From assembly GCA_964641875.1 (NCBI GenBank), contig CAZXLU010000001.1:1-57134 (forward strand): a stretch of 57,134 bases of DNA. Direction: 5' to 3'. Each line of letters begins with the position of its first letter. Position 1 is the first letter of the stretch. Positions 1-57,134 of this stretch are shown piece after piece. The translations under genes were made by a program, and so were the position numbers. Below the pieces are notes generated by a model. It had not been told where the DNA came from. It did not search any database and saw nothing but the letters and a program-made list of their open reading frames with translations. This DNA is from Candidatus Woesearchaeota archaeon (lineage in GTDB: Archaea > Nanobdellota > Nanobdellia > Parvarchaeales > Parvarchaeaceae).

Positions 1-596
1 ACATAATTATAAGCTCCGGAAGGCAAAGCTATAGATTGAGTATTTGCAAAGTAAGTAAATGGAGAATTTTGAACTGTTAATGTGGAATAAGTTCCATTGT
101 CATACTCTAAAGATAAATTAACCTTTCCAGTAAAACCTCCTACATTTATGTAAGAAGGCAGATTATCAGAATAATTTGCATACTCATATGCTAATGCAAC
201 ATTGGATGAATTTGTATAAAGTGCAAGGTTGGACAGACCAAAAGACTCATTTTCTGTTAGCATTGTATTTGCACCACAAGATGTTAAGTCTTGTCCTGCT
301 AGAAGTTTTCCGCCGTATAATGAACTTTGATATATTATTATTATACCATTAGATATGTTTATAGTGTAGTTTTCAAATGTAGTGAAAGTTAACAAAGGCA
401 AGTACTGTATTGTACTAAAACCATTTGAAGAAGCAAGAGAATTTATAGAATCGGCTATTTCATAGCAAATACTATTCATCTTTGAAATAGTAGGATTACC
501 TGCTGAGATGTGAGCGAAGAAGACGGCTATGAAAGCTATTAAAGCCAATACAAATGCTACGTCTATAATAAACTCGAAAGAGAACTGTCCTTTCAT
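1..596 (-). CDS. Class III signal peptide (archaeal type IV pilin-like) protein; 3' end cut by window edge
   Basis: Not on ORF track. Reverse complement of 594-596 is ATG. Translation starts MKGQFSFEFIIDVAFVLALIAFIAVFF: a KG/QxSxEF prepilin-type cleavage motif followed by a hydrophobic helix. I checked the frame codon by codon and it stays open to position 3. Confidence 0.6.
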   Translation of the reverse strand, partial: MKGQFSFEFIIDVAFVLALIAFIAVFFAHISAGNPTISKMNSICYEIADSINSLASSNGFSTIQYLPLLTFTTFENYTINISNGIIIIYQSSLYGGKLLAGQDLTSCGANTMLTENESFGLSNLALYTNSSNVALAYEYANYSDNLPSYINVGGFTGKVNLSLEYDNGTYSTLTVQNSPFTYFANTQSIALPSGAYNY

Positions 597-647
597 AACT
601 AAATAAAAAACAAATAATATTTATACTATTTATTATCTAATTAAAGT

Positions 648-1385
648 GTGGGGGAAAGAAAACTTGAGGAATTGCTTATAGAGAACACAATAGATAATAA
701 TCCTTCCATACTACATAAATTAATGCAAATTGCTACATACTCATATATAGAAAAGAGATTTGACATTCGTTATGCCGATGGTGAACATCCTTTGTATATA
801 TATAGGAAGAGAAAGAATTACTCGCAAAATAATGGGAAAAATGAAAAAACTAAAGTAGAAGTATGGAATGCAGACCTTTTACTGTTATATGAAGACAACG
901 GGAAAAAAGTGTGTGAGGTTGTAGAGATAGAGACAATAAAAGCAGATGATCTTCTACATCACAGAAAAAAGAATATAATTAAAAAGATAAAGACTGTTGA
1001 AAGAGCGTATAATGCATTAGAAATGAATAAAACGCTTCAAAACGTAGATGAAATACGCTTTTCTCTTTCTTTAAATGCTGCCCATCTTACTGAAACTGAA
1101 AGATATAGAATAGCAAAGCATATAAGTAAAAGCATAATTGAAGAAAGAAACAGTGATTATAAAGAAGAAAAAATATCTCTTTATAAGATATACCTGCTTA
1201 AAGATAATATCTGGGAATACTGCCCAGAAAGTTCTGAGAAGGATTTTTTAATTAATTATAATAATACAAAAAGAAAAAACAGTTGGAAAATGCCATTGAA
1301 AAGTGTAATGAAGGATTTATATTATAATTTAAAAGACAATGGGAAAGTTAAGCAACTTTATGAAAGACATTACTTTAAAAAATAG
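648..1385 (+). CDS. Hypothetical protein
   Basis: 245-aa ORF with GTG start, K/E/N-rich, no TM segment. The stretch NADLLLLY...EVVEIETIK only loosely resembles a PD-(D/E)xK nuclease core, so no family is called. Confidence 0.45.
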   Translation: MGERKLEELLIENTIDNNPSILHKLMQIATYSYIEKRFDIRYADGEHPLYIYRKRKNYSQNNGKNEKTKVEVWNADLLLLYEDNGKKVCEVVEIETIKADDLLHHRKKNIIKKIKTVERAYNALEMNKTLQNVDEIRFSLSLNAAHLTETERYRIAKHISKSIIEERNSDYKEEKISLYKIYLLKDNIWEYCPESSEKDFLINYNNTKRKNSWKMPLKSVMKDLYYNLKDNGKVKQLYERHYFKK

Positions 1386-1438
1386 TAAAAACCTTTAAAA
1401 GGTAGGATACATTAAAGATTAATAAAAAAGCATATTAG

Positions 1439-2383
1439 ATGTTCTTTATGGGCATAAGAAATAAGATAAGCAAGAAAATAGATGATATAGTTGAATATTA
1501 TCTAAAAAACTACAAGAAGATGGTGTTTATACCAATAATACTGGTAATATTCTTCCTATCTTTTATAGGCTATTACTATAACGTACATGGTGAGCTTCTA
1601 AATGAAGGCATATCTTTAACAGGGGGTACAAATATCCTTATAAATACTAATCAAAGTATTTCGCCTACAACTTTAGCAAGTAATTTAGGTACAAAACTCG
1701 GTCAACCTGTAACCGTAAGCGTTGTGAGGGCGCCTTTTTCAAATACTATAACAGGTTATTCTATAACGGTCGGAAAGAACGTAAACACTACATTATTGCA
1801 ACAGTATATATCCAAAATAACTAAAATACCTATAAATTCTAAGGATTCGAGTGTTACTTTTGTAAGTGCAACTTTAGCACAAAGCTCATTATACAGCTCG
1901 GCAATATTGCTTTTAATAGCGTTCATACTTGTAGCAGCTGTTTCTCTGTTTTACTTTAGAAGTTTATGGCAAGCGTTTTCAAACGTGATAAGTATAATAA
2001 GCGATATAATAAACATAGTTGGAGTACTAGACATAATAGGTTTTTCGTTTTCAACGGCTTCAATAGCAGGTATATTAATGATAATGGGCTATTCTGCTGA
2101 CAGGAACATAATACTTGCAACAAATATACTTAAAAGAAGCGAGGCCAGCATGCACTACCGCCTAGCAAAGACAATAAAGACTTCTCTTACAATGGATGCG
2201 GCTGCACTAGTAACCTTCATAACCTTATTTTTAGGAACTGCAAATACTACATTACATGAAATAGCCATAATCCTTATAATAGGAGTAATATTTGATGATT
2301 TCACTGTATGGATCTTAAACGGATCTACTCAGCTTTACGGCCTAAAGTACAAAGAAGTAGAAAAGCAAGCAAGTAAGGTTTAA
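1439..2383 (+). CDS. secF: Protein-export membrane protein SecF
   Basis: N-terminal TM, an extracytoplasmic loop, then a C-terminal multi-TM block (GILMIMGYSADRNIILATNI) typical of the SecD/SecF family. One nt separates it from secD. Confidence 0.8.
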   Translation: MFFMGIRNKISKKIDDIVEYYLKNYKKMVFIPIILVIFFLSFIGYYYNVHGELLNEGISLTGGTNILINTNQSISPTTLASNLGTKLGQPVTVSVVRAPFSNTITGYSITVGKNVNTTLLQQYISKITKIPINSKDSSVTFVSATLAQSSLYSSAILLLIAFILVAAVSLFYFRSLWQAFSNVISIISDIINIVGVLDIIGFSFSTASIAGILMIMGYSADRNIILATNILKRSEASMHYRLAKTIKTSLTMDAAALVTFITLFLGTANTTLHEIAIILIIGVIFDDFTVWILNGSTQLYGLKYKEVEKQASKV

Positions 2384-2384
2384 T

Positions 2385-3962
2385 ATGGCAAAATCAATAT
2401 TTTATGACTGGAGGATAATTTTGATGATTCTTCTTGCAGTAGTATCCTTCCTAGCTATACAGCCAAATATATCCAATGTAAACGGGGCACAAGTGATTTA
2501 TATGCCTGTAAACTCATACATTGGAAATTTAAGTGCTAAGGGAGTTATAGGTTTAAAAGCCGGATCAATAATAACTGCTGTGGATGGAGTACCTGTCCAT
2601 AACATACAACAATTTTACACTCAATTAAACAAAAGTGCAATAGTTAATTCCTCTCTTAGGATAACATATGAAAACGAGATTTTTCCCTATATATATAAGA
2701 GCAATACAACTAATATCTTCGTTGAACCCAACACTACTTTTAATTCCTCAACGATAGAAACACAGAATGTGCCTTTTACGCACCTTAACTATGGTTTAGA
2801 CATAATAGGAGGAACACAAATAGAAGTAGTACCAAATTCAACTAGCTATAATTCAACTTTATTAAATAACTTAGAAACAACACTTTCAAAAAGATTAGAT
2901 GTATACGGGATAAGTGGTACCACCATAAATATAGTGCAGGCTTTATCCGGCAAGTCATTTATAATGATAAGTATGCCAAAAGTTGGCGAAAGCCAGGCCT
3001 TATCCTTAATACAAAATCAAGGAAAATTCTATGCAACTATTGGCAATTTCACTGTTTTCAACAGCAGCAATGCAAGTGAAAGCATACTTGATGTTTGCCT
3101 TTCTTCTGGCTGTCCATTTGGAGTATATCAAACACCAAGCGCTTCTAACGGTTATTCATTTCAATTTGGTATACAATTAGCCAGTGGAGCGGCGAAAAAC
3201 TTTGAGAAAGCGGTTAAAACGTTAGTGCCGTCTACTACAAATCCAGGTTACTTCAATAAGAGGATTCATTTGTACCTTAATGGAGTTCAGCAGGGCCAGC
3301 CTCTCTTGATATCAACAAATATCCTAACAAATTTCAATGGGGCCATAACCATTGAAGGCTCTGGGGCAGATGCCCAGCAAGCGGATTTAGACATGAAAAC
3401 TTTGCAAGCTATAATGCAATCTGGCAGTCTACCAGTTCCTTTGAAGATAGTATCCATAAGCTCTATCTCTCCAACATCAGGTAGTCAATTTATAAGTCAA
3501 ATTTATATCCTTCTTTTAATAGCATTCATAGTCGTGAGCATAGTTATATTCTTGAGATATAGGGATTATAAGATATCTTCTTTGATACTTCTTACAAGTA
3601 TAACGGAGATATTTATTGTCATAGGCATAGCTGCTGCTATACATTGGACTATTGATATTCCAAGTATGGCAGGTATAATCGCTAGTATAGGAATATCCGT
3701 TGACGACCAGATAATAATAACTGATGAGATGCGCAGAGGTTTATCACAGGCAGAGTATGCAGTTACAAAGAAGAGAATAAGCCGTGCATTCTTCATAATA
3801 TTCGTTTCATTCTTTTCGTTTGCAGCAATAATGTTCCCACTGTTATTCTCAACTGCAAGCCTATTTGCAGGATTTGCTCTTACAACTATATTAGCATCTT
3901 TAGTTGGTTTATTAGTTACTAGACCAGCATATGCTAGAATTATAGCAAGGTTGGAGGGCTGA
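2385..3962 (+). CDS. secD: Protein-export membrane protein SecD
   Basis: 525 aa. N-terminal TM, a large exported domain and a C-terminal TM bundle with GIIASIGISVDDQIIITDE, a SecD/SecF family signature. Confidence 0.8.
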   Translation: MAKSIFYDWRIILMILLAVVSFLAIQPNISNVNGAQVIYMPVNSYIGNLSAKGVIGLKAGSIITAVDGVPVHNIQQFYTQLNKSAIVNSSLRITYENEIFPYIYKSNTTNIFVEPNTTFNSSTIETQNVPFTHLNYGLDIIGGTQIEVVPNSTSYNSTLLNNLETTLSKRLDVYGISGTTINIVQALSGKSFIMISMPKVGESQALSLIQNQGKFYATIGNFTVFNSSNASESILDVCLSSGCPFGVYQTPSASNGYSFQFGIQLASGAAKNFEKAVKTLVPSTTNPGYFNKRIHLYLNGVQQGQPLLISTNILTNFNGAITIEGSGADAQQADLDMKTLQAIMQSGSLPVPLKIVSISSISPTSGSQFISQIYILLLIAFIVVSIVIFLRYRDYKISSLILLTSITEIFIVIGIAAAIHWTIDIPSMAGIIASIGISVDDQIIITDEMRRGLSQAEYAVTKKRISRAFFIIFVSFFSFAAIMFPLLFSTASLFAGFALTTILASLVGLLVTRPAYARIIARLEG

Positions 3963-4760
3963 ATGGAAGAGTATAGATTTGATCCGATAGACCTTACATT
4001 TTCACTTGTTAGCAATGAAAAAGAGGATTGCAAAGAATGTTTATACAAAAAAGATGAAATAAAAACAATTGAATTTAGAAATGGATACTTAAAGATATAC
4101 GAAATAAAAGATAGGTTACAGCCATCAAAATACGAATTAACTGGAGATTTCTTCAAGAAATCAAATGCCCATGGATATGAAGAAATAATAGTTGAAAACG
4201 ATAAACACTCTTCCAATTTTAGAAGTTATTCAGCGGACGACATAGAAAAGCTCCTTTTAATAATAAGCCAAAGAATAGAAGAAATTAAAGGATATGATGT
4301 AGGAGAGAACGTGTCTATAAGCAGATACATAAATGGACATGATTATTGGGATGTGGTTTTAATGCCAATACCTAGACATACCATAGATAAATGTTTTGTA
4401 TGTCAGGATATAAAAAACGTGGGGAACAGGGAGGTATTCAAAACTGAAAACATAATTGCATACATACCTTTTTCACCGAATAGAAATGAGATAGTTAATA
4501 TTACAACAAATAAGCATGTAAGCATAGAACAGTTGGATAGCGTAATCGCATTTGACATTGCCAATTTGATAATAAAAATAATAAAGAGAATAAAAAACGA
4601 ATTAACAATAAACATAATTCAATCTGGCACTAACCATTTTTACATTTCTATATTTGCAGGGAACATTGATCCAATAGAAGCTATTGGTGTGAAAAGAATA
4701 AAATATTCGCCAGAAGAAACTGCAAAGAAACTTAGTGAAGAATTAAACAATGGAATTTAA
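3963..4760 (+). CDS. GalT-like (HIT superfamily branch III) paralogue lacking the HxHxQ active site
   Basis: Aligns by eye along its length to the GalT-like protein at 26984-27967 (GYEEIIVENDKHS vs GYCEVIIETPKHD; IIAYIPFSPNRNEIVNITTNKHV vs FIAIAPFGSRFTAESMILPKRHV). The position of HSHSQ reads WDVVL. Its ATG directly follows the secD stop. Confidence 0.55.
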   Translation: MEEYRFDPIDLTFSLVSNEKEDCKECLYKKDEIKTIEFRNGYLKIYEIKDRLQPSKYELTGDFFKKSNAHGYEEIIVENDKHSSNFRSYSADDIEKLLLIISQRIEEIKGYDVGENVSISRYINGHDYWDVVLMPIPRHTIDKCFVCQDIKNVGNREVFKTENIIAYIPFSPNRNEIVNITTNKHVSIEQLDSVIAFDIANLIIKIIKRIKNELTINIIQSGTNHFYISIFAGNIDPIEAIGVKRIKYSPEETAKKLSEELNNGI

Positions 4761-5661
4761 TGTAAATACACTAAAAACAATGACAGTCGTAATAATTCTA
4801 CTTGCTGCATTTGCAGCAATAATATATTCTTATCCTTTAAGACCATTTGTTTTTTCACACGCTACAAATAATAATTCATCAAACATAACTAACTCTGTAA
4901 AACTGTCAAATTTCCTAGCTAGATACAATATAAATTTAAGTAAGCTAAGCGACAAAGATCTTTACTACTTTTATGGTGGATTACAAAATAATTCAATAAT
5001 AGTAGGTTGCAATTATGAGCTTTATCCTTCAATTCCTTCTGGGCAGATACCATCAAATAGCCTTCAAAAGGAATATGAAAATATTTTAAAGGATATCGCT
5101 GCAAGCTCGATATGTTCTGTAAATAATTACACGAATTGCAATAATTATGATGAGAACCTTAGTTCATTTATAGAAAAGAGTATGAATTCTACACAAATAG
5201 GGGAACTTTTTAACTATACATATGCACAGATCAAAGGTTATTACAGTGAAATAAACGCTTCTGGACTAAAAAACAATACAATAGTTCTACCATTAAAATA
5301 TGACATTAAACTGTTCAATTCAAGTAAAAACACTTCTATGGAAGTAAATGCAATTGTTAAAATGAAGCAAATGCCAATTAATATAGTATTCTATAATAAT
5401 GGAAGCATCTTTGATTATAAAAAAGAAGTCGGGGTATACGGCCCTTTTCAATTTCCAGTATACAGACTTATAAACGCCAGTAGCTGCAGCCCTTCCACTA
5501 TATTTAATATTGTAGTTAATCCACGGTCTTTTTCCTCAAAAACTTACACAAGCCTATATAAAAGTTTGGGCAATTATACAAACATATGTATAATAACAGG
5601 TTCAAACAACTGCAATTCGACTGAAATGAGAAATTTGAACATGTCTTTCTATGCTAACTAA
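4750..5661 (+). CDS. N-terminally anchored or secreted protein rich in N-glycosylation sequons
   Basis: 303 aa. N-terminal hydrophobic segment (MTVVIILLAAFAAIIY), many NxS/T sequons and several Cys. Overlaps the upstream gene by 11 nt. Confidence 0.55.
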   Translation: MEFNVNTLKTMTVVIILLAAFAAIIYSYPLRPFVFSHATNNNSSNITNSVKLSNFLARYNINLSKLSDKDLYYFYGGLQNNSIIVGCNYELYPSIPSGQIPSNSLQKEYENILKDIAASSICSVNNYTNCNNYDENLSSFIEKSMNSTQIGELFNYTYAQIKGYYSEINASGLKNNTIVLPLKYDIKLFNSSKNTSMEVNAIVKMKQMPINIVFYNNGSIFDYKKEVGVYGPFQFPVYRLINASSCSPSTIFNIVVNPRSFSSKTYTSLYKSLGNYTNICIITGSNNCNSTEMRNLNMSFYAN

Positions 5662-6154
5662 AAAAAATTATTATGTGTATTTTATAATTATTACACTTAT
5701 AGTATTAACTGGTTTGTTTTTTTATTATCAAAATTACTCGCTACAAAAAACATATGAATTCCACAGAATAAATTTAAACATGTCGGGCATGTGTTCTCCT
5801 GGAAAACCGGCTTTTGTGATTTATTACGCTGATAATTGCAAAACGTGTACGTCTACATTAAATTCCTTCAAAAACGTGACATCGCTATTCGGACTCTGGG
5901 GGAATAACACATTCTATAGTGGATATTTCTGTGCATGGACATTTAACATTTCGAGTTACAATGAAAACCTGTCAAATGTACCTTATACAGCCATATCCCT
6001 TTATAATTCTGTAGGAAAAAATTTAGTACCTATGATCATTTTCAATGGAGAATACTATAAAATAGGTGGGTTCAAAAACAATGAAACAGCGTATTATGAT
6101 ATACTGCACTATATATGCATATCTACAAACAACTCAGAACCGCAATGCAGCTAA
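5651..6154 (+). CDS. Membrane-anchored thioredoxin-fold protein (CxxC)
   Basis: N-terminal TM (YYVYFIIITLIVLTGLFFYY). The beta-strand plus CxxC reads FVIYYADNCKTCTS, and a cis-Pro-loop-like LVPMIIFNGEYYKIGG follows, which is the classic Trx-fold layout. Overlaps the upstream gene by 11 nt. Confidence 0.55.
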   Translation: MLTKKNYYVYFIIITLIVLTGLFFYYQNYSLQKTYEFHRINLNMSGMCSPGKPAFVIYYADNCKTCTSTLNSFKNVTSLFGLWGNNTFYSGYFCAWTFNISSYNENLSNVPYTAISLYNSVGKNLVPMIIFNGEYYKIGGFKNNETAYYDILHYICISTNNSEPQCS

Positions 6155-6155
6155 T

Positions 6156-6401
6156 ATGGTAAGAAAATTAAATCAAGAATTGATGGATGAAATAATAAAT
6201 GAACTATCGCATGGAGATAAGACAGGATATGAGATATATAAGGAGTTAAAAAGAAAAGGATTAAAGGTATCAAGCAGGCTTGTTTACCATTATCTATATG
6301 TAGCACTTAAGAATGACAGGGTAAAGATGGAAACTAAGAATGAAATAGGAAATTTTAGTTGGGGAACAACTACTAGAAAGAAGTATTATAAGCTTAAATA
6401 A
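6156..6401 (+). CDS. Small winged-helix (PadR-like) transcriptional regulator
   Basis: I prefer the ATG at 6156, two nt after the upstream stop, over the track start at 6066. The product is 81 aa: MVRKLNQELMDEIINELSHGDKTGYEIYKELKRKG...LVYHYLYVAL. This resembles the PadR GYEI helix-turn-wing. Confidence 0.5.
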   Translation: MVRKLNQELMDEIINELSHGDKTGYEIYKELKRKGLKVSSRLVYHYLYVALKNDRVKMETKNEIGNFSWGTTTRKKYYKLK

Positions 6402-6936
6402 TCCCTATATCTAAGCCGGCTTTTACTATTGATATCATCGCTCCCGGACGACGTTCTTCCAATTTTAGAATAAAACTAAGGATAGCATTTTCCATACCTT
6501 TCCTTTCTCTTTTTCCAATATCCCTTCTCTTTAACAAAAAAAATGAATAAATCTCATTTTCTGAAATATTAAATAAAGGACTAAAAAACCCGTCACCCTT
6601 TACCTTCAACCCTTTATTTTCAGAAAAAAGAAAAAATTTCATTACTTCGATGGCAAAGTCCTCTAAGGTGTATGACTTAAGCTTTATTTCTTCATTATAT
6701 TTATTATCTACAAATAAAAAGCTGAGAAAAGCATAACCATATTTATTTTCTCTCATAACTTTAAAAGTTTTACCTCTTAAGCCGTTAGAGATTATATTAC
6801 TTCTAACTCTCCTTATAAGCATCCTTTCAAAATGTTTTTTGCACAAGTGTTGTTTTAGATAATTAGAATAAAATACGGATTTCCTACCACAGATAGCACA
6901 GTTATTGATTTTATCCATAAATATTAAAATGCACAT
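6394..6936 (-). CDS. Zinc-ribbon protein resembling the N-terminus of TtuA/Ncs6 tRNA 2-thiolases; PP-loop absent
   Basis: CAICGRKSVFYSNYLKQHLCKKHFERMLIRRV matches the CxxC...LCxxHF N-terminal finger of TtuA/Ncs6. The position of SGGKDS reads ENKYGY. The protein is only about 175-180 aa. The true start may be MDKINN at 6918. Confidence 0.45.
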   Translation of the reverse strand: MCILIFMDKINNCAICGRKSVFYSNYLKQHLCKKHFERMLIRRVRSNIISNGLRGKTFKVMRENKYGYAFLSFLFVDNKYNEEIKLKSYTLEDFAIEVMKFFLFSENKGLKVKGDGFFSPLFNISENEIYSFFLLKRRDIGKRERKGMENAILSFILKLEERRPGAMISIVKAGLDIGII

Positions 6937-6952
6937 ATCTAATATATCTAAT

Positions 6953-7669
6953 ATGGTTGCGAAAATTATAGTTATAATGAGCCCAAAGGGAGGAGTTGGG
7001 AAGACTACTATATCTGTTAATTTGGCGACTGCTTTGTCTGAACTTGGTAAAAAAACACTGTTGATAGATGCAAATCTAGAAACGCCACATGTTGCAGTTT
7101 ATTATGGTTTCGTGGGATTCAAGTATTCTTTCGAAGATCTGCTTGAGGGTAAAGCTAAAATTGAAGATGTAATATATAAAGGAGAAAACGAAAATTTTCA
7201 CTTATTACCTGCAAGAGTTTTGAAAGATAGTAACAAAGTTATAAACAAATTAGTAAATATAAATTCCTATATAAAAGAAGTAAACGAAAGGTATGATTTC
7301 ATAATAATAGATTCAAAACCTTCTTATAATATAGACTTCATAAAATTGATAAACGCTGCCAACAGTTTAATAGTAAGTAATCTTGAGATAACTTCGATTA
7401 TAGAAGCGAAAAAATTAAAAGAAAAACTTGATGAATTTAATATAAATGTGATAGGGTTAATTCTAAATAAATTTAACTATCATATAACTGAGCAGATAAC
7501 AGAAAATGAGGCGGCAGATATAACAAATATAAAAAACGTATGGAAAGTTAGAGAAGACAACATAGTTTATAGATCTCTTAAATATGGCGTGCCTGTTATT
7601 ATATCTGCACCAAAGAGCTGGATCTCTAAGGATATAGTAAAAATTGCTAAAGATTTAATTAAACTATGA
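6953..7669 (+). CDS. minD: MinD/ParA-family P-loop ATPase
   Basis: Deviant Walker A: IIVIMSPKGGVGKTTISVNLATAL. Walker B-like FIIIDSKP. I prefer the ATG at 6953 over the TTG at 6905 because it avoids overlap with the divergent gene. Confidence 0.75.
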   Translation: MVAKIIVIMSPKGGVGKTTISVNLATALSELGKKTLLIDANLETPHVAVYYGFVGFKYSFEDLLEGKAKIEDVIYKGENENFHLLPARVLKDSNKVINKLVNINSYIKEVNERYDFIIIDSKPSYNIDFIKLINAANSLIVSNLEITSIIEAKKLKEKLDEFNINVIGLILNKFNYHITEQITENEAADITNIKNVWKVREDNIVYRSLKYGVPVIISAPKSWISKDIVKIAKDLIKL

Positions 7670-7833
7670 GATATAGGATAGTAAAATGCCCAAAATGTGG
7701 AAAATATAGAAAAACTTCTTCTATTAAGAACGTAAAATGCTTTTTCTGCGGACATATATTTAATGCAAGATCGCATATAGTAAGCGAAAAAACGTATAAA
7801 AATGCTGTAAATAAAGAAGTCAAATTTAGATGA
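7666..7833 (+). CDS. Small zinc-ribbon protein (55 aa)
   Basis: Not on ORF track. MRYRIVKCPKCGKYRKTSSIKNVKCFFCGHIF... has two CxxC pairs. Its start overlaps the minD stop (ATGA). Its stop lies 1 nt before the tRNA. Confidence 0.55.
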   Translation: MRYRIVKCPKCGKYRKTSSIKNVKCFFCGHIFNARSHIVSEKTYKNAVNKEVKFR

Positions 7834-7834
7834 T

Positions 7835-7906
7835 GCCTTGGTAGCTCAACGGCAGAGCATCTGCTTCGTAAGCAGGAGGTTGTGGGTTCGAAACCCACCC
7901 AAGGCT
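7835..7906 (+). tRNA. tRNA-Thr (anticodon CGU)
   Basis: Hand-folded cloverleaf. Acceptor GCCUUGG/CCAAGGC, D stem GCUC/GAGC, anticodon stem UCUGC/GCAGG with loop UUCGUAA, T arm GUGGG-UUCGAAA-CCCAC. No encoded CCA. Confidence 0.85.
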
Positions 7907-7949
7907 GAGGAGAACATAATTATATATTCTTTACAAAATATAAAAAATT

Positions 7950-8381
7950 GTGAAAGGCCAACAAAACCTTGAATTATTGCTTGTATTCAGCATAGCTATT
8001 GCAATAATAGCCAGCATATTCATAGTGATATTCTCTTTCTTTCCTGGATTAACAAGTTCAACCACTGTGCCTAGCTATTCTGGTTTTTCTGGTTTTTCTC
8101 TAAAACAAGTGTACCTCCCATCGAAATCATTGTACAACATTGAATTACAAAACATGCTTAATGAGAATATAAAAATTGATAAGATATCTCTTATAGTCAA
8201 TGGTGTTAACTATACAAATTTTGTATGCTCAAAAACATATTTACAAGCCTTACAAACAACGGAATGTAATTTATCTGAAAACTTTGGAAATTCGTTCACA
8301 GGTACAGGGTATATATACTACACACCCACGAATATATCCTTCTCTCCAACAATTGCATCGGGTGGTAATGTAATAAATTGA
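7950..8381 (+). CDS. Class III signal peptide (pilin-like) protein
   Basis: GTG start. MKGQQNLELLLVFSIAIAIIASIFIVIF has a KG/Q cleavage motif with Glu at +5 and a hydrophobic helix. At 143 aa it is in the pilin size range. Confidence 0.6.
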   Translation: MKGQQNLELLLVFSIAIAIIASIFIVIFSFFPGLTSSTTVPSYSGFSGFSLKQVYLPSKSLYNIELQNMLNENIKIDKISLIVNGVNYTNFVCSKTYLQALQTTECNLSENFGNSFTGTGYIYYTPTNISFSPTIASGGNVIN

Positions 8382-8424
8382 TAGAGTTAGATATTTATAC
8401 TTATAAATTTTTTAAATATGAATT

Positions 8425-8835
8425 ATGGGAGCATCCAAATACATACATGCAAATGAAATTGCAATTTATAAGAATGAAGACAGGAAGAAGGAATTGCTTA
8501 AAGAAGTAAGGAACAAACCGATTATATTTAGAGTAGAGAAACCTACAAAATTAACAAGAGCAAAGGCCTTAGGGTATCATGCTAAACAAGGATACATAAT
8601 AGTTAGGGTCAAAGTAAACAAAGGTGATTTTAGAAGGCCCAGACCAAACCATGCAAGAAGGCCCAGTAAAAGCGGGATATACTACAAATTGGCAGTTAGT
8701 AAAGAGGATATAGCAAAAAATAGAGCTGCAAAAGTTTATAGAAATATGAACGTTCTGGGGGCTTATTTTTTAATAGAAGATGGGAAAAGTAAGTGGTTTG
8801 AGGTTATTCTATTAGATAAGAAAAAAGTAGTTTAA
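8425..8835 (+). CDS. rpl15e: 50S ribosomal protein L15e (short form)
   Basis: VEKPTKLTRAKALGYHAKQGYIIVRVKV...RRPRPNHARRPSK...KWFEVILLD matches the conserved L15e core. It ends just after the WxEVILxD block, so the usual C-terminal tail is missing. Confidence 0.8.
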   Translation: MGASKYIHANEIAIYKNEDRKKELLKEVRNKPIIFRVEKPTKLTRAKALGYHAKQGYIIVRVKVNKGDFRRPRPNHARRPSKSGIYYKLAVSKEDIAKNRAAKVYRNMNVLGAYFLIEDGKSKWFEVILLDKKKVV

Positions 8836-8896
8836 CTGGTAAAACACTAATAAAATAACATAAAAACAATTTAAATCCTGATAGGTTAAAGATTAA

Positions 8897-9406
8897 ATGG
8901 ATGTAGAACAATTCTTTTTCTTTGAGATATTGATAGGTATAGTTATAGCTTTAACCATGTTTTTCCTTTTTTATAATAACTACTCATCTATATTTCCAAT
9001 AGGTTGTGATTCATCCACTAACATATTACAAAATCAATTCACAAGCGCGGAATATGGTTATGCAAACAGGATGGAAGGAACTCCCTTATTTAGATGCTAT
9101 GATGTAAATGCATGTTTTAATGCAGCTACGGCACAACAAACTTGTATAAGACATTGGTGTTATTATTACCATTATGTTGATGGAAAGGGTAATCAACGAG
9201 CTGTGCAAAATTGTATAGCTGCACCCAACTCTACAATAACAAATGCATGCAGTGCGGTCTCCCCCACTAATACAGCGGATTTAGAAAGCTGTGCTGATAG
9301 CACTATTGTTGCTAATAATGCAACAGATATACAAAATTGTGCTATAAATGTGCCTTCATGCATATCTGGTGACGGGCCTTACTGTCCTCCGTGCGTTGGA
9401 CAATGA
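8897..9406 (+). CDS. N-terminally anchored cysteine-rich exported protein
   Basis: 169 aa. Hydrophobic N-terminus (FFFFEILIGIVIALTMFFLF). 12 Cys counted in the translation, plus sequons. Confidence 0.5.
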   Translation: MDVEQFFFFEILIGIVIALTMFFLFYNNYSSIFPIGCDSSTNILQNQFTSAEYGYANRMEGTPLFRCYDVNACFNAATAQQTCIRHWCYYYHYVDGKGNQRAVQNCIAAPNSTITNACSAVSPTNTADLESCADSTIVANNATDIQNCAINVPSCISGDGPYCPPCVGQ

Positions 9407-9407
9407 T

Positions 9408-9569
9408 ATGAACAAAAAAGCTAGTGTAGAATGGAGACTTATATGGATAATATTGATAATAATTACCGCTTTGGCTGCTATAGCTTTAATAGTCTTTTTA
9501 TTTTATGCAAGTTCCCACAGCACATCCCCTTTTTCCTATTTTGGTAATCTATTAGGAGGTGGCTCGTAA
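9408..9569 (+). CDS. Mini single-TM protein (53 aa), related to the 14562-15207 family
   Basis: I prefer the internal ATG at 9408, two nt after the upstream stop. MNKKASVEWRLIWIILIIITALAAIALIVFLFY... resembles MNKKGVESYILLIIITLIVL of the 14725-14865 gene at its N-terminus. Confidence 0.45.
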   Translation: MNKKASVEWRLIWIILIIITALAAIALIVFLFYASSHSTSPFSYFGNLLGGGS

Positions 9570-10459
9570 TGGAAGAGGGAATACTACTTACAATAGTATT
9601 TGTAATATTCGTTATAGTAGCTGGCATAATTCTTTCAGTTGTTTCATTCTCCATAATAACCTCATTTGGGACTTTGAATTTTGGTATAAGCTGTTTCACC
9701 GCATTTACACAATATAAAATAGTAAATTCTTTCCTCGCACCTTTTACATCAGTAACATCTCTGTTTGGTTTTTCCAATATAGTTGTAAGCCCAACGCAAT
9801 CTATACAGGTGGAAAGAGACTGTTTGCAAAGTGCAAATATAAATGAAAAATCAGTTTCTGGTTTTTCTTCTCAATTTTATACAGAGGCTTCATCATGTTT
9901 TAGCCTTTTCTCTGGAGGCAATGCAGCTGTTGGCTCTGAGATAATATCTCCAAAAAACATGAACCAGATGTTTAATTGCTATCAAGGATCAATAATAAAC
10001 CAAAACAAAAATATAAATTATTCATCAATAATAAGTTATATTGATAGCAACTATAATGGTAGTTACCCTTTACAGATTGTATTTATAACAAACGGGAGTA
10101 ATGGCAAAGCACAGTATGTCTCCCCAACAGACAGACTATTAAATAGCACTTATTTGATTTCATATTTTGGATATCCGAATTCTGGGACAAAAAACTGTGA
10201 AATAAGTTTTTCTGATCAATGTAAATATGTTTCAAAATACGATCAGCCAATAATAAATAATCCTGCAGTGTGCGATTATTCAAATGAGACCATAAACCAA
10301 ACTAAAGAAACTGTAAGCTCCCTAAGCAATGGTAACCCATCAAATAATATAATAAATGAAACTTCTGGCTGCAATTACTACGTTCCTCTATGTGGACAAT
10401 TAAGTAACTATATGATTTATAGCCAGAGCAGAGTTTTTGTATGTATACCACAAAGTTAA
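9569..10459 (+). CDS. N-terminally anchored cysteine-containing surface protein
   Basis: 296 aa. N-terminal TM, 10 Cys and many sequons. Shares the [ST]SC[FW]..[FY].G.N block and the C-terminal R.V[FI][VY].C ending with the next gene. Confidence 0.5.
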   Translation: MEEGILLTIVFVIFVIVAGIILSVVSFSIITSFGTLNFGISCFTAFTQYKIVNSFLAPFTSVTSLFGFSNIVVSPTQSIQVERDCLQSANINEKSVSGFSSQFYTEASSCFSLFSGGNAAVGSEIISPKNMNQMFNCYQGSIINQNKNINYSSIISYIDSNYNGSYPLQIVFITNGSNGKAQYVSPTDRLLNSTYLISYFGYPNSGTKNCEISFSDQCKYVSKYDQPIINNPAVCDYSNETINQTKETVSSLSNGNPSNNIINETSGCNYYVPLCGQLSNYMIYSQSRVFVCIPQS

Positions 10460-10499
10460 ATAAAAAACATTATTTATCTTAAAAATTACATAAAATTGA

Positions 10500-11975
10500 A
10501 TGGCAGAAACACCTGGAGAGAGTTTCATATTTATCGTATTAGCGGTGATATTCATAATAGTAATCATAGCAATAGCCGGTTATTTATTACTTGTTGGAGT
10601 AAACCTTTCAAATAGCGGAATATGTTATGTTAGCTCTGAATTTACAAATTTCTATTATAATGGTTTGTGCGTATCGAATTTCTTCTGTTTAAGCAGTACA
10701 CTTAAAGCTTTAGGAGTGGCCCCTCCACTTTTTGGATGTACAACTTCAACTAGCGCTTACGGACCAGGAGCTTCGCCATCCCAAGCATTTTCATCAATAT
10801 CCACTCAACTTACCTCCTGTTGGAATGAGTATGGTGCAAACCAAGGATTAACTGTATTGCCTGACGGCCCAGCAACATGCGGAGTAACAGATATAAACAT
10901 CAATCAAAATATAACGATAAATAACCTTACACAGTACTTAGAAAGCAACGCTTATACCACTGAAATAAGCTGTTTAAACCATACTGCAGCACAATCTTGT
11001 GCTGACCCACTCTCTTCATCAAATCCGAATGGATTTACTTGTGATTTAAATAACCCAAGCGTTTGCGAAGCCCCATCATCAAATTACTTTAAATGTAGCA
11101 GCACCTCTGGTTATTCATTCAGCAATGGATATTCAAAGACTTACATTAATTTAACAGGCAGCAAGCCACCGACTGCTGCATTAAATCTAACAAGTGACCT
11201 TTGCGAAGCTTCCCAAGGTTGCTCATTTAATACTACATTAGATACTTGTTCAACACCAAGTGGTAATACCGCAGTGTGTACAGATTTATATAAAAATTTC
11301 TGTAATGGAAATAATTGCACGGTTGGGTTCGATAAAACCACTAAATCTTACGAATCACCGCCAGCATGTACATTGACAGAGCCAGTAAAAAGTACATCGA
11401 TAATAAATGTTTCGTATGCAGATTATCTGAAACCAGGCGACAACCTCATATTTAGCTACAAAAACCTAAGTAATAGTAGCACTAGTGGATTTGTACCTCC
11501 AAACAGCAGCAAATCAATAAATAAGGCACAAATCTACATTGTTTATTTAAATTCCTTAGTTGGGACGAGATTTCCACCTCACAGTATAAGCCTGCCAAGC
11601 GTATGTGAACCTGCGACTTTCCTAAATAATTATCCTACGGCAGGAATTGAATATGAATGTAGCAGAGCTGTTGTATCGGCTATAGGAGCGAAATTAGTGT
11701 CCCCTACAAACCCAGGCATAATTGTAGGAACGGCTCTGGCTGGTTTTACTGGAGCGGAATGCTTAAATAATACCTTATGTAAGGAGGATATTGCTCCAAA
11801 TGCATTGGATTACACTGGAAAATTAGCTTACGCATCATTCCGTGCTACTGGTTTAGAACAGTGTGCACAGTCTCTTTTCTATTATTTTACTGCGTCATTG
11901 CCAAAGACAATTGGAATATCAAAACCTAACTTTTTAGGTAGAAATGTGATTTATGTATGTGCTGTAACAAAGTAA
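10500..11975 (+). CDS. N-terminally anchored cysteine-rich surface protein (paralogue of 9569-10459)
   Basis: 491 aa. N-terminal TM (FIFIVLAVIFIIVIIAIAGYLLL), 24 Cys counted and many NxS/T. Ends in RNVIYVCAVTK, compared with SRVFVCIPQS in the preceding gene. Confidence 0.55.
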   Translation: MAETPGESFIFIVLAVIFIIVIIAIAGYLLLVGVNLSNSGICYVSSEFTNFYYNGLCVSNFFCLSSTLKALGVAPPLFGCTTSTSAYGPGASPSQAFSSISTQLTSCWNEYGANQGLTVLPDGPATCGVTDININQNITINNLTQYLESNAYTTEISCLNHTAAQSCADPLSSSNPNGFTCDLNNPSVCEAPSSNYFKCSSTSGYSFSNGYSKTYINLTGSKPPTAALNLTSDLCEASQGCSFNTTLDTCSTPSGNTAVCTDLYKNFCNGNNCTVGFDKTTKSYESPPACTLTEPVKSTSIINVSYADYLKPGDNLIFSYKNLSNSSTSGFVPPNSSKSINKAQIYIVYLNSLVGTRFPPHSISLPSVCEPATFLNNYPTAGIEYECSRAVVSAIGAKLVSPTNPGIIVGTALAGFTGAECLNNTLCKEDIAPNALDYTGKLAYASFRATGLEQCAQSLFYYFTASLPKTIGISKPNFLGRNVIYVCAVTK

Positions 11976-12430
11976 AAGGAGCAAGTGGCATAGAGTATTT
12001 TATAGTTATAATCTTATTAATATCATTTTTGATAATAGGAGTTGTAATAGCCAGTTCAGTATTTCACTTTGCTATTTTTCCGGCGGGTAGGATATCATCA
12101 AGTAGCGGCTCGCCATTGCCATGCAGTATAAATGTAACTAATGTAAGCAACGCAAATAATCCAAATACCTTCAAAATAGAGGTATCTGATGGTAGTCTAG
12201 GATTAGTATATAAAATTTATATGAATAACGTTAATTCTAGCAATCCATCAAATATCAAGGCTGTTGGTAATTACACAGTTGGTATAAACTCTTTTTCAAA
12301 GTCTTTTCAAATAAAGAACCCTGGGATAAACACTATAATAATAGGAAATACTACTGGCAGCAATGTGAGCATAGACGGCGTTAAATACACGGCTGGAGGG
12401 CAATGCGAAAGTGAGATATACTCAACTTAA
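11957..12430 (+). CDS. Class III signal peptide (pilin-like) protein
   Basis: MCCNKVKGASGIEYFIVIILLISFLIIGVVIAS has KG/A cleavage, Glu at +5 followed by Tyr, then a hydrophobic helix. 157 aa. Overlaps the upstream gene by 19 nt. Confidence 0.6.
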   Translation: MCCNKVKGASGIEYFIVIILLISFLIIGVVIASSVFHFAIFPAGRISSSSGSPLPCSINVTNVSNANNPNTFKIEVSDGSLGLVYKIYMNNVNSSNPSNIKAVGNYTVGINSFSKSFQIKNPGINTIIIGNTTGSNVSIDGVKYTAGGQCESEIYST

Positions 12431-13953
12431 AAGAATGGATTTAATGTTCCATCTTGTGCTATAGTTTCTGGGTTATCTTTTATTTTTTTTATTATTCTCT
12501 TCATGCTTCTTTCCCTTTTCTTTGAAATCCAATAATAACCTTCATCATTTGTACCTTTTGTTATCAATATGAATATTTTCCCTGCAGAGAACCTGCCCAC
12601 CCTACCCCTTCTTTGTATGTTTCTTATTGCACTGGGTATTGTTTCATAGAATATAGCTAGATCAACGCCTTTTATTGACATTCCTTCTTCGCTAACACTT
12701 GTAGAAACGAGCACGTTATATGTGCCTTCTTCAAATTCTCTTATTATATTAACCTGTTCTTTCTGTGACAGGCCTCCCTTTCCTTGGCCTATAAATCTAA
12801 CAGGTTTAATATTATCTAAAGAGCTTATTTTAGAAAATATAACATCAACTGTATCTCTATACTGAGCAAATACTATTGCTTTTTTATCCTCTGAAAAATA
12901 TTCTTTGAGTATGTAAACCAGTTTATCAAGTTTTGGATGTTCTACCCCGTTTTTAAGAAGGTATTCTGCTCTTTCTTTTAAATAAATAAATTTGGGATCC
13001 GAAGAAAGTTCTTTATCTGTCTTTGCTTTACCTTTTTCTATTTTTAGTATAAAATTTAAAAATGCTAATAGGCTTTGGGTGGTAACTAAACTATATGCAT
13101 GGTAAAGCTTCATCAATTTTGAAGTAAGTATTATGCCCCTTATCAAGTAGAATGATCTTTTTCCACTTAACATCTGTTTTTGCAGATTTTTTTGCAGAAG
13201 CAATATTGTTACTTTATTAATTCTACTCTGTGGAACGTTTTTAAGTAACCCGGTATCCTGCAATTGATTTATTGTATCTTTTATCATTTGCTTTACCAAA
13301 TTAGAAAGATTTGTAAGTTCTATTGGCAAATCTATTATAACAGGCTCTATTTCTTTTTTCTTTATGTACCTTACAACGTCCTCGTCTTCATCAGATTTTA
13401 TCTCTACGTTTGTTATACCTAAATTAGAGCATATCTTTTTTATCTTTTCTCTCTCTGATGCGGGGGAAGCTGTCAATCCTAGTATCAATGGATGAGCACT
13501 TTTCTGCATGTATTCTCTAGCTATCTTTACATAAGAATAATTACCAATAGTGTGGTGAGCTTCATCTACGACTAAAAGACTAAAACTTGAGAAGTCTATC
13601 CTATCATTTTCCATATCGTTCTCAATAGTTTGTGGAGTTGCAAAAATTAGCTGATTTTCTTTATAAATAATTTCTCTTTCCTTACTAGAAACCGAACCGC
13701 TAGATACTTCCAATTTTATATCCATCAAATTCGAGAAAGTTTTCATGTGTTGGTTTATAAGTGGCTTTGTAGGTGCAAGAAAGAGAATCTTTGAATTTGG
13801 ATATTTTTCTAATCTATAATCTACGAGCATTGCGCTTATTATTGTCTTACCTAGGCCTGTGGGTAAAACAACCAAAGTATTGCCTGATTTACACTTTTCA
13901 AATATTGCCTTTTGATAATCTCTCTCTTCTATTTTTTCCTTGAACAGTGTCAT
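12427..13953 (-). CDS. hef: Hef/FANCM/Mph1-type SF2 helicase, helicase module only
   Basis: RDYQ...LVVLPTGLGKT (motif I), LLVVDEAHH (DEAH), LTASP (III), IQRRGRVGR (VI). At 508 aa there is no room for an ERCC4 nuclease domain. Confidence 0.7.
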   Translation of the reverse strand: MTLFKEKIEERDYQKAIFEKCKSGNTLVVLPTGLGKTIISAMLVDYRLEKYPNSKILFLAPTKPLINQHMKTFSNLMDIKLEVSSGSVSSKEREIIYKENQLIFATPQTIENDMENDRIDFSSFSLLVVDEAHHTIGNYSYVKIAREYMQKSAHPLILGLTASPASEREKIKKICSNLGITNVEIKSDEDEDVVRYIKKKEIEPVIIDLPIELTNLSNLVKQMIKDTINQLQDTGLLKNVPQSRINKVTILLLQKNLQKQMLSGKRSFYLIRGIILTSKLMKLYHAYSLVTTQSLLAFLNFILKIEKGKAKTDKELSSDPKFIYLKERAEYLLKNGVEHPKLDKLVYILKEYFSEDKKAIVFAQYRDTVDVIFSKISSLDNIKPVRFIGQGKGGLSQKEQVNIIREFEEGTYNVLVSTSVSEEGMSIKGVDLAIFYETIPSAIRNIQRRGRVGRFSAGKIFILITKGTNDEGYYWISKKRERSMKRIIKKIKDNPETIAQDGTLNPFF

Positions 13954-14529
13954 TTAGACTCTCTCTGCTTTTCCACTCTTTATAAGTATCTCTGCTACAT
14001 CTTTATCTATTTCTATAACGTTAGGGAAAGAAAAAGGGCCGTAGGATTTATCGTTTCTCCACACGAATTTTGGTATGTCTGAAATTATTTTTATCACTAA
14101 TTTTTCTCCATCATTATCTTCAGATTCAACTTTTTGAAGTTTCTTAGGTTCAATTGACTTAATCTCGGTTATTATTGCAGATTTATGCTCCTTCGAAAGC
14201 TTTAACAGATTTTCAAAAAGCACTATCTCTTTGGAGAACATGTTCATCTTTGCTTGCTCATTGTCTACATTCAAAATTGACATAGAAGCAATTTTCAACA
14301 TCCTCAGATTGATTATCTGTTCTAAAGTAGATATAGCATTTTTTATCTGTGTTGAAACTTCTTCAATTCGTCTTTCATCGCCGATTTTCTTGGCTTCTTC
14401 TAAAGAATTTTTATTTATTGCAATGTACTCTTTCATCTCATCAAGCATTTCATCAGTAAGCTTTGTTAGAGTTCTGCTATCATCTTGTTCCTGTCTTCTT
14501 ATCCTTAGAAATTCACTGTAAGTAATCAT
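13954..14529 (-). CDS. GINS subunit (Gins51/Gins15-like)
   Basis: The N-terminus YSEFLRIRRQEQDDSRTLTKLTDEMLDEMKEYI follows the archaeal Gins51 pattern. The C-terminal KSYGPFSFPNVIEIDKDVAEILIKSGKAERV resembles the Gins51 B-domain. Its stop directly abuts the hef start codon, with no spacer. Confidence 0.55.
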   Translation of the reverse strand: MITYSEFLRIRRQEQDDSRTLTKLTDEMLDEMKEYIAINKNSLEEAKKIGDERRIEEVSTQIKNAISTLEQIINLRMLKIASMSILNVDNEQAKMNMFSKEIVLFENLLKLSKEHKSAIITEIKSIEPKKLQKVESEDNDGEKLVIKIISDIPKFVWRNDKSYGPFSFPNVIEIDKDVAEILIKSGKAERV

Positions 14530-14561
14530 AATTTCTATTAGCTATCGAAAGTATAAAAATC

Positions 14562-14723
14562 TTAGTAAGCATTTTTAAAACCGGAAGTTATAGATGCACT
14601 TATACCTGAAAAGAAATTAGATATGTCTTTTGCCAGTGTAGACGGGCCTGCAAAGATGATATATACTAGTATCAGAGTTATCCCGAGTATTACAGCTATA
14701 ACATAAAACCATACTGATTCCAT
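14562..14723 (-). CDS. Mini single-TM protein s1 (53 aa)
   Basis: Not on ORF track. MESVWFYVIAVILGITLILVYIIFAGPSTLAKDISNFFSGISASITSGFKNAY. Its tail is paralogous to that of the 15034-15207 gene. Confidence 0.5.
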   Translation of the reverse strand: MESVWFYVIAVILGITLILVYIIFAGPSTLAKDISNFFSGISASITSGFKNAY

Positions 14724-14724
14724 A

Positions 14725-14865
14725 CTATACTTTTGGAACTGAAGGTATTAATTTATGCAAAGTTCCTGGAGAAAACAAAAACAAGTAAAAAATTATTATC
14801 AAGATTAAAACTATTAAAGTTATTATTATCAACAAAATATAGCTTTCAACTCCTTTTTTGTTCAT
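14725..14865 (-). CDS. Mini single-TM protein s2 (46 aa), class III-like N-terminus
   Basis: Not on ORF track. MNKKGVESYILLIIITLIVLILIIIFYLFLFSPGTLHKLIPSVPKV. One nt spacers on both sides. Confidence 0.5.
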   Translation of the reverse strand: MNKKGVESYILLIIITLIVLILIIIFYLFLFSPGTLHKLIPSVPKV

Positions 14866-14866
14866 A

Positions 14867-15037
14867 TTAAGTATAGCTGCTTACATTTAAATTGCTGGAT
14901 TTCGAAATAAAGGCCTTAAAAAGGTCAGTGAATTTATAAGGTGTGAAAAGCTCTAAAAATATTATGATTAAAAGGATGCCTATTACTATGAGTATTATAT
15001 ATAGAAAAACACCACTAACGACTCCTTTGCTTTTCAT
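14867..15037 (-). CDS. Mini single-TM protein s3 (56 aa), class III-like N-terminus
   Basis: Not on ORF track. MKSKGVVSGVFLYIILIVIGILLIIIFLELFTPYKFTDLFKAFISKSSNLNVSSYT. Its start overlaps the s4 stop (ATGA). Confidence 0.5.
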   Translation of the reverse strand: MKSKGVVSGVFLYIILIVIGILLIIIFLELFTPYKFTDLFKAFISKSSNLNVSSYT

Positions 15038-15207
15038 ATCCCTTTACCGTAAAGCCAACTGAATGAGAAAACACTAGTTATATCTTTACCTATTGTAGAT
15101 CCTGCTCCTGAGAATATCAAAGCTATCACTATGCCTGCGAAGAGGACTATTATTGCCAGTATAATAGCTATTATCTCTGTAATCGGCATTTGTCCTTTAA
15201 TATTCAT
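15034..15207 (-). CDS. Mini single-TM protein s4 (57 aa), class III signal-like
   Basis: Not on ORF track. MNIKGQMPITEIIAIILAIIVLFAGIVIALIFSGAGSTIGKDITSVFSFSWLYGKGI has a KG/Q motif. Its start lies 2 nt after the stop of the 577-aa gene. Confidence 0.55.
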   Translation of the reverse strand: MNIKGQMPITEIIAIILAIIVLFAGIVIALIFSGAGSTIGKDITSVFSFSWLYGKGI

Positions 15208-15209
15208 AT

Positions 15210-16943
15210 TCAAGGTATAGTTCTAGGCGGTTTCCAATTTAGCAAACCGACCCTCTTCTTTAGTTCATCATAAATGTACATGGCATCTTTATTTGATAGA
15301 AACAATCCAGTTTCTAAAGCTGCTTTAATGCTTGAACGATTAAAACGTCTTGCATTTACAAGCATCTCATAAATTTCTGCTTCTGATTCTCCAAATACCG
15401 TTTTATGCTTGCTTTCGCCCTGAGAAAAACCGGAAAATGCCTTTGATATCCCTACAAAATCATCTTTAAAAGAGCGATAGATATCACTTATAGCATAATT
15501 TTTTTGTTGTTTCTTTGGTTCTTTCTTTTTCTTTTCCTCAGCTTCAGCTTCTTTTACGTATTTATCCAAATCTTCCTTTATAATGCTAAGGGACCTAAAA
15601 ACTGCTTGGTCAACAGCAGCAAATACTGTTTTTTGTATCTTTGCTGCATTTGCTTCTCTGTATAGATAAAACTCGTCTGGTGTAAAACAATAAGGAAACA
15701 AATTAAAACTAAGAGTACCCTCATAAGGAGGTTGTATAGGATCTTTACTAGGCTTCTCCTTAAAGTCCATTTTTAGTTTAATAAGAGAATATACAACAGG
15801 CCCATACTTTTTAACCCTGTCATATATAAAAGACCTTCTGTTTTCTTCATGGCCCCTAGTAAGGAGATCTCCTGCTGCACTTTTAGGATAGACATTTACG
15901 GGTATCTCAGGTCCTTTATTGCCAAAGAGTTTTGTGTATTCAACATTGTACTCTCCAATGTATGTTTTTTTAAAGCCTATAGAAGTAACAGAGAAAAGTT
16001 CGTTCTCGAATATATCTGGTTTTGAAGCCGCCGACATGTATGCCTCGGCATTTTTAGCAGTATTTAAACCCATTCTAGAACGCATTGCAAGGTATGTTGA
16101 AGCCCAGTCTACATATAAGTCAAATGACCCCATTTGACTTTTGAGATACTGCAGAAGCATGCTTTTTCTATTTCTTAAATCCTTTTCATTTATCTCTTTC
16201 CATTTTTCGTATTCTATATAACGATTTTTTAATATATTTTTATACTGCTCATTTCTGTTTATTTGATTAACTTCTTTTAAGCTTTTTACTTGGTAGAACA
16301 CTGATACTATGTCTATAAAACCCGGACCGCCTTGGCTTTGAGTAGGAGAACGTGAAAGAGCAGACAAGCTTGCTCCACCCTTTCTAGCATCAACAATATC
16401 AAGAAAGATTCTCTTAAGTGCTAATTCTGCTGCTTCTGCTTTTTCTTTGTTATTCTCCTTAATTTCGTCATAAAAGTATATATTCCTATCTAGTTCTTTT
16501 AGCTCAATTGTTGTAGCGATTAAAGATTTGAGTACTGCATTTATGCTTCCAAGTAATTGTATAATCCTGTCTTCAAGATTTTTTTGTTTCTCAAAAACCA
16601 TATTCATTAAAGAAGAAAGGGCAGAAGGATCGACTGATTCTGCAATTTTAAGACTTCTATAACCCCTTTCAGAAAACATCTGCATTACCGAGAGATATTC
16701 CGGCTGAAAGTGATATCTTTTTACAATGTCTTTTGTAAAATGATAACCACCAGGATTTCCTACAAAACCGGGATCTATAAGCTCTTCTGAATTTTTGTAC
16801 CTAAAATCAATTTTTCCACTATAATGAGTTTCTGCGCTTGAGCCTATAAATTCTAATTCGCTGATATAACTGTTTATCTCTCCCAGATTCGATCCGCTGC
16901 CTCTGAAATTTTTTGCAATTCTCTTGACATCCTCTATGTTCAT
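15210..16943 (-). CDS. Orphan 577-aa soluble protein, first gene of the mini-protein operon
   Basis: Long clean ORF with no TM segment and no Walker A. It has a coiled-coil-like central region and a KE-rich patch (EAEEKKKKEPKKQQK). I recognise no family. Confidence 0.7.
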   Translation of the reverse strand: MNIEDVKRIAKNFRGSGSNLGEINSYISELEFIGSSAETHYSGKIDFRYKNSEELIDPGFVGNPGGYHFTKDIVKRYHFQPEYLSVMQMFSERGYRSLKIAESVDPSALSSLMNMVFEKQKNLEDRIIQLLGSINAVLKSLIATTIELKELDRNIYFYDEIKENNKEKAEAAELALKRIFLDIVDARKGGASLSALSRSPTQSQGGPGFIDIVSVFYQVKSLKEVNQINRNEQYKNILKNRYIEYEKWKEINEKDLRNRKSMLLQYLKSQMGSFDLYVDWASTYLAMRSRMGLNTAKNAEAYMSAASKPDIFENELFSVTSIGFKKTYIGEYNVEYTKLFGNKGPEIPVNVYPKSAAGDLLTRGHEENRRSFIYDRVKKYGPVVYSLIKLKMDFKEKPSKDPIQPPYEGTLSFNLFPYCFTPDEFYLYREANAAKIQKTVFAAVDQAVFRSLSIIKEDLDKYVKEAEAEEKKKKEPKKQQKNYAISDIYRSFKDDFVGISKAFSGFSQGESKHKTVFGESEAEIYEMLVNARRFNRSSIKAALETGLFLSNKDAMYIYDELKKRVGLLNWKPPRTIP

Positions 16944-17059
16944 AAGTTTTATAGATATGCTTTCAATTTAAATATTGTTAATGAAGTTTTTATGCACAAA
17001 TAGGAATTGCAAAGACTTATAAAGAATAATGTTCATAAATTGAACATAACGGAGGTTTT

Positions 17060-18145
17060 ATGCATCAAACTGAAAATATAAATCCAATAGAAGCGACTCT
17101 AAACAAGCTTTTTTCTACAATAGATGCTCTATCATCTAAGATTGATGAATTAAATGAAAGAGTAGATTATATGGGCTCTTTTATAGGGTTAGAGGTCGGA
17201 GAGGGAGAAAATGCCGAATCTGTTGAGCCTCCTGGACAACTAGCAGGATTATCATTTGACATATTAAATAAGATATTGACTTCTAAAGACGCAAATTCGA
17301 TAAGAGCTTACTTTTTAAGAGTATTAAGTCTCTTCAGAAGATATATAAAATCAATAATAATATTCGGAAGCTCAAAAACTAAGACAAATATGACTACCAC
17401 ATCAGATATAGACGTTGCATTTATAGTAGATGACACGGATATACAGAAATTCACATTAGAACAACTTAGGGATAGACTTTTTGCAAAAATGGCAGAGATA
17501 GCTAGGGATTTTTCAGATAAGATACACGCTCAAGCCTACCCATTATCTGAATTCTGGGGATCCATAATAAAACCCAATCCTGTTATATTAACCCTTTTGA
17601 GAGACGGTGTTGCAGTATATGACACAGGTTTCTTCGTTCCCATACAGATGTTATACAAAACTGGTAATATAATTCCTACTGTTGAATCAATAAACAACAA
17701 CATAGAAAACGCGGAAGGCCTTTTAATGCTTGCTGAAAACGTACTTACAACTAAATTAAGCTTAGATGTTTATAATGCAGTAGTAGCTGCTGGCCAAGCA
17801 CTTTTAATGGAATACGGGTATTTACCACCGGTTCCAAAAGAAGTAGCTAAGGAACTTGAGGAGATAGCAGTAAAAAAAGAGAAAGTTCTTGATCATGAAG
17901 ATGTCCAAAAGATAGACGAAATAGTAAAATGGTTCAAAAAGATAGACCATGGAGAAGTGAAAGAGATAACAGGCAATGACTTTGACAAGAGACTTAAAGA
18001 GGCAAAAGAAGTAATAGAAAAAATAACTGGTATAATAGATAAACTAAGAGAAAAGAAAGGAGAAGCTAAACCGGTAATAGACAAAGATTTATTAAAACAA
18101 GCAGACAAGGAAGTAAAAGACAAATACATACAAAGGGAGGCATAA
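17060..18145 (+). CDS. Pol-beta-superfamily nucleotidyltransferase-domain protein
   Basis: IIIFGSSKTKTNMTTTSDIDVAFIVDD is the GS...DxD minimal NTase signature. It is followed by a helical KNTase-C/HEPN-like region and flanked by coiled-coil segments. GGAGG lies upstream of the ATG. Confidence 0.6.
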   Translation: MHQTENINPIEATLNKLFSTIDALSSKIDELNERVDYMGSFIGLEVGEGENAESVEPPGQLAGLSFDILNKILTSKDANSIRAYFLRVLSLFRRYIKSIIIFGSSKTKTNMTTTSDIDVAFIVDDTDIQKFTLEQLRDRLFAKMAEIARDFSDKIHAQAYPLSEFWGSIIKPNPVILTLLRDGVAVYDTGFFVPIQMLYKTGNIIPTVESINNNIENAEGLLMLAENVLTTKLSLDVYNAVVAAGQALLMEYGYLPPVPKEVAKELEEIAVKKEKVLDHEDVQKIDEIVKWFKKIDHGEVKEITGNDFDKRLKEAKEVIEKITGIIDKLREKKGEAKPVIDKDLLKQADKEVKDKYIQREA

Positions 18146-18148
18146 AAT

Positions 18149-18400
18149 ATGACAAAAATATTATCTTATAGAAGAGGAAGAAAAACACAAAAGGTTAATC
18201 AAGCTATAGCATCTATAGACAAAATTGGAAACAGAGAAGAAGCGGCAAAATTCATCGGAAAGAAAGTAGAGATAGCATTTTCAAAATCATCCATAAAAGG
18301 AGTAATAGTAAAGCCTCATGGTAATAAAGGAAAAGTCATAATAAGATTTAGAAGAGGCCTTCCAGGACAAGCAATGAATAAAGAGGTTAAACTCGCTTAA
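18149..18400 (+). CDS. rpl35ae: 50S ribosomal protein L35Ae
   Basis: 83 aa. YRRGRKTQ...EEAAKFIGKKV...GVIVKPHGNKGKVIIRFRRGLPGQA matches the L35Ae pattern. Confidence 0.8.
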   Translation: MTKILSYRRGRKTQKVNQAIASIDKIGNREEAAKFIGKKVEIAFSKSSIKGVIVKPHGNKGKVIIRFRRGLPGQAMNKEVKLA

Positions 18401-19455
18401 TCTTTTAAAGAAGTTATTAAATCTTTAAAACTTAAATTTGTTTTAAACCCTTTTTGTGAAAGCACAGTTCTATCTTTAAATTTTGAAATCTTTTTTTCTT
18501 TTTCTTTGAAAAACGATGCAATCTCTGAAGTAGTGTAATATGAGAAAATATCTTTCTCTTTTAAAAGAGTAGATAAATAATCCTTTAAATCGGTATTTTC
18601 ATTATTTAATTGACTTCCCAAATTTAAAATCATTTTACTAACTACTTGCCTTGAGAATATACTATCCAGCCATAATTTTCCTATTTTTATCATCTTTGAA
18701 CCACAATAATCGCATCTTTCTTCCTCTACCAGAGTCCTTGATGGACATTTGCTGCATTGATATGCATAACCTATCTTTCCAATTTTTCTTGATGATAGAG
18801 AAAAGTAAATTCTTATAAAATTGCCTTCAAAGTTAAAAAGTATTGGCCTAACGTGAATACCTCTTTCTTCAGCAAGCTCTGCGATTCTTTTGATTAATAT
18901 TCTTATCCCAAGTTCATTACTGTAAGAGGTCTTAAGCGACAAAGAAGCATATTTTCTTATGCATGCTCTTTGTGCGCTTCCAAGCAAAGCTGCCGTATCT
19001 GTTGCACTTACCGCAAGTAAACCATCTTTTTTAAGTAGTTTGAATGCATTTTCAACATAAGGTATTGGAGAACCGAATGGATCTATATCTATATAATCAT
19101 AAATCATATCTGATTCATAGAATTTTGCATTTAGATTTGTTATACTTGCCTTTTTATTGAGATTATTTAATTTTAAGTTCTTTAATAAAAACTCGTAAGT
19201 TTTTATATCATTAAAAACGAATGAATCGAAATTCTTCGTTTCTAAAAGAAGCCTAATTCCGCGTACGCCGCTGCCAGAAAACAATTCTAAACCTTTTAGA
19301 TGCCTCTTTTTAATAGCTGAAATCAAAAGAACATTTAAGCTCCTATCAAAAATTCTATTTGAATTATAGAAAACCATCGCTTTCTTAAGTTGGATATCCT
19401 GAGCATAGATCTTTGCCTTACCTTCTTTAAAAATATCCATATCTAGAGAGAACAC
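18397..19455 (-). CDS. trm1: tRNA (guanine26-N2)-dimethyltransferase Trm1
   Basis: ELFSGSGVRGIRLL (SAM site), DIDPFGSPIPYVENA, ATDTAAL, and the C-terminal Zn cluster CSKCPS...CDYCGS. Confidence 0.8.
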   Translation of the reverse strand: MFSLDMDIFKEGKAKIYAQDIQLKKAMVFYNSNRIFDRSLNVLLISAIKKRHLKGLELFSGSGVRGIRLLLETKNFDSFVFNDIKTYEFLLKNLKLNNLNKKASITNLNAKFYESDMIYDYIDIDPFGSPIPYVENAFKLLKKDGLLAVSATDTAALLGSAQRACIRKYASLSLKTSYSNELGIRILIKRIAELAEERGIHVRPILFNFEGNFIRIYFSLSSRKIGKIGYAYQCSKCPSRTLVEEERCDYCGSKMIKIGKLWLDSIFSRQVVSKMILNLGSQLNNENTDLKDYLSTLLKEKDIFSYYTTSEIASFFKEKEKKISKFKDRTVLSQKGFKTNLSFKDLITSLKD

Positions 19456-19480
19456 GAATAAAAATAAACCTTTTTAATAT

Positions 19481-20404
19481 TTAGTCTTCTATCTTAAATC
19501 TTTCTTTCAGATTTAAGACCTTATAAAGCTCTTTATATCTATTTCTTATAGTAACTTCGGTTATTCCAGCGGCTTTTGCAGCATCTCTTTGTGTTTTCTT
19601 TTCTTTATTTATTAATGTAGAAACATAAAGAACGGCTGCAGCTATTCCCATCGGCCCTTTACCACTTGTTAACCCCTTTTCTTCTGCTTCTTTAAGCAAT
19701 TTTACGGCATCTGAAACAGTTTTATTCGAAACGCCCAATTCGGAGGCAAATTTGTAGATATAATCATTAGGTGATGTAGGCAATATTTTTATTCCAAGTT
19801 CTCTGCATAAAAGTCTATAAGCTTTCCCCACTTCTTTTCTTTCAACTTCAAAAGTATCTGATATTTCGTCTAAAGTTATAGGCCTATTATGTTTTCTAGC
19901 GGCCGCATATAAAGCACCTGCTATAACACTTTCCATTGATCTGCCGCGCACTAATCTCCTAGTTATAGCCTCTCTATACATCTTTGCAGCTTCTTCCTGT
20001 ATAATAGTTGAAACATGCAAACGATTACTTGCCCTTCTCAACTCTGTTAAGGCAAATTTAAGATTCCTTTCATAAGCAGTGGATATCCTAGGTTGCCATT
20101 TTCTCAATTTATAAAATGTTCTTCTATTAGAATTCGAAAGTTTTATGGATTCACTTGCTTTCCCAATAACTGTGCTTGTTCCTTTATCGTATTTTGCATA
20201 ACTCAAAGGTGAGCCCATTCTGCCTTTGCTTTCATCTCTTTCATCTTCAAATGAACGCCATTCTCTTCCGTAATCTATCCTATCACTCTCTAGCACATAA
20301 CCACAATTCTGACAGACCAACTCCCCGGTCGACTTGTCATATATAACAGAGTCACTACCACAGGATGGACATTTAGTATTATACTTACTTGTTACTACTT
20401 TCAT
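19481..20404 (-). CDS. tfb: Transcription initiation factor B (TFB)
   Basis: Zn ribbon CPSCGSDSVIYDKSTGELVCQNCG, the B-reader/linker REWRSF, and two cyclin-fold repeats. I prefer the start MKVVTSKY at 20404. The track start is 20428. Confidence 0.85.
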   Translation of the reverse strand: MKVVTSKYNTKCPSCGSDSVIYDKSTGELVCQNCGYVLESDRIDYGREWRSFEDERDESKGRMGSPLSYAKYDKGTSTVIGKASESIKLSNSNRRTFYKLRKWQPRISTAYERNLKFALTELRRASNRLHVSTIIQEEAAKMYREAITRRLVRGRSMESVIAGALYAAARKHNRPITLDEISDTFEVERKEVGKAYRLLCRELGIKILPTSPNDYIYKFASELGVSNKTVSDAVKLLKEAEEKGLTSGKGPMGIAAAVLYVSTLINKEKKTQRDAAKAAGITEVTIRNRYKELYKVLNLKERFKIED

Positions 20405-20547
20405 AAGATTTATATAGTAAGAACACAATTAGTATATAAAGATTTCTATTTTCAAGAGTTTTAGGCTTTTTGAACTAAAATTACCAATATACTAATAATT
20501 TTTGTATTCTTATAAAAATAATTTATAGTTTTTGATAGTTATAATAA

Positions 20548-22293
20548 TTAAGCAATGCTACCGAAAGAAACGGAAGGCATTGCCCCGCTTGGAGGATAAG
20601 ATCTCGCTATCAACCACTTAATATAGTTGTAATCATAACCACCACCACTGCCTGCAGCAACCATTAAAGTAGGGTAATTAAAAGCACTTGGAATACTACC
20701 ACTCATATCTAAAGGTATGTTAATATTAGAGAAGTTTTCTAATGAACTAGCTTGATTTATAACACCTGCTTCAGCTTGAGTACTTGTTGAGACAATTAAT
20801 TCTTCGGTATAAGTTTGCGGAGTAGTTGAAGGCAAGTTATTTACTGTTGATATTATCTTATTATCCTGACTATCTAAAATTACAGGTATATAACTTCCGC
20901 TACAATTCATACCGATTGGTTCAACCATCAACATTACAGAGCCACTAGAAGCTACATTGCCACCACCACAAGTTACAACAGGAGGACCAACTAGAGAATT
21001 AACATTTCCAAATAACGATAATATCTCCCCATCTGTTGGACTTGTTCCACCATAAAAATTCCAAGAGTATTCCACTATGCTTGGAATCTCAGGCATAGGT
21101 TTAGGAGGTAAAATATGAGTGCCTTCACTACCTATGTCATTTATCATCTCTATCCCTTGTGATGAAGGTGTTGGAGAAAAAGATCCACTAGTAACATAAC
21201 CAGTCCAACCATCAAAACCTGCACTTCCTAAGAAATCTCCATATTCTAAAAATACATCTTGTCCATCATCGTATTCTGCGTATGTAGAAGAAAGTTGAGG
21301 GGCTTCTCCCGTGTTTACCGTGTTTAAAACATTTTCATTCTGCGGGAAAAAATCCATATAAACTGTTGTTGAAGTAAAACTGCCCAATTTAAGCCAATAA
21401 GTTACCACTTGATTATTAGATGTACCATTTTCTCTCCAACTTGGGATTACAGTTGAATTTGGATACAAAAATTCTATGTTCTGTAAGTTAGAGTTTGCGT
21501 ATGAATTGTAATCCTGCATATTTACTGTTACTTCTTGCTGAAATGGATTTGGAGTTGCAGATGAAGAAGTTATAGTCAAAGGAACGTAAGCTATTGGTTG
21601 TTGAGCTGAAACGCATTGAGAGGCATAATCTCCAGAGCTTGAAGGCGTTACTTCAATAACATACTCGGGATAGTAAGCAGAAGCAGTTACTGATCCCGAA
21701 GCTGTACTTGGCGATGAAGAAGAAGTAGATGAGACTGTACTTCCAAGATAAACCCCGTTTGTTGATAAAACACTAATATTAAATGTAACTGGAGAAGTCA
21801 CTGGTTGAAAAGAGTAGTTATAAAATTCTAAATTGTATGATATTTTAGTGCCTGAAACACTGTAGGACTGGGAGATAAAAGAGATAGCAAATCTTAAGCC
21901 CAATACTACTTGCCCATTAACAGACTTAACAAATGCATCATACGTTCCTCCAGTCAAAGGTAGCATTCCAGATATATTTTCTGCAGGTTTGGCTACTCCC
22001 AATTCCGTAGTAGTCTGAAGTTTTATTATGTCACCACACAAAAAAGAATCTTTTTGCTGCAATAAAGGTATAGTTATAGGAAAAGCTTGCATAGAACCTA
22101 CTCCTTGAGAAGAAACGTAATCAGCCTCCTTTGAAATTGAACCAGCAACGTTCTTTATCTGACTTGCTGATGAACTTGATGAAAAAGAACCATAAAAAAG
22201 CATTACATAGATGAGAAAAGATGCTATTATAGCTACCCCTATTCCGATTATTATAACATATTCTGTCGAGTACTGTGCCTTATTTGATAGCAT
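20548..22293 (-). CDS. Large class III signal peptide protein with DUF2341-like and LamG-like regions
   Basis: MLSNKAQYSTEYVIIIGIGVAIIASFLIYV has A/Q cleavage and Glu at +5 followed by Tyr. There is a Ser/Thr-rich linker. NIEFLYPNSTVIPSWRENGTSNNQVVTYWLKLGSFTSTTVYMDFF fits the DUF2341 pattern (DiRF.d..g..l.y.iE.w......vWVk). It is followed by DVFLEYGDF...WTG. Confidence 0.6.
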   Translation of the reverse strand: MLSNKAQYSTEYVIIIGIGVAIIASFLIYVMLFYGSFSSSSSASQIKNVAGSISKEADYVSSQGVGSMQAFPITIPLLQQKDSFLCGDIIKLQTTTELGVAKPAENISGMLPLTGGTYDAFVKSVNGQVVLGLRFAISFISQSYSVSGTKISYNLEFYNYSFQPVTSPVTFNISVLSTNGVYLGSTVSSTSSSSPSTASGSVTASAYYPEYVIEVTPSSSGDYASQCVSAQQPIAYVPLTITSSSATPNPFQQEVTVNMQDYNSYANSNLQNIEFLYPNSTVIPSWRENGTSNNQVVTYWLKLGSFTSTTVYMDFFPQNENVLNTVNTGEAPQLSSTYAEYDDGQDVFLEYGDFLGSAGFDGWTGYVTSGSFSPTPSSQGIEMINDIGSEGTHILPPKPMPEIPSIVEYSWNFYGGTSPTDGEILSLFGNVNSLVGPPVVTCGGGNVASSGSVMLMVEPIGMNCSGSYIPVILDSQDNKIISTVNNLPSTTPQTYTEELIVSTSTQAEAGVINQASSLENFSNINIPLDMSGSIPSAFNYPTLMVAAGSGGGYDYNYIKWLIARSYPPSGAMPSVSFGSIA

Positions 22294-22330
22294 ATTTATT
22301 AATATAGTTCATCAAAGTATTAAATATTAA

Positions 22331-23476
22331 ATGGAACGGAGTAATAAGACAAAAATTGCGATTTTTGTTCCTTGGATAAAAAGTAAGGGAGGAGTTGAAC
22401 GTACAATACTCAGATTTATAGAAGATAAAAAGTACGAATGGGATATCTATACATTTTTTTATGATAAAAATAAAACATTTCAAGAATTTCAGAAATTCAA
22501 TGTTATACTAATCGGACAAGCAAAAACAGAAGGATTCTTTGCAAAAGGGATAAATCTTTTTTTAAAACTTATATTCACAAAAATAGAAAACATTGAAGAT
22601 TATGATATATTTATTGTATCTACTGCGGGGATAGCAGAGTTCATAACATTTAGAAATAAAAACAAAAAAACCATTGCCTTGTGCCATACTCCCTTAAGGG
22701 TTGCACATACAATGTATGAGTACTACAAGAGTCAAAGCTTAAGAAACAAGCTGACTTTACCAATAATAATACCCTTTTATAGGAAGCTTGAAAAAATGGC
22801 ATGGAAGAGAATCAATTATGCGATAGTCTTAAGTCAAGAAGTAAAAAAAAGGATAATACAATACCAGCTTTTGAAAGAAAACAAAATATTTAACATAGGG
22901 CCTTCTGTAAACTACTCAAAGATAAAAAACAAAAATATAAAGACGAAGAAAATTATATTTTATCCAAGCAGATTTATAAGGTATAAAAGACAGGATCTTG
23001 CAGTAAAAGCATTCAATCTTTCTGGTATATCAAAACGGGGCTTTAAATTGATTATGGCTGGATTCGTTGAAGATAAAGAATACTTCAAAGAAATAAAATC
23101 AATGGAAAATGAATCTATCTCTGTAGTAGGCAATATAACTGAAGAAAAACTAAATGAGATATACAGCAACTGTTATGCAACACTTTTCTTAGCGATAAAT
23201 GAAGATACTGGCTTAACACCTTTAGAATCATTGGCCTATGGCAAGCCTGTAATCTCTGTAAATGAAGGAGGGCCAACAGAATTTATAAAAAACGAAGTAA
23301 ATGGCCTGCTTGTTAATGCTGATGAAAAAGATATAGCAGACGCACTAAAAAATATAACAAATAAGAAATTATACAATAAGCTTAAAAATGGTGCAAAAAA
23401 ATCTAAAAGATATGATGAAAGAAATTCAATTAAAAAAATAGACCAAGCTATAGATGAGATAATTAAAAAAGTATAA
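22331..23476 (+). CDS. GT-B retaining glycosyltransferase (GT4-like)
   Basis: N-terminal IAIFVPWIKSKGGVERT. The C-terminal EDTGLTPLESLAYGKPVISVNEGGPTEFI contains the E-x7-E motif. Confidence 0.75.
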   Translation: MERSNKTKIAIFVPWIKSKGGVERTILRFIEDKKYEWDIYTFFYDKNKTFQEFQKFNVILIGQAKTEGFFAKGINLFLKLIFTKIENIEDYDIFIVSTAGIAEFITFRNKNKKTIALCHTPLRVAHTMYEYYKSQSLRNKLTLPIIIPFYRKLEKMAWKRINYAIVLSQEVKKRIIQYQLLKENKIFNIGPSVNYSKIKNKNIKTKKIIFYPSRFIRYKRQDLAVKAFNLSGISKRGFKLIMAGFVEDKEYFKEIKSMENESISVVGNITEEKLNEIYSNCYATLFLAINEDTGLTPLESLAYGKPVISVNEGGPTEFIKNEVNGLLVNADEKDIADALKNITNKKLYNKLKNGAKKSKRYDERNSIKKIDQAIDEIIKKV

Positions 23477-23507
23477 ATTTATAAAGTAATACATAATATG
23501 AATTAAT

Positions 23508-24329
23508 ATGAAAGAAAGGGTCACGATAACAATTAATAAGAAAACTTTAGAAAAAATAGATAAAACTGTCGATGGAATAAACATTCCTAATAGATCTATA
23601 GCTATCGAAAGAATAGTAAAAGAATATTTCGAACCTACTAAAAGCAAAACTGCACTTATACTTGCAGGGGGTTCTGGAACTAGATTAAGACCACTGACAT
23701 ATGAAATGCCCAAACCTATGATGCCAGTAAACGGCAGACCGATACTTGAGCATATAATTGAACAATTAAAAAAGGCAGAATTCTTAGACATAATAATATC
23801 TGTTGGTTATCTTGGAAGTAAGATACATGAATATTTTGGGGATGGAAGTAAATTTGGAGTAAGAATAAGATATTCTGAAGAGACCATTCCTATGGGAACT
23901 GGTGGTGCTATAAAAAAGAATCAGAATTTATTTCATGATGATTTCATCGTTTTAAATGGTGACAACTTATTCGACTTTGATCTAAACAAGATATATGAAT
24001 TCCACAAGAAAGAAAAAGTAATGGCTACAATAGGATTAGTTTTCCAAGAGGACGTTTCACAATTTGGAGTTGCAGAAATGGAAGGAAATAGAATAGTAAG
24101 ATTCATAGAAAAACCAAAAACTGAACAAGTTTCACATTTGGTTAACGCAGGGGTGTATGTATTAAACCCATCTTTTTTAAACTTTATCCCACAGGGGGAA
24201 TCAAACATATCAAAAGTATTTGAAAAGGCCGCTGAAAAAAGGATGATTGACGGATTTATATATTCTGGCAAATGGTTACCATGCGATAATATGGAACTCT
24301 ATGAAAAAGCAATAAAGAATTGGCCTTAA
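23508..24329 (+). CDS. Sugar-1-phosphate nucleotidyltransferase with N-terminal ribbon-helix-helix extension
   Basis: LILAGGSGTRLRPLTYEMPKPMMPV is the GxGTRL signature. It is preceded by about 45 aa, MKERVTITINKKTLEKIDKTVD...NRSIAIERIVKEYF, that fit the CopG/Arc RHH pattern. Confidence 0.7.
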   Translation: MKERVTITINKKTLEKIDKTVDGINIPNRSIAIERIVKEYFEPTKSKTALILAGGSGTRLRPLTYEMPKPMMPVNGRPILEHIIEQLKKAEFLDIIISVGYLGSKIHEYFGDGSKFGVRIRYSEETIPMGTGGAIKKNQNLFHDDFIVLNGDNLFDFDLNKIYEFHKKEKVMATIGLVFQEDVSQFGVAEMEGNRIVRFIEKPKTEQVSHLVNAGVYVLNPSFLNFIPQGESNISKVFEKAAEKRMIDGFIYSGKWLPCDNMELYEKAIKNWP

Positions 24330-26038
24330 AGTCCTTTTATTTTTCTTATCTCTAACATTGCATCAGTATAATCCTGAGAAAGCTCAGCGGATAATTCATC
24401 AAATTTAATTATATCTGGCAATTCTATGTCCGTATAAAGTATATCTCCTTCGAATATATTTCTACCACAAACAGCATTATCTATACTGATTGCAATTTTG
24501 TCTCCTTTTATAGCGCTTGTAAGTTTAGCTTTATCTGATTGGATATCCTGTATTCTACCCAATCTTTGTCCTTTTGAATTAATTATAGGGTAATTTGGTC
24601 TTATTTCGCCGGCAAGGATCTCTGCACCAAAAACGCAGGGGGCAGAACGTCTAAAAATGTTCCCGCTCAGAAATACAAATTTTCCAGGCAGGTTTAGTCT
24701 GCTCTTCTTTTTCTCTAAACTCATATCCTTTGATTCTTTTTGGAATTGTATATAACTATCAAACAATGTATAAATTGAATTTGAGCTTATAATCTTAACA
24801 GAATAATCATTAGCAATTGCCTCTATTTGTTTCGACACTGGAACATTGAAACACAAGATTACTCCTTCATTAACACTTGCTGTGCTTATATCTGTCTTTG
24901 AAGGCTCTCCGACCTTGGTTTTTCCTATTTTTATGTTTTGAGATTCTGCAATCTTTTTTATAGCATCTATACTACCGAGAGAATCTGCACATGTCACAAT
25001 GCCAACACTTTTATCATTATTGTAGCTGTTATCCCCTTTCAATGCTTCTATTAACTGTTGTTTTTCCTCCCCGCTATAAAATACGGTTGCTGATGTGCCT
25101 ATCATTGCATTCGCTTCCTGGAGAATTAATCTTATCGGACAAGTTGCTTCTGCTTCTTGAATACTTTCGTACTTTCCAAAGTTTTCTCTGCTCTCCTCTA
25201 GGGGAATTAAACGCATTATGCCCTTTATTTTATTTTCTGACGGCCCATCCAGAGTATTAACTATTACCCTGTCTCCAACTTTTATTTTACCGGAATAAAC
25301 TATTGAATCGTATACTTTTCCTATGCCTTTAACGTTTTTTTCCTCAAGTATAGCTACACTATTTTTATCTTGTTTCGCTAAATCTATATATCTTTGACTA
25401 AGGCCTATCAACATTACCACAAGATCTTTTATACCTATACCTTTAACTGCCGACAAAGGCACAATTGCAACTTCCTTTGTAAAGTCCTTCACTCTGTCGT
25501 ATCTTTCTACTTGAAAATTGTATACTGATAAATCTAAAGCAAGTTTATATATCTTCTCATCCAAAAACTGCTTGTAAGTTTCATTCTGTTTTTCTATAAA
25601 GTTCAAAAAGGAGGAATTTTCTATACTGAAAAAACCTCTTATCGTGTCTATCTTCGTTAAGGCAATTATAAATGGGGTTCTATATGACTTAAGAATTTCT
25701 ATTGATTCTATAGTTTGATTTTGTATTCCTTCAGTTACATCTATAGTCAAAATAGCTATATCTGCTATAGAAGCTCCCCTCTCCCTTAAGGTAACAAATG
25801 CTTCATGCCCTGGAGAATCAATAAACAATATACTTGGAACTTTTACATCTATATTAAACTTCGTTAAAATGTCCCCCGCTATGTCTTTTATCCTATCTGT
25901 AGGAACTTCTGTGACACCAATATTTTGTGTAAGCCCACCACTTTCTTTGTAAGCAGACATAGTATTTCTTATAGCATCCATTATGCTAGTTTTCCCGGCA
26001 TCAACATGTCCTAAAAATGCACATATGGGAGATTTCAT
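24326..26038 (-). CDS. infB: Translation initiation factor aIF5B (IF2 homologue)
   Basis: SPICAFLGHVDAGKTS (G1), IDSPGHEAF (G3), LTKID (G4). At 570 aa the length fits a four-domain aIF5B. Confidence 0.85.
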   Translation of the reverse strand: MKSPICAFLGHVDAGKTSIMDAIRNTMSAYKESGGLTQNIGVTEVPTDRIKDIAGDILTKFNIDVKVPSILFIDSPGHEAFVTLRERGASIADIAILTIDVTEGIQNQTIESIEILKSYRTPFIIALTKIDTIRGFFSIENSSFLNFIEKQNETYKQFLDEKIYKLALDLSVYNFQVERYDRVKDFTKEVAIVPLSAVKGIGIKDLVVMLIGLSQRYIDLAKQDKNSVAILEEKNVKGIGKVYDSIVYSGKIKVGDRVIVNTLDGPSENKIKGIMRLIPLEESRENFGKYESIQEAEATCPIRLILQEANAMIGTSATVFYSGEEKQQLIEALKGDNSYNNDKSVGIVTCADSLGSIDAIKKIAESQNIKIGKTKVGEPSKTDISTASVNEGVILCFNVPVSKQIEAIANDYSVKIISSNSIYTLFDSYIQFQKESKDMSLEKKKSRLNLPGKFVFLSGNIFRRSAPCVFGAEILAGEIRPNYPIINSKGQRLGRIQDIQSDKAKLTSAIKGDKIAISIDNAVCGRNIFEGDILYTDIELPDIIKFDELSAELSQDYTDAMLEIRKIKGL

Positions 26039-26154
26039 ATACTTTCACCTTTAAATGTATTTTAATGAATTTAATAACTAATAAATTTACCTACTTTACT
26101 TTTAATGAAAAATAAGATAGATACACTTATATTTTAGTCTTTACTGTAAAAATA

Positions 26155-26823
26155 ATGGAAGAGATGCTTATTTTACTTAAACCTGATGGAATAGTTAGAA
26201 GATATGCTGGAGCAAGAGCTCTAAAAAGCATTTTAGAACTAAACCCTGACATAAACTTCTTTGGCATAATAAAATTTAGCAATATAGAAGAACCGGAAAA
26301 GAGTTTTCTTTCAGAAAAACATTATGGGGAGCACAAAGGCAAGTTTTTCTATGAAAACTTAGTCAACTTCATGAGCTCAACAGAATTGGGTGTTATTATA
26401 ATCTCAGGAGAAAACATAGTTGAAAAAGTGAGGAATCTCCTGGGAAAGACAATGTGTGAGAAAGCAGATCCTCTATCTATAAGAGGCAGATATGGAACAA
26501 CAAAAGGGATAAATTTAGTGCATGCATCAGATAGCAATGAAACTGCCAAAAGGGAAGTTGACTTATGGAGAGAAATGCTAAAGATAGATACAAATAAGGA
26601 TTACGCCCTTGAAATGATGGAATATATAAAAAAATACGAGAATTTTCCAATGATAGATTCACTAAGATATAGAGAGATAAGTAAGGACGTATCCGAAGGC
26701 AAAATTGACAAACAAACAGCGGAAAAATTATTCCTTGAATTAATTTCAAAAGAAACTGATTTCGATAAAGAAAAAATAAAAGAGTTACCTAGGCTAATAA
26801 TAGAGAATATCCTTCTTGGATAA
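26155..26823 (+). CDS. ndk: Nucleoside diphosphate kinase-like protein with C-terminal extension
   Basis: LLKPDG, HYGEHKGKFFYENLVNFM, IRGRYG, and NLVHASDS containing the active-site His. It carries about 70 extra C-terminal residues. Confidence 0.65.
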   Translation: MEEMLILLKPDGIVRRYAGARALKSILELNPDINFFGIIKFSNIEEPEKSFLSEKHYGEHKGKFFYENLVNFMSSTELGVIIISGENIVEKVRNLLGKTMCEKADPLSIRGRYGTTKGINLVHASDSNETAKREVDLWREMLKIDTNKDYALEMMEYIKKYENFPMIDSLRYREISKDVSEGKIDKQTAEKLFLELISKETDFDKEKIKELPRLIIENILLG

Positions 26824-26983
26824 ACCATGTCTGAGATAAGTGTAAAAATATGACTTTTATGGCATTTAATTAGCGATATCTTGTTTAATGCTTTACAAAC
26901 CAAGTATATAGTTCGATTTATTACATTAAACTTTTGTAACTTTACTTATAAAAAATGCAAGCTTAGAAATTCAATAAAAACTA

Positions 26984-27967
26984 TCAAGAGTTATCAACGC
27001 TTTCGAACATTTCTTTGTACTTTTCAGGCAGTAATCTATTTGTATCGAAACCAGCAAATTGTAAAGATGTCGGTGTCCAGACCCTTGGGCATAATTCAAC
27101 ATGAAAATGAAAATTAATTTCGTCTTTTAGCTCATGAAACAAGATATTATATGACATTTTTCCAAAAAGAACTTTATTCTTTCTGAGAACTTTCTCAAGT
27201 GCATCGGCAAAGTCCTTCTTTTCATCCTCTGATAGTAAAGATACGTGATTTACATGCCTTTTAGGGAGTATCATAGATTCTGCAGTAAATCTGGATCCAA
27301 AAGGTGCTATTGCTATAAAAGTATTGTTTTGATAAAGTATTCTATCTTTTTCATGCTCTATGGCATATTCATACAAACACTTTCCTTTACCTTCCTTCAA
27401 AAAAGAAGTTATAGCGTTCATCTCTTCTTTTATAGATAATGAACGCTCTTCAAAAGCCATCAATTGACTATGGCTATGCAGCAAAGAGGCACCGCTTAAA
27501 GGGCCTTCGTTTTTAAATACGTAAACATACTTTATTCTATCTCTAGAATAAAGGAAATTCTCTCTTTCTATTATGGTATCTATCCACCTAATATAGTCTT
27601 CTTTATTAAAATCTGAAAGTCTTATATCGTGTTTTGGTGTTTCTATTATAACCTCGCAATAACCAAATGAAGGTTTCTCCTCTAAAAAACCTTTTTCTGG
27701 TAAAAAATCAGATTCTGGAGATAAGATCGGAAATTTATTCTCTATAACTTTTAACTTCCAAGAACTTTCATCACCCCCTACTAGCAATACTGTCTTGTTA
27801 AGGGATTCTTTCCCATATTCGAATGGGCACTCTAAAATATCGGATTCAAATTTTTGATCTTGCGGATTAAAATCTTTCGGTTTGTTATCATTCTCTAAAT
27901 TTGAAAAAATGACCTCTCTGCCAGTCCTATAATCTACTCTTATTTTACCTTTCCTGTTAGTAAACAT
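26984..27967 (-). CDS. Galactose-1-phosphate uridylyltransferase-like nucleotidyltransferase/phosphorylase (HIT superfamily)
   Basis: VIENKFPIL, GYCEVIIETPKHD, the catalytic HSHSQ (HxHxQ), and a duplicated half-barrel with FHFHVELCPR. Confidence 0.7.
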   Translation of the reverse strand: MFTNRKGKIRVDYRTGREVIFSNLENDNKPKDFNPQDQKFESDILECPFEYGKESLNKTVLLVGGDESSWKLKVIENKFPILSPESDFLPEKGFLEEKPSFGYCEVIIETPKHDIRLSDFNKEDYIRWIDTIIERENFLYSRDRIKYVYVFKNEGPLSGASLLHSHSQLMAFEERSLSIKEEMNAITSFLKEGKGKCLYEYAIEHEKDRILYQNNTFIAIAPFGSRFTAESMILPKRHVNHVSLLSEDEKKDFADALEKVLRKNKVLFGKMSYNILFHELKDEINFHFHVELCPRVWTPTSLQFAGFDTNRLLPEKYKEMFESVDNS

Positions 27968-27997
27968 TTCTATTTAATTTATTTTTATTATTAAAAT

Positions 27998-29026
27998 CTA
28001 ACTTATTACTGGCTTTCCCAAAACCCTGAGGAACCTTATTGGTAAGTCTTTATTTATAAGCAACATCTTGTCATTCTCATCAAAGCAGAAATTCTTTTCT
28101 GCGGAGAAATGAGCTTTAACTGTATTACCCTCTTTTTTAACGTTACTTAATGCTATTGAAACGTTCTGCCAGTTACATATTAAATTCAATTTAATATCGT
28201 CTCTTATTTCCTGTTTATATAAAGGTATAACGTCAATTGAAAGTTCTCCCTCTTTTAAATCTTTATAACTTCCTTTTTTCCTTATTTCTACGCCTCTTGG
28301 AAGATCCCAAGGCCACACTCCTTTTATAGATACTCCAACTCTATCCCCAGCTTCGGCTGAAGTTACATCCTCTTGATTTATCTGTATTGAATTTATTGAT
28401 ATCTCTTTTGTAAATGGCTCGGGTGAGATAATTCCCTCACTATGAACTTCTATTTTTCCGGTAGGCATAACACCAACTGCAACTGACATACCTTTTGATT
28501 CAAATGCGTGGTCTATCAATATCTTAAATGGTTTATTTACATTTTCTTGATTATATGAAAAACTTGAAACTTTAGCTCTTATATCTGCAAGGCTTTGATC
28601 ATTATTTATATCCACTACAACTATTTCAAAGTCTTTTAGATTTGTATTCTTTATTATTGTGGATAAATTATTTTTTAATTTCTCAATTTCATCAGCAGTA
28701 GAAATATCTGCTTTTGTTATACATATCAATCCTTGTTTTATTCCTACAGTGTCCGCCATTATTATCTGTTCTCCAACTTGTAAATTCACTCCATTTTCTG
28801 GAGAAACGCACATTATTATTGCATCAGATATTGTAAGTACTGAACCCAATAAAGCCGGGTTATCCATGTCTCCAGGAGTATCTATCAATGTTACATTTTT
28901 TCCCCCATATTTAAAGAAAAAGAATGAAACGTCCTCTTCGGCGCCTTTTTTCTGCTGAAGTTTATTTACTAAAGTAGATTTACCAGCACGATATGGTCCA
29001 ATTACGCTAACTGTTAATGAATTCAT
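27998..29026 (-). CDS. EF-Tu-like translational-type GTPase of unknown role
   Basis: GPYRAGKST (G1), DTPGD (G3), TKAD (G4), then a beta-barrel domain-2-like region (GDRVGVSIKG). Confidence 0.6.
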   Translation of the reverse strand: MNSLTVSVIGPYRAGKSTLVNKLQQKKGAEEDVSFFFFKYGGKNVTLIDTPGDMDNPALLGSVLTISDAIIMCVSPENGVNLQVGEQIIMADTVGIKQGLICITKADISTADEIEKLKNNLSTIIKNTNLKDFEIVVVDINNDQSLADIRAKVSSFSYNQENVNKPFKILIDHAFESKGMSVAVGVMPTGKIEVHSEGIISPEPFTKEISINSIQINQEDVTSAEAGDRVGVSIKGVWPWDLPRGVEIRKKGSYKDLKEGELSIDVIPLYKQEIRDDIKLNLICNWQNVSIALSNVKKEGNTVKAHFSAEKNFCFDENDKMLLINKDLPIRFLRVLGKPVIS

Positions 29027-29063
29027 ATTTTCTTAATAAAGAATGAAACATTTAAATATATTT

Positions 29064-29978
29064 CTATAGAGAAAACTTATCTAGATCATTTGGGAAGTAA
29101 TAATTAAACTTACAACCTAGCTTAGAATAGACATCCTCCGCATCTTTTTCCAAAACTTTGCTATTTTCATATCTTTGACTAGTATGTACAAAGTAAACAT
29201 TGCTTGCTCCAGATGCCTTCGCTATTTTCATAGCTTCCTTTAAGTTAAGATGGAAAAACTCCGAAGATTTTTCAAAATCCGATGCAAAAGTACTTTCTAT
29301 TATCAATGTGTCTACACCTTTTACAAAATTTATAACAGATTTATCATACCTAAAATCCGTAACATATGCCAGTGATTTACCTTTCTTTACATATGTAAAC
29401 TCTTTGTATTTTAACTTTCTACCGTTGTATATAACATCATTCCCATCCTTAAGTGTACTAAGGAATTTTCCTGGCTTTATATTAAATTTTGCTAGTTTAT
29501 CAACAAGTATATTTCTAGTGTCATTTTCCTTTATTTTATATGCGAGACACTTAATTGAATGCTTTACATTTATAGCTAAAACTTTATAATTATCGCCTTG
29601 AATTAACGTTTTTTCTCTAACTGCATTCACAGAATATGTTTTTAGTTTAAGGTCATTATAAAATTTATACGTTTCCAGTATTTTCTTAACGCTTTCTCTT
29701 GTACCACTTGGGCCAAATACACTTAAAGTTTTATTAATTTTCATCATGTTATTGCTTTGTATAATTCCACCCAAACCTAAAGAATGATCTCCATGCCAAT
29801 GTGTTATAAATATATAGTCTATTGAAGGACTGAGACCTGCTTTTCTTATTTGCCTCTGAGTTCCTTCTCCACAATCAATAAGCATTCTATCTCCATTTAA
29901 CAATATATATAGTGCCGGATGGTTCCTATTTGCTGTTGGAAAGGCTGATGAAGTGCCTAAAAAAACTACTTCAATCAT
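29064..29978 (-). CDS. rnz: Ribonuclease Z (tRNA 3' endonuclease)
   Basis: MIEVVFLGTSSAFPT...NHPALYI...LIDCGEGTQRQ...ITHWHGDH is the metallo-beta-lactamase HxHxDH. I prefer the start at 29978. The track start is 30008. Confidence 0.75.
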   Translation of the reverse strand: MIEVVFLGTSSAFPTANRNHPALYILLNGDRMLIDCGEGTQRQIRKAGLSPSIDYIFITHWHGDHSLGLGGIIQSNNMMKINKTLSVFGPSGTRESVKKILETYKFYNDLKLKTYSVNAVREKTLIQGDNYKVLAINVKHSIKCLAYKIKENDTRNILVDKLAKFNIKPGKFLSTLKDGNDVIYNGRKLKYKEFTYVKKGKSLAYVTDFRYDKSVINFVKGVDTLIIESTFASDFEKSSEFFHLNLKEAMKIAKASGASNVYFVHTSQRYENSKVLEKDAEDVYSKLGCKFNYYFPNDLDKFSL

Positions 29979-30720
29979 AGAAAACCCTCCTAAAGTTTTT
30001 ATATACATTGGAAATTACTTCTTCCATATCTACACCTATTATGTTAGCTATGTAATTTAAAAGTCTCTTAACATTTAAAGGAGTATTTGTCTTAGTATCT
30101 GGACTTAAAACCGGAGAATCGGTTTCGGTAAATATATTGGCGATATCAACTTTTTTTATAATATTGTCCCTCTTGAATTTCATAAAACCTGTAGATATAC
30201 TTATATTTATACCCATTTCCTTCGTCCTTTCTAATTGCCTTAAATTGCCTTCGAAATTATGAATTATAACTTTTAATTTGAAACTTGACAGTATATCTAA
30301 CAAATCATCCATAGATTTACGACTGTGAATTATACAAACTTTATTATTATCAGCTGCAACTTCAAGTATCTTATAAAGAAGCTCCTTCTCCACTTCCATC
30401 TGGTATATATCTTTGTTTTTATAATCTAAACCTATCTCTGATATTGCAAATGCTTTTTCTACATTTTCTATTAAGTAATTGAGTTCTCTTTCTGCCTCAT
30501 CGTAAGAAATTTTAGCTATTTCATTTGGATGCAAACCTATACATGGAAGTATAAATTCATATTTTTCATGCAATTTTATTATTTCTGTATTCTGTCTTGA
30601 ATTTTCACCAGCATTTAATACTATGTAATCATTACCCATTTCTTTTGCTAATTTATCTATGCTTGAGGTAAATTCATTGCTACATAAGTGTGCATGTATA
30701 TCTATAAGTTTATTTTCCAT
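29971..30720 (-). CDS. TatD-family metal-dependent hydrolase
   Basis: LIDIHAHL, IGLD, IIHSR and TETDSP, which are the TatD signature positions. Confidence 0.7.
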   Translation of the reverse strand: MENKLIDIHAHLCSNEFTSSIDKLAKEMGNDYIVLNAGENSRQNTEIIKLHEKYEFILPCIGLHPNEIAKISYDEAERELNYLIENVEKAFAISEIGLDYKNKDIYQMEVEKELLYKILEVAADNNKVCIIHSRKSMDDLLDILSSFKLKVIIHNFEGNLRQLERTKEMGINISISTGFMKFKRDNIIKKVDIANIFTETDSPVLSPDTKTNTPLNVKRLLNYIANIIGVDMEEVISNVYKNFRRVFYD

Positions 30721-30985
30721 TTCTATTATAATCTGATTTTTGCTTGTGCCTAGTATAAATTTCTACATTATTCGCACTCTTTAATTCGTTTACTTTACCA
30801 ATTTTTTGATTACTAAGTAAAAATTCATTATTAGAAAAATTAATCTTATTCCAGACTTTAAAGTTTTTCTTGCTTTCAAATTTTATATATATGAGTATCT
30901 TACAATTTAAATCCACAACTATAAATTTGTTATTTGCTGTTTTTTTATCGGTTTTAAGGCGTTCTATAAACCCACATTCTCCCAT
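30710..30985 (-). CDS. Hypothetical protein
   Basis: 91-aa K/N-rich ORF between the tRNA-Thr and the TatD-family gene, which it overlaps by 11 nt. No recognisable motif. Confidence 0.3.
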   Translation of the reverse strand: MGECGFIERLKTDKKTANNKFIVVDLNCKILIYIKFESKKNFKVWNKINFSNNEFLLSNQKIGKVNELKSANNVEIYTRHKQKSDYNRNGK

Positions 30986-31052
30986 GATTTAGAATAATAA
31001 ACATAAAATATATAAGTTTATTAAAATTTAATAGACTGTTAGGAATGAACAC

Positions 31053-31124
31053 GCCTCCGTAGCTCAGCGGTAGAGCGTCTGCCTTGTAAGCAGAAGGTCG
31101 CGGGGCCAGCACCCGTCGGAGGCT
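31053..31124 (+). tRNA. tRNA-Thr (anticodon UGU) with non-canonical T-loop
   Basis: Hand fold. Acceptor GCCUCCG/CGGAGGC, D stem GCUC/GAGC, anticodon stem UCUGC/GCAGA with loop CUUGUAA, T stem GCGGG/CCCGU. The T-loop reads GCCAGCA instead of UUCRAAU. Confidence 0.7.
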
Positions 31125-31135
31125 TATTAAATGAT

Positions 31136-31861
31136 ATGAAAATAAAAGGGGTAATATTTGATTTTGACAATACATTAATAAACTCTTCAAAAACAATTGA
31201 TGATGCCAATAAATTGGTTTTAAAAAAGATGCAGGAAGACTTCGAAACAATGGATTTAAAAACCTTTGACTGCATACTGAAAAAAGTCCAAAAAAAGTTC
31301 GATAGCGTGGATCATATGAAAAGATACAAAAGGCTTTTCTATGAACTTTTTGCAGAAGAAAGTGGTATAAACATAGATACAGGAAAAATAGACGTATATT
31401 CAGAAATTTTTGAAAGCCATCTAATCAACAGGATGGAATTTACAGAAGGCGTGGAACAAACATTGAATAAACTTAAAAAAATGGGTCTAAAGATAGGATT
31501 ACTTACAGGAGAGGGGCTTTACCCTGGCTTAAAAAAGAGGACATTGGATAAATTCGATAAGAATGGGAAGTTCGATATAAAAGTTATCGCAAGAAATGAC
31601 ATTTCAGAAAGCAAACATAGTCCTGAGGCATTTAAAAAAACGGCTACGATGCTAAAACTTAAAGCAAATGAAGTACTGTTTGTCGGAGACACTTCTGATG
31701 TAGACATAGACAATGCAAAAGAAGCAGGTATGAAAACAATACTTTTTGACAGATACAATGAAGATAAAGGCAGGGTATCTAAATACAAGCCGGATTTTAT
31801 AATAGAGGATATTCGAGATATCTATAGGATATTGAATAATTTAAATCAAGAAGTAGTCTGA
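31136..31861 (+). CDS. HAD-superfamily hydrolase
   Basis: VIFDFDNTL (DxDxT motif I), LLTGEG (II-like), FVGDTSDVDIDNAKEAGM (motif IV). Confidence 0.7.
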   Translation: MKIKGVIFDFDNTLINSSKTIDDANKLVLKKMQEDFETMDLKTFDCILKKVQKKFDSVDHMKRYKRLFYELFAEESGINIDTGKIDVYSEIFESHLINRMEFTEGVEQTLNKLKKMGLKIGLLTGEGLYPGLKKRTLDKFDKNGKFDIKVIARNDISESKHSPEAFKKTATMLKLKANEVLFVGDTSDVDIDNAKEAGMKTILFDRYNEDKGRVSKYKPDFIIEDIRDIYRILNNLNQEVV

Positions 31862-32778
31862 GATATCTTTTCTTTTATCTTATCTATGACATTTTGAACG
31901 TTTTCTTGTCCTCCCAAAGAAGCAAGAGCAGTTGCAGATAGACCTGCTATCCCTCCAAACATATTTCCAGCGTTTTGCATGAATTGCATAGGGAGAACTA
32001 TTTTTGAAGAGCTAGATTCGCCCATCTGTTTAAGGGCTTGAAGATAAAGATACATTATTGATTTATCATCTAATGATTTTCCGCCTTCACCTATAGCTTC
32101 TATAACTATTTTTTGCGCCTCTGCTTTGAATCTCTGTGCTTGCAATAGATTGGCTGCTATCTCAGGTTGTTGCATGGCCTGTATAACTTCATTTGAGGGA
32201 GAAACGCTCCTTATTTGAACGGAAGGGACGTCTATACCCCACTTCCATGTCATATGCCTTATTGCATCTGCCAGTATATCATTGAGCCGATCTAGATTAC
32301 CAAAAACTTGCCTCATAGACAAAGATGCTATTGCATTCCTTATTGCTGATTGGACTAAATTAGACAAACCTTGCCCATAATTATCTATCTGCAATGTTGC
32401 TTTCTCTGGATCTACAACCTGGTAATATATTGTTCCGTCTAGGGATAACTTTAGATCATCAGCTGTAAATATGTCCTGGGAGCTTATATCCATCATCTTC
32501 ACACGAACATCTACTTTCTTATATTCTTGCTCAAAAAATGGCACAACTATTGCCCATCCTGGTCCAGCTATCCTATTAAATTTTCCAAGTCTAAAAATTA
32601 TACCTCTCTCAAACTGGCTATATTTCTTTACGAATGTTATAAAGAACAGAGAGAATATAAGTACTAAAAATATTATTAAAAATATATAGAACAACTCAGG
32701 AAAGAAGAAACTCATAACAAATAATAGTACAAGGGCCAGCACCCCTATTATAAACGCCCAAAATTCTCCCGGACTCAT
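31846..32778 (-). CDS. SPFH/Band 7 (stomatin/prohibitin-like) membrane protein
   Basis: N-terminal TM helices, then ERGIIFRLGKFNRIAGPGWAIVVPF...VDVRV...DGTIYYQVVDPEKA, a typical SPFH core. Confidence 0.75.
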   Translation of the reverse strand: MSPGEFWAFIIGVLALVLLFVMSFFFPELFYIFLIIFLVLIFSLFFITFVKKYSQFERGIIFRLGKFNRIAGPGWAIVVPFFEQEYKKVDVRVKMMDISSQDIFTADDLKLSLDGTIYYQVVDPEKATLQIDNYGQGLSNLVQSAIRNAIASLSMRQVFGNLDRLNDILADAIRHMTWKWGIDVPSVQIRSVSPSNEVIQAMQQPEIAANLLQAQRFKAEAQKIVIEAIGEGGKSLDDKSIMYLYLQALKQMGESSSSKIVLPMQFMQNAGNMFGGIAGLSATALASLGGQENVQNVIDKIKEKISQTTS

Positions 32779-32894
32779 ATTATAAAGTATGATGCCCCAG
32801 ATTTATAACTATTCCTATCGTATTACTTTTAGTATAAAAGTTGAGATTATGATTAATTTTTAGATTATTTTTATAAGATTTGTAAATAGCAAAT

Positions 32895-33593
32895 TTACCT
32901 CACTATGAGAAGATTTGCAGTCATCCTTGCTTCAACCTTTAAATATTTCATCAGAGATTTTTCCTCAAATTCATCCGATCCTCCGATATAAGGATTGAAT
33001 TTCGGCAAAACTATCCCATTTTTAAGTCTAGAATTTGGAAATTTATCTTCTGGAAGAGATATTTTTGTGAAGAAAAAACAGTCTTCTCTGTAAGACATAC
33101 CATTAGAATCTTTTATAAATATAAATGGATGAAGATGACCCATACACAACGTATTAGCGTTTTCTGCAAATTTTTTAGAAGGCAATGAATGCCCATGCAT
33201 AAATCCCACCTTTTTATGAATAAATTCCTTTTTCACAATTATGTTATTGAATTTTGATGTTATCCTCTCTATTCCGCCATCGTGGTTTCCTTTCGTTAAA
33301 ATAATTTCTTGAAAGGCATTGGAAAGCTGAGAAAAAAACTTTATGAGTATTCCTTCTTCTTTGCCTTTTATATAAGTATACTCCTTTCTTATATCCCCAA
33401 GTAAAATCAATTTTTTTGTTTTTAAAGATATTATACTGTTAGTTAGTTCCTCGGTTTTATCCCAAATATTATAACCATTCTTATTTATCTCATCTTCAAA
33501 ACCTATATGCAGATCTCCAATGACACTATAACCATCGAAAAATATTGCCCTTGAACCACTTTTAAATCTGAAAGGAAAATCATCTAAATCCAT
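32895..33593 (-). CDS. Calcineurin-like metallophosphoesterase
   Basis: GDLHIG, LLGDI, GNHD, HGH and GHLH motifs in the canonical order. Confidence 0.7.
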   Translation of the reverse strand: MDLDDFPFRFKSGSRAIFFDGYSVIGDLHIGFEDEINKNGYNIWDKTEELTNSIISLKTKKLILLGDIRKEYTYIKGKEEGILIKFFSQLSNAFQEIILTKGNHDGGIERITSKFNNIIVKKEFIHKKVGFMHGHSLPSKKFAENANTLCMGHLHPFIFIKDSNGMSYREDCFFFTKISLPEDKFPNSRLKNGIVLPKFNPYIGGSDEFEEKSLMKYLKVEARMTANLLIVR

Positions 33594-33632
33594 AGAATAA
33601 ATAGAATAATATAAATTATATATATTGTTTTC

Positions 33633-35003
33633 TTATGCAAATGCTATTCCTACAAATAATGCTAATGTAAGGACCACTAGTATTGCTTCTTTTAGCCTCT
33701 GTTCTTTGTTAATACTTATTTTTGATTTTGTCTGTCTTAAAACGCTTGATATACGCATCCTTGAAAGGATGTTATAATAGAAAAATGTGGAAACTAAAAG
33801 TGAGAAAAACAGCAATATTACTATCGGGATATAACCACTACTGAAAAGAGCATAAAATATCAAAAGCTTTCCGAAAAACCCTATAGTCGGAGGGAAACCT
33901 GCAAGAGATAATATGCCCATAAAGAAAGCAATAGTGGCTATTTTTGACACACTATACATCTTATTAACATCCTTTTTATAGATTATTTTTCTTGACTCAA
34001 ATATGTCATAGGCAAGGAAAATCATAGCATCGGCTATTGCAAATGCAAATATATAAAATATTGCCGCTTCTACCCCTTTCGATGTTAACACTGCCAAGCT
34101 TATAAACGCAAAGCCTGCTTGAGATATGCTAGAATAAGCTAAAAGCCTTTTTACTCTATCTTGTACAGATGCAAGAAATGCACTCAGAAATATCGTCACT
34201 ATAGCAATTGAAAGGAATAAAACAGTTATAAAATAAGATGACACGGGCAAAGCAAAGAAGAATATTCTGATCATTGCAACTAAACCTGCAGCTTTTGAAA
34301 CTGATGAGATAAAAGCAGTAATTGAGCTCTTGGATGTTTCATATGTATCCGGTGCCCACATATGAAACGGAACAAGAGTTGACTTAAAACTAAGCCCAGC
34401 TACTACAATTGCTACTCCTGCTATGAATGGAATATATGATACTGAATGCAAACTTGAAAAAGACAATGTTCCAGAACCAGCATATATAATTGAAATACCG
34501 AAAATTAGGATTACCATCGATATTATGCCAGTTGACAAATACTTCACCGCCCCTTCCAAGGCTATCTGAGATTTATTCATATAAACTAAAGCATATGATG
34601 CTATTGATAGAAATTCTATCGAAAGGAATAATGATATAAGATTACTTGAAATTACGACTAACGTTGCCGCAAGTACTGCAGATATATAGGCAATATCTAA
34701 AACCGCGCTATGTTCTTTTTTATCAGACACTATAAATATGTATATGAGTAAAGATATGAAGAGCATAAATGAGGTTATAAACTGCGAATATTGCATTTCA
34801 GAAAACAAATTTATACTCATATTCCCATAGATTAAATCAAATATAAAGGAGATAACTAAGAATGCAATAGTAATGTAGTGTATAATATCTTTTCTTTCAA
34901 TTTTCAAGCTATGTCTTATAAAATCAACTATTATTATGAATATTATGCCAGCAAACAAAGCGTACTGTGGATTTAAATAATACATATCAAAGCCCTCCCA
35001 CAA
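33633..35003 (-). CDS. nuoN: NADH-quinone oxidoreductase subunit N-like antiporter subunit
   Basis: Polytopic protein. LSIEFLSIASYALVYMNKSQIALEGAVKYLSTG fits the NuoN pattern. An alternative start MYYLNP at 34985 would remove the 17-nt overlap with nuoM. Confidence 0.7.
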   Translation of the reverse strand: MWEGFDMYYLNPQYALFAGIIFIIIVDFIRHSLKIERKDIIHYITIAFLVISFIFDLIYGNMSINLFSEMQYSQFITSFMLFISLLIYIFIVSDKKEHSAVLDIAYISAVLAATLVVISSNLISLFLSIEFLSIASYALVYMNKSQIALEGAVKYLSTGIISMVILIFGISIIYAGSGTLSFSSLHSVSYIPFIAGVAIVVAGLSFKSTLVPFHMWAPDTYETSKSSITAFISSVSKAAGLVAMIRIFFFALPVSSYFITVLFLSIAIVTIFLSAFLASVQDRVKRLLAYSSISQAGFAFISLAVLTSKGVEAAIFYIFAFAIADAMIFLAYDIFESRKIIYKKDVNKMYSVSKIATIAFFMGILSLAGFPPTIGFFGKLLIFYALFSSGYIPIVILLFFSLLVSTFFYYNILSRMRISSVLRQTKSKISINKEQRLKEAILVVLTLALFVGIAFA

Positions 35004-36399
35004 GAGTTGTAATTAATGATGGAAATAATCCGATTAAAAGGATGAAAAACCCTAAGAAAGAAAATGTTATTACTTCCATTTTATTTATATCTTTCACATT
35101 TGACAATTTTTGAGGTATCTTACCAAAAATTGCTTCTTTCATAAACCTAAGGTAATAATTTGTTGATAACATTATTCCAAATATGGCAATAAGAGATATG
35201 CCTGCTATGGTGTAGCTTCCTATGAACACGAGCAGCTCTCCAGGGAAATTAGAAAGGCCTGGCACTCCAAGGCTAGCGAAAACTGCAAAAAATGTGAAAA
35301 ATGAAAGAAATGGCATGTTAGACATTAAACCTCCCATCTTTTTTGTATTATAAGTTCCGGTTTTTTCAAGGAGCATGTGTGCTATCCCAAAAAGAAGAAC
35401 TATTATGAAACCATGACTAATCATTAATATAACTGAACCTACAACTGCTAATTGTACTGCAGAAGACACTCCTATAAATACTAATGCCATATAAAACATA
35501 CTTGAATATGAGAAAAGCATCTTCAAATCTCTTTGCCCAGTAGCAGTAAATGCTATGTAAACTGCAGAAAATACACCAAGCGCTATTAAAGGTATACGCA
35601 AGTTAATAAGGACATTCCTAAATAAACCAAATCCAAATAGGATAAAAGCAAATCCGCCAAGTTTAGAAAGCATTCCTGATAAAAGCATTGTACCTGCTGA
35701 AGGAGAATAGTAATATGAATCTGGAAGCCATTCATGCAATGGGAACAAAGGCATTTTTATCATTACTGTTATCAAAAGAAGGAAAAATGAGACATATTCA
35801 ATGTATGATGGAAGTGAAGACATTTTTGAAGCTATCACATTAAAGTTGAAACTTCCAGTATATATGAACAAAAGGATGAAAACTGCTAGAAGAGTAAGAC
35901 TGCCAAATTGTGTAAAAACCAAAAATTTCATTCCAGCTTTCTCTGGTTTATTTCCTTTACCCCAAAAACTTGTAATGAAAAACAACCCTAATACTGCCAG
36001 TTCCCAGAATAAAAAGAACATTATTAAATTTACAGATAGGAAAACTCCTATGACAGATAAATAAACAACCAGATAGAAAAGATAAAAGAGAGATTTACTC
36101 CCTTTTATTTCCTTCTTTGCAAATAAAAGAATTGGTATGGGTAGAACTATTCCTAAAAATAGGAATGGTAGAGTTATAAAACTTGAAGTGAATGAAACCG
36201 AAAAGCTTATTGAACTATTTATTATAAGATTGAAGTTAGAGAAACCAAAAATTAAACCAAGGGAAAAGATAACTGCATTAACAATCATCGCTGAAAAAAC
36301 AATTATTTCGTCCGAAATTTTATTTCTTATAATTCTTTTAAATAACAACAATGCTATCCCAATAATCGGAACAATGAAAAGATATAAGAAGCTTATCAT
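34987..36399 (-). CDS. nuoM: NADH-quinone oxidoreductase subunit M
   Basis: FWELAVLGLFFITSFWGKGNKPEKAGMKFLVFTQFGSL fits the NuoM signature (FE...WG...A..KF..YT..GS). Confidence 0.75.
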   Translation of the reverse strand: MISFLYLFIVPIIGIALLLFKRIIRNKISDEIIVFSAMIVNAVIFSLGLIFGFSNFNLIINSSISFSVSFTSSFITLPFLFLGIVLPIPILLFAKKEIKGSKSLFYLFYLVVYLSVIGVFLSVNLIMFFLFWELAVLGLFFITSFWGKGNKPEKAGMKFLVFTQFGSLTLLAVFILLFIYTGSFNFNVIASKMSSLPSYIEYVSFFLLLITVMIKMPLFPLHEWLPDSYYYSPSAGTMLLSGMLSKLGGFAFILFGFGLFRNVLINLRIPLIALGVFSAVYIAFTATGQRDLKMLFSYSSMFYMALVFIGVSSAVQLAVVGSVILMISHGFIIVLLFGIAHMLLEKTGTYNTKKMGGLMSNMPFLSFFTFFAVFASLGVPGLSNFPGELLVFIGSYTIAGISLIAIFGIMLSTNYYLRFMKEAIFGKIPQKLSNVKDINKMEVITFSFLGFFILLIGLFPSLITTLVGGL

Positions 36400-38144
36400 A
36401 TAAATATCACCGCTATAAGTATAACCGCTATCAAACCTATTATTACTGCAGTTATATACCTGAATGCATCGCCGTTTTCAATTTCCCTAGTCTTTGATGA
36501 AAGAATGAGTGTTGATTCTGCTGCAACTGAAGATAAATATGCAAGTGAAGTATCAAATTTCGCAACGTATTCTCCAAACTTAGAAAAGGCATTACCAAAT
36601 GAGATGATAAATTTTTCGTACCTGTAATTTTCCAATTTCTTACCTATATTATAAAACCTTAAAGAGTAATTCTTAGCATGGCCTTTATAAAATACTTCGT
36701 ATGAAGTAAATATCCCTAGGAGTGCGGCTCCCAAGGCTATAAAAGAAAATGCATCAAAACCGTATTTTAACTGTATTATCCCATTAAAAAAGTAGAGAAA
36801 CACTCCGCCTATTACAGATATAACTGAAAGCGTTAATATTGGAAAAGCAGTAATAAATTCCTTCTTTAGTGGTTTATTGGTTTTTTTGCCAAATATTACA
36901 AAAAGGGCCCTAAAAGAGAATAATGCAGTAAAGAAAGAAACTATTACAAAAGCTATATTTTCATATATACTAAAGTTATGTGTAAGGGCAGAATGCGCGA
37001 AAAAACCCATAAATGGAGGTATAGCTGAAAGAGAGGCAAAGCCAATTATTGCTGGTACCATTACCCATGTTTTAGCAGTGCCTTTTTTATTCAATTCGTA
37101 TATATCATAGGTTCCAAGAAGTATTGCAAGAACTCCACTTATGAAGAAAAGCATAGACTTAAAAACAGCATGCGTAAAGAGATAGAATACTGCTCCGCCA
37201 GCATTTAAAGTTCCTACAGCCATGAACATAAAAGCAAGGCTTTCTATTGTAGAATAAGCAAGTATCTTTTTGAAATGCCTTTCTTTAAGTCCAAGGAGTG
37301 CTGCTATAAACGCTGTTAAAAAGGAAATTGAAACGATTACATACGGTATATTCGAAACTGAAACGATTGGTAGTAACCTGACCAAAAGATAAGCACCCGC
37401 TGCCACCATTGTTGCAGAATGAAGCAATGAACTCACTGGAGTTGGGCCTTCCATTGCATCTATTAACCAAGTGTAAAAAGGGAACTGCGCAGCCTTTGAA
37501 AAAGCAGCAATAACCAAAAGTGCTCCCACTAATGTTATAATCGATATAGGGATAGATGACAATGAATTAAGTATGGATAATATCGAAAAGGTATGGAAGT
37601 AAGAAAAAAGAATTACTATTGCTACAAGAAATGATAAGTCCCCTATTCTTGTTATTAAAAGCGCCTTCTTGCTAGAATTCGCAGGAGCTTCCCTATCATA
37701 CCAAAACCCTATCAAAAGATAAGATGTTATTCCAACGAATTCCCAAAAAATAAAAAACAGAAGTAAACTGTTAGATATTACAAGGCCTAACATAGAAAAT
37801 ATAAAAAATGACATCTCTGCATAGAATCTATGCTGCTTTTCCTTTCTCATGTAAAAACCAGCGAATAATAAGACCATTATTGAAATAAAGGAAACTAACA
37901 AAGCCATAAATAAAGTTAGATTATTTCCTATAAAGGATAAGGACAATGAAAAATTAGAAATAGATAACCAAGTATAACTCTGTATTATGTCTTTGTTTAG
38001 AAAAGAAACAAAGAGTATGGCTGAGATTATTAAAGACAATATTGCGCCTGCTAAAGATATAAGCCAGCTTAAATATTTTCTTTCTCCAAATAATGCTATT
38101 AGAATGGAAGAAACCAGCATTGGAAGCACTATAAAGTAAAGCAT
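36396..38144 (-). CDS. nuoL: NADH-quinone oxidoreductase subunit L
   Basis: 582 aa. It has an antiporter-like core (FWEFVGITSYLLIGFWY). The C-terminal region has a long non-TM helix-like segment followed by a final TM, consistent with the NuoL lateral helix. Confidence 0.75.
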   Translation of the reverse strand: MLYFIVLPMLVSSILIALFGERKYLSWLISLAGAILSLIISAILFVSFLNKDIIQSYTWLSISNFSLSLSFIGNNLTLFMALLVSFISIMVLLFAGFYMRKEKQHRFYAEMSFFIFSMLGLVISNSLLLFFIFWEFVGITSYLLIGFWYDREAPANSSKKALLITRIGDLSFLVAIVILFSYFHTFSILSILNSLSSIPISIITLVGALLVIAAFSKAAQFPFYTWLIDAMEGPTPVSSLLHSATMVAAGAYLLVRLLPIVSVSNIPYVIVSISFLTAFIAALLGLKERHFKKILAYSTIESLAFMFMAVGTLNAGGAVFYLFTHAVFKSMLFFISGVLAILLGTYDIYELNKKGTAKTWVMVPAIIGFASLSAIPPFMGFFAHSALTHNFSIYENIAFVIVSFFTALFSFRALFVIFGKKTNKPLKKEFITAFPILTLSVISVIGGVFLYFFNGIIQLKYGFDAFSFIALGAALLGIFTSYEVFYKGHAKNYSLRFYNIGKKLENYRYEKFIISFGNAFSKFGEYVAKFDTSLAYLSSVAAESTLILSSKTREIENGDAFRYITAVIIGLIAVILIAVIFI

Positions 38145-38145
38145 A

Positions 38146-38448
38146 TTAACCTTTGAACCTCCCTAATTTTGATATAGATAAAGATCCCGTTCTTCTTGAA
38201 AATATTACTATTAAAGCTATGAAAACTACAGTTTCAAAAACAACCATTATAAGGGTTATCAATGCATAGCTTACTCCATTTAATTTGGAGTAAAAATTAG
38301 CAGCTGATATAAAATTTATTATAGCTGCGTTAACAATTATCTCAGATGATATCAATATAGATATCCCTTCTCTTCTAGATAATATACCGTATAGCCCTAT
38401 TACAAAAAGAACTGTGGTCAAAAGAAGAAAATAAGATTCATTTATCAT
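38146..38448 (-). CDS. nuoK: NADH-quinone oxidoreductase subunit K
   Basis: 100 aa with 3 TM. LFVIGLYGILSRRE...SSEIIVNAAIINF...ETVVFIALIV fits NuoK, including the two membrane Glu positions. Confidence 0.75.
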   Translation of the reverse strand: MINESYFLLLTTVLFVIGLYGILSRREGISILISSEIIVNAAIINFISAANFYSKLNGVSYALITLIMVVFETVVFIALIVIFSRRTGSLSISKLGRFKG

Positions 38449-38921
38449 ATGTTATCTCCCTTACTTAAAACATATATTGTAGAAAATATGCTTGCTATAG
38501 CCGTAAATGCAAGTACTAAGAGGAGTCCGCCGTAATTTTGGAAAAAGTAAACACCAAAATTAGAAAAATTTAACGTGGAATTATATGAATTACTAGGCAT
38601 TTTTAGCAGAAGAAATGATGTTACCCCTAAAAATATAACCGGTAGAAAATAAGCTAACTTTGAATTTAATCTTTTTATTCTCCCCTCTGGCATTGAACTT
38701 ATTCCTATGGCAAGAAGCAAAACTATCCCACCGTTATATATTATAAGTTCCGCTATTCCGAGGAAGACCGCATTTAAATACAGAATCATAGCTGTTACTG
38801 ATATTATAAACATAAACATGTAAAGCAAAGAGTGTATCATATTCTTTGTCAACACCATCATAAGTGCAGTTATCACAAGCATTAAAGAGATTATTGTAAA
38901 ACCTATGCTGCCTATATCCAT
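38445..38921 (-). CDS. nuoJ: NADH-quinone oxidoreductase subunit J
   Basis: 158 aa. ALMMVLTKNMIHSLLYMF...AVFLGIAELIIYNGGIVLLL fits the NuoJ N-terminal pattern. Confidence 0.65.
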   Translation of the reverse strand: MDIGSIGFTIISLMLVITALMMVLTKNMIHSLLYMFMFIISVTAMILYLNAVFLGIAELIIYNGGIVLLLAIGISSMPEGRIKRLNSKLAYFLPVIFLGVTSFLLLKMPSNSYNSTLNFSNFGVYFFQNYGGLLLVLAFTAIASIFSTIYVLSKGDNI

Positions 38922-39009
38922 TAGTCTATTTAAAATTTGATTAAATAAATAATTAATTGATAAAAATAAGAATAATTATCTATTTATTTAAACGAAATCA
39001 TATATTTTT

Positions 39010-39876
39010 ATGTTGGGATTTAGCATAAAGAACTACGAAAAGGAATTTGGAACAGATGAGCTTGAAAAGAAACACGTGTTCTATGATTTATACATAAAGA
39101 GTGATGACCCGCAGATATTAAGAAACCAAATATCAGAGTACATGACAGACATGGATTATAAGATATTATTAAACGAACTTTCAAAATTTAATGATAACGA
39201 ACTTGAAGAAACATTCCGCGGGGGAAATGCAAAGCCAATACGCGCGCTTTTAAAAAGCGCGAAGGATAACAAAAAAGGATCAAAGTATCCAATCGCATGG
39301 AAAGCATCTTTAATAATTGCTGTTATTCTAGCGATAGTGTTAATTGTGTCATATAGGTCAGAAGTGTATACAAACATAACACATTTTAGCTACAACCCAT
39401 CGGCACTTGTTTTGTATGGTATGATATTATTCTTTGTATTAACGGTAATTTTCCTCGAAATAAAGAAAATAGTTCCAATTTTTTTATGGGCTAAAATCGT
39501 TGGAATATATGATCCTACAGAGGAATCAGCTAATGTAAGGATAGTTCTTGCAGGAGATTGCAAATTCAAGGATAAAGATTCCTACTCTAAGTTAGAAGGA
39601 GATATGACTGAGATGTATAGTGAGTTATCAAGAAAATATGGGAATAAATTAGATAAAAGACAGATGGCTAGTAACATATCAAATAGTCTTTCAATTGGGC
39701 CGCAAGGTTCAACAAAATTAAATAATAAATTAAGAGAAATAGAGAAAGAATCTGCTGATTTAGAAAGGAATTTTGTTGCTGGTAAAATAAGCGAAGAGGA
39801 ATATAAGAAAATGAAGGCGCAGATAGAAGCAAAAAGACAACAACTTGATACTTTATTTGATCTTATAAATGGTTAG
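39010..39876 (+). CDS. Hypothetical membrane protein with SHOCT-like C-terminal motif
   Basis: 288 aa. Soluble N-domain, 2-3 TM segments, then a coiled-coil tail with GKISEEEYKKMKAQI, which is SHOCT-like. Confidence 0.5.
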   Translation: MLGFSIKNYEKEFGTDELEKKHVFYDLYIKSDDPQILRNQISEYMTDMDYKILLNELSKFNDNELEETFRGGNAKPIRALLKSAKDNKKGSKYPIAWKASLIIAVILAIVLIVSYRSEVYTNITHFSYNPSALVLYGMILFFVLTVIFLEIKKIVPIFLWAKIVGIYDPTEESANVRIVLAGDCKFKDKDSYSKLEGDMTEMYSELSRKYGNKLDKRQMASNISNSLSIGPQGSTKLNNKLREIEKESADLERNFVAGKISEEEYKKMKAQIEAKRQQLDTLFDLING

Positions 39877-39978
39877 TTAATTTTTAATTTACAATAAAAA
39901 GATTAGAAAATTATATTGATTATTGCGATTTAATATTTAAAGTTAAGTAAATAAAAGTATTATTATAAGGCTAAACGT

Positions 39979-40152
39979 TTACTTCTTCTTAGAAGAAGCC
40001 AATTCTTTCTGTCTAAGCTCATTCTTAAGCTTAGCAATCTTCTTTTTTAAATGTCTATACTTACCAGCATCAGCTGGCTGAAGCCCTTGCGTCTTCTTTA
40101 TGTTCATTTTCAGGAGCTCCATCTCCAGATCCTTCAGATTCTCTTCTGCCAT
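39979..40152 (-). CDS. rpl29: 50S ribosomal protein L29 (uL29), short form
   Basis: Not on ORF track. MAEENLKDLEMELLKMNIKKTQGLQPADAGKYRHLKKKIAKLKNELRQKE aligns to the L29 L.DL..ELL...Q..G....G...L.K.IA..K pattern. It sits at the expected position after rps3. AGGAGG lies upstream of the ATG. Confidence 0.7.
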   Translation of the reverse strand: MAEENLKDLEMELLKMNIKKTQGLQPADAGKYRHLKKKIAKLKNELRQKELASSKKK

Positions 40153-40750
40153 TTATTTTTATTCCTCCTATAGTTTCTGTTGGCACAACAATTGTCACTT
40201 TTATGCCAATAGACCCTCTTTTTAAAACTAACTGCTTCTTTGCAGTTCTTACGCCAAAAAATTCAATTTGTCCCGTTTTTGGCATTACACTGCCTATAGG
40301 TCTAAATTTAAAATGTGCTGCCCTTTCTTTTATAACCCCACCTATTTCTATCTCTACTCCTTTAGCACCGGCTTCCATTATACTATCCATCGCCTTATGA
40401 GCTACGACTTTATATTTCATTGGGCCATACTTAGCAATTTTAAAAGCTATTGAATCTGCAACTATTGCAGGATCCAAATTTGGATTAGAGGAGTTTTCTA
40501 CTTCTATTCTCGGTGATTCTTGATTGAAAAATTGACCAAGTTCTTTTGAACTTTCTTTTAGTATCTGATTAGCTCTCGTAACTATTGCTCCTGGCTTTGG
40601 CGTCTTTATAACTATTTTCATTCCTAGAGGTGTTTTATCCATCTTTATATCGCTTATCCCAAATCTGTTAAATTTCTTAAGAAGAAATTCTCTAGCAGCC
40701 TCTTCATTAACTTTACTTGCTATTATTTTTTTTGGTAACATACTAATCAT
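40070..40750 (-). CDS. rps3: 30S ribosomal protein S3 (uS3)
   Basis: KH domain region (GISDIKMDKTPLGMKIVIKTPKPG), the C-domain GAKGVEIEIGG, and operon position. The C-terminal tail is encoded inside the rpl29 overlap. Confidence 0.85.
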   Translation of the reverse strand: MISMLPKKIIASKVNEEAAREFLLKKFNRFGISDIKMDKTPLGMKIVIKTPKPGAIVTRANQILKESSKELGQFFNQESPRIEVENSSNPNLDPAIVADSIAFKIAKYGPMKYKVVAHKAMDSIMEAGAKGVEIEIGGVIKERAAHFKFRPIGSVMPKTGQIEFFGVRTAKKQLVLKRGSIGIKVTIVVPTETIGGIKINGRRESEGSGDGAPENEHKEDARASAS

Positions 40751-41391
40751 TCCGCTTTCAAATAATTATTTTCTCCATTTTTATTGCTTTCTTTATTATC
40801 TTTTTCCTCAGTTTTAAACTCTTCTACTTTTTCTTCTTTTTTAACTTCATCCTTTTTCTCTTCTTTTACATTCTCGTTTTTATTTTCGCTTTTTTCTTCT
40901 GCTTTATTTGAAACTTTTTGCACTACTTTCTTTTCCTGGTCAACCAGCGAGTAAATAACTAAATTCGTACGCTTTCCATGCCTATAAACTGAACCGCTGG
41001 AAAACCTTGGATAACCTCCTCTCCCAAGAGAATATCCTGTTATTAATATTTTTGATTCATCAAAACCCATATTTTTAGCATTGCTTTCCAACTCTTCAAT
41101 TAATGAGATTACCTGTTTTGTTGCTTTTTGTGGAAAGCCAGCAGGTACACCGTGCTTATGGCCTTTACTTGGATATTTTTTGAAGGGGATATAAGCTTCT
41201 TTTGAAAGAACTTTATTAAGAAAAGAAACTGCCTTTTTGAGTTCTTTACCCTTTACGGCCTCCATTATTTCATGCGTATGCTTCAATGAAATTGGCATAA
41301 GATTTCTCTTAACCTGAATTCTCGTTAATGGTTTATGCACTTTATCACTTATTGCCGTAACAGCCGCACTATTTTTATTATCTTCTGCCAT
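40747..41391 (-). CDS. rpl22: 50S ribosomal protein L22 (uL22) with K/E-rich C-terminal extension
   Basis: ISLKHTHEIMEAVKGKELKKAVSFL...IPFKKY...GFPQKATKQV fits the uL22 core. About 60 extra K/E/N-rich residues follow it. Confidence 0.8.
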   Translation of the reverse strand: MAEDNKNSAAVTAISDKVHKPLTRIQVKRNLMPISLKHTHEIMEAVKGKELKKAVSFLNKVLSKEAYIPFKKYPSKGHKHGVPAGFPQKATKQVISLIEELESNAKNMGFDESKILITGYSLGRGGYPRFSSGSVYRHGKRTNLVIYSLVDQEKKVVQKVSNKAEEKSENKNENVKEEKKDEVKKEEKVEEFKTEEKDNKESNKNGENNYLKAE

Positions 41392-41394
41392 AAT

Positions 41395-41781
41395 TTACTT
41401 AATCGGTACAAATCCGCTTGAACGTGTTGCTTTCATACCTGGAGAACCATGCTTTACTTGTTTTGTTGTCAAAGAAAACTCTCCAAGTCTATGAAAAACC
41501 ATGTTCGGCTTGATTTCTATTGGTACAAACTCTTTGCCATTATGAACGTGTATCGTTAAACCAACGAAACTTGGTAAAATAAACATTTCTCTCATATGCG
41601 TCTTTATTTGCTTAGATTTTGCAGATTTCTTTTTCATGTTTGATAAAAAAGCTTTTTCCTCTGGTGAAAATCCTTTTTTAATAGCTCTTCTAAAATCAGC
41701 ATTAGCAATCTTAGCCAACTCCTCATTTGTTAAATTCTTGAGTTCTTCTATAGTTTTTCCTCTAAATTTATACTCTTCCAT
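41395..41781 (-). CDS. rps19: 30S ribosomal protein S19 (uS19)
   Basis: [32 protein letters not shown] matches the uS19 core. Confidence 0.85.
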
Positions 41782-42482
41782 TACCTTTTACCTGTTCTCT
41801 TAGGAGCTATTGCCCCCACTTTTGCACCTGGTGGAGAATTCCTAGAGGAACTCTTAGATTTGTGTTGTGTACTTCTCCTCTTACCTCCAAATTTGTGCTC
41901 ATAAGCGTTCATAGCAACGGCAGCATTCATAGGCCAGTATCTACTTCTTGCTTTTATAAGGTGATATTTATTACCTGCTTTATAGAAGGGTTTTTCCTTT
42001 CTTCCAGAATTAGCTATTCTACCTATTATTGCCCTGCAATTTGCATTTAACCGTATATTTCTGCCGCTTGATAAATATAAAGTTACTTCAGAACCGTTGT
42101 TCTCTACAACTCTAGCAGTATTTCCTCCAGCCCTTACTAATTTACCACCATCACCTGGTTTAAGTTCAATATTATAAACGTTTGTTCCTGTCGGTATATC
42201 AACTAAATGCAGAATAGAACCGTTTGTTATTGAGTCCTTTTTTAAATATGTTATTATCATGCCCTCATAAGCCCCTGTAAATGCGGGTAAAAATGCCATG
42301 TTCCCATTTTCAAGTTTAACTTGCATTAAAGGTGCCGTTCTATACTGATCATGAATCAATTTAACTATTCTGGCATTCATAGGCTCCGAGAATAACGGTA
42401 GTCTAACTTGGGCTATAGCCTTGAAATCGTTGAATCTGAAGACTCTACTTTTTCCCCTTCTCCTTGACCTTGGTACTTTCAT
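41781..42482 (-). CDS. rpl2: 50S ribosomal protein L2 (uL2)
   Basis: [60 protein letters not shown] and [15 protein letters not shown] match the archaeal uL2 pattern. Confidence 0.85.
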
Positions 42483-42577
42483 ATTTATTGAAATTATACA
42501 CTACTTATGTTTTTTAACTTTAAATATATTTTTATACTACTAAAAATATAATTAATACTTAAAGATATTCATTAATA

Positions 42578-43228
42578 ATGAAATACAAAGCATTAAAGCT
42601 TTTCGGAGAGGATATTTTAAATGAAGCTAGACTTTTTTCAAATCTATGTTTAGAAGGTAAAAGGTGGGGAGGAAATCCCATTCTAATAGTTCTAGATGCG
42701 TGCTTAGACAGTTCTGGATTAAATTACTTCACCGTTGTTGTTCCAAAAGTAAGGTATTTCCGTGAAAAGTATATAATAAGCAGAAAAATTAAAAGTTGCA
42801 CAGAATTCGAAAAAATAAAGAAAGAAGAACTCCTTAAAATTTTTAAAAATGAAAGAGTATGGAATGCAATGAAATCAATTTGCTCATTCCTATCAGAAAA
42901 CGATAAATCTTTAGAATTTAAAAAATTAAAAAAGTGGGCAGAAAATGCCAACCCAAAAGAAATAAAAAATGATCCAATCGGAAAAATAAAAGGAGTCGGG
43001 TTAAACACTTTTCAATACCTTAGAATTCAATGTGGCATTGACACAATAATGCCGGATAAAATCATAATAAAGTGGATAAAAAAGAATTTTAAGGATATTG
43101 GGAGCCCTTATGATGCTATAGAGGAAGGAAAAAGAATAGCTAAGTCTTTAGACATAAATTGTATAGAATTATGCTGGGCCATATGGATAAAAGAGAGTAA
43201 AGAACTTAATCGAATAAAAATTGAATAG
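42578..43228 (+). CDS. Hypothetical helix-hairpin-helix protein (possibly HhH-GPD-like)
   Basis: IKGVGLNTFQYLRIQCGIDTIMPDKIIIKW resembles the HhH motif plus the downstream Asp of the EndoIII/HhH-GPD superfamily (LPGVG..TA......G...I.VDTH). The rest is unrecognised. Confidence 0.4.
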   Translation: MKYKALKLFGEDILNEARLFSNLCLEGKRWGGNPILIVLDACLDSSGLNYFTVVVPKVRYFREKYIISRKIKSCTEFEKIKKEELLKIFKNERVWNAMKSICSFLSENDKSLEFKKLKKWAENANPKEIKNDPIGKIKGVGLNTFQYLRIQCGIDTIMPDKIIIKWIKKNFKDIGSPYDAIEEGKRIAKSLDINCIELCWAIWIKESKELNRIKIE

Positions 43229-43258
43229 ATATATAAAATATAAAAAACTAACTTTTCT

Positions 43259-43537
43259 ATGAATATAGATAAAATAAATTTTATAAAAAAGTCGTTTGTA
43301 AATTTTGAATCCAAAAGCGAGAAAATACTAATATATAGGGAAATTGGGGAGGACAACTTTCATTTCGTATTTAAATGTCCAAAATGCGGAAAAGACAATG
43401 ACTTCTTAGGAAGCTTAAATTTAGAAAAGAAAAAGGAAAAGGGAAAATTAAAGGAAGTATATACTTTTAACTGTAAATTTTGTAATGAAGGATATTCTAT
43501 AGAAAGGCTAAAGCCACCGCGTGGAAGCGGAAAGTAA
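43259..43537 (+). CDS. Hypothetical zinc-ribbon protein
   Basis: 92 aa with CPKCGK ... CKFCNEG pairs. Confidence 0.45.
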   Translation: MNIDKINFIKKSFVNFESKSEKILIYREIGEDNFHFVFKCPKCGKDNDFLGSLNLEKKKEKGKLKEVYTFNCKFCNEGYSIERLKPPRGSGK

Positions 43538-43538
43538 T

Positions 43539-44327
43539 ATGAATAATTTGAATGACCTAACAATAAAATTAGTAAATGATTTTAAAATAAAAAGCGATAA
43601 TGAAAATGGTCAAAATTTTCTAGTGGATGAAGAAATTTTAATGCAAGAGATAAATGAAGCCGAATTAGAGAAAGATGACATAGTATTAGACATAGGAGCA
43701 GGATTTGGTAGCATAGAGAGTGAAGTAAGAAAGATATGCAAGATAATAGCGGTAGAAAAAGAGGTTAAATGTTACTCTTATCTTTTGGATAAATATGAGA
43801 TAGATAAAAACGTTGAGATAATAAATGCAGACGCATTAGACATTGTGTATCCAAAATTTACAAAAATAATAGCAAATCCTCCTTATAATATAATAGACAG
43901 GATAATAGAGAAGATATCAAACTATGACTTTAATATAGGGGTTATGATAATACCAAAAACCATCGCTGAACAACTTTATTCACAAGAAAATAAAACTTCT
44001 TTTTCAGCGATTCAAAAAGTATTTATAGATTTCAAAAAAATCGCAGACGTGCCTAAGAATTCTTTTTATCCCGAGCCGAGGGTTACAAGCACGATGATAA
44101 AGTTAAGAAAAATAAAAAATAACATCTTACAGGAGATATTTAAAAGGCGAGAAATGACCGTAAAAAACGCCATAATAAATGCAACTTTAAGTATACAAAA
44201 TAAAACAAAACGGGAGAGTAAAAAAGAATTCTATGAATACAGTAAAGATATAAAGGATATTGAAAACAAACAAGTAAAGAGTTTGAACTTAAGGGAAATT
44301 AATCTTATAATTGATATGTTTAAATAA
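43539..44327 (+). CDS. rsmA: 16S rRNA (adenine1518/1519-N6)-dimethyltransferase KsgA/Dim1
   Basis: GQNFLVDE, VLDIGAGFGSI (SAM site) and IANPPYNI. I prefer the ATG at 43539 over the GTG at 43521. Confidence 0.8.
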   Translation: MNNLNDLTIKLVNDFKIKSDNENGQNFLVDEEILMQEINEAELEKDDIVLDIGAGFGSIESEVRKICKIIAVEKEVKCYSYLLDKYEIDKNVEIINADALDIVYPKFTKIIANPPYNIIDRIIEKISNYDFNIGVMIIPKTIAEQLYSQENKTSFSAIQKVFIDFKKIADVPKNSFYPEPRVTSTMIKLRKIKNNILQEIFKRREMTVKNAIINATLSIQNKTKRESKKEFYEYSKDIKDIENKQVKSLNLREINLIIDMFK

Positions 44328-47300
44328 CTACTTTGACTGCTCTGGCATCTTTACACTTACTACTTTGCTTATTCCTTCACTATTCATTGTTACTCCATAT
44401 ATAACATCTGCATTTATAAGAGTAGTCTCATTATGGGATATTATTATAAACTGAGAAGTCGCAGAATATGCTTTCACTAAAGCTGAGAAATTCCCTGCGT
44501 TTATAGAATCAAGTGCTGCATCTACTTCATCAAGAACGTAAAAAATTGCACCGGTATACTTCGATAAAGACATTATAAGAGATATTGCAAGAACTGACAA
44601 TTCCCCGCCACTTAGCCCTCTAATATTTCTAACTTTTTTATTTGGTAGATCTACAGATATATCCAAGCCAGAAGGGAATACATCTTCGTGATCTTCAGGC
44701 ACTAGAGCTGCGTTTCCACCGGTTATTGAATTAAATACTTTAGTGAATATTGAATTAATTTCAGACAGCGTTTTGTTGAAAGATTCCAATTTCTTCTGCT
44801 CTATCTCAGATATAACAACCATTATTCTTTCTCTTTCTTCATTAAGTTTAACTAATTTACCAGAAAATTCATCATACTGTTTTTCAGTTTCCATAAATTT
44901 ATTCAGGGCCAACTCATTTATAGGGCCAAACGAATCTATCTTTGAATTTAATGAATTTAGGTCTTTTGATATTTTATCTAATTTATCTTCTTCTGTGGGT
45001 TCTATACCATCGACTTTATACTTTTTATATTCTTCTTCTGCAGTTTCAAACTTTACTCTTAATTCCGCTTCTCTTACTTTGAGATTGTTAATCTCATTCC
45101 CTAAACCTTGAGACTTGGAATACAATTGCTCTCTTTCCTTTTGCAATGTTGACAAGGAAGACATTAATTCAGTTCTTCTTTTCCTCAGCATCACAAGTTT
45201 ATCTGATTTATTCGCTAATTCTTTCCTTGCCTTTTCATAGCTTTCTTGTGAATCTTTTATAGCGTTTTCAACGTTTTCTATCTCTCTTTCAAACTTATCC
45301 TTCTCTTTCTCCAGTTGATTCAACCTTTTCTCAATGTTTGATATTTCAGACAGCAAAACTGTGGAAAGCCGGTTTCCTGAAGTTGCAATTTTAACTTGAA
45401 GTTCATTAACTTCCCGCTCCAAGGATTCTATATCTTTTCTATGATTTGATGCTTCAGGCTTTTTACTCTCTATATCAGAAAGTTCCGACTTAAATTGAAT
45501 TACTTCATTCTCTAAATTTCTTATCTTTTCAGATATTTCTGATTCTGTTCCAGTGAATTTTCCTCTTTCTTTTGATAATTTTTCTATATCTATTTTTATT
45601 TCATCAAGCAATTTCTGTTGTAACTTTATTTCTGACATCGTAGAATTTAGAAGAGACTCTTTTTCTATTAATTCTTCGTCTATTTTTTCTTTTAAATGAG
45701 ATTTTTCTTGTATTTCCTTGTTTATATCTGATATTTTACGGTTTATATTCAGTACATTTGGCACTTCAAAATGGCCGCCTGATATTGTACCAGTTCTTTC
45801 AAAAACAGTACCATCTAAAAGGACCATTCTAAACTTATTTATAAGCTTTTTTGCTGAATCGAAGCTATCAACTAAAACAGTGTCGCCAAACACGAATTTC
45901 ATTGCATTTGAGTAAGTCTGAGTAAAACTTACTAAATTTATTACATAGTCTATAACCCCATTTTCTTTTAAATCTGTAAAATTATAATTGTATTTTATTG
46001 CTGATATTGGCAAGAAAGTATAAAATCCAGATTTTTCAGATTTTAACTTCTCTATGCATCTTCTAGCAACTTCTTCATTTTCTACTACTATAAAATCGCT
46101 TCTTCTTCCTATGGATCGCATTACAGGGATATTATATTTTTCATCTTTTAAAGAAAAAAGTTCAGATACTGCACCATGTACACCTTGAATTTCTTTTTTT
46201 AATTTACTTACAACTTCTATTACTTTATTTTGGGAAGAAAGCATATTTCTCTGATTAAGAAGCTGTTCCCTAAGGAGGTATATAGAATCTGATTCTCTCT
46301 TAGATTGATTCTTTAGCCTGTCTATTTCCGGCTTCATTGAAGAGAAAGAGATTGTTAGTTCCTTTATTTTTTTATCGATCTCAAATTTTCTCTCTTCAAG
46401 CTTGGTAAGTTCTTCTTCTATCTGCGCCACTTTTGGATAGTCGGCTATAACAACCCTTAACTCGTATATTTTTTTCTCATGGTCATATATTTTCCTCTCT
46501 AGCTCTTCTTTATTCTTTAAGTAATTTTCAAACTTAAAATCTGCCTCTATCAGAGACATCTTCTTTGAATTTAACTGCTGCATTTTTTCTTCCAATTTTG
46601 CTTTTTCCTCTTCTTCTTTCTTTATTTGGCTCTTCATATCTTCATACGATTTGGAAAGTTCTGATATGGAAGAAATTATATTTTTAAGCTGTTCCTCGTC
46701 ATTTTTTAGCACAGCGTCTAGCCTTGCCAATTCAGCATCAAGTTCTTTTGTTCTTTTTTCTGATTCCGCTATCTCTTTTTCCCCTTCTGCTTCTGCCTTA
46801 GTATTTATATTATCTAATTCATCATTTATTCTCTTCAATCTTAGGTTTATAGAATCAATTTCTGAGGATAAAGATTCATTGCCTTTTTGCATCTCTTTAA
46901 GTTTTTCTGAAACTGCTTCTAGATCCCTATAAGCATTTTGCTTTTTTAAGTATGATTGTTTTGACATTAATTCTCTCTGCTTTTTCTTCAGTTCTTGAAA
47001 TTCTACTGCCTTTGTCTTCTCTTTTTCTAATTGATCCATCATTTTTTTCTTTTCATTCAGAATTGTTTCTATTTTTGATATGTTGTCCTCAACTTTTTTC
47101 ATCTCATTCATTGCTTTGCTTTTCTTATCTTCAAATATGCTTATACCAGAAATATCGTTTATGAGATTTAATCTATCTTCGCTTGTAGACCCTATAACTT
47201 CGAGTATTCTATTTTGAGGTATTATATTAAAACCATCTTGCCTAAATTTTACCATTGCAAGAGTATTTAACACTTCTTCTCTTGTTGATGCTTTTCCGCT

Positions 47301-47648
47301 TATCCTATAAACGCTTTTACCATTTTTGTCGACTTTTCTGCTAATAGAAACTTCATTATCTTCAATATTCTTGAAGTCCTTGTTTGAATTATCAAGTATT
47401 ACGTTTACCTTTGCATGTTCCGCCGGTCTTCCGTTTTTTCCCCCATTAAATATCAAATCAGTAAGAACATCACTTCTCATCTCTTTTTTTGATGAGCCTC
47501 CAAAAACGAAAAGTAGCGAGTCTATAATATTGCTTTTACCAGAGCCGTTAGCTCCTGCTATTGCATTGAAGCCATTTACAAAATCAAATTTTATATGCCC
47601 CGCAAATGATTTAAAATTCTCCAATTCTATCTGTTTTATATAAGTCAT
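44328..47648 (-). CDS. smc: Chromosome segregation ATPase SMC
   Basis: FKSFAG...GANGSGKSNIIDSLLFVFG (Walker A), long coiled coils around a central hinge-sized non-coiled region, then LSGGE and VLDEVDAALD at the C-terminus. 1106 aa. Confidence 0.9.
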   Translation of the reverse strand: MTYIKQIELENFKSFAGHIKFDFVNGFNAIAGANGSGKSNIIDSLLFVFGGSSKKEMRSDVLTDLIFNGGKNGRPAEHAKVNVILDNSNKDFKNIEDNEVSISRKVDKNGKSVYRISGKASTREEVLNTLAMVKFRQDGFNIIPQNRILEVIGSTSEDRLNLINDISGISIFEDKKSKAMNEMKKVEDNISKIETILNEKKKMMDQLEKEKTKAVEFQELKKKQRELMSKQSYLKKQNAYRDLEAVSEKLKEMQKGNESLSSEIDSINLRLKRINDELDNINTKAEAEGEKEIAESEKRTKELDAELARLDAVLKNDEEQLKNIISSISELSKSYEDMKSQIKKEEEEKAKLEEKMQQLNSKKMSLIEADFKFENYLKNKEELERKIYDHEKKIYELRVVIADYPKVAQIEEELTKLEERKFEIDKKIKELTISFSSMKPEIDRLKNQSKRESDSIYLLREQLLNQRNMLSSQNKVIEVVSKLKKEIQGVHGAVSELFSLKDEKYNIPVMRSIGRRSDFIVVENEEVARRCIEKLKSEKSGFYTFLPISAIKYNYNFTDLKENGVIDYVINLVSFTQTYSNAMKFVFGDTVLVDSFDSAKKLINKFRMVLLDGTVFERTGTISGGHFEVPNVLNINRKISDINKEIQEKSHLKEKIDEELIEKESLLNSTMSEIKLQQKLLDEIKIDIEKLSKERGKFTGTESEISEKIRNLENEVIQFKSELSDIESKKPEASNHRKDIESLEREVNELQVKIATSGNRLSTVLLSEISNIEKRLNQLEKEKDKFEREIENVENAIKDSQESYEKARKELANKSDKLVMLRKRRTELMSSLSTLQKEREQLYSKSQGLGNEINNLKVREAELRVKFETAEEEYKKYKVDGIEPTEEDKLDKISKDLNSLNSKIDSFGPINELALNKFMETEKQYDEFSGKLVKLNEERERIMVVISEIEQKKLESFNKTLSEINSIFTKVFNSITGGNAALVPEDHEDVFPSGLDISVDLPNKKVRNIRGLSGGELSVLAISLIMSLSKYTGAIFYVLDEVDAALDSINAGNFSALVKAYSATSQFIIISHNETTLINADVIYGVTMNSEGISKVVSVKMPEQSK

Positions 47649-47695
47649 AACAATAAGTATTTAGAAAAGATTTTAATATTAAACGCTAACTATCT

Positions 47696-48493
47696 CTACG
47701 CTACTAAATGTGAAGAAACTAGCTTTTTAATCTTCTCAGGTAGATACTTTCCACGTATGTGTAGTACAACTTCATTGCTAGGATGAGTTTCATCCTCATT
47801 TTCAGTAAATATAAATATCTCATTACTATCAACTATGATAAACCTGCCTATATCAATATCCATTTTGTTAAGTTTACCTATCTGCTTGATTTCATTTGCT
47901 AAGGTTTCATTTATATCCTTTACAGGTGCAAATACATGTATGGTTACGTTATTCGCTTTTGCCTTCTTTAAAGCTCTACCAAGAGCGCTTATCTTCTTTT
48001 CTAACGATTTTTCAGTTGTAACGACCACTATCTCATTCTTTGCAGAACCTATACTTTTCTTTATTCTAAAGTAGATATTATCTAAACCTTGATATGAATT
48101 AGCTACCTTACCTTCTTCTATGTATTTTATCCCCTTGTTATATAAATTTTGTAAATCATTCAGAACGCTGCTATCCTTAAGTTTTTTTAACTTTTCCAAT
48201 TTCTGGTCAAATGACTCTTTAGCTTTTTCTTCTAATTTTTCAATCAATTCTTCAGGAGGTATTGCTCTGTAACTTATAGGTTTACTTAAATCTCTAACAA
48301 TAAAACCACCATTTTCCAACGAAACGAGTATATCATAAGCTCTAGATTTTGGGATATTCGCTATCTCACTTAACTTACCAGATGTAGATTTTCCTTGTGA
48401 AAGCAATGCTAACCACACTTTTGCTTCATACAGATTAAGACCAAACATCCTTCTTATTTTAGCAATGTAATCTTCACTAAAAGATAATGCCAT
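47696..48493 (-). CDS. TrmB-family transcriptional regulator
   Basis: N-terminal wHTH LYEAKVWLALLSQGKSTSGKLSEIANIPKSRAYDILVSLENGGFI, followed by a coiled-coil linker and a C-terminal domain. Confidence 0.7.
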   Translation of the reverse strand: MALSFSEDYIAKIRRMFGLNLYEAKVWLALLSQGKSTSGKLSEIANIPKSRAYDILVSLENGGFIVRDLSKPISYRAIPPEELIEKLEEKAKESFDQKLEKLKKLKDSSVLNDLQNLYNKGIKYIEEGKVANSYQGLDNIYFRIKKSIGSAKNEIVVVTTEKSLEKKISALGRALKKAKANNVTIHVFAPVKDINETLANEIKQIGKLNKMDIDIGRFIIVDSNEIFIFTENEDETHPSNEVVLHIRGKYLPEKIKKLVSSHLVA

Positions 48494-48587
48494 ATTTTAT
48501 CACCTATAGATTACTAAGCAATAAACAAATATATAAACCTTTCTTTTTCACCAAAAATAAAAGTAAAAAATAAAAATTAAACAATTT

Positions 48588-48848
48588 TTACACTCGCACC
48601 TTAAATACCCACATTGAAAAGGCAAATGTAATTATGCCCCATATTATCTCAAATAATGGGTATATATAAACTGATGCTGGCGTCGAAACTGTTGAACGAC
48701 TGCTTAGCACTGTTGCTGCCGATGAGGTGATTGATACTAATCCCATGACTATTAGGACTACTGCGAAACCAAAGAGTATAAGCCCTATAGCCGCATCAAC
48801 CATTCTTTTCTCCTCGAGAGCAAACTTCGTATCGACTTTCGCTTTCAT
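48588..48848 (-). CDS. Small two-TM membrane protein
   Basis: 86 aa with two clear hydrophobic helices and no family signal. Confidence 0.45.
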   Translation of the reverse strand: MKAKVDTKFALEEKRMVDAAIGLILFGFAVVLIVMGLVSITSSAATVLSSRSTVSTPASVYIYPLFEIIWGIITFAFSMWVFKVRV

Positions 48849-48946
48849 AATGTAACTACATTGTTAGTATTTAAAAAGCTTTTCATAAGAATAAAAATCA
48901 AATAAATATCACTTAATAATAAATACTTATAAAGATATATTTTATT

Positions 48947-49474
48947 ATGGAAGAAGAAAAATGCATTTTTTGTATGATAGTAAACGGTAAGATACCTTCA
49001 AAACAGGTTTATGACGATCCTTTAGTTATTGGTGTACTTGATATAAACCCTGCATCAAAGGGGCACGTCATAATGATACCTAAGAAACACTATGGTAACG
49101 TATATGAGATGCCTCAAGAAGAATTTCTGCAGTATAGCAGCATTGGAAGAGCAGTAGGTTATGCTATAATGCTTGCTTTAGCTCCAAATGACGTTGAAAT
49201 GATATATACAAAGGAGCTCACAAAGGGCAATATAACCCCGCATGCAATAACCCACCTTATCCCTAGATATGATGATGATACTATAAATCATATATGGCAA
49301 CCGCAGAAATTGGATGAAAGTGAATTCACTGCAATAAGTAATGCTATAAAATCAGCAATAGAAAAAGTAAAAAATGCAGACACTCCAAAAAAAAGTGAAA
49401 AAGTGGAGGAGAAACCAAAAAACGAGGAGAAAAAGCCTTCTGTCGAAATAAACAAAAAAGTAGTTGTGTTTTAA
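48947..49474 (+). CDS. Hint-like HIT-family protein with disrupted histidine triad
   Basis: CIFCMIVNGKIPSKQVYDD...LDINPASKGHVIMIPKKHY is typical Hint. The triad position reads HAITHLIPRY instead of HxHxHxxPRY. It has a K/E-rich C-terminal tail. Confidence 0.7.
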   Translation: MEEEKCIFCMIVNGKIPSKQVYDDPLVIGVLDINPASKGHVIMIPKKHYGNVYEMPQEEFLQYSSIGRAVGYAIMLALAPNDVEMIYTKELTKGNITPHAITHLIPRYDDDTINHIWQPQKLDESEFTAISNAIKSAIEKVKNADTPKKSEKVEEKPKNEEKKPSVEINKKVVVF

Positions 49475-50004
49475 TTTCCTTTGTATTCTACTTTTTTATT
49501 TTCTTCTTTTGATATTTCTTCTTCTATATTTGCTTTTAGCTCTTTAAATTCATCCTTATCGACATCAAAATAATCATAAAAAGAGGGTGTAATCCTCACT
49601 ATTTTTCTGCCATTTTCTATGCTTGATGATATTAAACCCCTTGATTGCAACTCCCGTATATGTTGATAGGATATGCTTCCTCTTTTTTTTACAAGTTCTG
49701 CTTGGGGTATTTTACCATTTACAGCAATCAAACTTAGAGTCATCAAAACTCCTCTACCCATATCTGTCTTGAGAGTATCGTTAACTAGAAATAGTAAATC
49801 ACTCCTTAACCTCATTCTATACATGTTTCCTTCTGTTAATATGTAAAATGCGCTCTTTCTCTCTTCATATGATTTATTCAATGAATTCACAGCTTTTTTT
49901 ATTATGAGAGGATCTGCCTTCGTTCTTTTAGATAATTCTTCTATAGTTATTCCATCACCAAATGAGAATATTAAAGCCTCAACGTATTCAGTAATCTTTG
50001 CCAT
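49471..50004 (-). CDS. scpB: Segregation and condensation protein B (ScpB)
   Basis: VEALIFSFGDGITIEELSK plus two winged-helix-like halves (...QAELVKKRGSISYQHIRELQSRGLI). Confidence 0.7.
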   Translation of the reverse strand: MAKITEYVEALIFSFGDGITIEELSKRTKADPLIIKKAVNSLNKSYEERKSAFYILTEGNMYRMRLRSDLLFLVNDTLKTDMGRGVLMTLSLIAVNGKIPQAELVKKRGSISYQHIRELQSRGLISSSIENGRKIVRITPSFYDYFDVDKDEFKELKANIEEEISKEENKKVEYKGN

Positions 50005-50033
50005 AGTATTAAAATGACAAGTAAAGTATTAAT

Positions 50034-50696
50034 TTATTTTACTTTGTTTTTTATGTAAATCTCCTCAAAAGGTGTTTCTTGTGAAACATCGACTTTATCC
50101 ATATTCGCTATAAAAAGCAGTGGTAAAAATGTGTATATTATTTCTTTTCTATCGTTTTTCTTTGAAATTAATTCAGAAAATAAAACTACATTTTTCATGC
50201 CAAATAGTTTAGAAAGTTTCTGCAGCAATAAACTTATCCTCTCTTCAATCTTGATTTCTTTTAACTTTAATTCGAATTTTATCTTCTGCTTACTACTGTA
50301 ACGCATTGCTTCTCTTATAGTGTTTATAAGCTCAGTAAGAGTTATCTTTCTACTCCTGAAAATAGGTAATTTAGAGGTTACTGTTATATCAAATGGAATA
50401 GCCTTTATGTATTTCTGATAAGTTTCATGTTCCTTTTTCTTATTCAATTCAAGCATTTCCTCTATTACTTTATCGGATTTCATCTTCAGTAAAATCGCAG
50501 CCGTATAAACAAATTTACCGCCAAACCTAAAATCAACCTGGTTTATTTTTGATATTAAAGTTGCAAACCTGTCTGCTATCTTGACTAAATCAATATCCAT
50601 TGGATCCATATTCTCTTCTCTTATAATAGTAGTTATGAGGTGTTCCCATCCAAGCTCATCATTTAATATAAGCTTGTACAAGTCTTCGTGATCCAT
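50034..50696 (-). CDS. scpA: Segregation and condensation protein A (ScpA, kleisin)
   Basis: LITTIIREENMDPMDIDLVKIADRF matches the ScpA N-terminal pattern. Size and adjacency to scpB also fit. Confidence 0.65.
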   Translation of the reverse strand: MDHEDLYKLILNDELGWEHLITTIIREENMDPMDIDLVKIADRFATLISKINQVDFRFGGKFVYTAAILLKMKSDKVIEEMLELNKKKEHETYQKYIKAIPFDITVTSKLPIFRSRKITLTELINTIREAMRYSSKQKIKFELKLKEIKIEERISLLLQKLSKLFGMKNVVLFSELISKKNDRKEIIYTFLPLLFIANMDKVDVSQETPFEEIYIKNKVK

Positions 50697-50740
50697 TTAG
50701 TTATTAAGCGCCATTACAATTTATTGTTTATCAAAGCCTT

Positions 50741-53029
50741 TTAACCGAAGTAATTCAATTCCTTTGCCTTCTCCTTTTTGCTATAAAGTTTCTTTGCCAT
50801 CTCTTCATAGCGCTTAGCATCGTCTTGACTCAAGCTTGGCCTTACCAACTCTAAAGCTTTTTCAAAGTCGTCCTTTGTAACTTTTGAAGCAGAAATATCA
50901 TTTCTCAATGCATTCATTCCTGCCTCTTTAGTAAGTCGCTCTATGTCAGATCCAACATAGCCTTCGGTTTTCTTTACAAGATATTCAATCAATGCTTCTT
51001 TTTCACCTTCTATTGGCATTTTATCGATGTATACTCTTAATATCTCTCTTCTGCCATTTTCATCTGGTGGCGGCACAAATACAATGTTATCAAACCTACC
51101 TGTTCTTAATATAGCAGGGTCAACTTTATCTATTCTATTAGTTGCTCCTATAACTATAACGTTTTTCAATGGTTCTATTCCGTCTAATTCTGTCAGAAGC
51201 TGGTTTACTACCTGTTCAGTCGCATTATTTCCTTCATAGTTTGACCTTGATGAGGCTATACTATCAAGTTCATCTATGAAAATTATGGACGGAGAAACCT
51301 GTCTAGCTTTATCAAATATTTCCCTTATTCTCTTCTCACTTTCACCAACGTATTTATTGTATATCTCCGGCCCCTTAATAGCTATAAAATTGGATTCCGT
51401 TTCATGTGCAACTGCCTTTGCCAACATTGTTTTTCCGGTTCCAGGTGGACCAAATAAAAGTATGCCTTTAGGAGGTGTTATACCTATTTTTCTAAATGAA
51501 TCCGGATGTTTTAAAGGCCATTCTATTGCCTCTTTTAATTGGGATTTTACATCTTCTAAACCCCCAACATCATTCCAATTAATGCTCGGTCTTTCAACCA
51601 ATACTTCACGCATTGCACTAGGCCTAACGAACCTTAATGCTTCTCTAAAATCATCCATCGTAACTACAAGCTTTTCCAATACTGTTTTTGGGATGTTCTC
51701 TCCTTCTTTTACGTTCAATTCGTTTATGTTCCTTCTTATAACGTTCATTGCTGCTTCTTTTATCAATGACTCTATATCTGCGCCTACAAACCCATGAGTT
51801 ATCTTAGAAATATATTTCAAATCAACCGATTTATCTATAGGCATGTTTCTCGTATGAATGTTTAGAATTTCAAGCCTTCCTTTTTCATTTGGAACTCCAA
51901 ACATTATTTCTCTATCAAATCTACCTGGCCTACGTAGCGCAGGATCTATTGCATTTGGTCTATTTGTAGCAGCTATAACTATAACTTTTCCTCTGCTTTT
52001 TAACCCGTCCATTAAAGTAAGAAGTTGTGAAACTACTCTGTGTTCAACTTCGCCAATGCTTTCCTCCCTCTTCGTTGCTATAGCATCTATTTCATCTATG
52101 AAAATTATAGAAGGGGCATTTTTCTCTGCGTCATCAAATATTTCCCTAAGCTTTTTTTCCGCGTCTCCTACCCATTTACTCATTACTTCTGGGCCATTTA
52201 TAGTTATAAAGTGAGCTTCACTTTCATCAGCTACAGCTCTTGCTAAAAGAGTTTTACCAGTTCCTGGTGGGCCATATAATAACACTCCTCTTGGAGGTGT
52301 TATTCCTAATCGCATAAAAATTTCTGGATGCTTTAAAGGTATCTCAACCATCTCTCTTATCTTAGAAACTTCATCAGATAAACCTCCAACATCTTCATAG
52401 CTAACATGTTTTACTCTTGCTTCTTCTGATAATTTTACTGGCTCTGGAGATATGTTTATATCTGTGTTCTCAGTTATTACTACAAAACCTTTCGGAGCTG
52501 TAGATGTCACTAGAAAACGAAGTTCTGAGAAACCGAATTGGAAAGATGGAAAAGCAGTACTATCAAATATGCTCCTCATTATATCATCACCAAAAAATGA
52601 AGCAAATGATGTTCTTCCCCCACTACCTAAAGTTATAATATCTCCTTTTGAAACTGCCCTGTCAAGAAGCATCCTTCCTATCAATTCTTCTACTCCCCTT
52701 AATTGTGTGCTTGAAAGAGGGGACAAATTTACAGAATCTGCTTCATAAACCTCTGCTTTTTTTACGATCACATTTTCTCCTATCGCTGCCTTTGCATTCT
52801 TCCTTGTAGTACCATCCATTCGTATTATGTTTAGCCCCAAGTCCCCTGGATGTGCTCTGTCCACCTTTGCAACGGTTTTTCTATTACCCTCTATCTCTAC
52901 AAAATCTCCAGGCCTTACACCTATCTGTTTCATCCATGCAGTTCCTATTCTTACAGAATTTTGTCCTATATCATCCTGCTGCGCTTCTGCCACCTTAAGG
53001 CTTATCTCAACCCTATTATCATCTTCCAT
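50741..53029 (-). CDS. cdc48: AAA+ ATPase Cdc48/VCP
   Basis: N-domain, then two AAA modules, each with GPPGTGKT Walker A and IIFIDE(I/L)D Walker B. 762 aa. Confidence 0.9.
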
Positions 53030-53032
53030 GTT

Positions 53033-53536
53033 TTAACCTCCTAAAACGAACACTCTTTTTTTCACGTATTCGACATTCCATTTTTTTATAAAACTTTCGG
53101 CACTCTTTTCCTTTGAAGAGGGAACAAAAATAGCACTTTTTGTTAGTCTACCACCCCCTAATGCTTGTAATAAACCTTCTTTCCCTCTCCTCCCAAGGAG
53201 TGCATAATTAAAAAGCATTTTTCTGCTTTGAGGCAGTTTAGTAAGATCATAGAATATCTCTGTAACTTGACTAAAACCCAATTTATTTAGAAACGGTTCA
53301 TTATCAAATAAGCTTACTGCATCCATAAAATCAGAAAGCATTTTCCTTTGTATTATATCCATCAAGTCTAGAAACTCTACGTTATTACCGAAAAATCTTT
53401 CTATTTTATTTTCATTTTCTGTGTTATCCTCTTTTAATATAACGTACAATTTCTCATCTTTTTCTATAGCATCAAAAAGGCATTCAATTACGTCATCAGG
53501 AATTTCATTAATTTCCATATGTTTATTATAAACCAT
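53033..53536 (-). CDS. Hypothetical protein immediately upstream of cdc48
   Basis: 167 aa with an acidic N-half. The C-half reads LFNYALLGRRGKEGLLQALGGGRLTKSAIFVP. Three nt separate its stop from the cdc48 start. Confidence 0.5.
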   Translation of the reverse strand: MVYNKHMEINEIPDDVIECLFDAIEKDEKLYVILKEDNTENENKIERFFGNNVEFLDLMDIIQRKMLSDFMDAVSLFDNEPFLNKLGFSQVTEIFYDLTKLPQSRKMLFNYALLGRRGKEGLLQALGGGRLTKSAIFVPSSKEKSAESFIKKWNVEYVKKRVFVLGG

Positions 53537-53605
53537 ATGAAAGAAGTAATATAAATACTTTACGCTTTTCAGCTATTTAAATACTTAAAAATTCGGTTCT
53601 CTTAA

Positions 53606-53680
53606 TTAACAACATTTACATGAGCAATTGCATTTTCCGCTCTTGTGTTCACAGCAGTTACATTTACATTTTTCTTCCAT
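53606..53680 (-). CDS. Candidate metallothionein-like cysteine-rich micropeptide (24 aa)
   Basis: Not on ORF track. ATG...TAA encodes MEEKCKCNCCEHKSGKCNCSCKCC, with 9 Cys in CxC/CC/CxCxC spacing. It lies in the intergenic gap before atpK. Confidence 0.4.
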   Translation of the reverse strand: MEEKCKCNCCEHKSGKCNCSCKCC

Positions 53681-53776
53681 ATTTGTAATAAAGTATTTAA
53701 CATTATTAATGTTTTCTATGCATTGTTTAAAAAAATGAATAGTAAAGTTTAAAAAGACTAAAAAGATAAAAATAGC

Positions 53777-54010
53777 ATGGTAGTTACAACAGATGCTGGA
53801 GCGTTATATGCCATAGCCGCGGCAATAGCAATAGCCGGTGGATTAATAGGTACTGGTATGGCACAGCAAGGAATTGGTGCCGCAGGTATGGGTATAATAG
53901 CAGAGAAGCCTGAAAAATTTGGTCAGGTTCTTTTCTTCTTCGTAATCCCTGAAACACTTTGGATAATAGGTTTCGTATTAGGATTAATATTGCTTTTACA
54001 GATACTTTAA
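53777..54010 (+). CDS. atpK: A-type ATP synthase proteolipid subunit K (c)
   Basis: 77-aa two-helix hairpin. It has a Gly-rich helix 1 (GLIGTGMAQQGIGAAG) and the carboxylate in FFVIPETLWIIG. Confidence 0.85.
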   Translation: MVVTTDAGALYAIAAAIAIAGGLIGTGMAQQGIGAAGMGIIAEKPEKFGQVLFFFVIPETLWIIGFVLGLILLLQIL

Positions 54011-54019
54011 GGTTAATAT

Positions 54020-54580
54020 ATGGGATTAGAAAAAATAGCAGAACACATAGAGAAAGAAACAGATACAAAAGTTAAAAAAATAGTTCTAGAAGCCCAATTA
54101 AAAGCAAATTCTATTATGAGGGACGCAGATGAAAGATCGAAAAAAATAATGGACGAAGCAACAAAAAGGGCAAGGATTTTAAGAGAAGAAAAAAAGGAAA
54201 TAGAAAGAGCAAAAATAAATGTGGAAAAAAGCAGTATACTTAAAAAAGCATTAAGCTATGCCTTTGAAGATAGCATGAGCAACTTATATAAAGCAGAGGA
54301 AGAATTTAGCAAAACAAAAGACTATGAAAGGCTTATGTCTATTCTTATAAAAGATGCAAAGAAAACACTTGGAGAAGATGCAACAATATTCTTTAACAAA
54401 AGAGACCTTGAAACTATTGGAAAAAAAGAAAAAAATGCAAAGCTTTACAATAAAAAGATATTTGGCGTATATGCTGAGTCTAAAGATGGAAAACTTTCTA
54501 TGGATCTGTCTTTAAACAAGATAATACAGCAGCTTGAAGAAAAAATAGCTAAAAAAGTCATAGATAGACTGGAGAGATAA
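54020..54580 (+). CDS. atpE: A-type ATP synthase subunit E
   Basis: Long charged N-terminal helix plus a C-terminal globular part (GVYAESKDGKLSMDLSLNKII). Operon position fits. Confidence 0.75.
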   Translation: MGLEKIAEHIEKETDTKVKKIVLEAQLKANSIMRDADERSKKIMDEATKRARILREEKKEIERAKINVEKSSILKKALSYAFEDSMSNLYKAEEEFSKTKDYERLMSILIKDAKKTLGEDATIFFNKRDLETIGKKEKNAKLYNKKIFGVYAESKDGKLSMDLSLNKIIQQLEEKIAKKVIDRLER

Positions 54581-54581
54581 A

Positions 54582-55637
54582 ATGGATTCTACATATGCAG
54601 GAACATACGGTCATGTAAAAGCAATATCCTTGGATCTCCTAAAAAAAGATGAGATTGATAGGATAAAAGAAAGTAAGAAAGATGAATTTTTAGCTACTCT
54701 TTCAACAACTTCTTATAAAAATGAAATAGATTCATTCTATAATCAATTCAAGGAACCAGACATAATAGATATTGTTGTGAATACTCATTTCATAAAGAAC
54801 TGCAATAGATTACTAACGTTACTTCCAAGTACTGGAAAAAATTTGATAAGAAACTACCTATCAAAAATAGATATACAGAATATAAAACTTATACTGGCCG
54901 CGAAACTTATAGGAAAGAATTTAGAAATTGCGGATAACCTTTTGGTAGTCGATAGAGGATTCCCTGCTGGGGTGTCAAGCCCTTTAATTTCTAAAGAAGA
55001 ATATAACAATATAATAGCACAAAAAGACATAGTAGAAGTCATCAACTACTTAACAAGATATCAATATGGCAAGGTTCTTCTTCCATTTTCTGTTTCTGCT
55101 GAACTTAGCAGAGATGTTACTGGTATGTCTTTAGCACTTGACATAGACTATTACAATAACTTGCTAAACAGCTTCAAATTCTACATGGGAAACGAAGGTC
55201 CCGTGTTAAGATTTATACAAGGATTAATTGATTTAAGAAATATAATGACAATAATAAAAGAAATAGAATTAAAAAAACCCTCAAAGGAATTGCTTATACA
55301 AGGAGGGAGTATCCCTATAGATAAGTTGACAGAAATGTCAAAAGGCAGAATTGAAGACCTTATCAAAAGAATACCATATAATTTAGAAGAATCCAATAAA
55401 CTTTACTTGGAGGATAGATTAATAGCGAATTTTGAAGTCGAATTAAAAAAAATTATATATGACAAATACCTTTCAATATTCAAAACCAATTCGCTTTCGA
55501 TCGCTTCTGCATTTTCATTTATAATACTTTCTGAAATTGAAAGGGATACAATAAGATTAAATTGGTTTAAGAAATATTATGGAATAGAAAGGAAATTAGT
55601 CGATACTGGCTACGGAATCACTGGGTATGGAATTTAA
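54582..55637 (+). CDS. atpC: A-type ATP synthase subunit C (V0 d-like)
   Basis: 351-aa all-helical protein. Its position between E and F and its size fit AtpC. Confidence 0.7.
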   Translation: MDSTYAGTYGHVKAISLDLLKKDEIDRIKESKKDEFLATLSTTSYKNEIDSFYNQFKEPDIIDIVVNTHFIKNCNRLLTLLPSTGKNLIRNYLSKIDIQNIKLILAAKLIGKNLEIADNLLVVDRGFPAGVSSPLISKEEYNNIIAQKDIVEVINYLTRYQYGKVLLPFSVSAELSRDVTGMSLALDIDYYNNLLNSFKFYMGNEGPVLRFIQGLIDLRNIMTIIKEIELKKPSKELLIQGGSIPIDKLTEMSKGRIEDLIKRIPYNLEESNKLYLEDRLIANFEVELKKIIYDKYLSIFKTNSLSIASAFSFIILSEIERDTIRLNWFKKYYGIERKLVDTGYGITGYGI

Positions 55638-55950
55638 AAAGATGGTTTTTATAGGGGAAAGGCAAGATTCCTTGGGATTACAACTAGCAGGCATAGACAA
55701 AACATTCACATTAAAGGGAAAAGAAGCGTTAGATGAAGTTATTAAATTAATAAAAAGCAAAGAGTACAATCTTATAATAGCAGAAGAAGACATAAAAGAA
55801 TATGCCGACCAAAATGAGATAAACATTATAAATACAAGTGTAGATCCACTTGTTTTGCTTATACCTTCTGAGGAAGTAGGTGAAAACTCTGAATCCTTAG
55901 AAAGTTTAGCTAAAAGAGTGTTGGGGGTGGATATAACTAAGTTAAAATAA
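55627..55950 (+). CDS. atpF: A-type ATP synthase subunit F
   Basis: MVFIGERQDSLGLQLAGI fits the subunit F N-terminal pattern (IAVIGD...GF.LAGI). 107 aa. Confidence 0.75.
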   Translation: MEFKKMVFIGERQDSLGLQLAGIDKTFTLKGKEALDEVIKLIKSKEYNLIIAEEDIKEYADQNEINIINTSVDPLVLLIPSEEVGENSESLESLAKRVLGVDITKLK

Positions 55951-55952
55951 AC

Positions 55953-57134
55953 ATGGAAGGAAAGGTAATAGGAATTTCTGGTTCTGTTGTAACAGTATCG
56001 GGGTTAAAGGAACCTAAAATGAATAATATAGTTTTCATAGGAGAAAAAAACCTCGTTGGAGAGATAGTTAAAATTGAAGGTGAAAATGCTATAATTCAAG
56101 TTTATGAAGACACAAGTGGATTAAGTGTCGGAGAAAGCGCAACGGATAGCGGAGAAGCTTTATCAGTAGAACTCGGCCCAGGATTGATAGGATCCATATT
56201 TGATGGTATACAAAGACCCTTGGATAAAATTCTAAACAAAGAAGGGACATTCATAGGTAGTGGTATAAAAGTAGATTCGCTTGACAGGGATAAAAAGTGG
56301 CATTTCAAACCGAAAGTAGAGGTTGGGAAAGAAGTTTCTCCAGGTGAAGAAATAGGAGAAGTTAAAGAAAGCTCTCTTGTAAAACATAGGATATTAGTGC
56401 CTATAAACAAAAAAGGTGTTGTAAAAACCATCGTAGAAGAAGGAGAATATACTGTTGATGAAGTAATAGCTATCTTAGAAAATGAAGGCAAAAAAGAAGA
56501 AATAAAACTAATGACAAAATGGCCTGTCAGAACTGCAAGGCCCGTAAGAGAAAAGCTTTCCCCCACAATTCCTCTTTTAACTGGGCAAAGGGTAATAGAT
56601 ACTATGTTTCCGGTTGCTATGGGAGGAACTGCAGCGGTACCAGGGCCATTTGGATCAGGAAAATGTGTATTGGGGGAAACTCCAGTTTTATTAGCAAATG
56701 GCGAGATAAAAAGCATTGAAGAAATTTACAAAGAAAATGAAAATGATAGCGATATAGAATACCAAGATGAAAATGAAACATTGTTAAGGCTTAAGAGTCC
56801 ACTAAAACTATTTTCGATGTATGATGGAAAAGTTAAAGAAAGCCAATCAAAATTCCTGTATAAAGGCAAAAGTGATTCGGTTATAAAAATAAAGACAAAG
56901 ACTGGAAGGGAAGCAAAAATAACACCTGTACACAAGCTATTCAAATTAGATGGAGCAGGTATAAAGGAAGAATCTGCAGAAAACCTTCGAAAAGGGGATT
57001 ACATAATCGCGATAAGAAAATTTGAGGTAAATAAAGAAATACAGAAAATAGACCCATACGAATACTTATTTGATGCAAGAACAATAGACAAAAATATTTT
57101 ACTAAAAATGAAGGATTTACTTAAAAACGTTAAA
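55953..57134 (+). CDS. atpA: A-type ATP synthase catalytic subunit A, intein-containing; 3' end beyond window
   Basis: Not on ORF track because it runs off the window. MEGKVIGISGSVVTVSGL...LSVELGPGLIGSIFDGIQRPL...TGQRVIDTMFPVAMGGTAAVPGPFGSGK, after which the sequence switches to intein sequence. Confidence 0.85.
   Translation, partial: MEGKVIGISGSVVTVSGLKEPKMNNIVFIGEKNLVGEIVKIEGENAIIQVYEDTSGLSVGESATDSGEALSVELGPGLIGSIFDGIQRPLDKILNKEGTFIGSGIKVDSLDRDKKWHFKPKVEVGKEVSPGEEIGEVKESSLVKHRILVPINKKGVVKTIVEEGEYTVDEVIAILENEGKKEEIKLMTKWPVRTARPVREKLSPTIPLLTGQRVIDTMFPVAMGGTAAVPGPFGSGKCVLGETPVLLANGEIKSIEEIYKENENDSDIEYQDENETLLRLKSPLKLFSMYDGKVKESQSKFLYKGKSDSVIKIKTKTGREAKITPVHKLFKLDGAGIKEESAENLRKGDYIIAIRKFEVNKEIQKIDPYEYLFDARTIDKNILLKMKDLLKNVK
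56664..57134 (+). mobile_element. Intein inserted in the atpA Walker A loop (N-terminal splicing domain visible; rest beyond window)
   Basis: GPFGSGK is followed by CVLGETPVLLANGEIKSIEEIY (block A, Cys1) instead of T. Block B is TGREAKITPVHKLF (TxxH). No return to extein sequence occurs in the remaining 157 codons. Confidence 0.8.

Follow-up and report, generated by a model that had tools for sequence, protein, structure and literature searches.

What is encoded by the genes between positions 7950 and 12430 of this archaeal DNA, which apart from rpl15e are otherwise unannotated, and to what kind of machine do their products belong? The window (the whole stretch of 57134 nt that was analysed) carries seven plus-strand ORFs in this interval, all of them confirmed as previously located, and the cluster is assigned to the Parvarchaeales (Ca. 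Parvarchaeum, ‘ARMAN-4/5’-type DPANN archaea; an acid-mine nano-archaeon). A first-pass annotation took the products for an uncharacterized filament or adhesion apparatus. They are indeed pilin-like, disulfide-rich and probably glycosylated surface proteins that belong together, but the kind of system is not a new one: the cluster is probably the module that encodes the pilins of a Tad/Epd-like type IV pilus (T4P) system in these DPANN archaea.

Gene content, conservation and leader motifs

The B169 and C53 genes are separated by 1 nt, C53 and D296 overlap by 1 nt, and the start of F157 overlaps the stop of E491 by 19 nt (Table 1). With rpl15e lying within it, the cluster is thus not a clean single operon. 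The genes do lie in the interval first described, but the cluster is wider and continues with four tandem pilin-like ORFs of 46–59 aa on the minus strand. The shortest of these, s46, is too short for default ORF lists. A MinD/FlhG-like ATPase gene is located just upstream of the cluster (6905–7669; TIGR01969, 5.8e-45). Also upstream, beside secDF, are genes for two more N-anchored proteins, each rich in sequons and having 6 invariant Cys (4750–6154).

Table 1. Positions and N-termini of the cluster members and p581 in the window
Feature	Coordinates	Strand	N-terminus and other characters
A143, pilin-like, 143 aa	7950..8381	+	leader M[KR][GA]/Q.(S/T)LE (here MKG/QQNLE), N-terminal hydrophobic helix
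rpl15e	8425-8835	+	PF00827, 3.9e-35
B169, 169 aa, N-terminally anchored, 12 Cys	8897..9406	+	acidic short leader MDVEQ/F..FE
C53, mini pilin-like, 53 aa	9408..9569	+	leader M[ND]KK[GA]/SVEWR, one hydrophobic helix
D296, 296 aa, N-terminally anchored, 10 Cys	9569..10459	+	leader M(E/S)(E/Q)G/I
E491, 491 aa, N-terminally anchored, 24 Cys	10500..11975	+	conserved N-terminus MAETxG/E
F157, pilin-like, 157 aa	11957..12430	+	canonical leader [KR]KG/[AST]S.(V/I)E (here KG/ASGIEY), Glu at +5
s53, mini pilin-like, 53 aa	14562..14723	-	N-terminus M-E-S-V-W, no leader here
s46, mini pilin, 46 aa	14725..14865	-	MNKKG/VESYILL; read from sequence
s56, mini pilin, 56 aa	14867..15037	-	KK[GA]/V(V/I)SG
s59, mini pilin, 59 aa	15034..15213	-	KG/QMPITE; conserved C-terminal SFSWL(F/Y)G
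p581, 581 aa	20548..22293	-	class III-type leader MLSNKA/QYSTEY

In 30 Parvarchaeales species loci the genes run A143-L15e-B169-C53-D296-E491-F157. In three rearranged loci (L024, L027 and L028) the E491-F157 pair is followed directly, on the same strand, by s59-s56-s46-s53, and F157 adjoins E491 in all rearranged loci. Orthologues of C53 and F157 number 27 and 29, respectively, and s46 is conserved at the same position in 26 loci. C53 is linked to s56 via the N-terminus (hhalign probability 94 %), and s56 to s53 (95 %).

Class III-like N-termini were sought with a heuristic ([KR][GA] within 16 residues, then an 18-residue uncharged hydrophobic stretch) and by motif inspection. The heuristic found 6 ORFs in the window and none in 50 shuffles. 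A short basic [KR][GA] leader followed by a hydrophobic helix is present and conserved in A143, C53, F157, s59, s56 and s46, the motifs of the pilin-like set being kept across 24–30 orthologues; in s53 a KKG/(I/V)TEAT leader is confined to distant orthologues. The class III signals first described for A143 and F157 thus have the N-termini as reported, with conserved leaders. The 53 aa protein had been listed simply as a single-TM protein; that ORF stands, and its product has in addition a class III-like leader, KK[GA]/SVEW, which is conserved. In A143 the leader is kept in 25 orthologues, two Cys are invariant (25/25) and three sequons are conserved, N128 in 25/25. No curated pilin, archaellin, Flp or class III signal model in Pfam or NCBIfam matched any cluster member at E<=1, and A143 has no match of any kind in either collection. 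The archaellum was rejected as an identity for the cluster; there is no archaellin (PF01917) match, and FlaH, FlaJ and FlaD/E are not listed for Parvarchaeum (PMC10134863 Table S6).

A chance grouping or annotation artefact, in which spurious small ORFs come from an AT-rich genome yielding hydrophobic frames, is hardly credible. The genome G+C content of 32 % does favour ORFs rich in Ile, Leu, Phe and Asn, and sequon density is about what composition predicts. However, 24–30 species share all of the ORFs, those of 46–59 aa included, with conserved sequence, order and leader motifs, the shuffled sequences gave no motif match, and the even-numbered Cys sets are invariant; conservation effectively refutes this reading.

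Outside the cluster, p581 has partial homologues at the equivalent position in many Parvarchaeales loci and no Pfam or NCBIfam match. It may be another substrate of this machinery, with a weaker link than the cluster members.

The cysteine-rich proteins

Cys makes up 4.8 % of B169, D296 and E491 combined, compared with 0.53 % in the other genes of the window, and the earlier counts of 12, 10 and 24 were confirmed. These residues are invariant or nearly so in 26–30 orthologues, down to 38–46 % identity. The three proteins have 3, 7 and 13 sequons, respectively, previously called dense. Density is close to the composition expectation (observed/expected 3/2.1 in B169, 7/6.3 in D296 and 13/8.8 in E491), but individual sites are strongly conserved; N175 and N192 of D296 are kept in 30/30 orthologues, and N137, N142 and N322 of E491 in 29/30. 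The proposed paralogy of the 296 aa and 491 aa proteins found no support (BLASTP E=0.27; hhalign probability 7 % over 17 columns), and each motif quoted as common to both is exact in only one of the two. The cluster proteins have no counterpart among curated families or solved structures.

A basic leader is absent from all three. They start MDVEQ-, MEEG- and MAETPGE-, respectively, with no K/R before the helix in 26–30 orthologues. Searched with a profile, 1.84 billion representative proteins yielded only 29 relatives of E491, of which the distant ones begin MKLNKKG/EIAVV (KKG/E leader; P0075), MKKKG/MLE (KKKG/M; P0073), MKG/LSN (MKG/L; P0074) or SKG/ELTTQQ (SKG/E; P0085). The Gly-Glu of the E491 MAETxG/E start aligns with the KKG/E of these homologues. 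Likewise, the B169 homologue in sister-lineage locus L036 starts MNRKG/LAMQQ, with an NRKG/L leader. Since distant homologues of B169 and E491 carry the leader, the Cys-rich proteins are regarded as derived, leader-degenerate relatives rather than canonical class III members. Given their acidic N-termini, class III processing of the three, and even their topology, is putative.

The N-terminal helix of E491 aligns with the post-cleavage helix of F157, its E7 falling on the +5 Glu of the latter, at an hhalign probability of only 50 %. Structure prediction of E491 and D296 gave no evidence of a pilin fold. The AF2 model of E491 has an N-terminal helix (residues 5–35) and a confident beta-rich core (~190–350) at a mean pLDDT of 59; Foldseek found no match to it, and in PDB and BFVD neither fold nor sequence was matched; the model of D296 is unusable (pLDDT 38).

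These features bear on an unlikely alternative, namely that B169, D296 and E491 are N-anchored structural glycoproteins of the unusual ARMAN envelope, with its ~30-nm wall or periplasm-like space, that the pilus is made from the small class III proteins only, and that the genes are neighbours because both groups are surface-exported. Acidic leaders lacking K/R are a misfit to class III signals, a pilin fold is not demonstrable in the E491 and D296 models, the sequon-rich proteins beside secDF offer a parallel, and ARMAN cells have a thick wall with 5–8-nm periplasmic densities and no S-layer (PMC4110969). Against this, canonical [KR]G leaders occur in distant E491 and B169 homologues, the E491 helix aligns with that of F157, if only at the probability given above, the contiguity of E491, F157 and s59 survives rearrangements, and in the sister lineage the trio stays between TadC and the small pilins. 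An S-layer glycoprotein was also considered and rejected; there is no S-layer family match, the anchor is N-terminal, and cryo-ET revealed no S-layer on ARMAN (PMC4110969).

Motor genes and a proposed mechanism

The absence of PilB/FlaI, PilC/FlaJ and A24 peptidase from the window was borne out by Pfam scans and gene-call annotation of its ORFs, and no unexplained polytopic membrane protein is left in the window. Neither here nor within 10 kb of the cluster in 30 Parvarchaeales loci is there an ATPase, TadC or peptidase gene. A cluster devoid of machinery is, however, true of this window and not of the sister lineage, in which a T2SSE ATPase and a TadC-like platform are encoded directly upstream. 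In L035, L036, L051(+L033) and L122 the genes for a T2SSE ATPase and then a 9-TM T2SSF-like (TadC-like) protein come first; next are those for B169-like, D296-like and E491-like proteins, followed by s59-like and s53-like proteins and then by MKAQG/LPLNTIV pilins. The ATPase matches PF00437 (4.9e-20 and 9.8e-19) and has the Walker A motif GTRGSGK[TS], and the T2SSF match of the platform protein is below the Pfam threshold (20.2 vs 25.2 bits). The B169 profile has matches in five loci (L036 2.7e-16, L122 1.6e-13, L035 9.8e-13, L034 1.7e-12, L051 1.6e-9), and those to D296 are weak and at the syntenic position (L036 4.8e-8, L122 1.4e-4, L035 1.7e-4). After the E491-like gene are s59 homologues in L035, L120 and L122; s53 homologues follow it in L033-L036, L120, L122 and L123. 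Evidence for the association with the ATPase comes from 4 GTDB species that make up a small sister clade, together with metagenome contigs. In Woesearchaeota, arrays of class III-leader proteins that are analogous but not homologous come after the same ATPase-TadC pair; several of these proteins are both large and rich in Cys, reaching 1854 aa with 104 Cys.

For Parvarchaeum genomes, ARMAN-4 and ARMAN-5 among them, a published table gives one VirB11 ATPase (arCOG01818), TadC (arCOG01812), FlaK (K07991) and FlhG/MinD, with no annotated PilA-family pilin; it has FlaH, FlaJ (arCOG01809) and FlaD/E only in one Rehaiarchaeum MAG (PMC10134863 Table S6). Machinery with no known substrates fits substrates with no nearby machinery. 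On the strength of this table, which covers other Parvarchaeum genomes, the motor genes have most likely moved elsewhere in the Parvarchaeales lineage. The cluster is therefore most likely a component, so far unannotated, of a machine of known type rather than a new apparatus, the three disulfide-rich subunits included. Sister-lineage synteny, the class III leaders of distant homologues and the table together thus argue for a detached pilin module of a T4P-like system.

The same evidence for T4P membership would serve a short pseudopilus or piston for secretion or uptake (DNA uptake, a bindosome-like assembly or a conduit in a host bridge), with the Cys-rich proteins as cargo or cap. A set of many different minor-pilin-like subunits with no single obvious abundant major pilin is what pseudopili typically have, ARMAN cells are reported to form cytoplasmic bridges with their hosts (PMC4110969), and C53 has a match to bindosome BasC that is weak and not significant (E=0.044). 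Yet that match is far below threshold, no cargo-type genes (solute-binding proteins, nucleases, a ComEC-like channel) are present in the cluster or the sister loci, and cryo-ET revealed pili-like fibres between ARMAN and Thermoplasmatales cells, at their contacts (PMC4110969). A pseudopilus is thus quite improbable.

For a T4P pilin module, the following mechanism is proposed. The cluster proteins would insert into the membrane via the N-terminal hydrophobic helix, and a FlaK/PibD-type prepilin peptidase would trim the [KR][GA]-leader proteins A143, C53, F157, s59, s56 and s46. A VirB11/FlaI-type ATPase and a TadC-type platform, encoded elsewhere, would then extract the subunits from the membrane and polymerize them via their helices. 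The shaft is probably built from the helix-only proteins of 46–59 aa as Flp-like subunits; A143 and F157 are probably pilins whose small globular domain has a single disulfide; and B169, D296 and E491 are probably minor, tip or accessory subunits (adhesins). With 6, 5 and 12 putative disulfides, respectively, and conserved N-glycosylation sequons, the latter three would offer an acid-stable adhesive surface toward the Thermoplasmatales host. In the Parvarchaeales B169, D296, E491 and s53 would have lost the basic leader and begin almost at the ‘mature’ N-terminus, and thus may need no peptidase. A further, doubtful proposal is that these leaderless pilin-like subunits enter the T4P machine with no prepilin peptidase step, and that the Cys-rich trio forms an exceptionally disulfide-rich (6+5+12 S–S), glycosylated tip complex, the specific adhesin by which ARMAN cells bind or form bridges to wall-less Thermoplasmatales hosts at pH ~1.

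Comparison with known systems

Bacterial Tad/Flp pili and the EppA-dependent (Epd) pili of Methanococcus are built from very small, helix-dominated subunits and use a TadC-type platform; the leader is short, its last residue is Gly, and an acidic residue lies a few positions past the cleavage site. The G/ASGIEY of F157 resembles the Flp G/xxxxEY motif. Unlike Tad/Flp systems, the cluster has no Flp (PF04964) or Class_III (PF04021) match and combines four different tandem mini-pilins with large Cys-rich subunits. In the minor-pilin or tip complexes of bacterial T4P and T2SS (PilVWX-PilY1, GspHIJK), several low-abundance pilin-like subunits, some of them large, prime assembly and carry adhesion; the role suggested for the Cys-rich proteins would be similar by analogy only, not by homology.

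In Thermoproteales T4P of subclades 4B/4D/4E nearly all components have multiple conserved Cys; these systems also include large subunits that are putative adhesins or minor pilins, and a protein of the FleN/MinD family (Makarova et al. 2016, PMC4858521). The Parvarchaeales cluster likewise combines disulfide-rich pilins and large accessory subunits in an extremophile, with the MinD/FlhG-like gene just upstream. It differs in having no detectable sequence relationship to them, in its phylum (DPANN vs Thermoproteota) and in the lack of a C-terminally anchored S-layer-like partner.

Also close in kind are the ‘dark matter’ pilin islands of DPANN genomes, in which signal-peptide proteins beside FlaI/TadC have been inferred to be pilins (Makarova et al. 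2019, PMC6393860; framework PMC4858521). These too are fast-evolving, unannotated arrays of proteins with an N-terminal signal or hydrophobic helix, linked to a VirB11-family ATPase and TadC, and their layout recurs exactly in the sister-lineage loci L035, L036, L051 and L122. The Parvarchaeales array differs in being detached from ATPase and TadC, in having rpl15e embedded in it, and in that three conserved members, all very Cys-rich, no longer have a basic leader.

Organization and conservation of the cluster

The G+C content of the window is 30–36 %, and the closest relatives of its proteins belong to 'Candidatus Parvarchaeota / Parvarchaeum' MAGs, ARMAN-4 and ARMAN-5 included, which marks the sequence as a Parvarchaeales (DPANN) contig of an acid-mine-type community; the contig is also deposited in ENA. 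Every ORF position in the first-pass annotation of the plus-strand surface-protein cluster was borne out; its six proteins are labelled here by a letter and their length in aa (A143 to F157). B169, D296 and E491, the Cys-rich trio, have a pooled Cys content of 4.8 %, against 0.53 % in the remaining window genes. A gap of 1 nt separates B169 from C53, C53 runs 1 nt into D296, and E491 19 nt into F157; this spacing suggests translational coupling within the cluster. The ribosomal protein L15e gene, a housekeeping gene within a surface-protein cluster, sits between A143 and B169 in every Parvarchaeales locus with both genes, and is not in the sister-lineage operon described below.

The six plus-strand proteins do form a cluster, but its extent had been drawn too small, as four mini pilin-like ORFs on the minus strand (s59, s56, s46 and s53) also belong to it. 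Three of the four have class III-like starts of the textbook type (MNMNIKG/QMPITE, MKSKG/VVSG and MNKKG/VESYILL), and all four are kept in 24–27 loci. They lie directly 3′ of F157 and on the same strand in three rearranged genomes (C53-D296-E491-F157-s59-s56-s46-s53 in L027 and L028, E491-F157-s59-s56-s46-s53 in L024), which ties them functionally to the cluster as originally described.

Features of the cluster and its surroundings in the window (lengths in aa; empty cells, no value reported)
Feature	Position (nt)	Strand	Cys	Sequons	Remarks
265-aa protein	3963–4760	+			soluble
303-aa protein	4750–5661	+	6		N-terminally anchored
167-aa protein	5651–6154	+	6		N-terminally anchored
MinD/FlhG-like ATPase	6905–7669	+			TIGR01969, 5.8e-45, below cut-off
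Zinc-ribbon protein	7666–7833	+			55 aa
tRNA-Thr(CGU)	7835–7906	+
A143	7950–8381	+	2	3
rpl15e	8425–8835	+			PF00827, 3.9e-35
B169	8897–9406	+	12	3
C53	9408–9569	+	0	0
D296	9569–10459	+	10	7
E491	10500–11975	+	24	13
F157	11957–12430	+	4	6
DEAD/ResIII-Helicase_C helicase	12427–13953	-			one 508-aa ORF
s59, s56, s46, s53	14562–15213	-			four closely packed ORFs of 59, 56, 46 and 53 aa
u577	15210–16943	-			577 aa, soluble, no family match
p581	20548–22293	-			581 aa, start MLSNKA/QYSTEY
GT4-family glycosyltransferase	22331–24329	+			PF00534, 9e-28; span includes the next ORF, 23508–24329

In a collection of 5.8 billion proteins E491 has 31 cluster representatives, all full length and of 40–100 % identity, and D296 has 28. 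With each GTDB species represented by one genome, a scan yielded 30 loci, nearly all with the order secF-secD-...-MinD-like-A143-L15e-B169-C53-D296-E491-F157 followed by helicase-GINS-s53-s56-s59-u577. In locus L001, from an ENA contig encoding an identical 491-aa protein, the helicase (11928–13455) is split into two gene calls, of 228 and 287 aa, possibly through a frameshift or a difference in gene calling.

The Cys residues of B169, D296, E491 and A143, whose conservation among homologues had been left to be checked, are each invariant or nearly so, and each protein has an even number of them, which is what disulfide-bonded extracytoplasmic domains should show. The description of the NxS/T sequons as 'dense' overstates them, since their numbers are close to those predicted from amino-acid composition; certain sequons are, however, almost invariant. 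The highest sequon densities of the window (5.9 and 4.8 per 100 aa) occur in the 303- and 167-aa proteins encoded downstream of secF/secD, which match no family, are kept in 20–23 Parvarchaeales loci with their Cys invariant, and are probably further surface glycoproteins. Between secD and these two genes lies that of the 265-aa protein, in which two CxxC pairs are invariant (C23/C26 and C144/C147) and whose sole, weak match is to the C-terminal domain of a Sulfolobus virus coat protein (PF12193, E=0.003, below cut-off).

Pfam and NCBIfam scans for well-described families gave no model for any of the six, and no relevant match for all cluster proteins and their sister-lineage homologues. In PDB, profiles of E491 and D296 returned 0 matches, and F157 alone gave noise only against PDB sequences (E≥0.13). 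The D296 model (pLDDT 38) was unusable. Foldseek matched that of E491 (pLDDT 59) to nothing in PDB (E=3 at best) or BFVD (E=0.68 at best), and the E491 fold is predicted only as far as an N-terminal helix and a beta-rich core. The proposal that D296 and E491 are paralogues did not hold up (BLASTP E=0.27, profile–profile probability 7 %), and each motif quoted for the pair fits one protein only. A literature search for the ARMAN locus tags BJBARM4/5 gave no match.

N-termini and the class III leader

Class III leaders (short basic starts ending in [KR][GA], with predicted cleavage at the slash, before a hydrophobic helix) are canonical and conserved in the two proteins first assigned to this class, A143 ([KR][GA]/Q.(S/T)LE) and F157 ([KR]KG/[AST]S.(V/I)E, with Glu at +5). 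C53 had been described as a single-TM protein, a label that missed its conserved class III-like start, M[ND]KK[GA]/SVEWR. A simple class III heuristic picked out 6 ORFs in the window and 0 in 50 shuffles. The gene for p581, a class III protein, adjoins that of a GT4-family glycosyltransferase, which may be relevant to surface-protein glycosylation.

The N-termini of B169 (...E(E/Q)/F..(F/W)E), D296 (M(E/S)(E/Q)G/I) and E491 (MAETxG/E) are short and acidic and contain no K/R, and by definition they are therefore no class III signals. This would agree with the main alternative, that the trio are envelope proteins and not filament subunits; the relatives of E491 point the other way. An exhaustive search of 1.84 billion representatives with the E491 profile found 29 proteins in all. 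The distant relatives are 460–580 aa long and more charged, yet retain the framework of Cys residues and end in L.C.Y.. at the C-terminus, and several carry canonical leaders (MKLNKKG/EIAVV, MKKKG/MLE, MKG/LSN and SKG/ELTTQQ), with the Gly-Glu of MAETxG/E aligning with the KKG/E of the distant relatives. E491 is thus one of a family of large, Cys-rich proteins with class III signals, and its leader has decayed in Parvarchaeales.

The family of s53 by itself shows the same leader loss: its distant orthologues read ...NKKG/(I/V)TEAT... and the window's clade starts with M-E-S-V-W. By profile comparison, the N-terminal region connects the small proteins with F157 (80–95 % probability). Residues 7–28 of E491 align with the post-cleavage helix of F157, E7 falling on the +5 Glu, with a probability of only 50 %.

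Pilus machinery within and outside Parvarchaeales

As first reported, no pilus ATPase, platform or peptidase was found in the window, on Pfam scans or precomputed annotation of the sizeable ORFs and hydropathy of the remaining unknowns. The soluble protein u577, considered as a degenerate pilus ATPase, was rejected (E=0.32 to the ATPase; no Walker A motif by eye). Among Parvarchaeales it reaches E values down to 1e-280; its gene overlaps the s59 start by 4 nt and is apart from s59 in L024 and L027, and the link between the two is uncertain. FlaK neighbours a HIT hydrolase in Jingweiarchaeales; the neighbours of the window's HIT gene are ScpA and ScpB, and a prepilin peptidase at that site was discarded.

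For all Parvarchaeum genomes, ARMAN-4 and ARMAN-5 among them, Table S6 of Rao et al. 2023 (PMC10134863) has a single VirB11 ATPase (arCOG01818), TadC in one or two copies (arCOG01812), FlaK (K07991) and FlhG/MinD (arCOG00589), and lists no pilin of the PilA family (arCOG02420/03871); the annotation table of that study places an ATPase-TadC pair of one of its MAGs between housekeeping genes. Machinery lacking annotated substrates, as in these tables, complements the substrates without machinery in the cluster. Immediately upstream of A143 are genes for a MinD/FlhG-like ATPase, a zinc-ribbon protein and tRNA-Thr(CGU). As FlhG immediately precedes the gene of the pilus ATPase (arCOG01818) in Jingweiarchaeales (PMC10134863 tables), the window MinD may, by analogy, show where ATPase and TadC lay before they were lost.

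The key result is the gene context in a sister lineage. Genome and metagenome scans with the distant E491 relatives as queries led to 4 GTDB species and 3 further contigs, and a B169-like alignment scan and an E491-like metagenome scan returned the same small clade only. Where contigs were long enough for gene order to be read (L035=L121, L036, L122, and L051 with L033, these two from one MAG), the operon begins with a T2SSE ATPase of 751–761 aa (PF00437, 4.9e-20 and 9.8e-19, above threshold; Walker A GTRGSGK[TS]) and a 683–690-aa protein with ~9 TM segments and a T2SSF match below threshold (20 against a cut-off of 25 bits). These are followed by a B169-like protein (12–14 Cys; profile E 1e-9 to 3e-16), a weakly matching though syntenic D296-like protein (5e-8 to 1e-4), an E491-like protein with 28 Cys, an s59-like and an s53/s56-like protein, and pilins of the MKAQG/LPLNTIV type. 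B169, D296 and E491 are an ancient co-inherited trio, placed between TadC and the small pilins, a position that favours filament subunits over envelope proteins. A second alternative is that the machine is a pseudopilus for secretion or uptake, with which the ATPase and platform would also agree; a type IV pilus is the reading preferred here.

None of the 30 Parvarchaeales loci was matched by profiles of the sister-lineage ATPase and TadC. This ATPase is one of a highly conserved ~760-aa family with >5,600 relatives in Woese-, Pace- and Nanoarchaeia; in a genome scan with its alignment the best 80 of at least 586 relatives were all of Woese-, Pace- or Nanoarchaeia type, none Parvarchaeum. At 80 ATPase loci, what comes after the ATPase-TadC pair is often a non-homologous array of proteins with class III leaders, several of these proteins being large and Cys-rich. 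Among the products of arrays of the Woesearchaeota type (L041 12355–17919, L038 12372–17924 and L112 12590–17596), one in L041 has 1854 aa and 104 Cys (MKG/IIEPVAAA), and others have 731, 591 and 427 aa and 12–18 Cys. Some members of the ATPase family (P0122, P0154 and P0160) are 1092–1281 aa long and have extra PF14528 and/or PF14890, which we take to be intein/homing-endonuclease domains; if so, they would be intein-containing pilus ATPases.

A probable detached pilin module and its precedents

Most economically, the cluster is read as the pilin module of the Tad/Epd-like type IV pilus system in this lineage, separated from its ATPase and platform. The observation in the first-pass annotation was real and non-random, while its interpretation, an uncharacterized disulfide-stabilized, glycosylated filament or adhesion apparatus, was only partly right. 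We infer individual subunit roles, and likewise processing, disulfide formation, glycosylation and adhesion, as follows. The helix-only proteins of 46–59 aa would plausibly be Flp-like shaft subunits, A143 and F157 pilins bearing a small one-disulfide domain, and B169, D296 and E491 minor, tip or accessory subunits, whose domains would be acid-stable, disulfide-bonded and glycosylated and could mediate host contact. That a peptidase-independent, leaderless class of pilin-like subunits forms a disulfide-rich host-adhesion tip complex seems rather unlikely.

Parvarchaeum ('ARMAN-4/5') relies on contact with other archaea. The cluster gives it ~10 concrete candidate pilus subunits, and the three strongly conserved disulfide-rich proteins are obvious candidate host-recognition adhesins. 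Additionally, the whole operon (ATPase, TadC, Cys-rich trio and mini-pilins) is kept in the sister lineage and split in Parvarchaeales, and decay of the class III leader, from canonical KKG/E to acidic MAETxG/E, is documented in a single family. For studies of ARMAN–host contacts by metaproteomics, antibody labelling and cryo-ET, the cluster proteins offer defined targets; pili-like fibres between ARMAN and Thermoplasmatales cells have been seen by cryo-ET, the ARMAN cells being without an S-layer (PMC4110969).

Makarova et al. 2019 (PMC6393860) argued that unannotated signal-bearing proteins beside FlaI/TadC in DPANN genomes are diverse pilins, and Makarova et al. 2016 (PMC4858521) described Cys-rich type IV pilus components, large putative adhesins and FleN/MinD partners in Thermoproteales, as well as nanoarchaeal ATPases with pilins that could not be found. 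With these precedents the cluster is a known kind of thing and, the general pilin idea being already published, the gain lies in its specifics and not in the principle: families without a curated model or structural match and with only ~30 representatives, their separation from the machinery, and a basic leader gone in four members.

Follow-up and report, generated by a model that had tools for sequence, protein, structure and literature searches.

A cassette of ultra-short, candidate type IV pilin-like proteins conserved in the Parvarchaeales

Very short pilins in bacteria and archaea

DPANN archaea such as ARMAN/Parvarchaeum need physical contact with a host cell, for which type IV pili are the leading candidate structures. 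The systems with which the genes described here can best be compared have been characterized in other organisms. The Tad pilin PilA of C. crescentus (PDB 8U1K) is a helix-only pilin of 45 residues (PMC13170226). The small pilins of M. maripaludis are 67-76 aa long, of which 54-63 remain in the mature protein, and carry leaders of 5-13 aa that end in Gly and are followed by Gln at +1 and Glu at +5; this Epd set, with the major pilin EpdE/MMP1685 and the small MMP0528, MMP0903 and MMP1283, is encoded by paralogs scattered in the genome (PMC3875500). Prepilin peptidases require G, A or S at −1, and EppA substrates have KGQ sites (PMC4371748; PMC3875500). For DPANN, unannotated proteins of T4P loci were proposed to be diverse pilins on the grounds of context and signal peptides; the part of that account of pilin “dark matter” considered here differs from the present case in describing no specific family of ~45 aa (Makarova, Wolf and Koonin 2019, PMC6393860). 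Both ARMAN-4 and ARMAN-5 have FlaK (K07991), TadC (arCOG01812) and the ATPase (arCOG01818), with K07991 scored 1 in these two and in all other columns 22-44; for the recognised pilin arCOGs, both have a score of 0 (Table S6, PMC10134863). The pilus machinery is thus tabulated without annotated substrates.

A four-gene cassette and a fifth paralog

The window, by which we mean the entire 57,134-nucleotide stretch analysed, is AT-rich (32% G+C) and comes from an acid-mine nano-archaeon (Parvarchaeum). It contains four very small genes in a row. Here and below, a slash after G or A marks the predicted cleavage site.

15034-15207, minus strand: gene A, 57 aa, MNIKGQMPITE..., with a 24-residue hydrophobic helix and a tail ending ...SVFSFSWLYGKGI
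14867-15037, minus strand: gene B, 56 aa, an MKSKG leader followed by VVSG; a hydrophobic helix leads to the tail LFTPYKFTDLFKAFISKS...
14725-14865, minus strand: gene C, 46 aa, an MNKKG leader followed by VESY; a hydrophobic helix leads to the tail LFSPGTLHKLIPSVPKV
14562-14723, minus strand: gene D, 53 aa, MESVWFY..., leaderless, with the tail IFAGPSTLAKDISNFFSG...

Sequence and ORF list bear out an earlier note on this DNA, which had described four chained minus-strand ORFs: the stop of A and the start of B overlap in an ATGA, and B/C and C/D are separated by 1 nt each. The mechanical ORF list lets the open frame of gene A reach back to a TTG at 15213. The same note held that these ORFs had been missed by the ORF track, which is wrong as regards public gene callers, since they annotate them as “hypothetical protein” (e.g., BJBARM5_0302); sequences identical to A, B and D are already in public records. 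Each A-D protein has one hydrophobic stretch of ~22-25 residues, which is followed by IFSG, LFTP, LFSP or IFAG, respectively, and which in the leader-bearing copies starts 3-6 residues past the −1 G/A. Predicted mature lengths in the window are 41-52 aa. The tail peptide of gene A is DITSVFSFSWLYGK, and AlphaFold2 models A as a single helix from residue 9 to residue 47. The earlier note had made its case depend on conservation in relatives, and such conservation is found: all four ORFs recur in unchanged order in 16 Parvarchaeum-type genomes, ARMAN-4 and ARMAN-5 included, and in four remoter Parvarchaeales, for a total of 21 genomes with all four frames (the window, L001-L016, L020, L021, L023 and L024).

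Some distance away, on the plus strand, lie a fifth paralog and three large pilin-like genes:

9408-9569, plus strand: gene E, 53 aa, MNKKA/SVEWRLIWIIL...SPFSYFGNLLGGGS, the fifth small paralog
9569-10459, plus strand: 296-aa protein, its exterior rich in Cys and NxS/T, with a single hydrophobic helix at the N-terminus
10500-11975, plus strand: 491-aa protein whose N-terminus holds a single hydrophobic helix and whose exterior is Cys-rich
11957-12430, plus strand: 157-aa pilin-like protein, MCCNKVKG/ASGIEYFIVIILL...

Gene E stands immediately 5′ of the 296-aa pilin-like gene and is kept in 13 Parvarchaeum loci and in Rehaiarchaeum (L023), where the gene order on a single strand is E-307-496-137-A-B-C-D. 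The 296-aa gene is syntenic with the cassette across Parvarchaeales, with orthologs in L023 and L024; a Pfam scan of its product gave no match, and BLASTP found no similarity to a 367-aa protein of the DPANN locus L025. The 491-aa protein is homologous to a 673-aa protein that precedes an A-like gene in the L025 pilus operon (pairwise E = 1e-8). Class III-like starts occur on further ORFs of the window, at 1-596 (MKG/QFSFEF), 7950-8381 (MKG/QQNLEL) and 20548-22293 (KA/QYSTEY), in addition to the 157-aa ORF at 11957-12430 (KG/ASGIEY). No pilus ATPase, platform or peptidase gene was found in the 57-kb window. The Parvarchaeum cassette is distant from the ATPase and platform genes, so that context-based annotation would miss it. 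Together, the cassette, gene E and the large pilin-like neighbours are candidate substrates for the Parvarchaeum pilus machinery.

Comparison with known systems

Flp/Tad pilins, represented by C. crescentus PilA (8U1K), resemble these proteins in having a precursor of ~50-60 aa whose short leader ends in Gly, a mature subunit of ~45 residues made only of α-helix with no globular head (for A and its relatives, as predicted), and genes close to those for a TadA/CpaF-type ATPase and a TadC-type platform protein. They differ in several respects: A-D neither match Flp_Fap nor carry the G/XXXXEY motif, and in the window, by comparison with A-D, only the neighbouring 157-aa protein has a Flp-type motif. 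The leader here is just 3-10 residues long, five distinct paralogs take the place of one major Flp, and the host is an archaeon without outer-membrane components. The Epd pilins, in turn, are likewise archaeal, very short and present as several paralogs; A shares their KG/Q site, and the window neighbours at 1-596 and 7950-8381 have KG/Q..[FL]E. In contrast to Epd pilins, however, A-E are shorter by 10-20 residues, show no DUF361 match, and in A, C and E place the acidic residue elsewhere than at +5, and only a FlaK-type peptidase is tabulated here, no second peptidase of EppA type being known. The earlier note had called the cassette proteins far shorter than typical archaeal pilins. Shorter they are, but “far” overstates the gap, given archaeal pilins with 54-63 mature residues (PMC3875500).

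Minor pilins and pseudopilins (GspH-K, FimU-PilVWX, CpaJ/K/L) offer a third likeness, being encoded as a fixed run of four or five distinct pilin-like genes with their own orthologs, beside larger adhesin-like pilin proteins, and the priming or tip role proposed for A-E would be analogous (PMC13170226). Minor pilins prime type IV filaments as scarce subunits, needed to initiate the pilus and placed at its tip or base. Known minor pilins make their contacts through globular domains, whereas A-E have a tail of only ~20 residues; any A-E complex would therefore need to hold by helices alone.

A DPANN-wide family at pilus loci

Profile libraries do not recognise these proteins. A-D have no match at E <= 10 to any of the Pfam pilin models, namely Class_IIIsignal (DUF361, PF04021, with a QxSxEF-type N-terminus), Flp_Fap (PF04964) and the archaeal pilin N-terminal models, or to NCBIfam even at E = 10; sub-threshold matches to Oleosin, NEMP and FliL in the two libraries were set aside as hydrophobic noise, as were those of remote homologs to DUF6133, DUF7554 and FxsA, all under the cut-off. 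Forty A-like proteins gave no Class_IIIsignal or Flp_Fap match (Pfam, E <= 1). The A profile found nothing significant among PDB sequences, with 8U1K, the 45-aa Tad PilA, appearing only at E = 1, and a Foldseek search of the A model against the PDB returned zero matches. The literature on BJBARM4/5 locus tags and on small DPANN pilins yielded nothing specific.

Remote homologs of A are few, with just 17 matches in 1.84 billion representatives, and they sit in operons with a T2SSE/FlaI-type (FlaI/TadA-type) ATPase, as in L025 and L028, and a polytopic protein with 7-10 predicted transmembrane segments. The latter is unrecognised by Pfam T2SSF and NCBIfam; its position and predicted topology point to a platform role. 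When DPANN loci were anchored on this platform-like protein, 55 of 80 proved to contain an A-like ORF (E < 0.01, 4143 small ORFs), 43 of them downstream on the same strand and 12 upstream and divergent, with 42 lying within 2 kb and 19 within 500 nt. The C profile, for its part, matches ORFs of ~40 aa that come immediately after the platform gene in other DPANN. The A-like family is linked to pilus-machinery genes, and gene A is its Parvarchaeum member. Most of the DPANN pilus loci sampled have a member of this unannotated family of ~45 residues beside the platform gene. Such proteins are short enough for default ORF cut-offs to miss, and neither Pfam nor NCBIfam holds a profile for them.

The family is uniform in build. 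Across a 40-sequence alignment, K/R stands at −2 and G/A at −1 in 40/40, and an acidic residue at +5 in 23/40 or at +4 in 10/40 (33/40 together). The predicted mature length is 43-48 aa, and the C-terminus bears a conserved LRFG / SFSWLYG motif. This constancy of length across DPANN, along with purifying selection on the cassette, makes it unlikely that the proteins are truncated pilins, one of the identities suggested in the earlier note.

The leader and its alternatives

The likeness to class III prepilin signals that had been pointed out from the window holds in most respects across genomes. In all five paralog families, the leader-bearing copies have no −1 residue other than G or A, in agreement with the G/A/S requirement of prepilin peptidases and with the KGQ sites of EppA substrates, and −2 is K/R in A, C and E in all genomes. 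In A, the site KG/Q (positions −2 to +1) is nearly invariant while the residues before it vary; the C leader ends in KG, and the E site is KG/S or KA/S. An archaeal class III signal has a short charged leader, G/A/S at −1, a charge at −2 and, just past the cleavage site, an H-domain of ~20 residues. Here, too, the leaders are short and charged, and the H-domain follows the cleavage site instead of preceding it. In Rehaiarchaeum, all four A-D proteins have M[K/R]G leaders. Congruent with these patterns is the linkage of the A-like family to T4P genes. The likeness fails in two places: D is leaderless in Parvarchaeum, its orthologs elsewhere having leaders that end in RG (L021), SA (L024) or KG (L023), and B has an uncharged N or S at −2 in 4/16 genomes. 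The acidic residue of the window proteins, instead of falling at +5, is found at +6 (A), +2 (C) or +3 (E), and B has none. Any N-in single-pass membrane protein, moreover, looks alike in this respect, with a short basic N-terminus ahead of its transmembrane helix.

On balance we favour, with a probability of roughly 0.62, the reading that A-D and E arose by lineage-specific expansion from an ultra-short type IV pilin-like family that is DPANN-wide. The precursor would insert in the membrane, its short basic leader facing the cytoplasm, where a FlaK/PibD-type prepilin peptidase would cleave after [K/R][G/A]. The resulting peptide, 41-52 residues long, would in essence be a single long α-helix, with ~22-25 hydrophobic residues followed by a polar or amphipathic tail of ~20. 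A pilus ATPase and a TadC-type platform protein, whose genes lie elsewhere in the genome, could then draw these helices out of the membrane and into a pilus or pseudopilus core. Leader cleavage, incorporation into a filament and a minor-subunit role are what we infer for A-E from these patterns. Each of the five paralogs is maintained as a distinct ortholog line; these separate lines, and the three large Cys-rich pilin-like neighbours, argue that A-E are probably non-redundant pilus-core or minor subunits of a base, tip or adaptor complex, not interchangeable major pilins. Were they filament subunits, no shorter archaeal pilins would be known, and they would be structural analogues of bacterial Flp pilins, with a bearing on how Tad pili compare with archaeal systems. 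Against a pilin identity stand the failure of every pilin model to match, the leaderless D and the uncharged −2 of B in 4/16 genomes, the placement of the acidic residue off +5 in A, C and E, the lack of recognised ATPase, platform and peptidase genes in the window and the failure of T2SSF and NCBIfam models to recognise the platform-like protein, as well as the position of the Parvarchaeum cassette, with Gins51/Hef on one side and an unrelated 577-aa gene on the other. Exposed pilins, moreover, rarely show high sequence conservation.

The same T4P-locus linkage would be expected, to an equal degree, if the proteins were uncleaved single-pass micro-proteins that are never extruded and serve as accessory subunits of the pilus platform or as stabilisers of the large pilin-like proteins. 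That the A-like gene is often beside the platform gene (19/55 within 500 nt) suits such a role, and the constant length, the LRFG / SFSWLYG motif and the high conservation are better suited to a machine component than to an exposed fibre; D, besides, works without a leader in Parvarchaeum. A mere anchor, however, would have no need of the strict G/A at −1, the K/R at −2 and the acidic +4/+5, which together are a signature of peptidase substrates and of helix packing within filaments, and the free variation of residues before −2 is as in a peptide that is removed. We regard this alternative as doubtful, if worth serious consideration.

The pilin-like reading can be carried a step further, and here it becomes still more speculative: the A-like family might be the fibre-forming subunit of a DPANN host-contact pilus that was expanded to five specialised paralogs in Parvarchaeales, with D made “pre-processed”. 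If so, it would be the archaeal counterpart of bacterial Flp/Tad pilins, invisible to current pilin models, and the leaderless D would bypass the prepilin peptidase.

Flanking genes and the transcription unit

Two further features frame the cassette:

15210-16943, minus strand: 577-aa coiled-coil protein, cytoplasmic, 2 nt upstream of A
14552-14559, minus strand: TTTTTATA element within the 32-nt D-Gins51 spacer, ~25 nt before the Gins51 ATG

It could be supposed from these surroundings that the cassette encodes membrane micro-proteins unrelated to pili, with a function tied to the 577-aa protein or to the Gins51/Hef-like helicase. In all Parvarchaeum-type loci, A follows the 577-aa gene after a spacer of 2 nt, and the two are probably co-transcribed there; the cassette always lies upstream of the Gins51-helicase, even in Rehaiarchaeum. 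Yet the 577-aa family occurs without the cassette in L017, L018, L019 and L022, and the cassette occurs without the 577-aa gene upstream of it in Rehaiarchaeum (L023); the 577-aa protein is not a constant cassette partner. Further against this supposition, a conserved TATA-like element splits D from Gins51, and the remote A homologs adjoin pilus genes, not Gins, helicase or 577-aa genes. It is therefore improbable. As a functional partner in its own right the 577-aa protein was dropped, since homolog search, contexts, an AlphaFold2 model (pLDDT 74), Foldseek and the PDB gave it no fold or family, and its linkage is limited to part of Parvarchaeales; the association with Gins51/Hef was taken as no more than synteny.

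The spacer element is kept as ATTTTTATAC in 16/17 genomes and as ATTTTAATAC in L014. TTTTTATA is likely an archaeal TATA box, and its T-run likely marks the transcript end, the 3′ boundary of the cassette transcription unit. Its placement between D and Gins51 suggests a separate Gins51 transcript. A scan for bacterial sigma-70 promoters and terminators, which carries no information for an archaeal host, gave no more sites than shuffled sequence.

Selection and duplication

AT-rich DNA readily yields Ile/Leu/Phe-rich frames, and A-D could on that ground be taken for chance frames whose likeness is hydrophobic compositional bias; this is next to impossible and was discarded, with four frames kept in 21 genomes under saturated synonymous and low non-synonymous change, profile similarity beyond that of matched shuffles, and noise ORFs that give no match to the paralog profiles. 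A-D are real genes. Purifying selection, which the earlier note had also named as a check, is strong, with pooled pN/pS of 0.17-0.23 at pS of 0.66-0.70, that is, with synonymous sites near saturation.

That the copies arose by duplication, as first proposed from a motif common to A and D, is upheld by the profiles. The similarity of A to D and of B to C reaches z = 8.1 and 9.4, respectively, against column shuffles made within segments so that the architecture is preserved, and 0/50 shuffles reach either value. Composition as the sole source of the similarity is ruled out by these composition- and architecture-matched controls, and on profile similarity A and D, and B and C, form paralog pairs. 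The motif itself is present in both A and D, but its alignment needs a one-residue gap (IFSGAGST vs IFAG-PST).

A conserved cassette of four micro-protein genes

Within this AT-rich window (32% G+C), which comes from a Parvarchaeum-type DPANN archaeon and has its nearest loci in ARMAN-4, ARMAN-5 and related MAGs, four tandem micro-protein genes form a cassette with TFIIB, Trm1, Gins51 and a Hef-like helicase among its neighbors:

15034–15207, minus strand: gene A, 57 aa, N-terminus MNIKGQMPITE...
14867–15037, minus strand: gene B, 56 aa, N-terminus MKSKGVVSG...
14725–14865, minus strand: gene C, 46 aa, N-terminus MNKKGVESY...
14562–14723, minus strand: gene D, 53 aa, N-terminus MESVWFY...

The start of A lies 2 nt past the stop of a 577-aa ORF, A and B meet in an ATGA overlap, and the B/C and C/D spacers are 1 nt each. 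Sequence and ORF list bear out this layout of four minus-strand ORFs as described in the earlier note; the motif it reported as common to A and D is also present, though aligning it requires a one-residue gap.

A–D are genes. They follow a homolog of the 577-aa protein in the same order in 16 genomes, at an identity of that protein to the window's of only 69–77%, and likewise lie 3′ of it in three more distant loci (L020, L021 and L024; 577-aa identity ~47–53%), where public gene callers predict all four. The earlier note had suggested looking for such conservation and for purifying selection, and the latter is seen in pooled pN/pS values of 0.17 (A), 0.20 (B), 0.22 (C) and 0.23 (D), with a pooled pS of 0.66–0.70 that is near saturation. 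Public data already list proteins identical to A, B and D as called genes, and relatives are named only ‘hypothetical protein’ (e.g., BJBARM5_0302).

No match above noise was found for A–D in Pfam or NCBIfam, nor any for A by PDB sequence search or Foldseek. The A profile retrieved only 38 clusters from a collection of 5.8 billion proteins, all from Parvarchaeota or ‘Nanoarchaeota’ MAGs, and an exhaustive HMMER scan of 1.84 billion proteins gave 17 representatives (E < 1e-3). AlphaFold2 models A as a single long helix spanning residues 9–47 (pLDDT 75). Literature searches returned no description of the ~45-residue family or the Parvarchaeum cassette; the general idea that unannotated proteins of DPANN pilus loci are pilins is stated in an earlier article (PMC6393860).

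Paralogy and a fifth gene

Profile–profile comparison gave probabilities of 95% for A and D, 96% for B and C, 95% for D and C, and only 51% for A and B. Because transmembrane profiles can match by composition alone, alignment columns were shuffled globally and then inside the leader, helix and tail segments. Under the stricter, within-segment control, A–D remains 8.1 SD and B–C 9.4 SD above the shuffles; D–C stands at 5.2 SD, and the A–B similarity is weak (2.8 SD). Local HMM searches ranked each family's own orthologs first and the other paralog families second, with noise ORFs at E > 0.1.

A fifth paralog, absent from the earlier note's list, lies ~5 kb from the cassette, directly 5′ of genes for pilin-like proteins of 296, 491 and 157 aa; 13 Parvarchaeum loci and Rehaiarchaeum retain it. 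The surroundings of the cassette point to type IV pili: gene E and the class III-like ORFs of the window are as follows (↓, putative leader cleavage site):

9408–9569, plus strand: gene E, 53 aa, MNKKA↓SVEWRLIWIIL...SPFSYFGNLLGGGS
9569–11975: 296-aa and 491-aa proteins, each with a single N-terminal helix and an exterior rich in Cys and sequons
1–596, minus strand: MKG↓QFSFEF, running off the window start
7950–8381, plus strand: MKG↓QQNLEL, 143 aa, GTG start
11957–12430, plus strand: ...KVKG↓ASGIEY
20548–22293, minus strand: MLSNKA↓QYSTEY, 581 aa

The ORFs at 1–596, 7950–8381 and 20548–22293, which have canonical-looking leaders and no Pfam match, are candidate larger pilins or adhesins. A MinD/FlhG-like archaeal ATPase gene (6905–7669, plus strand; TIGR01969, E = 6e-45) has tRNA-Thr and the gene for the 143-aa pilin-like protein just 3′ of it; an FlhG-like gene is annotated beside a VirB11-type pilus ATPase in related MAGs (supplement, PMC10134863).

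In Rehaiarchaeum fermentans, a single strand reads E(48 aa)–307–496–137–A–B–C–D–Gins51–helicase, with no 577-aa gene. All four small proteins begin M[K/R]G, and the proteins of 307 and 496 aa are orthologous to those of 296 and 491 aa in the window.

Homologs beside a platform-like protein

The remote A homologs from the HMMER scan lie in operons of pilus type, as in L025–L028. In a DRTY-6 hot-spring bin (L025), a FlaI/TadA-type ATPase (Pfam T2SSE; NCBIfam E = 7e-31) is followed on the same strand by a 675-aa polytopic membrane protein, by proteins of 174, 50, 367 and 673 aa, the last a homolog of the 491-aa protein in the window (E = 1e-8), by a 51-aa A-like protein, a 49-aa protein and three tandem pilin-like proteins of ~155 aa, and then by more genes of pilin-like type and one for a PKD/beta-propeller protein of 2777 aa. 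L026, L027 and L028 share the order polytopic protein (~720 aa), A-like micro-protein and row of K-G/A-leader proteins, with a T2SSE ATPase in L028 as well. All four polytopic proteins are homologous to one another (30–55% identity, full length); they go unrecognized by the Pfam T2SSF and NCBIfam models, and their position and hydropathy are platform-like.

This ~700-aa protein is very widespread in DPANN, and the arrangement recurs across the group. With the protein as anchor, the family HMMs were run against all 4143 small ORFs in the best 80 of at least 570 loci (Woese-, Pace-, Nano- and Parvarchaeota). An A-like ORF was found in 55 of the 80 (lowest E-value 1e-18). It follows the anchor gene on the same strand in 43 loci and lies upstream in divergent orientation in 12; in 42 the two are no more than 2 kb apart. 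The C profile matches ORFs of ~40 aa directly 3′ of the platform-like gene in ~10 loci, a second micro-protein family often found there.

Leaders and proposed role

Class III signal peptides have G, A or S at −1, in archaea a charged −2 residue, and a cleavage site preceding the hydrophobic domain; EppA-type substrates have Q at +1 and E at +5, with sites KGQV or KGQL (PMC4371748, PMC3875500). Judged by sequence, the A-like proteins and the leader-bearing cassette proteins resemble class III signal peptides in these traits, less consistently so for the −2 residue of B and for the acidic residue. In an alignment of 40 A-like proteins, −2 is K/R and −1 is G/A in every one, and D/E stands at +5 in 23 and at +4 in 10. 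Predicted mature lengths are 43–48 residues (52 for the window's A), and a conserved LRFG-type C-terminal motif has the Parvarchaeum equivalent SFSWLYGKG. The smallest archaeal pilins described have 54–63 residues (PMC3875500); mature Caulobacter Tad PilA (8U1K), a 45-residue helix, is comparable in size to the helix-only subunits proposed here.

The cassette is carried by both ARMAN-4 and ARMAN-5 (L005, L008). These genomes score positive for the FlaK prepilin peptidase (K07991), TadC (arCOG01812) and a VirB11-type pilus ATPase (arCOG01818), and 0 for the recognized pilin arCOGs 02420 and 03871 (Table S6, PMC10134863). The 57-kb window itself has no FlaK, TadC or pilus ATPase gene.

We put the probability that the family belongs to a type IV pilus system at about 0.85. 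The A–E precursors would insert into the membrane with the N-terminus inside, a FlaK-type peptidase would cut them after [K/R][G/A], and the ATPase and platform would pull the 41–52-residue helices into a pilus or pseudopilus core. Cleavage is probable, and entry into a filament has an even chance or slightly better. A–E may be fixed-stoichiometry core or minor subunits, a role favored over that of interchangeable major pilins because each is a distinct, highly conserved ortholog beside large pilin-like proteins.

That A–E are instead uncleaved accessory micro-proteins of the same machine is the main rival, on account of several points against a pilin identity. No pilin profile recognizes A–D. 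D is leaderless throughout Parvarchaeum, its orthologs in L021, L024 and Rehaiarchaeum having leaders, and four of the 16 genomes have an uncharged −2 residue in B. In A, C and E the acidic residue is shifted, position and hydropathy are all that identify the platform-like protein, and N-in single-pass proteins in general have a basic N-terminus followed by a transmembrane helix. For the biology of DPANN cell surfaces the result is useful and a little unexpected, but it stays inside the expected framework.

Cassette boundaries and other genes

The cassette is unlikely to be tied in function to the 577-aa gene or Gins51/Hef: some loci have the 577-aa family but no cassette and others the reverse, and a TTTTTATA element ~25 nt ahead of the Gins51 start codon, conserved in 16 of 17 genomes, suggests a separate Gins51 promoter. 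Lying in the 32-nt D–Gins51 spacer, ATTTTTATAC (14552–14559, minus strand; ATTTTAATAC in L014) resembles an archaeal TATA box that would serve a leaderless Gins51 transcript, and transcription of the cassette may terminate at its T-run.

The 577-aa cytoplasmic protein (15210–16943, minus strand) belongs to a DPANN-wide orphan family of 58 clusters, also present in L017–L022 and L024; searches of Pfam, NCBIfam and the PDB and with Foldseek gave no match for it. Its AlphaFold2 model (pLDDT 74) has long coiled coils and two beta-sheets. The family's constant neighbor is a Pol-beta-type nucleotidyltransferase (17060–18145 in the window), joined in Pacearchaeota-like loci by an acidic 133–198 aa protein and an AP_endonuc_2 protein.

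Housekeeping genes of the window include nuoJ/K/L/M/N-like complex I membrane-arm genes, SecF/SecD, and SMC with ScpA (blocks at 33633–38921, minus; 1439–3962, plus; and 44328–47648, minus), with a TrmB regulator and CDC48 near by. A second tRNA (31053–31124, plus strand), absent from ARAGORN output, scores 58.6 bits with the Rfam tRNA model.

Follow-up and report, generated by a model that had tools for sequence, protein, structure and literature searches.

In silico analysis of the window, a stretch of 57,134 nucleotides from contig CAZXLU010000001.1 of a Candidatus Woesearchaeota archaeon, identified a gene for a protein of 577 residues, here called X. It is followed on the same strand by four very short genes (mini1 to mini4), a Gins51-like gene and a gene for a Hef-type helicase, while a nucleotidyltransferase is encoded divergently on its other side (Table 1). 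The frame of X begins with ATG and ends with TGA (15212-15210). The chance of 578 open codons at this place is about 4e-20 on base composition alone, and full-length homologues were retrieved by a word-index search, so that the frame is real, as an initial annotation made from the sequence alone had assumed. Further features read in that annotation are borne out; (i) X has no transmembrane segment, because its highest 19-residue Kyte-Doolittle mean is only 1.41; (ii) it has no P-loop, the Walker A pattern [AG]xxxxGK[ST] and a Walker-B-like pattern giving no match; (iii) the segment SQGGPGFID is present at residue 203; (iv) a KE-rich patch, EEKKKKEPKK, is found at residue 469. The protein is predicted to be soluble.

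The stop codon of X lies 2 nt before the ATG of mini1 at 15207, also as first described. The ATG of mini2 overlaps the stop of mini1 (ATGA), and gaps of 1 nt separate mini2 from mini3 and mini3 from mini4. Each product has one hydrophobic helix, which in mini1 is accompanied by a class III-signal-like N-terminus. The initial annotation had spoken of up to five such micro-proteins; tiny single-helix genes are indeed present, and their number is four. A leader ending in K/R-G is conserved in mini1 to mini3 and in distant mini4 orthologues (loci L008, L022 and L024-L030, e.g. MKRLNKRG/VTEATIFY), whereas mini4 of the window lacks it. No match to the Pfam Class_III_signal model was obtained for the micro-proteins. 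It had also been stated that no pilus assembly genes lie nearby. Among the 37 window ORFs scanned with Pfam, several of which have no Pfam match at all, there is no assembly ATPase (FlaI/PilB type), platform protein (FlaJ/PilC type) or prepilin peptidase; pilin-like genes, however, do occur, at 10500-12430 and further on at 20548-22293.

Candidate transcription signals were read directly from aligned upstream regions, the organism being archaeal. A TATA-like AT-rich box stands at about the same position upstream of X in most Parvarchaeum-type relatives and is a probable promoter with a very short or absent leader. The T5/TATA element behind mini4, conserved in close relatives, is a candidate terminator T-run and/or TATA box of Gins51, ending the X-mini unit. 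Because the five genes are spaced by 2 nt or less between these two elements, X and the four mini-genes probably share a transcript in the lineage of the window.

Table 1. Features at the X locus, in window coordinates; a slash marks the end of a K-G leader.
Feature	Position	Strand	Description	Basis
Gene X	15210..16943	-	577 aa, predicted soluble, pI 9.0, 66 kDa	ORF call, homologues, models
Mini1	15034..15207	-	57 aa from ATG, MNIKG/QMPITEIIAIILAIIVL...SFSWLYGKGI	ORF list, locus comparison
Mini2	14867..15037	-	56 aa, MKSKG/VVSGVFLYIILIVIG...FTPYKF...	ORF list, locus comparison
Mini3	14725..14865	-	46 aa, MNKKG/VESYILLIIITLIVL...LIPSVPKV	ORF list, locus comparison
Mini4	14562..14723	-	53 aa, MESVWFYVIAVILG...	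Locus comparison
T5/TATA element	14552..14559	-	TTTTTATA, just past mini4 stop, 23-30 nt upstream of Gins51 ATG	
Gins51-like replication protein	13954..14529	-	191 aa	Pfam Gins51_C (E 9e-9), synteny
Hef-type DEAD/ResIII helicase	12427..13953	-	508 aa	Translation; Pfam families from orthologues in L005, L007, L008
Two pilin-like or membrane-anchored genes	10500..12430	+	491 aa, and 157 aa with MCCNKVKG/ASGIEYFIVIILL	Homology to L033
TATA-like box	16965..16975	-	ATATTTAAATT, 22-32 nt upstream of X ATG	Sequence reading, relatives
Pol-beta-superfamily nucleotidyltransferase	17060..18145	+	361 aa, divergent from X	Pfam, orthology, synteny
Putative zipper helix of the transferase	17099..17170	+	N-terminal residues 14-37, within LNKLFSTIDALSSKIDELNERVDYM	Profile of 20 helices

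Family and predicted structure of X

X had been regarded as an orphan, a description that does not hold: the word-index search gave 58 matches, and the family comprises 810 cluster representatives at E<=1e-3 and at least 449 genome matches. When the word-index search was repeated with a 90-sequence profile, it brought one further protein and not a single name. All 80 X loci fetched carry the label Parvarchaeota, Woesearchaeota, Pacearchaeota, Nanoarchaeota/Nanoarchaeia or simply “archaeon”, all within GTDB Nanoarchaeota. Amino acid identity to X is 43-76% within Parvarchaeota and falls to 20-30% outside, the divergence running parallel to taxonomy. The chromosomal setting, with L35Ae, Trm1, TFB and GluRS, is conserved; the first two of these genes are found close to X in the distant locus L003 as well as in Parvarchaeales. 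Vertical inheritance within the Woesearchaeota/Pacearchaeota/Parvarchaeota branch of DPANN, to which X would be specific, is the best explanation of this pattern. A viral origin was rejected, since no relative of X is found among the 2.9 million contigs of IMG/VR.

The absence of an assignable motif, already remarked in the initial annotation, extends to every database searched. For X, no Pfam family was found at E<=1 (SMC_N, HlyD, Snf7 and PspA included), NCBIfam gave one spurious match (15.9 bits against a cutoff of 450), and no PDB sequence was matched by the single sequence or by a profile. No consistent Pfam family emerged from 90 diverse members. PHROG has no match for X and a marginal one, to a family of unknown function, for one homologue (E 0.0016); PADLOC has none for X or two homologues. 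A description of the family was not found in literature searches. On this evidence of homology, X is a member of a large unnamed protein family of one major group of tiny symbiotic archaea.

In the AlphaFold2 model of X (pLDDT 73.5), residues 112-162, 166-198 and 232-290 form long helices and residues 475-514 are disordered, which fits the “coiled-coil-like central third” and the “KE patch” of the initial annotation. After a deeper alignment had been rebuilt, a Pacearchaeota homologue was modelled with pLDDT 90 and pTM 0.81, and here long curved beta strands lie beside a helix of 60 residues; both predictions are monomers. The Foldseek comparison that had been proposed was run against PDB and BFVD, a fold match being defined as E<=1e-3 with a substantial TM-score. 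Nothing significant was returned for the window model, where the best E-values were 0.06 (PDB) and 0.0024 (BFVD) with TM of at most 0.2, amounting to coiled-coil noise, nor for the homologue model against PDB, where the best E was 0.012 and TM lay at 0.14-0.21. The predicted shape is unlike any solved structure.

Genes accompanying X

The window transferase carries the readable motif FGSS...SDIDVAFIVDD and scores 23.3 bits with Pfam Polbeta, under the cutoff of 26.9. Its orthologues pass NTP_transf_2 with up to 39.6 bits (cutoff 21), and it is 29.6% identical to the orthologue in L001 (E 6e-24). By motif, orthologue scores and orthology it is assigned to the Pol-beta superfamily. The gene is divergent from and adjacent to X in 28 of 32 Parvarchaeales loci; in locus L033 it stands about 5 kb away. 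Among Woesearchaeota and Pacearchaeota the order X, TIM barrel, transferase is found in 28 of 36 loci.

The N-terminal helix of the window transferase resembles the C-terminal helix of an independent small protein, whose gene lies divergently upstream of X in Woesearchaeota and Pacearchaeota. Searched against 1596 six-frame ORFs, a profile of 20 helices finds only the N-terminal position in about 30 Parvarchaeales transferase orthologues, with E-values of 8e-4 to 0.2 (0.05 for the window copy) and the next unrelated match at E>=3; these matches are not independent, as all are orthologues of one another. With a short coiled-coil profile and weak E-values, the result is suggestive of a zipper helix which has a small gene of its own elsewhere and is fused to the transferase in Parvarchaeales.

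Outside Parvarchaeales two further genes recur. A xylose-isomerase-like TIM barrel of about 530-680 residues is encoded downstream of X on the same strand in 38 of 42 Woesearchaeota and Pacearchaeota loci. No homologue of it was found in the window or among the Parvarchaeales loci, which leaves the module one member short here; a 36-sequence profile used to look for a Parvarchaeota copy gave 20 matches, only four of them with a source name and none with that of an organism. The gene following X in Woesearchaeota and Pacearchaeota, where present, mostly encodes a charged protein of 150-240 residues with 15-32% Asp+Glu and no transmembrane segment, and in about 10 loci X and this gene overlap (spacing -3 to -15 nt). 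Its identity with window Gins51, considered for the versions of about 180 residues, was rejected: tblastn shows no similarity, and the proteins are acidic and of low complexity. In one locus the slot after X is occupied by a CDP-alcohol phosphatidyltransferase. Neighbours of X also include PolB in L001 and Cdc6/Orc1 in L003.

The mini-genes follow X directly in 24 of 30 Parvarchaeales loci, all from Parvarchaeum-type genomes, and are missing from this place in the other six. Five Parvarchaeales loci have X immediately followed by a convergent Hef gene, the mini-genes being absent from the locus. L033 shows another arrangement. Homologues of the 491-aa and 157-aa window genes (L033_502, 40% identity, E 1.6e-112; L033_145, E 1.7e-5) lie directly upstream of mini1 to mini4 on the same strand; the larger genes ahead of the mini-genes carry the same type of N-terminus as the micro-proteins, and the series continues into Gins51-Hef, convergent on X. 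Gins51 moves together with the mini-genes and Hef in every arrangement seen. The best reading of these loci is that the mini-genes beside X are a local addition and not its ancestral partners. Since the X-mini junction is kept across 24 loci down to about 46% identity of X, a lineage-specific functional tie is possible.

Proposed role of X and alternative explanations

The explanation we prefer, with a probability of roughly one half, is that X, itself no enzyme, serves as the scaffold of a cytoplasmic module that is specific to the lineage and includes the transferase, a rearrangement having brought the micro-pilin genes into the transcription unit of X. X would be an elongated cytoplasmic protein with a stalk of two to three very long helices, of which one is strongly basic; strands flanking the stalk would form a beta-sheet, followed by a charged disordered loop, and the conserved C-terminal helix appears to pack back on the body. 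The constant partner in this small module would be the ANT/MntA-like nucleotidyltransferase, which may dock to X through the leucine-zipper-like helix, which presumably forms a small protein of its own in most lineages and a part of the transferase in Parvarchaeales. In most lineages the module would further contain the acidic disordered protein, whose translation would be coupled to that of X, and the putatively metal-dependent TIM-barrel enzyme. The four micro-proteins would be pilin-like membrane proteins that go together with the larger pilin-like genes nearby. A rearrangement in the Parvarchaeum lineage would have put the mini-genes and Gins51-Hef behind X, so that the mini-genes are now probably made from the X promoter without being ancestral partners.

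It is likely that X and the transferase are members of one conserved module and that X is no dedicated factor for the micro-proteins, although compact genomes can retain a gene order that has no functional meaning. The specific mechanism of scaffolding and zipper docking, with the physical contacts and any chemistry it may entail, is tentative, the odds being somewhat against it. An extended version must be called improbable: X as the central part of a cytoplasmic machine, so far unrecognised and a defining trait of the lineage. It would be a new-fold scaffold recruiting the transferase by a zipper helix, the TIM-barrel metalloenzyme and the acidic disordered partner, perhaps regulated by nucleotidylylation of its invariant tyrosines. 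In Parvarchaeum the machine would have been wired transcriptionally to the micro-pilins, so that a scaffold inside the cell would be tied to the filaments on its surface with which these symbionts reach their hosts.

The initial annotation had tentatively placed X at the centre of a new envelope system, as the cytoplasmic assembly or scaffold factor of the micro-proteins. The tight packing of the five genes, its persistence in Parvarchaeales loci where X is only 46-48% identical, the promoter- and terminator-like signals that flank exactly these genes, and a strongly basic long helix that could face the membrane all speak for this proposal. It had, however, been made to depend on small transmembrane genes accompanying X in other genomes, and these are absent after X outside Parvarchaeum-type genomes: throughout Woesearchaeota and Pacearchaeota X occurs without them, and family-wide its partners are the nucleotidyltransferase and the TIM-barrel enzyme rather than envelope subunits. 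The five loci with convergent Hef lack mini-genes, those of L033 are co-directional with pilin-like genes, and X has neither a predicted membrane segment nor an ATPase motif nor any likeness to known pilus assembly proteins. Such a role for X is accordingly improbable.

Unlikelier still is a factor of DNA replication, repair or chromatin; X would then be a coiled-coil protein that binds DNA and acts either together with Gins51/Hef or alongside a TIM barrel of endonuclease-IV type and a transferase of Pol-beta type. Replication genes are neighbours of X here as well as in L001 and L003, the family is basic (median pI 8.5; median net charge of the 60-residue helix +8), STAT3 is among the weak top Foldseek matches, and the AP_endonuc_2 family of Pfam also holds endonuclease IV. 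The NCBIfam models nearest to the TIM barrel, however, are sugar epimerases and isomerases, not nucleases, and the transferase is ANT/MntA-like and not a polymerase. A Pfam census of 150 flanking ORFs in Woesearchaeota and Pacearchaeota loci found only Glu/Gln-tRNA synthetase to recur (HhH-GPD in 2 of 150), Gins51-Hef shifts relative to X in L033 and L005, and the STAT matches have a TM of about 0.12.

Equally unlikely is a membrane-binding, membrane-remodelling or lipid-handling protein (ESCRT-III/PspA-like, BAR-like or lipid-transfer-like), a function relevant to symbionts that take lipids from hosts. The long helices with one highly basic face and the curved strands beside the 60-residue helix would suit it, and BAR and START structures turn up at low ranks of the Foldseek results, but with E>1, probability of at most 0.2 and TM of at most 0.2. 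No ESCRT-III, PspA or SMP/TULIP structure is in the top 50, even for the pLDDT-90 model, none of the 90 relatives matches Snf7 or PspA in Pfam, and the phosphatidyltransferase neighbour that could be cited in favour is a single case. A mobile defence, toxin-antitoxin or viral module (MNT-HEPN-like) is very improbable: the transferase weakly matches MntA antitoxin, CBASS cyclase and PADLOC candidate models, but PADLOC, PHROG and IMG/VR return nothing for X, whose chromosomal context is conserved and whose divergence keeps step with taxonomy.

Most DPANN archaea, an abundant group of symbionts, are uncultured, and hypothetical proteins predominate in their genomes. Family censuses have reported modules of families of unknown function specific to Pacearchaeota and Woesearchaeota (PMC8204110). 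For one such DPANN family, the present analysis provides a defined membership, a high-confidence structural model without known counterpart and a conserved context of four to five genes, two of them recognisable enzymes. A hypothetical protein thereby becomes a testable hypothesis about a complex, and the eye-catching operon of X with micro-pilins would be a lineage-specific rearrangement. If the module is essential or tied to host interaction, it would serve to mark the lineage and would open a way into the cell biology of its members.

Comparison with known systems

The best Foldseek matches of the X homologue model are the periplasmic adaptor EmrA (4tko) and STAT3, which share the succession of beta strands, a long antiparallel helical stalk and more beta strands, and an elongated outline. 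These matches are non-significant (E 0.012-0.09, TM 0.11-0.21, rmsd >20 A). X lacks a signal peptide, an SH2 domain, lipoyl and barrel domains and any Pfam match to HlyD, and the predicted likeness is one of outline only.

Like archaeal type IV pilins with a class III signal, mini1 to mini3 and most mini4 orthologues possess a short basic leader ending in K/R-G, followed by Q/V/A/I and a hydrophobic helix of about 20 residues. In contrast to type IV pilins, they are micro-proteins of 46-57 residues with almost no globular domain past the helix.

The transferase resembles ANT(4')/KNTase and MntA in its G-S...D-x-D region, its NTP_transf_2/Polbeta matches and a helical C-terminal half of similar size; the nearest NCBIfam models are MntA and aminoglycoside/lincosamide transferases, all far below curated cut-offs. 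Unlike MntA, it has no separate HEPN toxin partner and keeps a conserved chromosomal position beside X, and unlike ANT and MntA the Parvarchaeales enzymes carry the extra N-terminal helix, a putative zipper.

The X-linked TIM barrel matches AP_endonuc_2 in Pfam at E 1e-9 to 5e-18, its only PDB sequence match being MJ1311 (3wqo), and it keeps the invariant His/Glu/Asp residues typical of the metal site of xylose-isomerase-like barrels. Compared to usual TIM barrels it is about twice as long, with a helical insertion of about 200 residues, and it differs from its xylose-isomerase-like relatives by a conserved Gly/aromatic C-terminal tail.

Protein X and its family

Protein X is encoded ahead of four tiny single-TM genes, the micro-genes mini1-4. 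The window is AT-rich (32% GC) and its gene content is archaeal (TFB, Trm1, L35Ae, Gins51 and aIF5B); from base composition alone, the chance of 578 open codons is about 4e-20. As stated in the initial annotation, the protein has no P-loop (no Walker A motif) and no hydrophobic stretch of TM grade; its SQGGPGFID segment lies at residue 203 and its KE patch at residue 469. The described 2-nt spacing can likewise be read from the sequence: the stop codon occupies 15212-15210 and, 2 nt on, the ATG at 15207 starts mini1. The micro-genes number four and not five.

X had also been called an orphan, which the searches contradict. A word-index search returned 58 relatives, one of them identical to X; those at 43-76% identity are labelled Parvarchaeota, Parvarchaeum and Acidifodinimicrobium, and those at 20-30% include one Pacearchaeota protein. 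A complete HMMER search of 1.84 billion cluster representatives gave 810 proteins at E<=1e-3, of which 294 reach E<=1e-30. Scanning one genome per GTDB species revealed at least 449 stretches encoding homologues, the best 80 of which all come from MAGs, with the labels Parvarchaeota, Woesearchaeota, Pacearchaeota, Nanoarchaeota, Nanoarchaeia or plain “archaeon”. The relatives are annotated “hypothetical” in every source, and none carries a Pfam domain. X and 90 diverse members gave no match in Pfam, NCBIfam, PHROGs, PADLOC or PDB sequence searches. Every membership test run against known families came out negative, and X is therefore not filed under any of them.

Conserved neighbourhood and partner enzymes

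The neighbours of X were mapped by tblastn and ORF analysis in 88 fetched loci (L-numbers). In Woese/Pacearchaeota-type loci, X stands between a small divergent gene and the gene of a highly charged protein; next come a xylose-isomerase-like TIM barrel and a Pol-beta-type nucleotidyltransferase (the transferase). The TIM barrel lies downstream on the X strand in 38 of the 42 loci with enough sequence, and the complete order X, TIM barrel, transferase is found in 28 of 36. In Parvarchaeales the transferase is divergent and adjoins X (28/32 loci), with L35Ae, Trm1 and TFB behind it; a TIM-barrel homologue was found neither in the window nor in the Parvarchaeales loci. In a Pfam census of 150 other ORFs flanking X in Woese/Pace loci, Glu/Gln-tRNA synthetase was the only recurrent family, so the conserved block consists of the genes named above for these loci. 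The X family, uncharacterised and widespread, is restricted to its lineage and forms part of a conserved module that contains enzymes.

Features of the X module and its surroundings (positions in the window unless a locus is named)
Feature	Position	Strand	Remarks
X	15210-16943	(-)	577-codon ORF, ATG to TGA
mini1-4		(-)	after X; 57, 56, 46, 53 aa; ATGA overlap, two 1-nt gaps
TATA-like AT-rich box	16965-16975		~22-32 nt upstream of X ATG; read from sequence, putative function
TTTTTATA	14552-14559		directly after mini4 stop, 23-30 nt ahead of Gins51 ATG; putative function
N-terminal zipper helix of transferase	17099-17170		residues 14-37; zipper profile
491-aa and 157-aa pilin-like genes	10500-12430		L033 homologues at 8144-10071
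TIM-barrel protein	L003 7820-9403, L001 8191-10020, 34 others		alignment A4
Small upstream zipper protein	L001 5636-5923, L003 5591-5950, equivalents		divergent, upstream of X, Woese/Pacearchaeota
Charged acidic protein	L001 7563-8159, L003 7419-7820		gene after X in ~35 Woese/Pace loci

The charged protein (150-240 aa) is fast-evolving and TM-less, with 15-32% Asp+Glu; in about ten loci the beginning of its gene and the stop of X share 3-15 nt. A basic stretch and an aromatic residue close many copies (for example ...KRKHPWE, ...EEPKRW), and a few upstream zipper proteins have similar ends (...GLISW, ...PPKRW); these ends may represent a shared docking motif. In one Woese/Pace-type locus, a 168-aa CDP-alcohol phosphatidyltransferase-like membrane protein (L004 4015-4521) replaces the acidic protein directly after X.

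The TIM-barrel protein (~530-680 aa) possesses (i) an AP_endonuc_2 barrel split by a helical insertion of ~200 residues; (ii) the invariant residues E79, H94, H144, E317, D369, H372, H401, D404 and E441 (L003 numbering); (iii) a conserved closing Gly/aromatic tail (...YGxGFSxLPxELGGQ...SRFSGTPM). The transferase contains the G-S/D-x-D motif; it comes closest to the models for MntA and for aminoglycoside or lincosamide transferases, in each case weakly. It has 361 aa with an extra N-terminal segment in Parvarchaeales and 272-304 aa elsewhere.

The small upstream protein, mostly disordered, has a disordered N-terminal part, and a zipper helix is conserved at its C-terminus (...LSNQIYHLQQRIELLEKKL). 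When 1596 six-frame ORFs from the window and 32 Parvarchaeales loci were searched with a profile built from 20 of these helices, matches fell only on residues ~8-38 of the transferase orthologues, in roughly 30 of them at the same position (E-values 8e-4 to 0.2, window copy 0.05; next unrelated match E>=3). The extra segment therefore looks like a fusion of the zipper, which by Rosetta-stone logic hints at a joint function of X, the transferase and the zipper.

Micro-genes and transcription signals

In 24 of 30 Parvarchaeales loci the micro-genes come directly behind X; in five, a convergent Hef gene comes at once after X and the locus contains no micro-genes. In L033 the 502-aa and 145-aa genes, mini1-4, Gins51 and Hef, in this order, lie on the opposite strand and converge on X. 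The first two are homologues of the 491-aa (E 1.6e-112) and 157-aa (E 1.7e-5) genes of the window, and with mini1-4 they form a single co-directional string. At least two arrangements of the micro-genes thus exist, the junction to X being one.

A leader M-x-x-K-G|Q/V/I and a hydrophobic helix are seen in mini1-3 and, in lineages further away, also in mini4; the window 157-aa and L033 145-aa proteins have class III-signal-like N-termini (K-G|A). From this similarity and the L033 arrangement, the micro-proteins appear to be pilin-like proteins of minimal form, belonging with the larger pilin-like genes and travelling with Gins51-Hef. Window mini4 (14562-14723) begins MESVWFY, near the predicted mature end; its basic K-G leader, kept by the orthologues in L008, L022 and L024-L030, is lost, and the protein would be “mature” as synthesised and would not require prepilin-peptidase cleavage.

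Pilin-like or membrane-anchor N-termini occur on several larger window proteins (491, 157 and 581 aa; 10500-12430, 20548-22293), none with a Pfam match; the 491-aa protein is Cys-rich. The 3' ends of the 157-aa gene (end 12430) and convergent Hef (end 12427) share 4 nt, which leaves no space for terminators between them. Elsewhere the window encodes three consecutive Proton_antipo_M proteins (456, 470 and 582 aa; NuoL/M/N-like or Mrp-like; 33633-38144), in a genome whose lineage is generally characterised as metabolically minimal. It also encodes an SPFH/Band 7 protein (31846-32778) and a full SMC protein (44328-47648).

The TATA-like box ahead of X is kept in most Parvarchaeum-type relatives, as ATTATTTAAAT in the closest, and the element before Gins51 is likewise conserved. 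X and mini1-4 are therefore plausibly one unit in the window's lineage, Gins51 having its own promoter. The junction conserved in 24 loci would suit a dedicated micro-protein assembly factor, a rather unlikely role that the wider X family speaks against.

Predicted structure and proposed role of X

The window protein was modelled at pLDDT 73.5, and a Pacearchaeota homologue (P0039), from a 110-sequence alignment, at pLDDT 90 and pTM 0.81. Both models start with a small helical part and a strand-helix-strand element, followed by helices of ~50, 30 and 60 residues. Three strands, all very long, and then two helices come next; a disordered loop rich in Lys and Glu leads to a conserved C-terminal helix, which terminates in Y-D-x-Y-K-K-x-H-G-M. 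Family medians are pI 8.5 and net charges of +8 for the 60-residue helix and -7 for the helices after the sheet. Foldseek gave no match in PDB or BFVD at E<=1e-3; in the best matches (EmrA, STAT3, a chemoreceptor and Tc toxins) the coiled coil alone was aligned (TM <=0.21). We read these features as a non-enzymatic elongated scaffold, of a fold without counterpart in these databases.

Beside the observed breadth, novelty and linkage statistics of the family, we infer the contacts and chemistry of its module. X, in the favoured reading a scaffold, would bind the zipper, through which it would hold the transferase; where present, the acidic protein and the TIM-barrel enzyme would be bound as well. 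The micro-pilins would be passengers that joined its transcription recently. A role as a DNA-transaction factor is improbable, and one as a membrane or lipid factor equally so. A mobile or defence element is scarcely credible; relatives of X were not found in IMG/VR.

The module is far from any described system. The models nearest to the TIM barrel belong to sugar epimerases and isomerases rather than to endonuclease IV, and its sole PDB relative is MJ1311. In outline X resembles adaptor proteins in which beta elements flank a helical stalk, at a level of similarity that is not significant. Many DPANN-specific families of unknown function exist, and the X family is one among them (PMC8204110).
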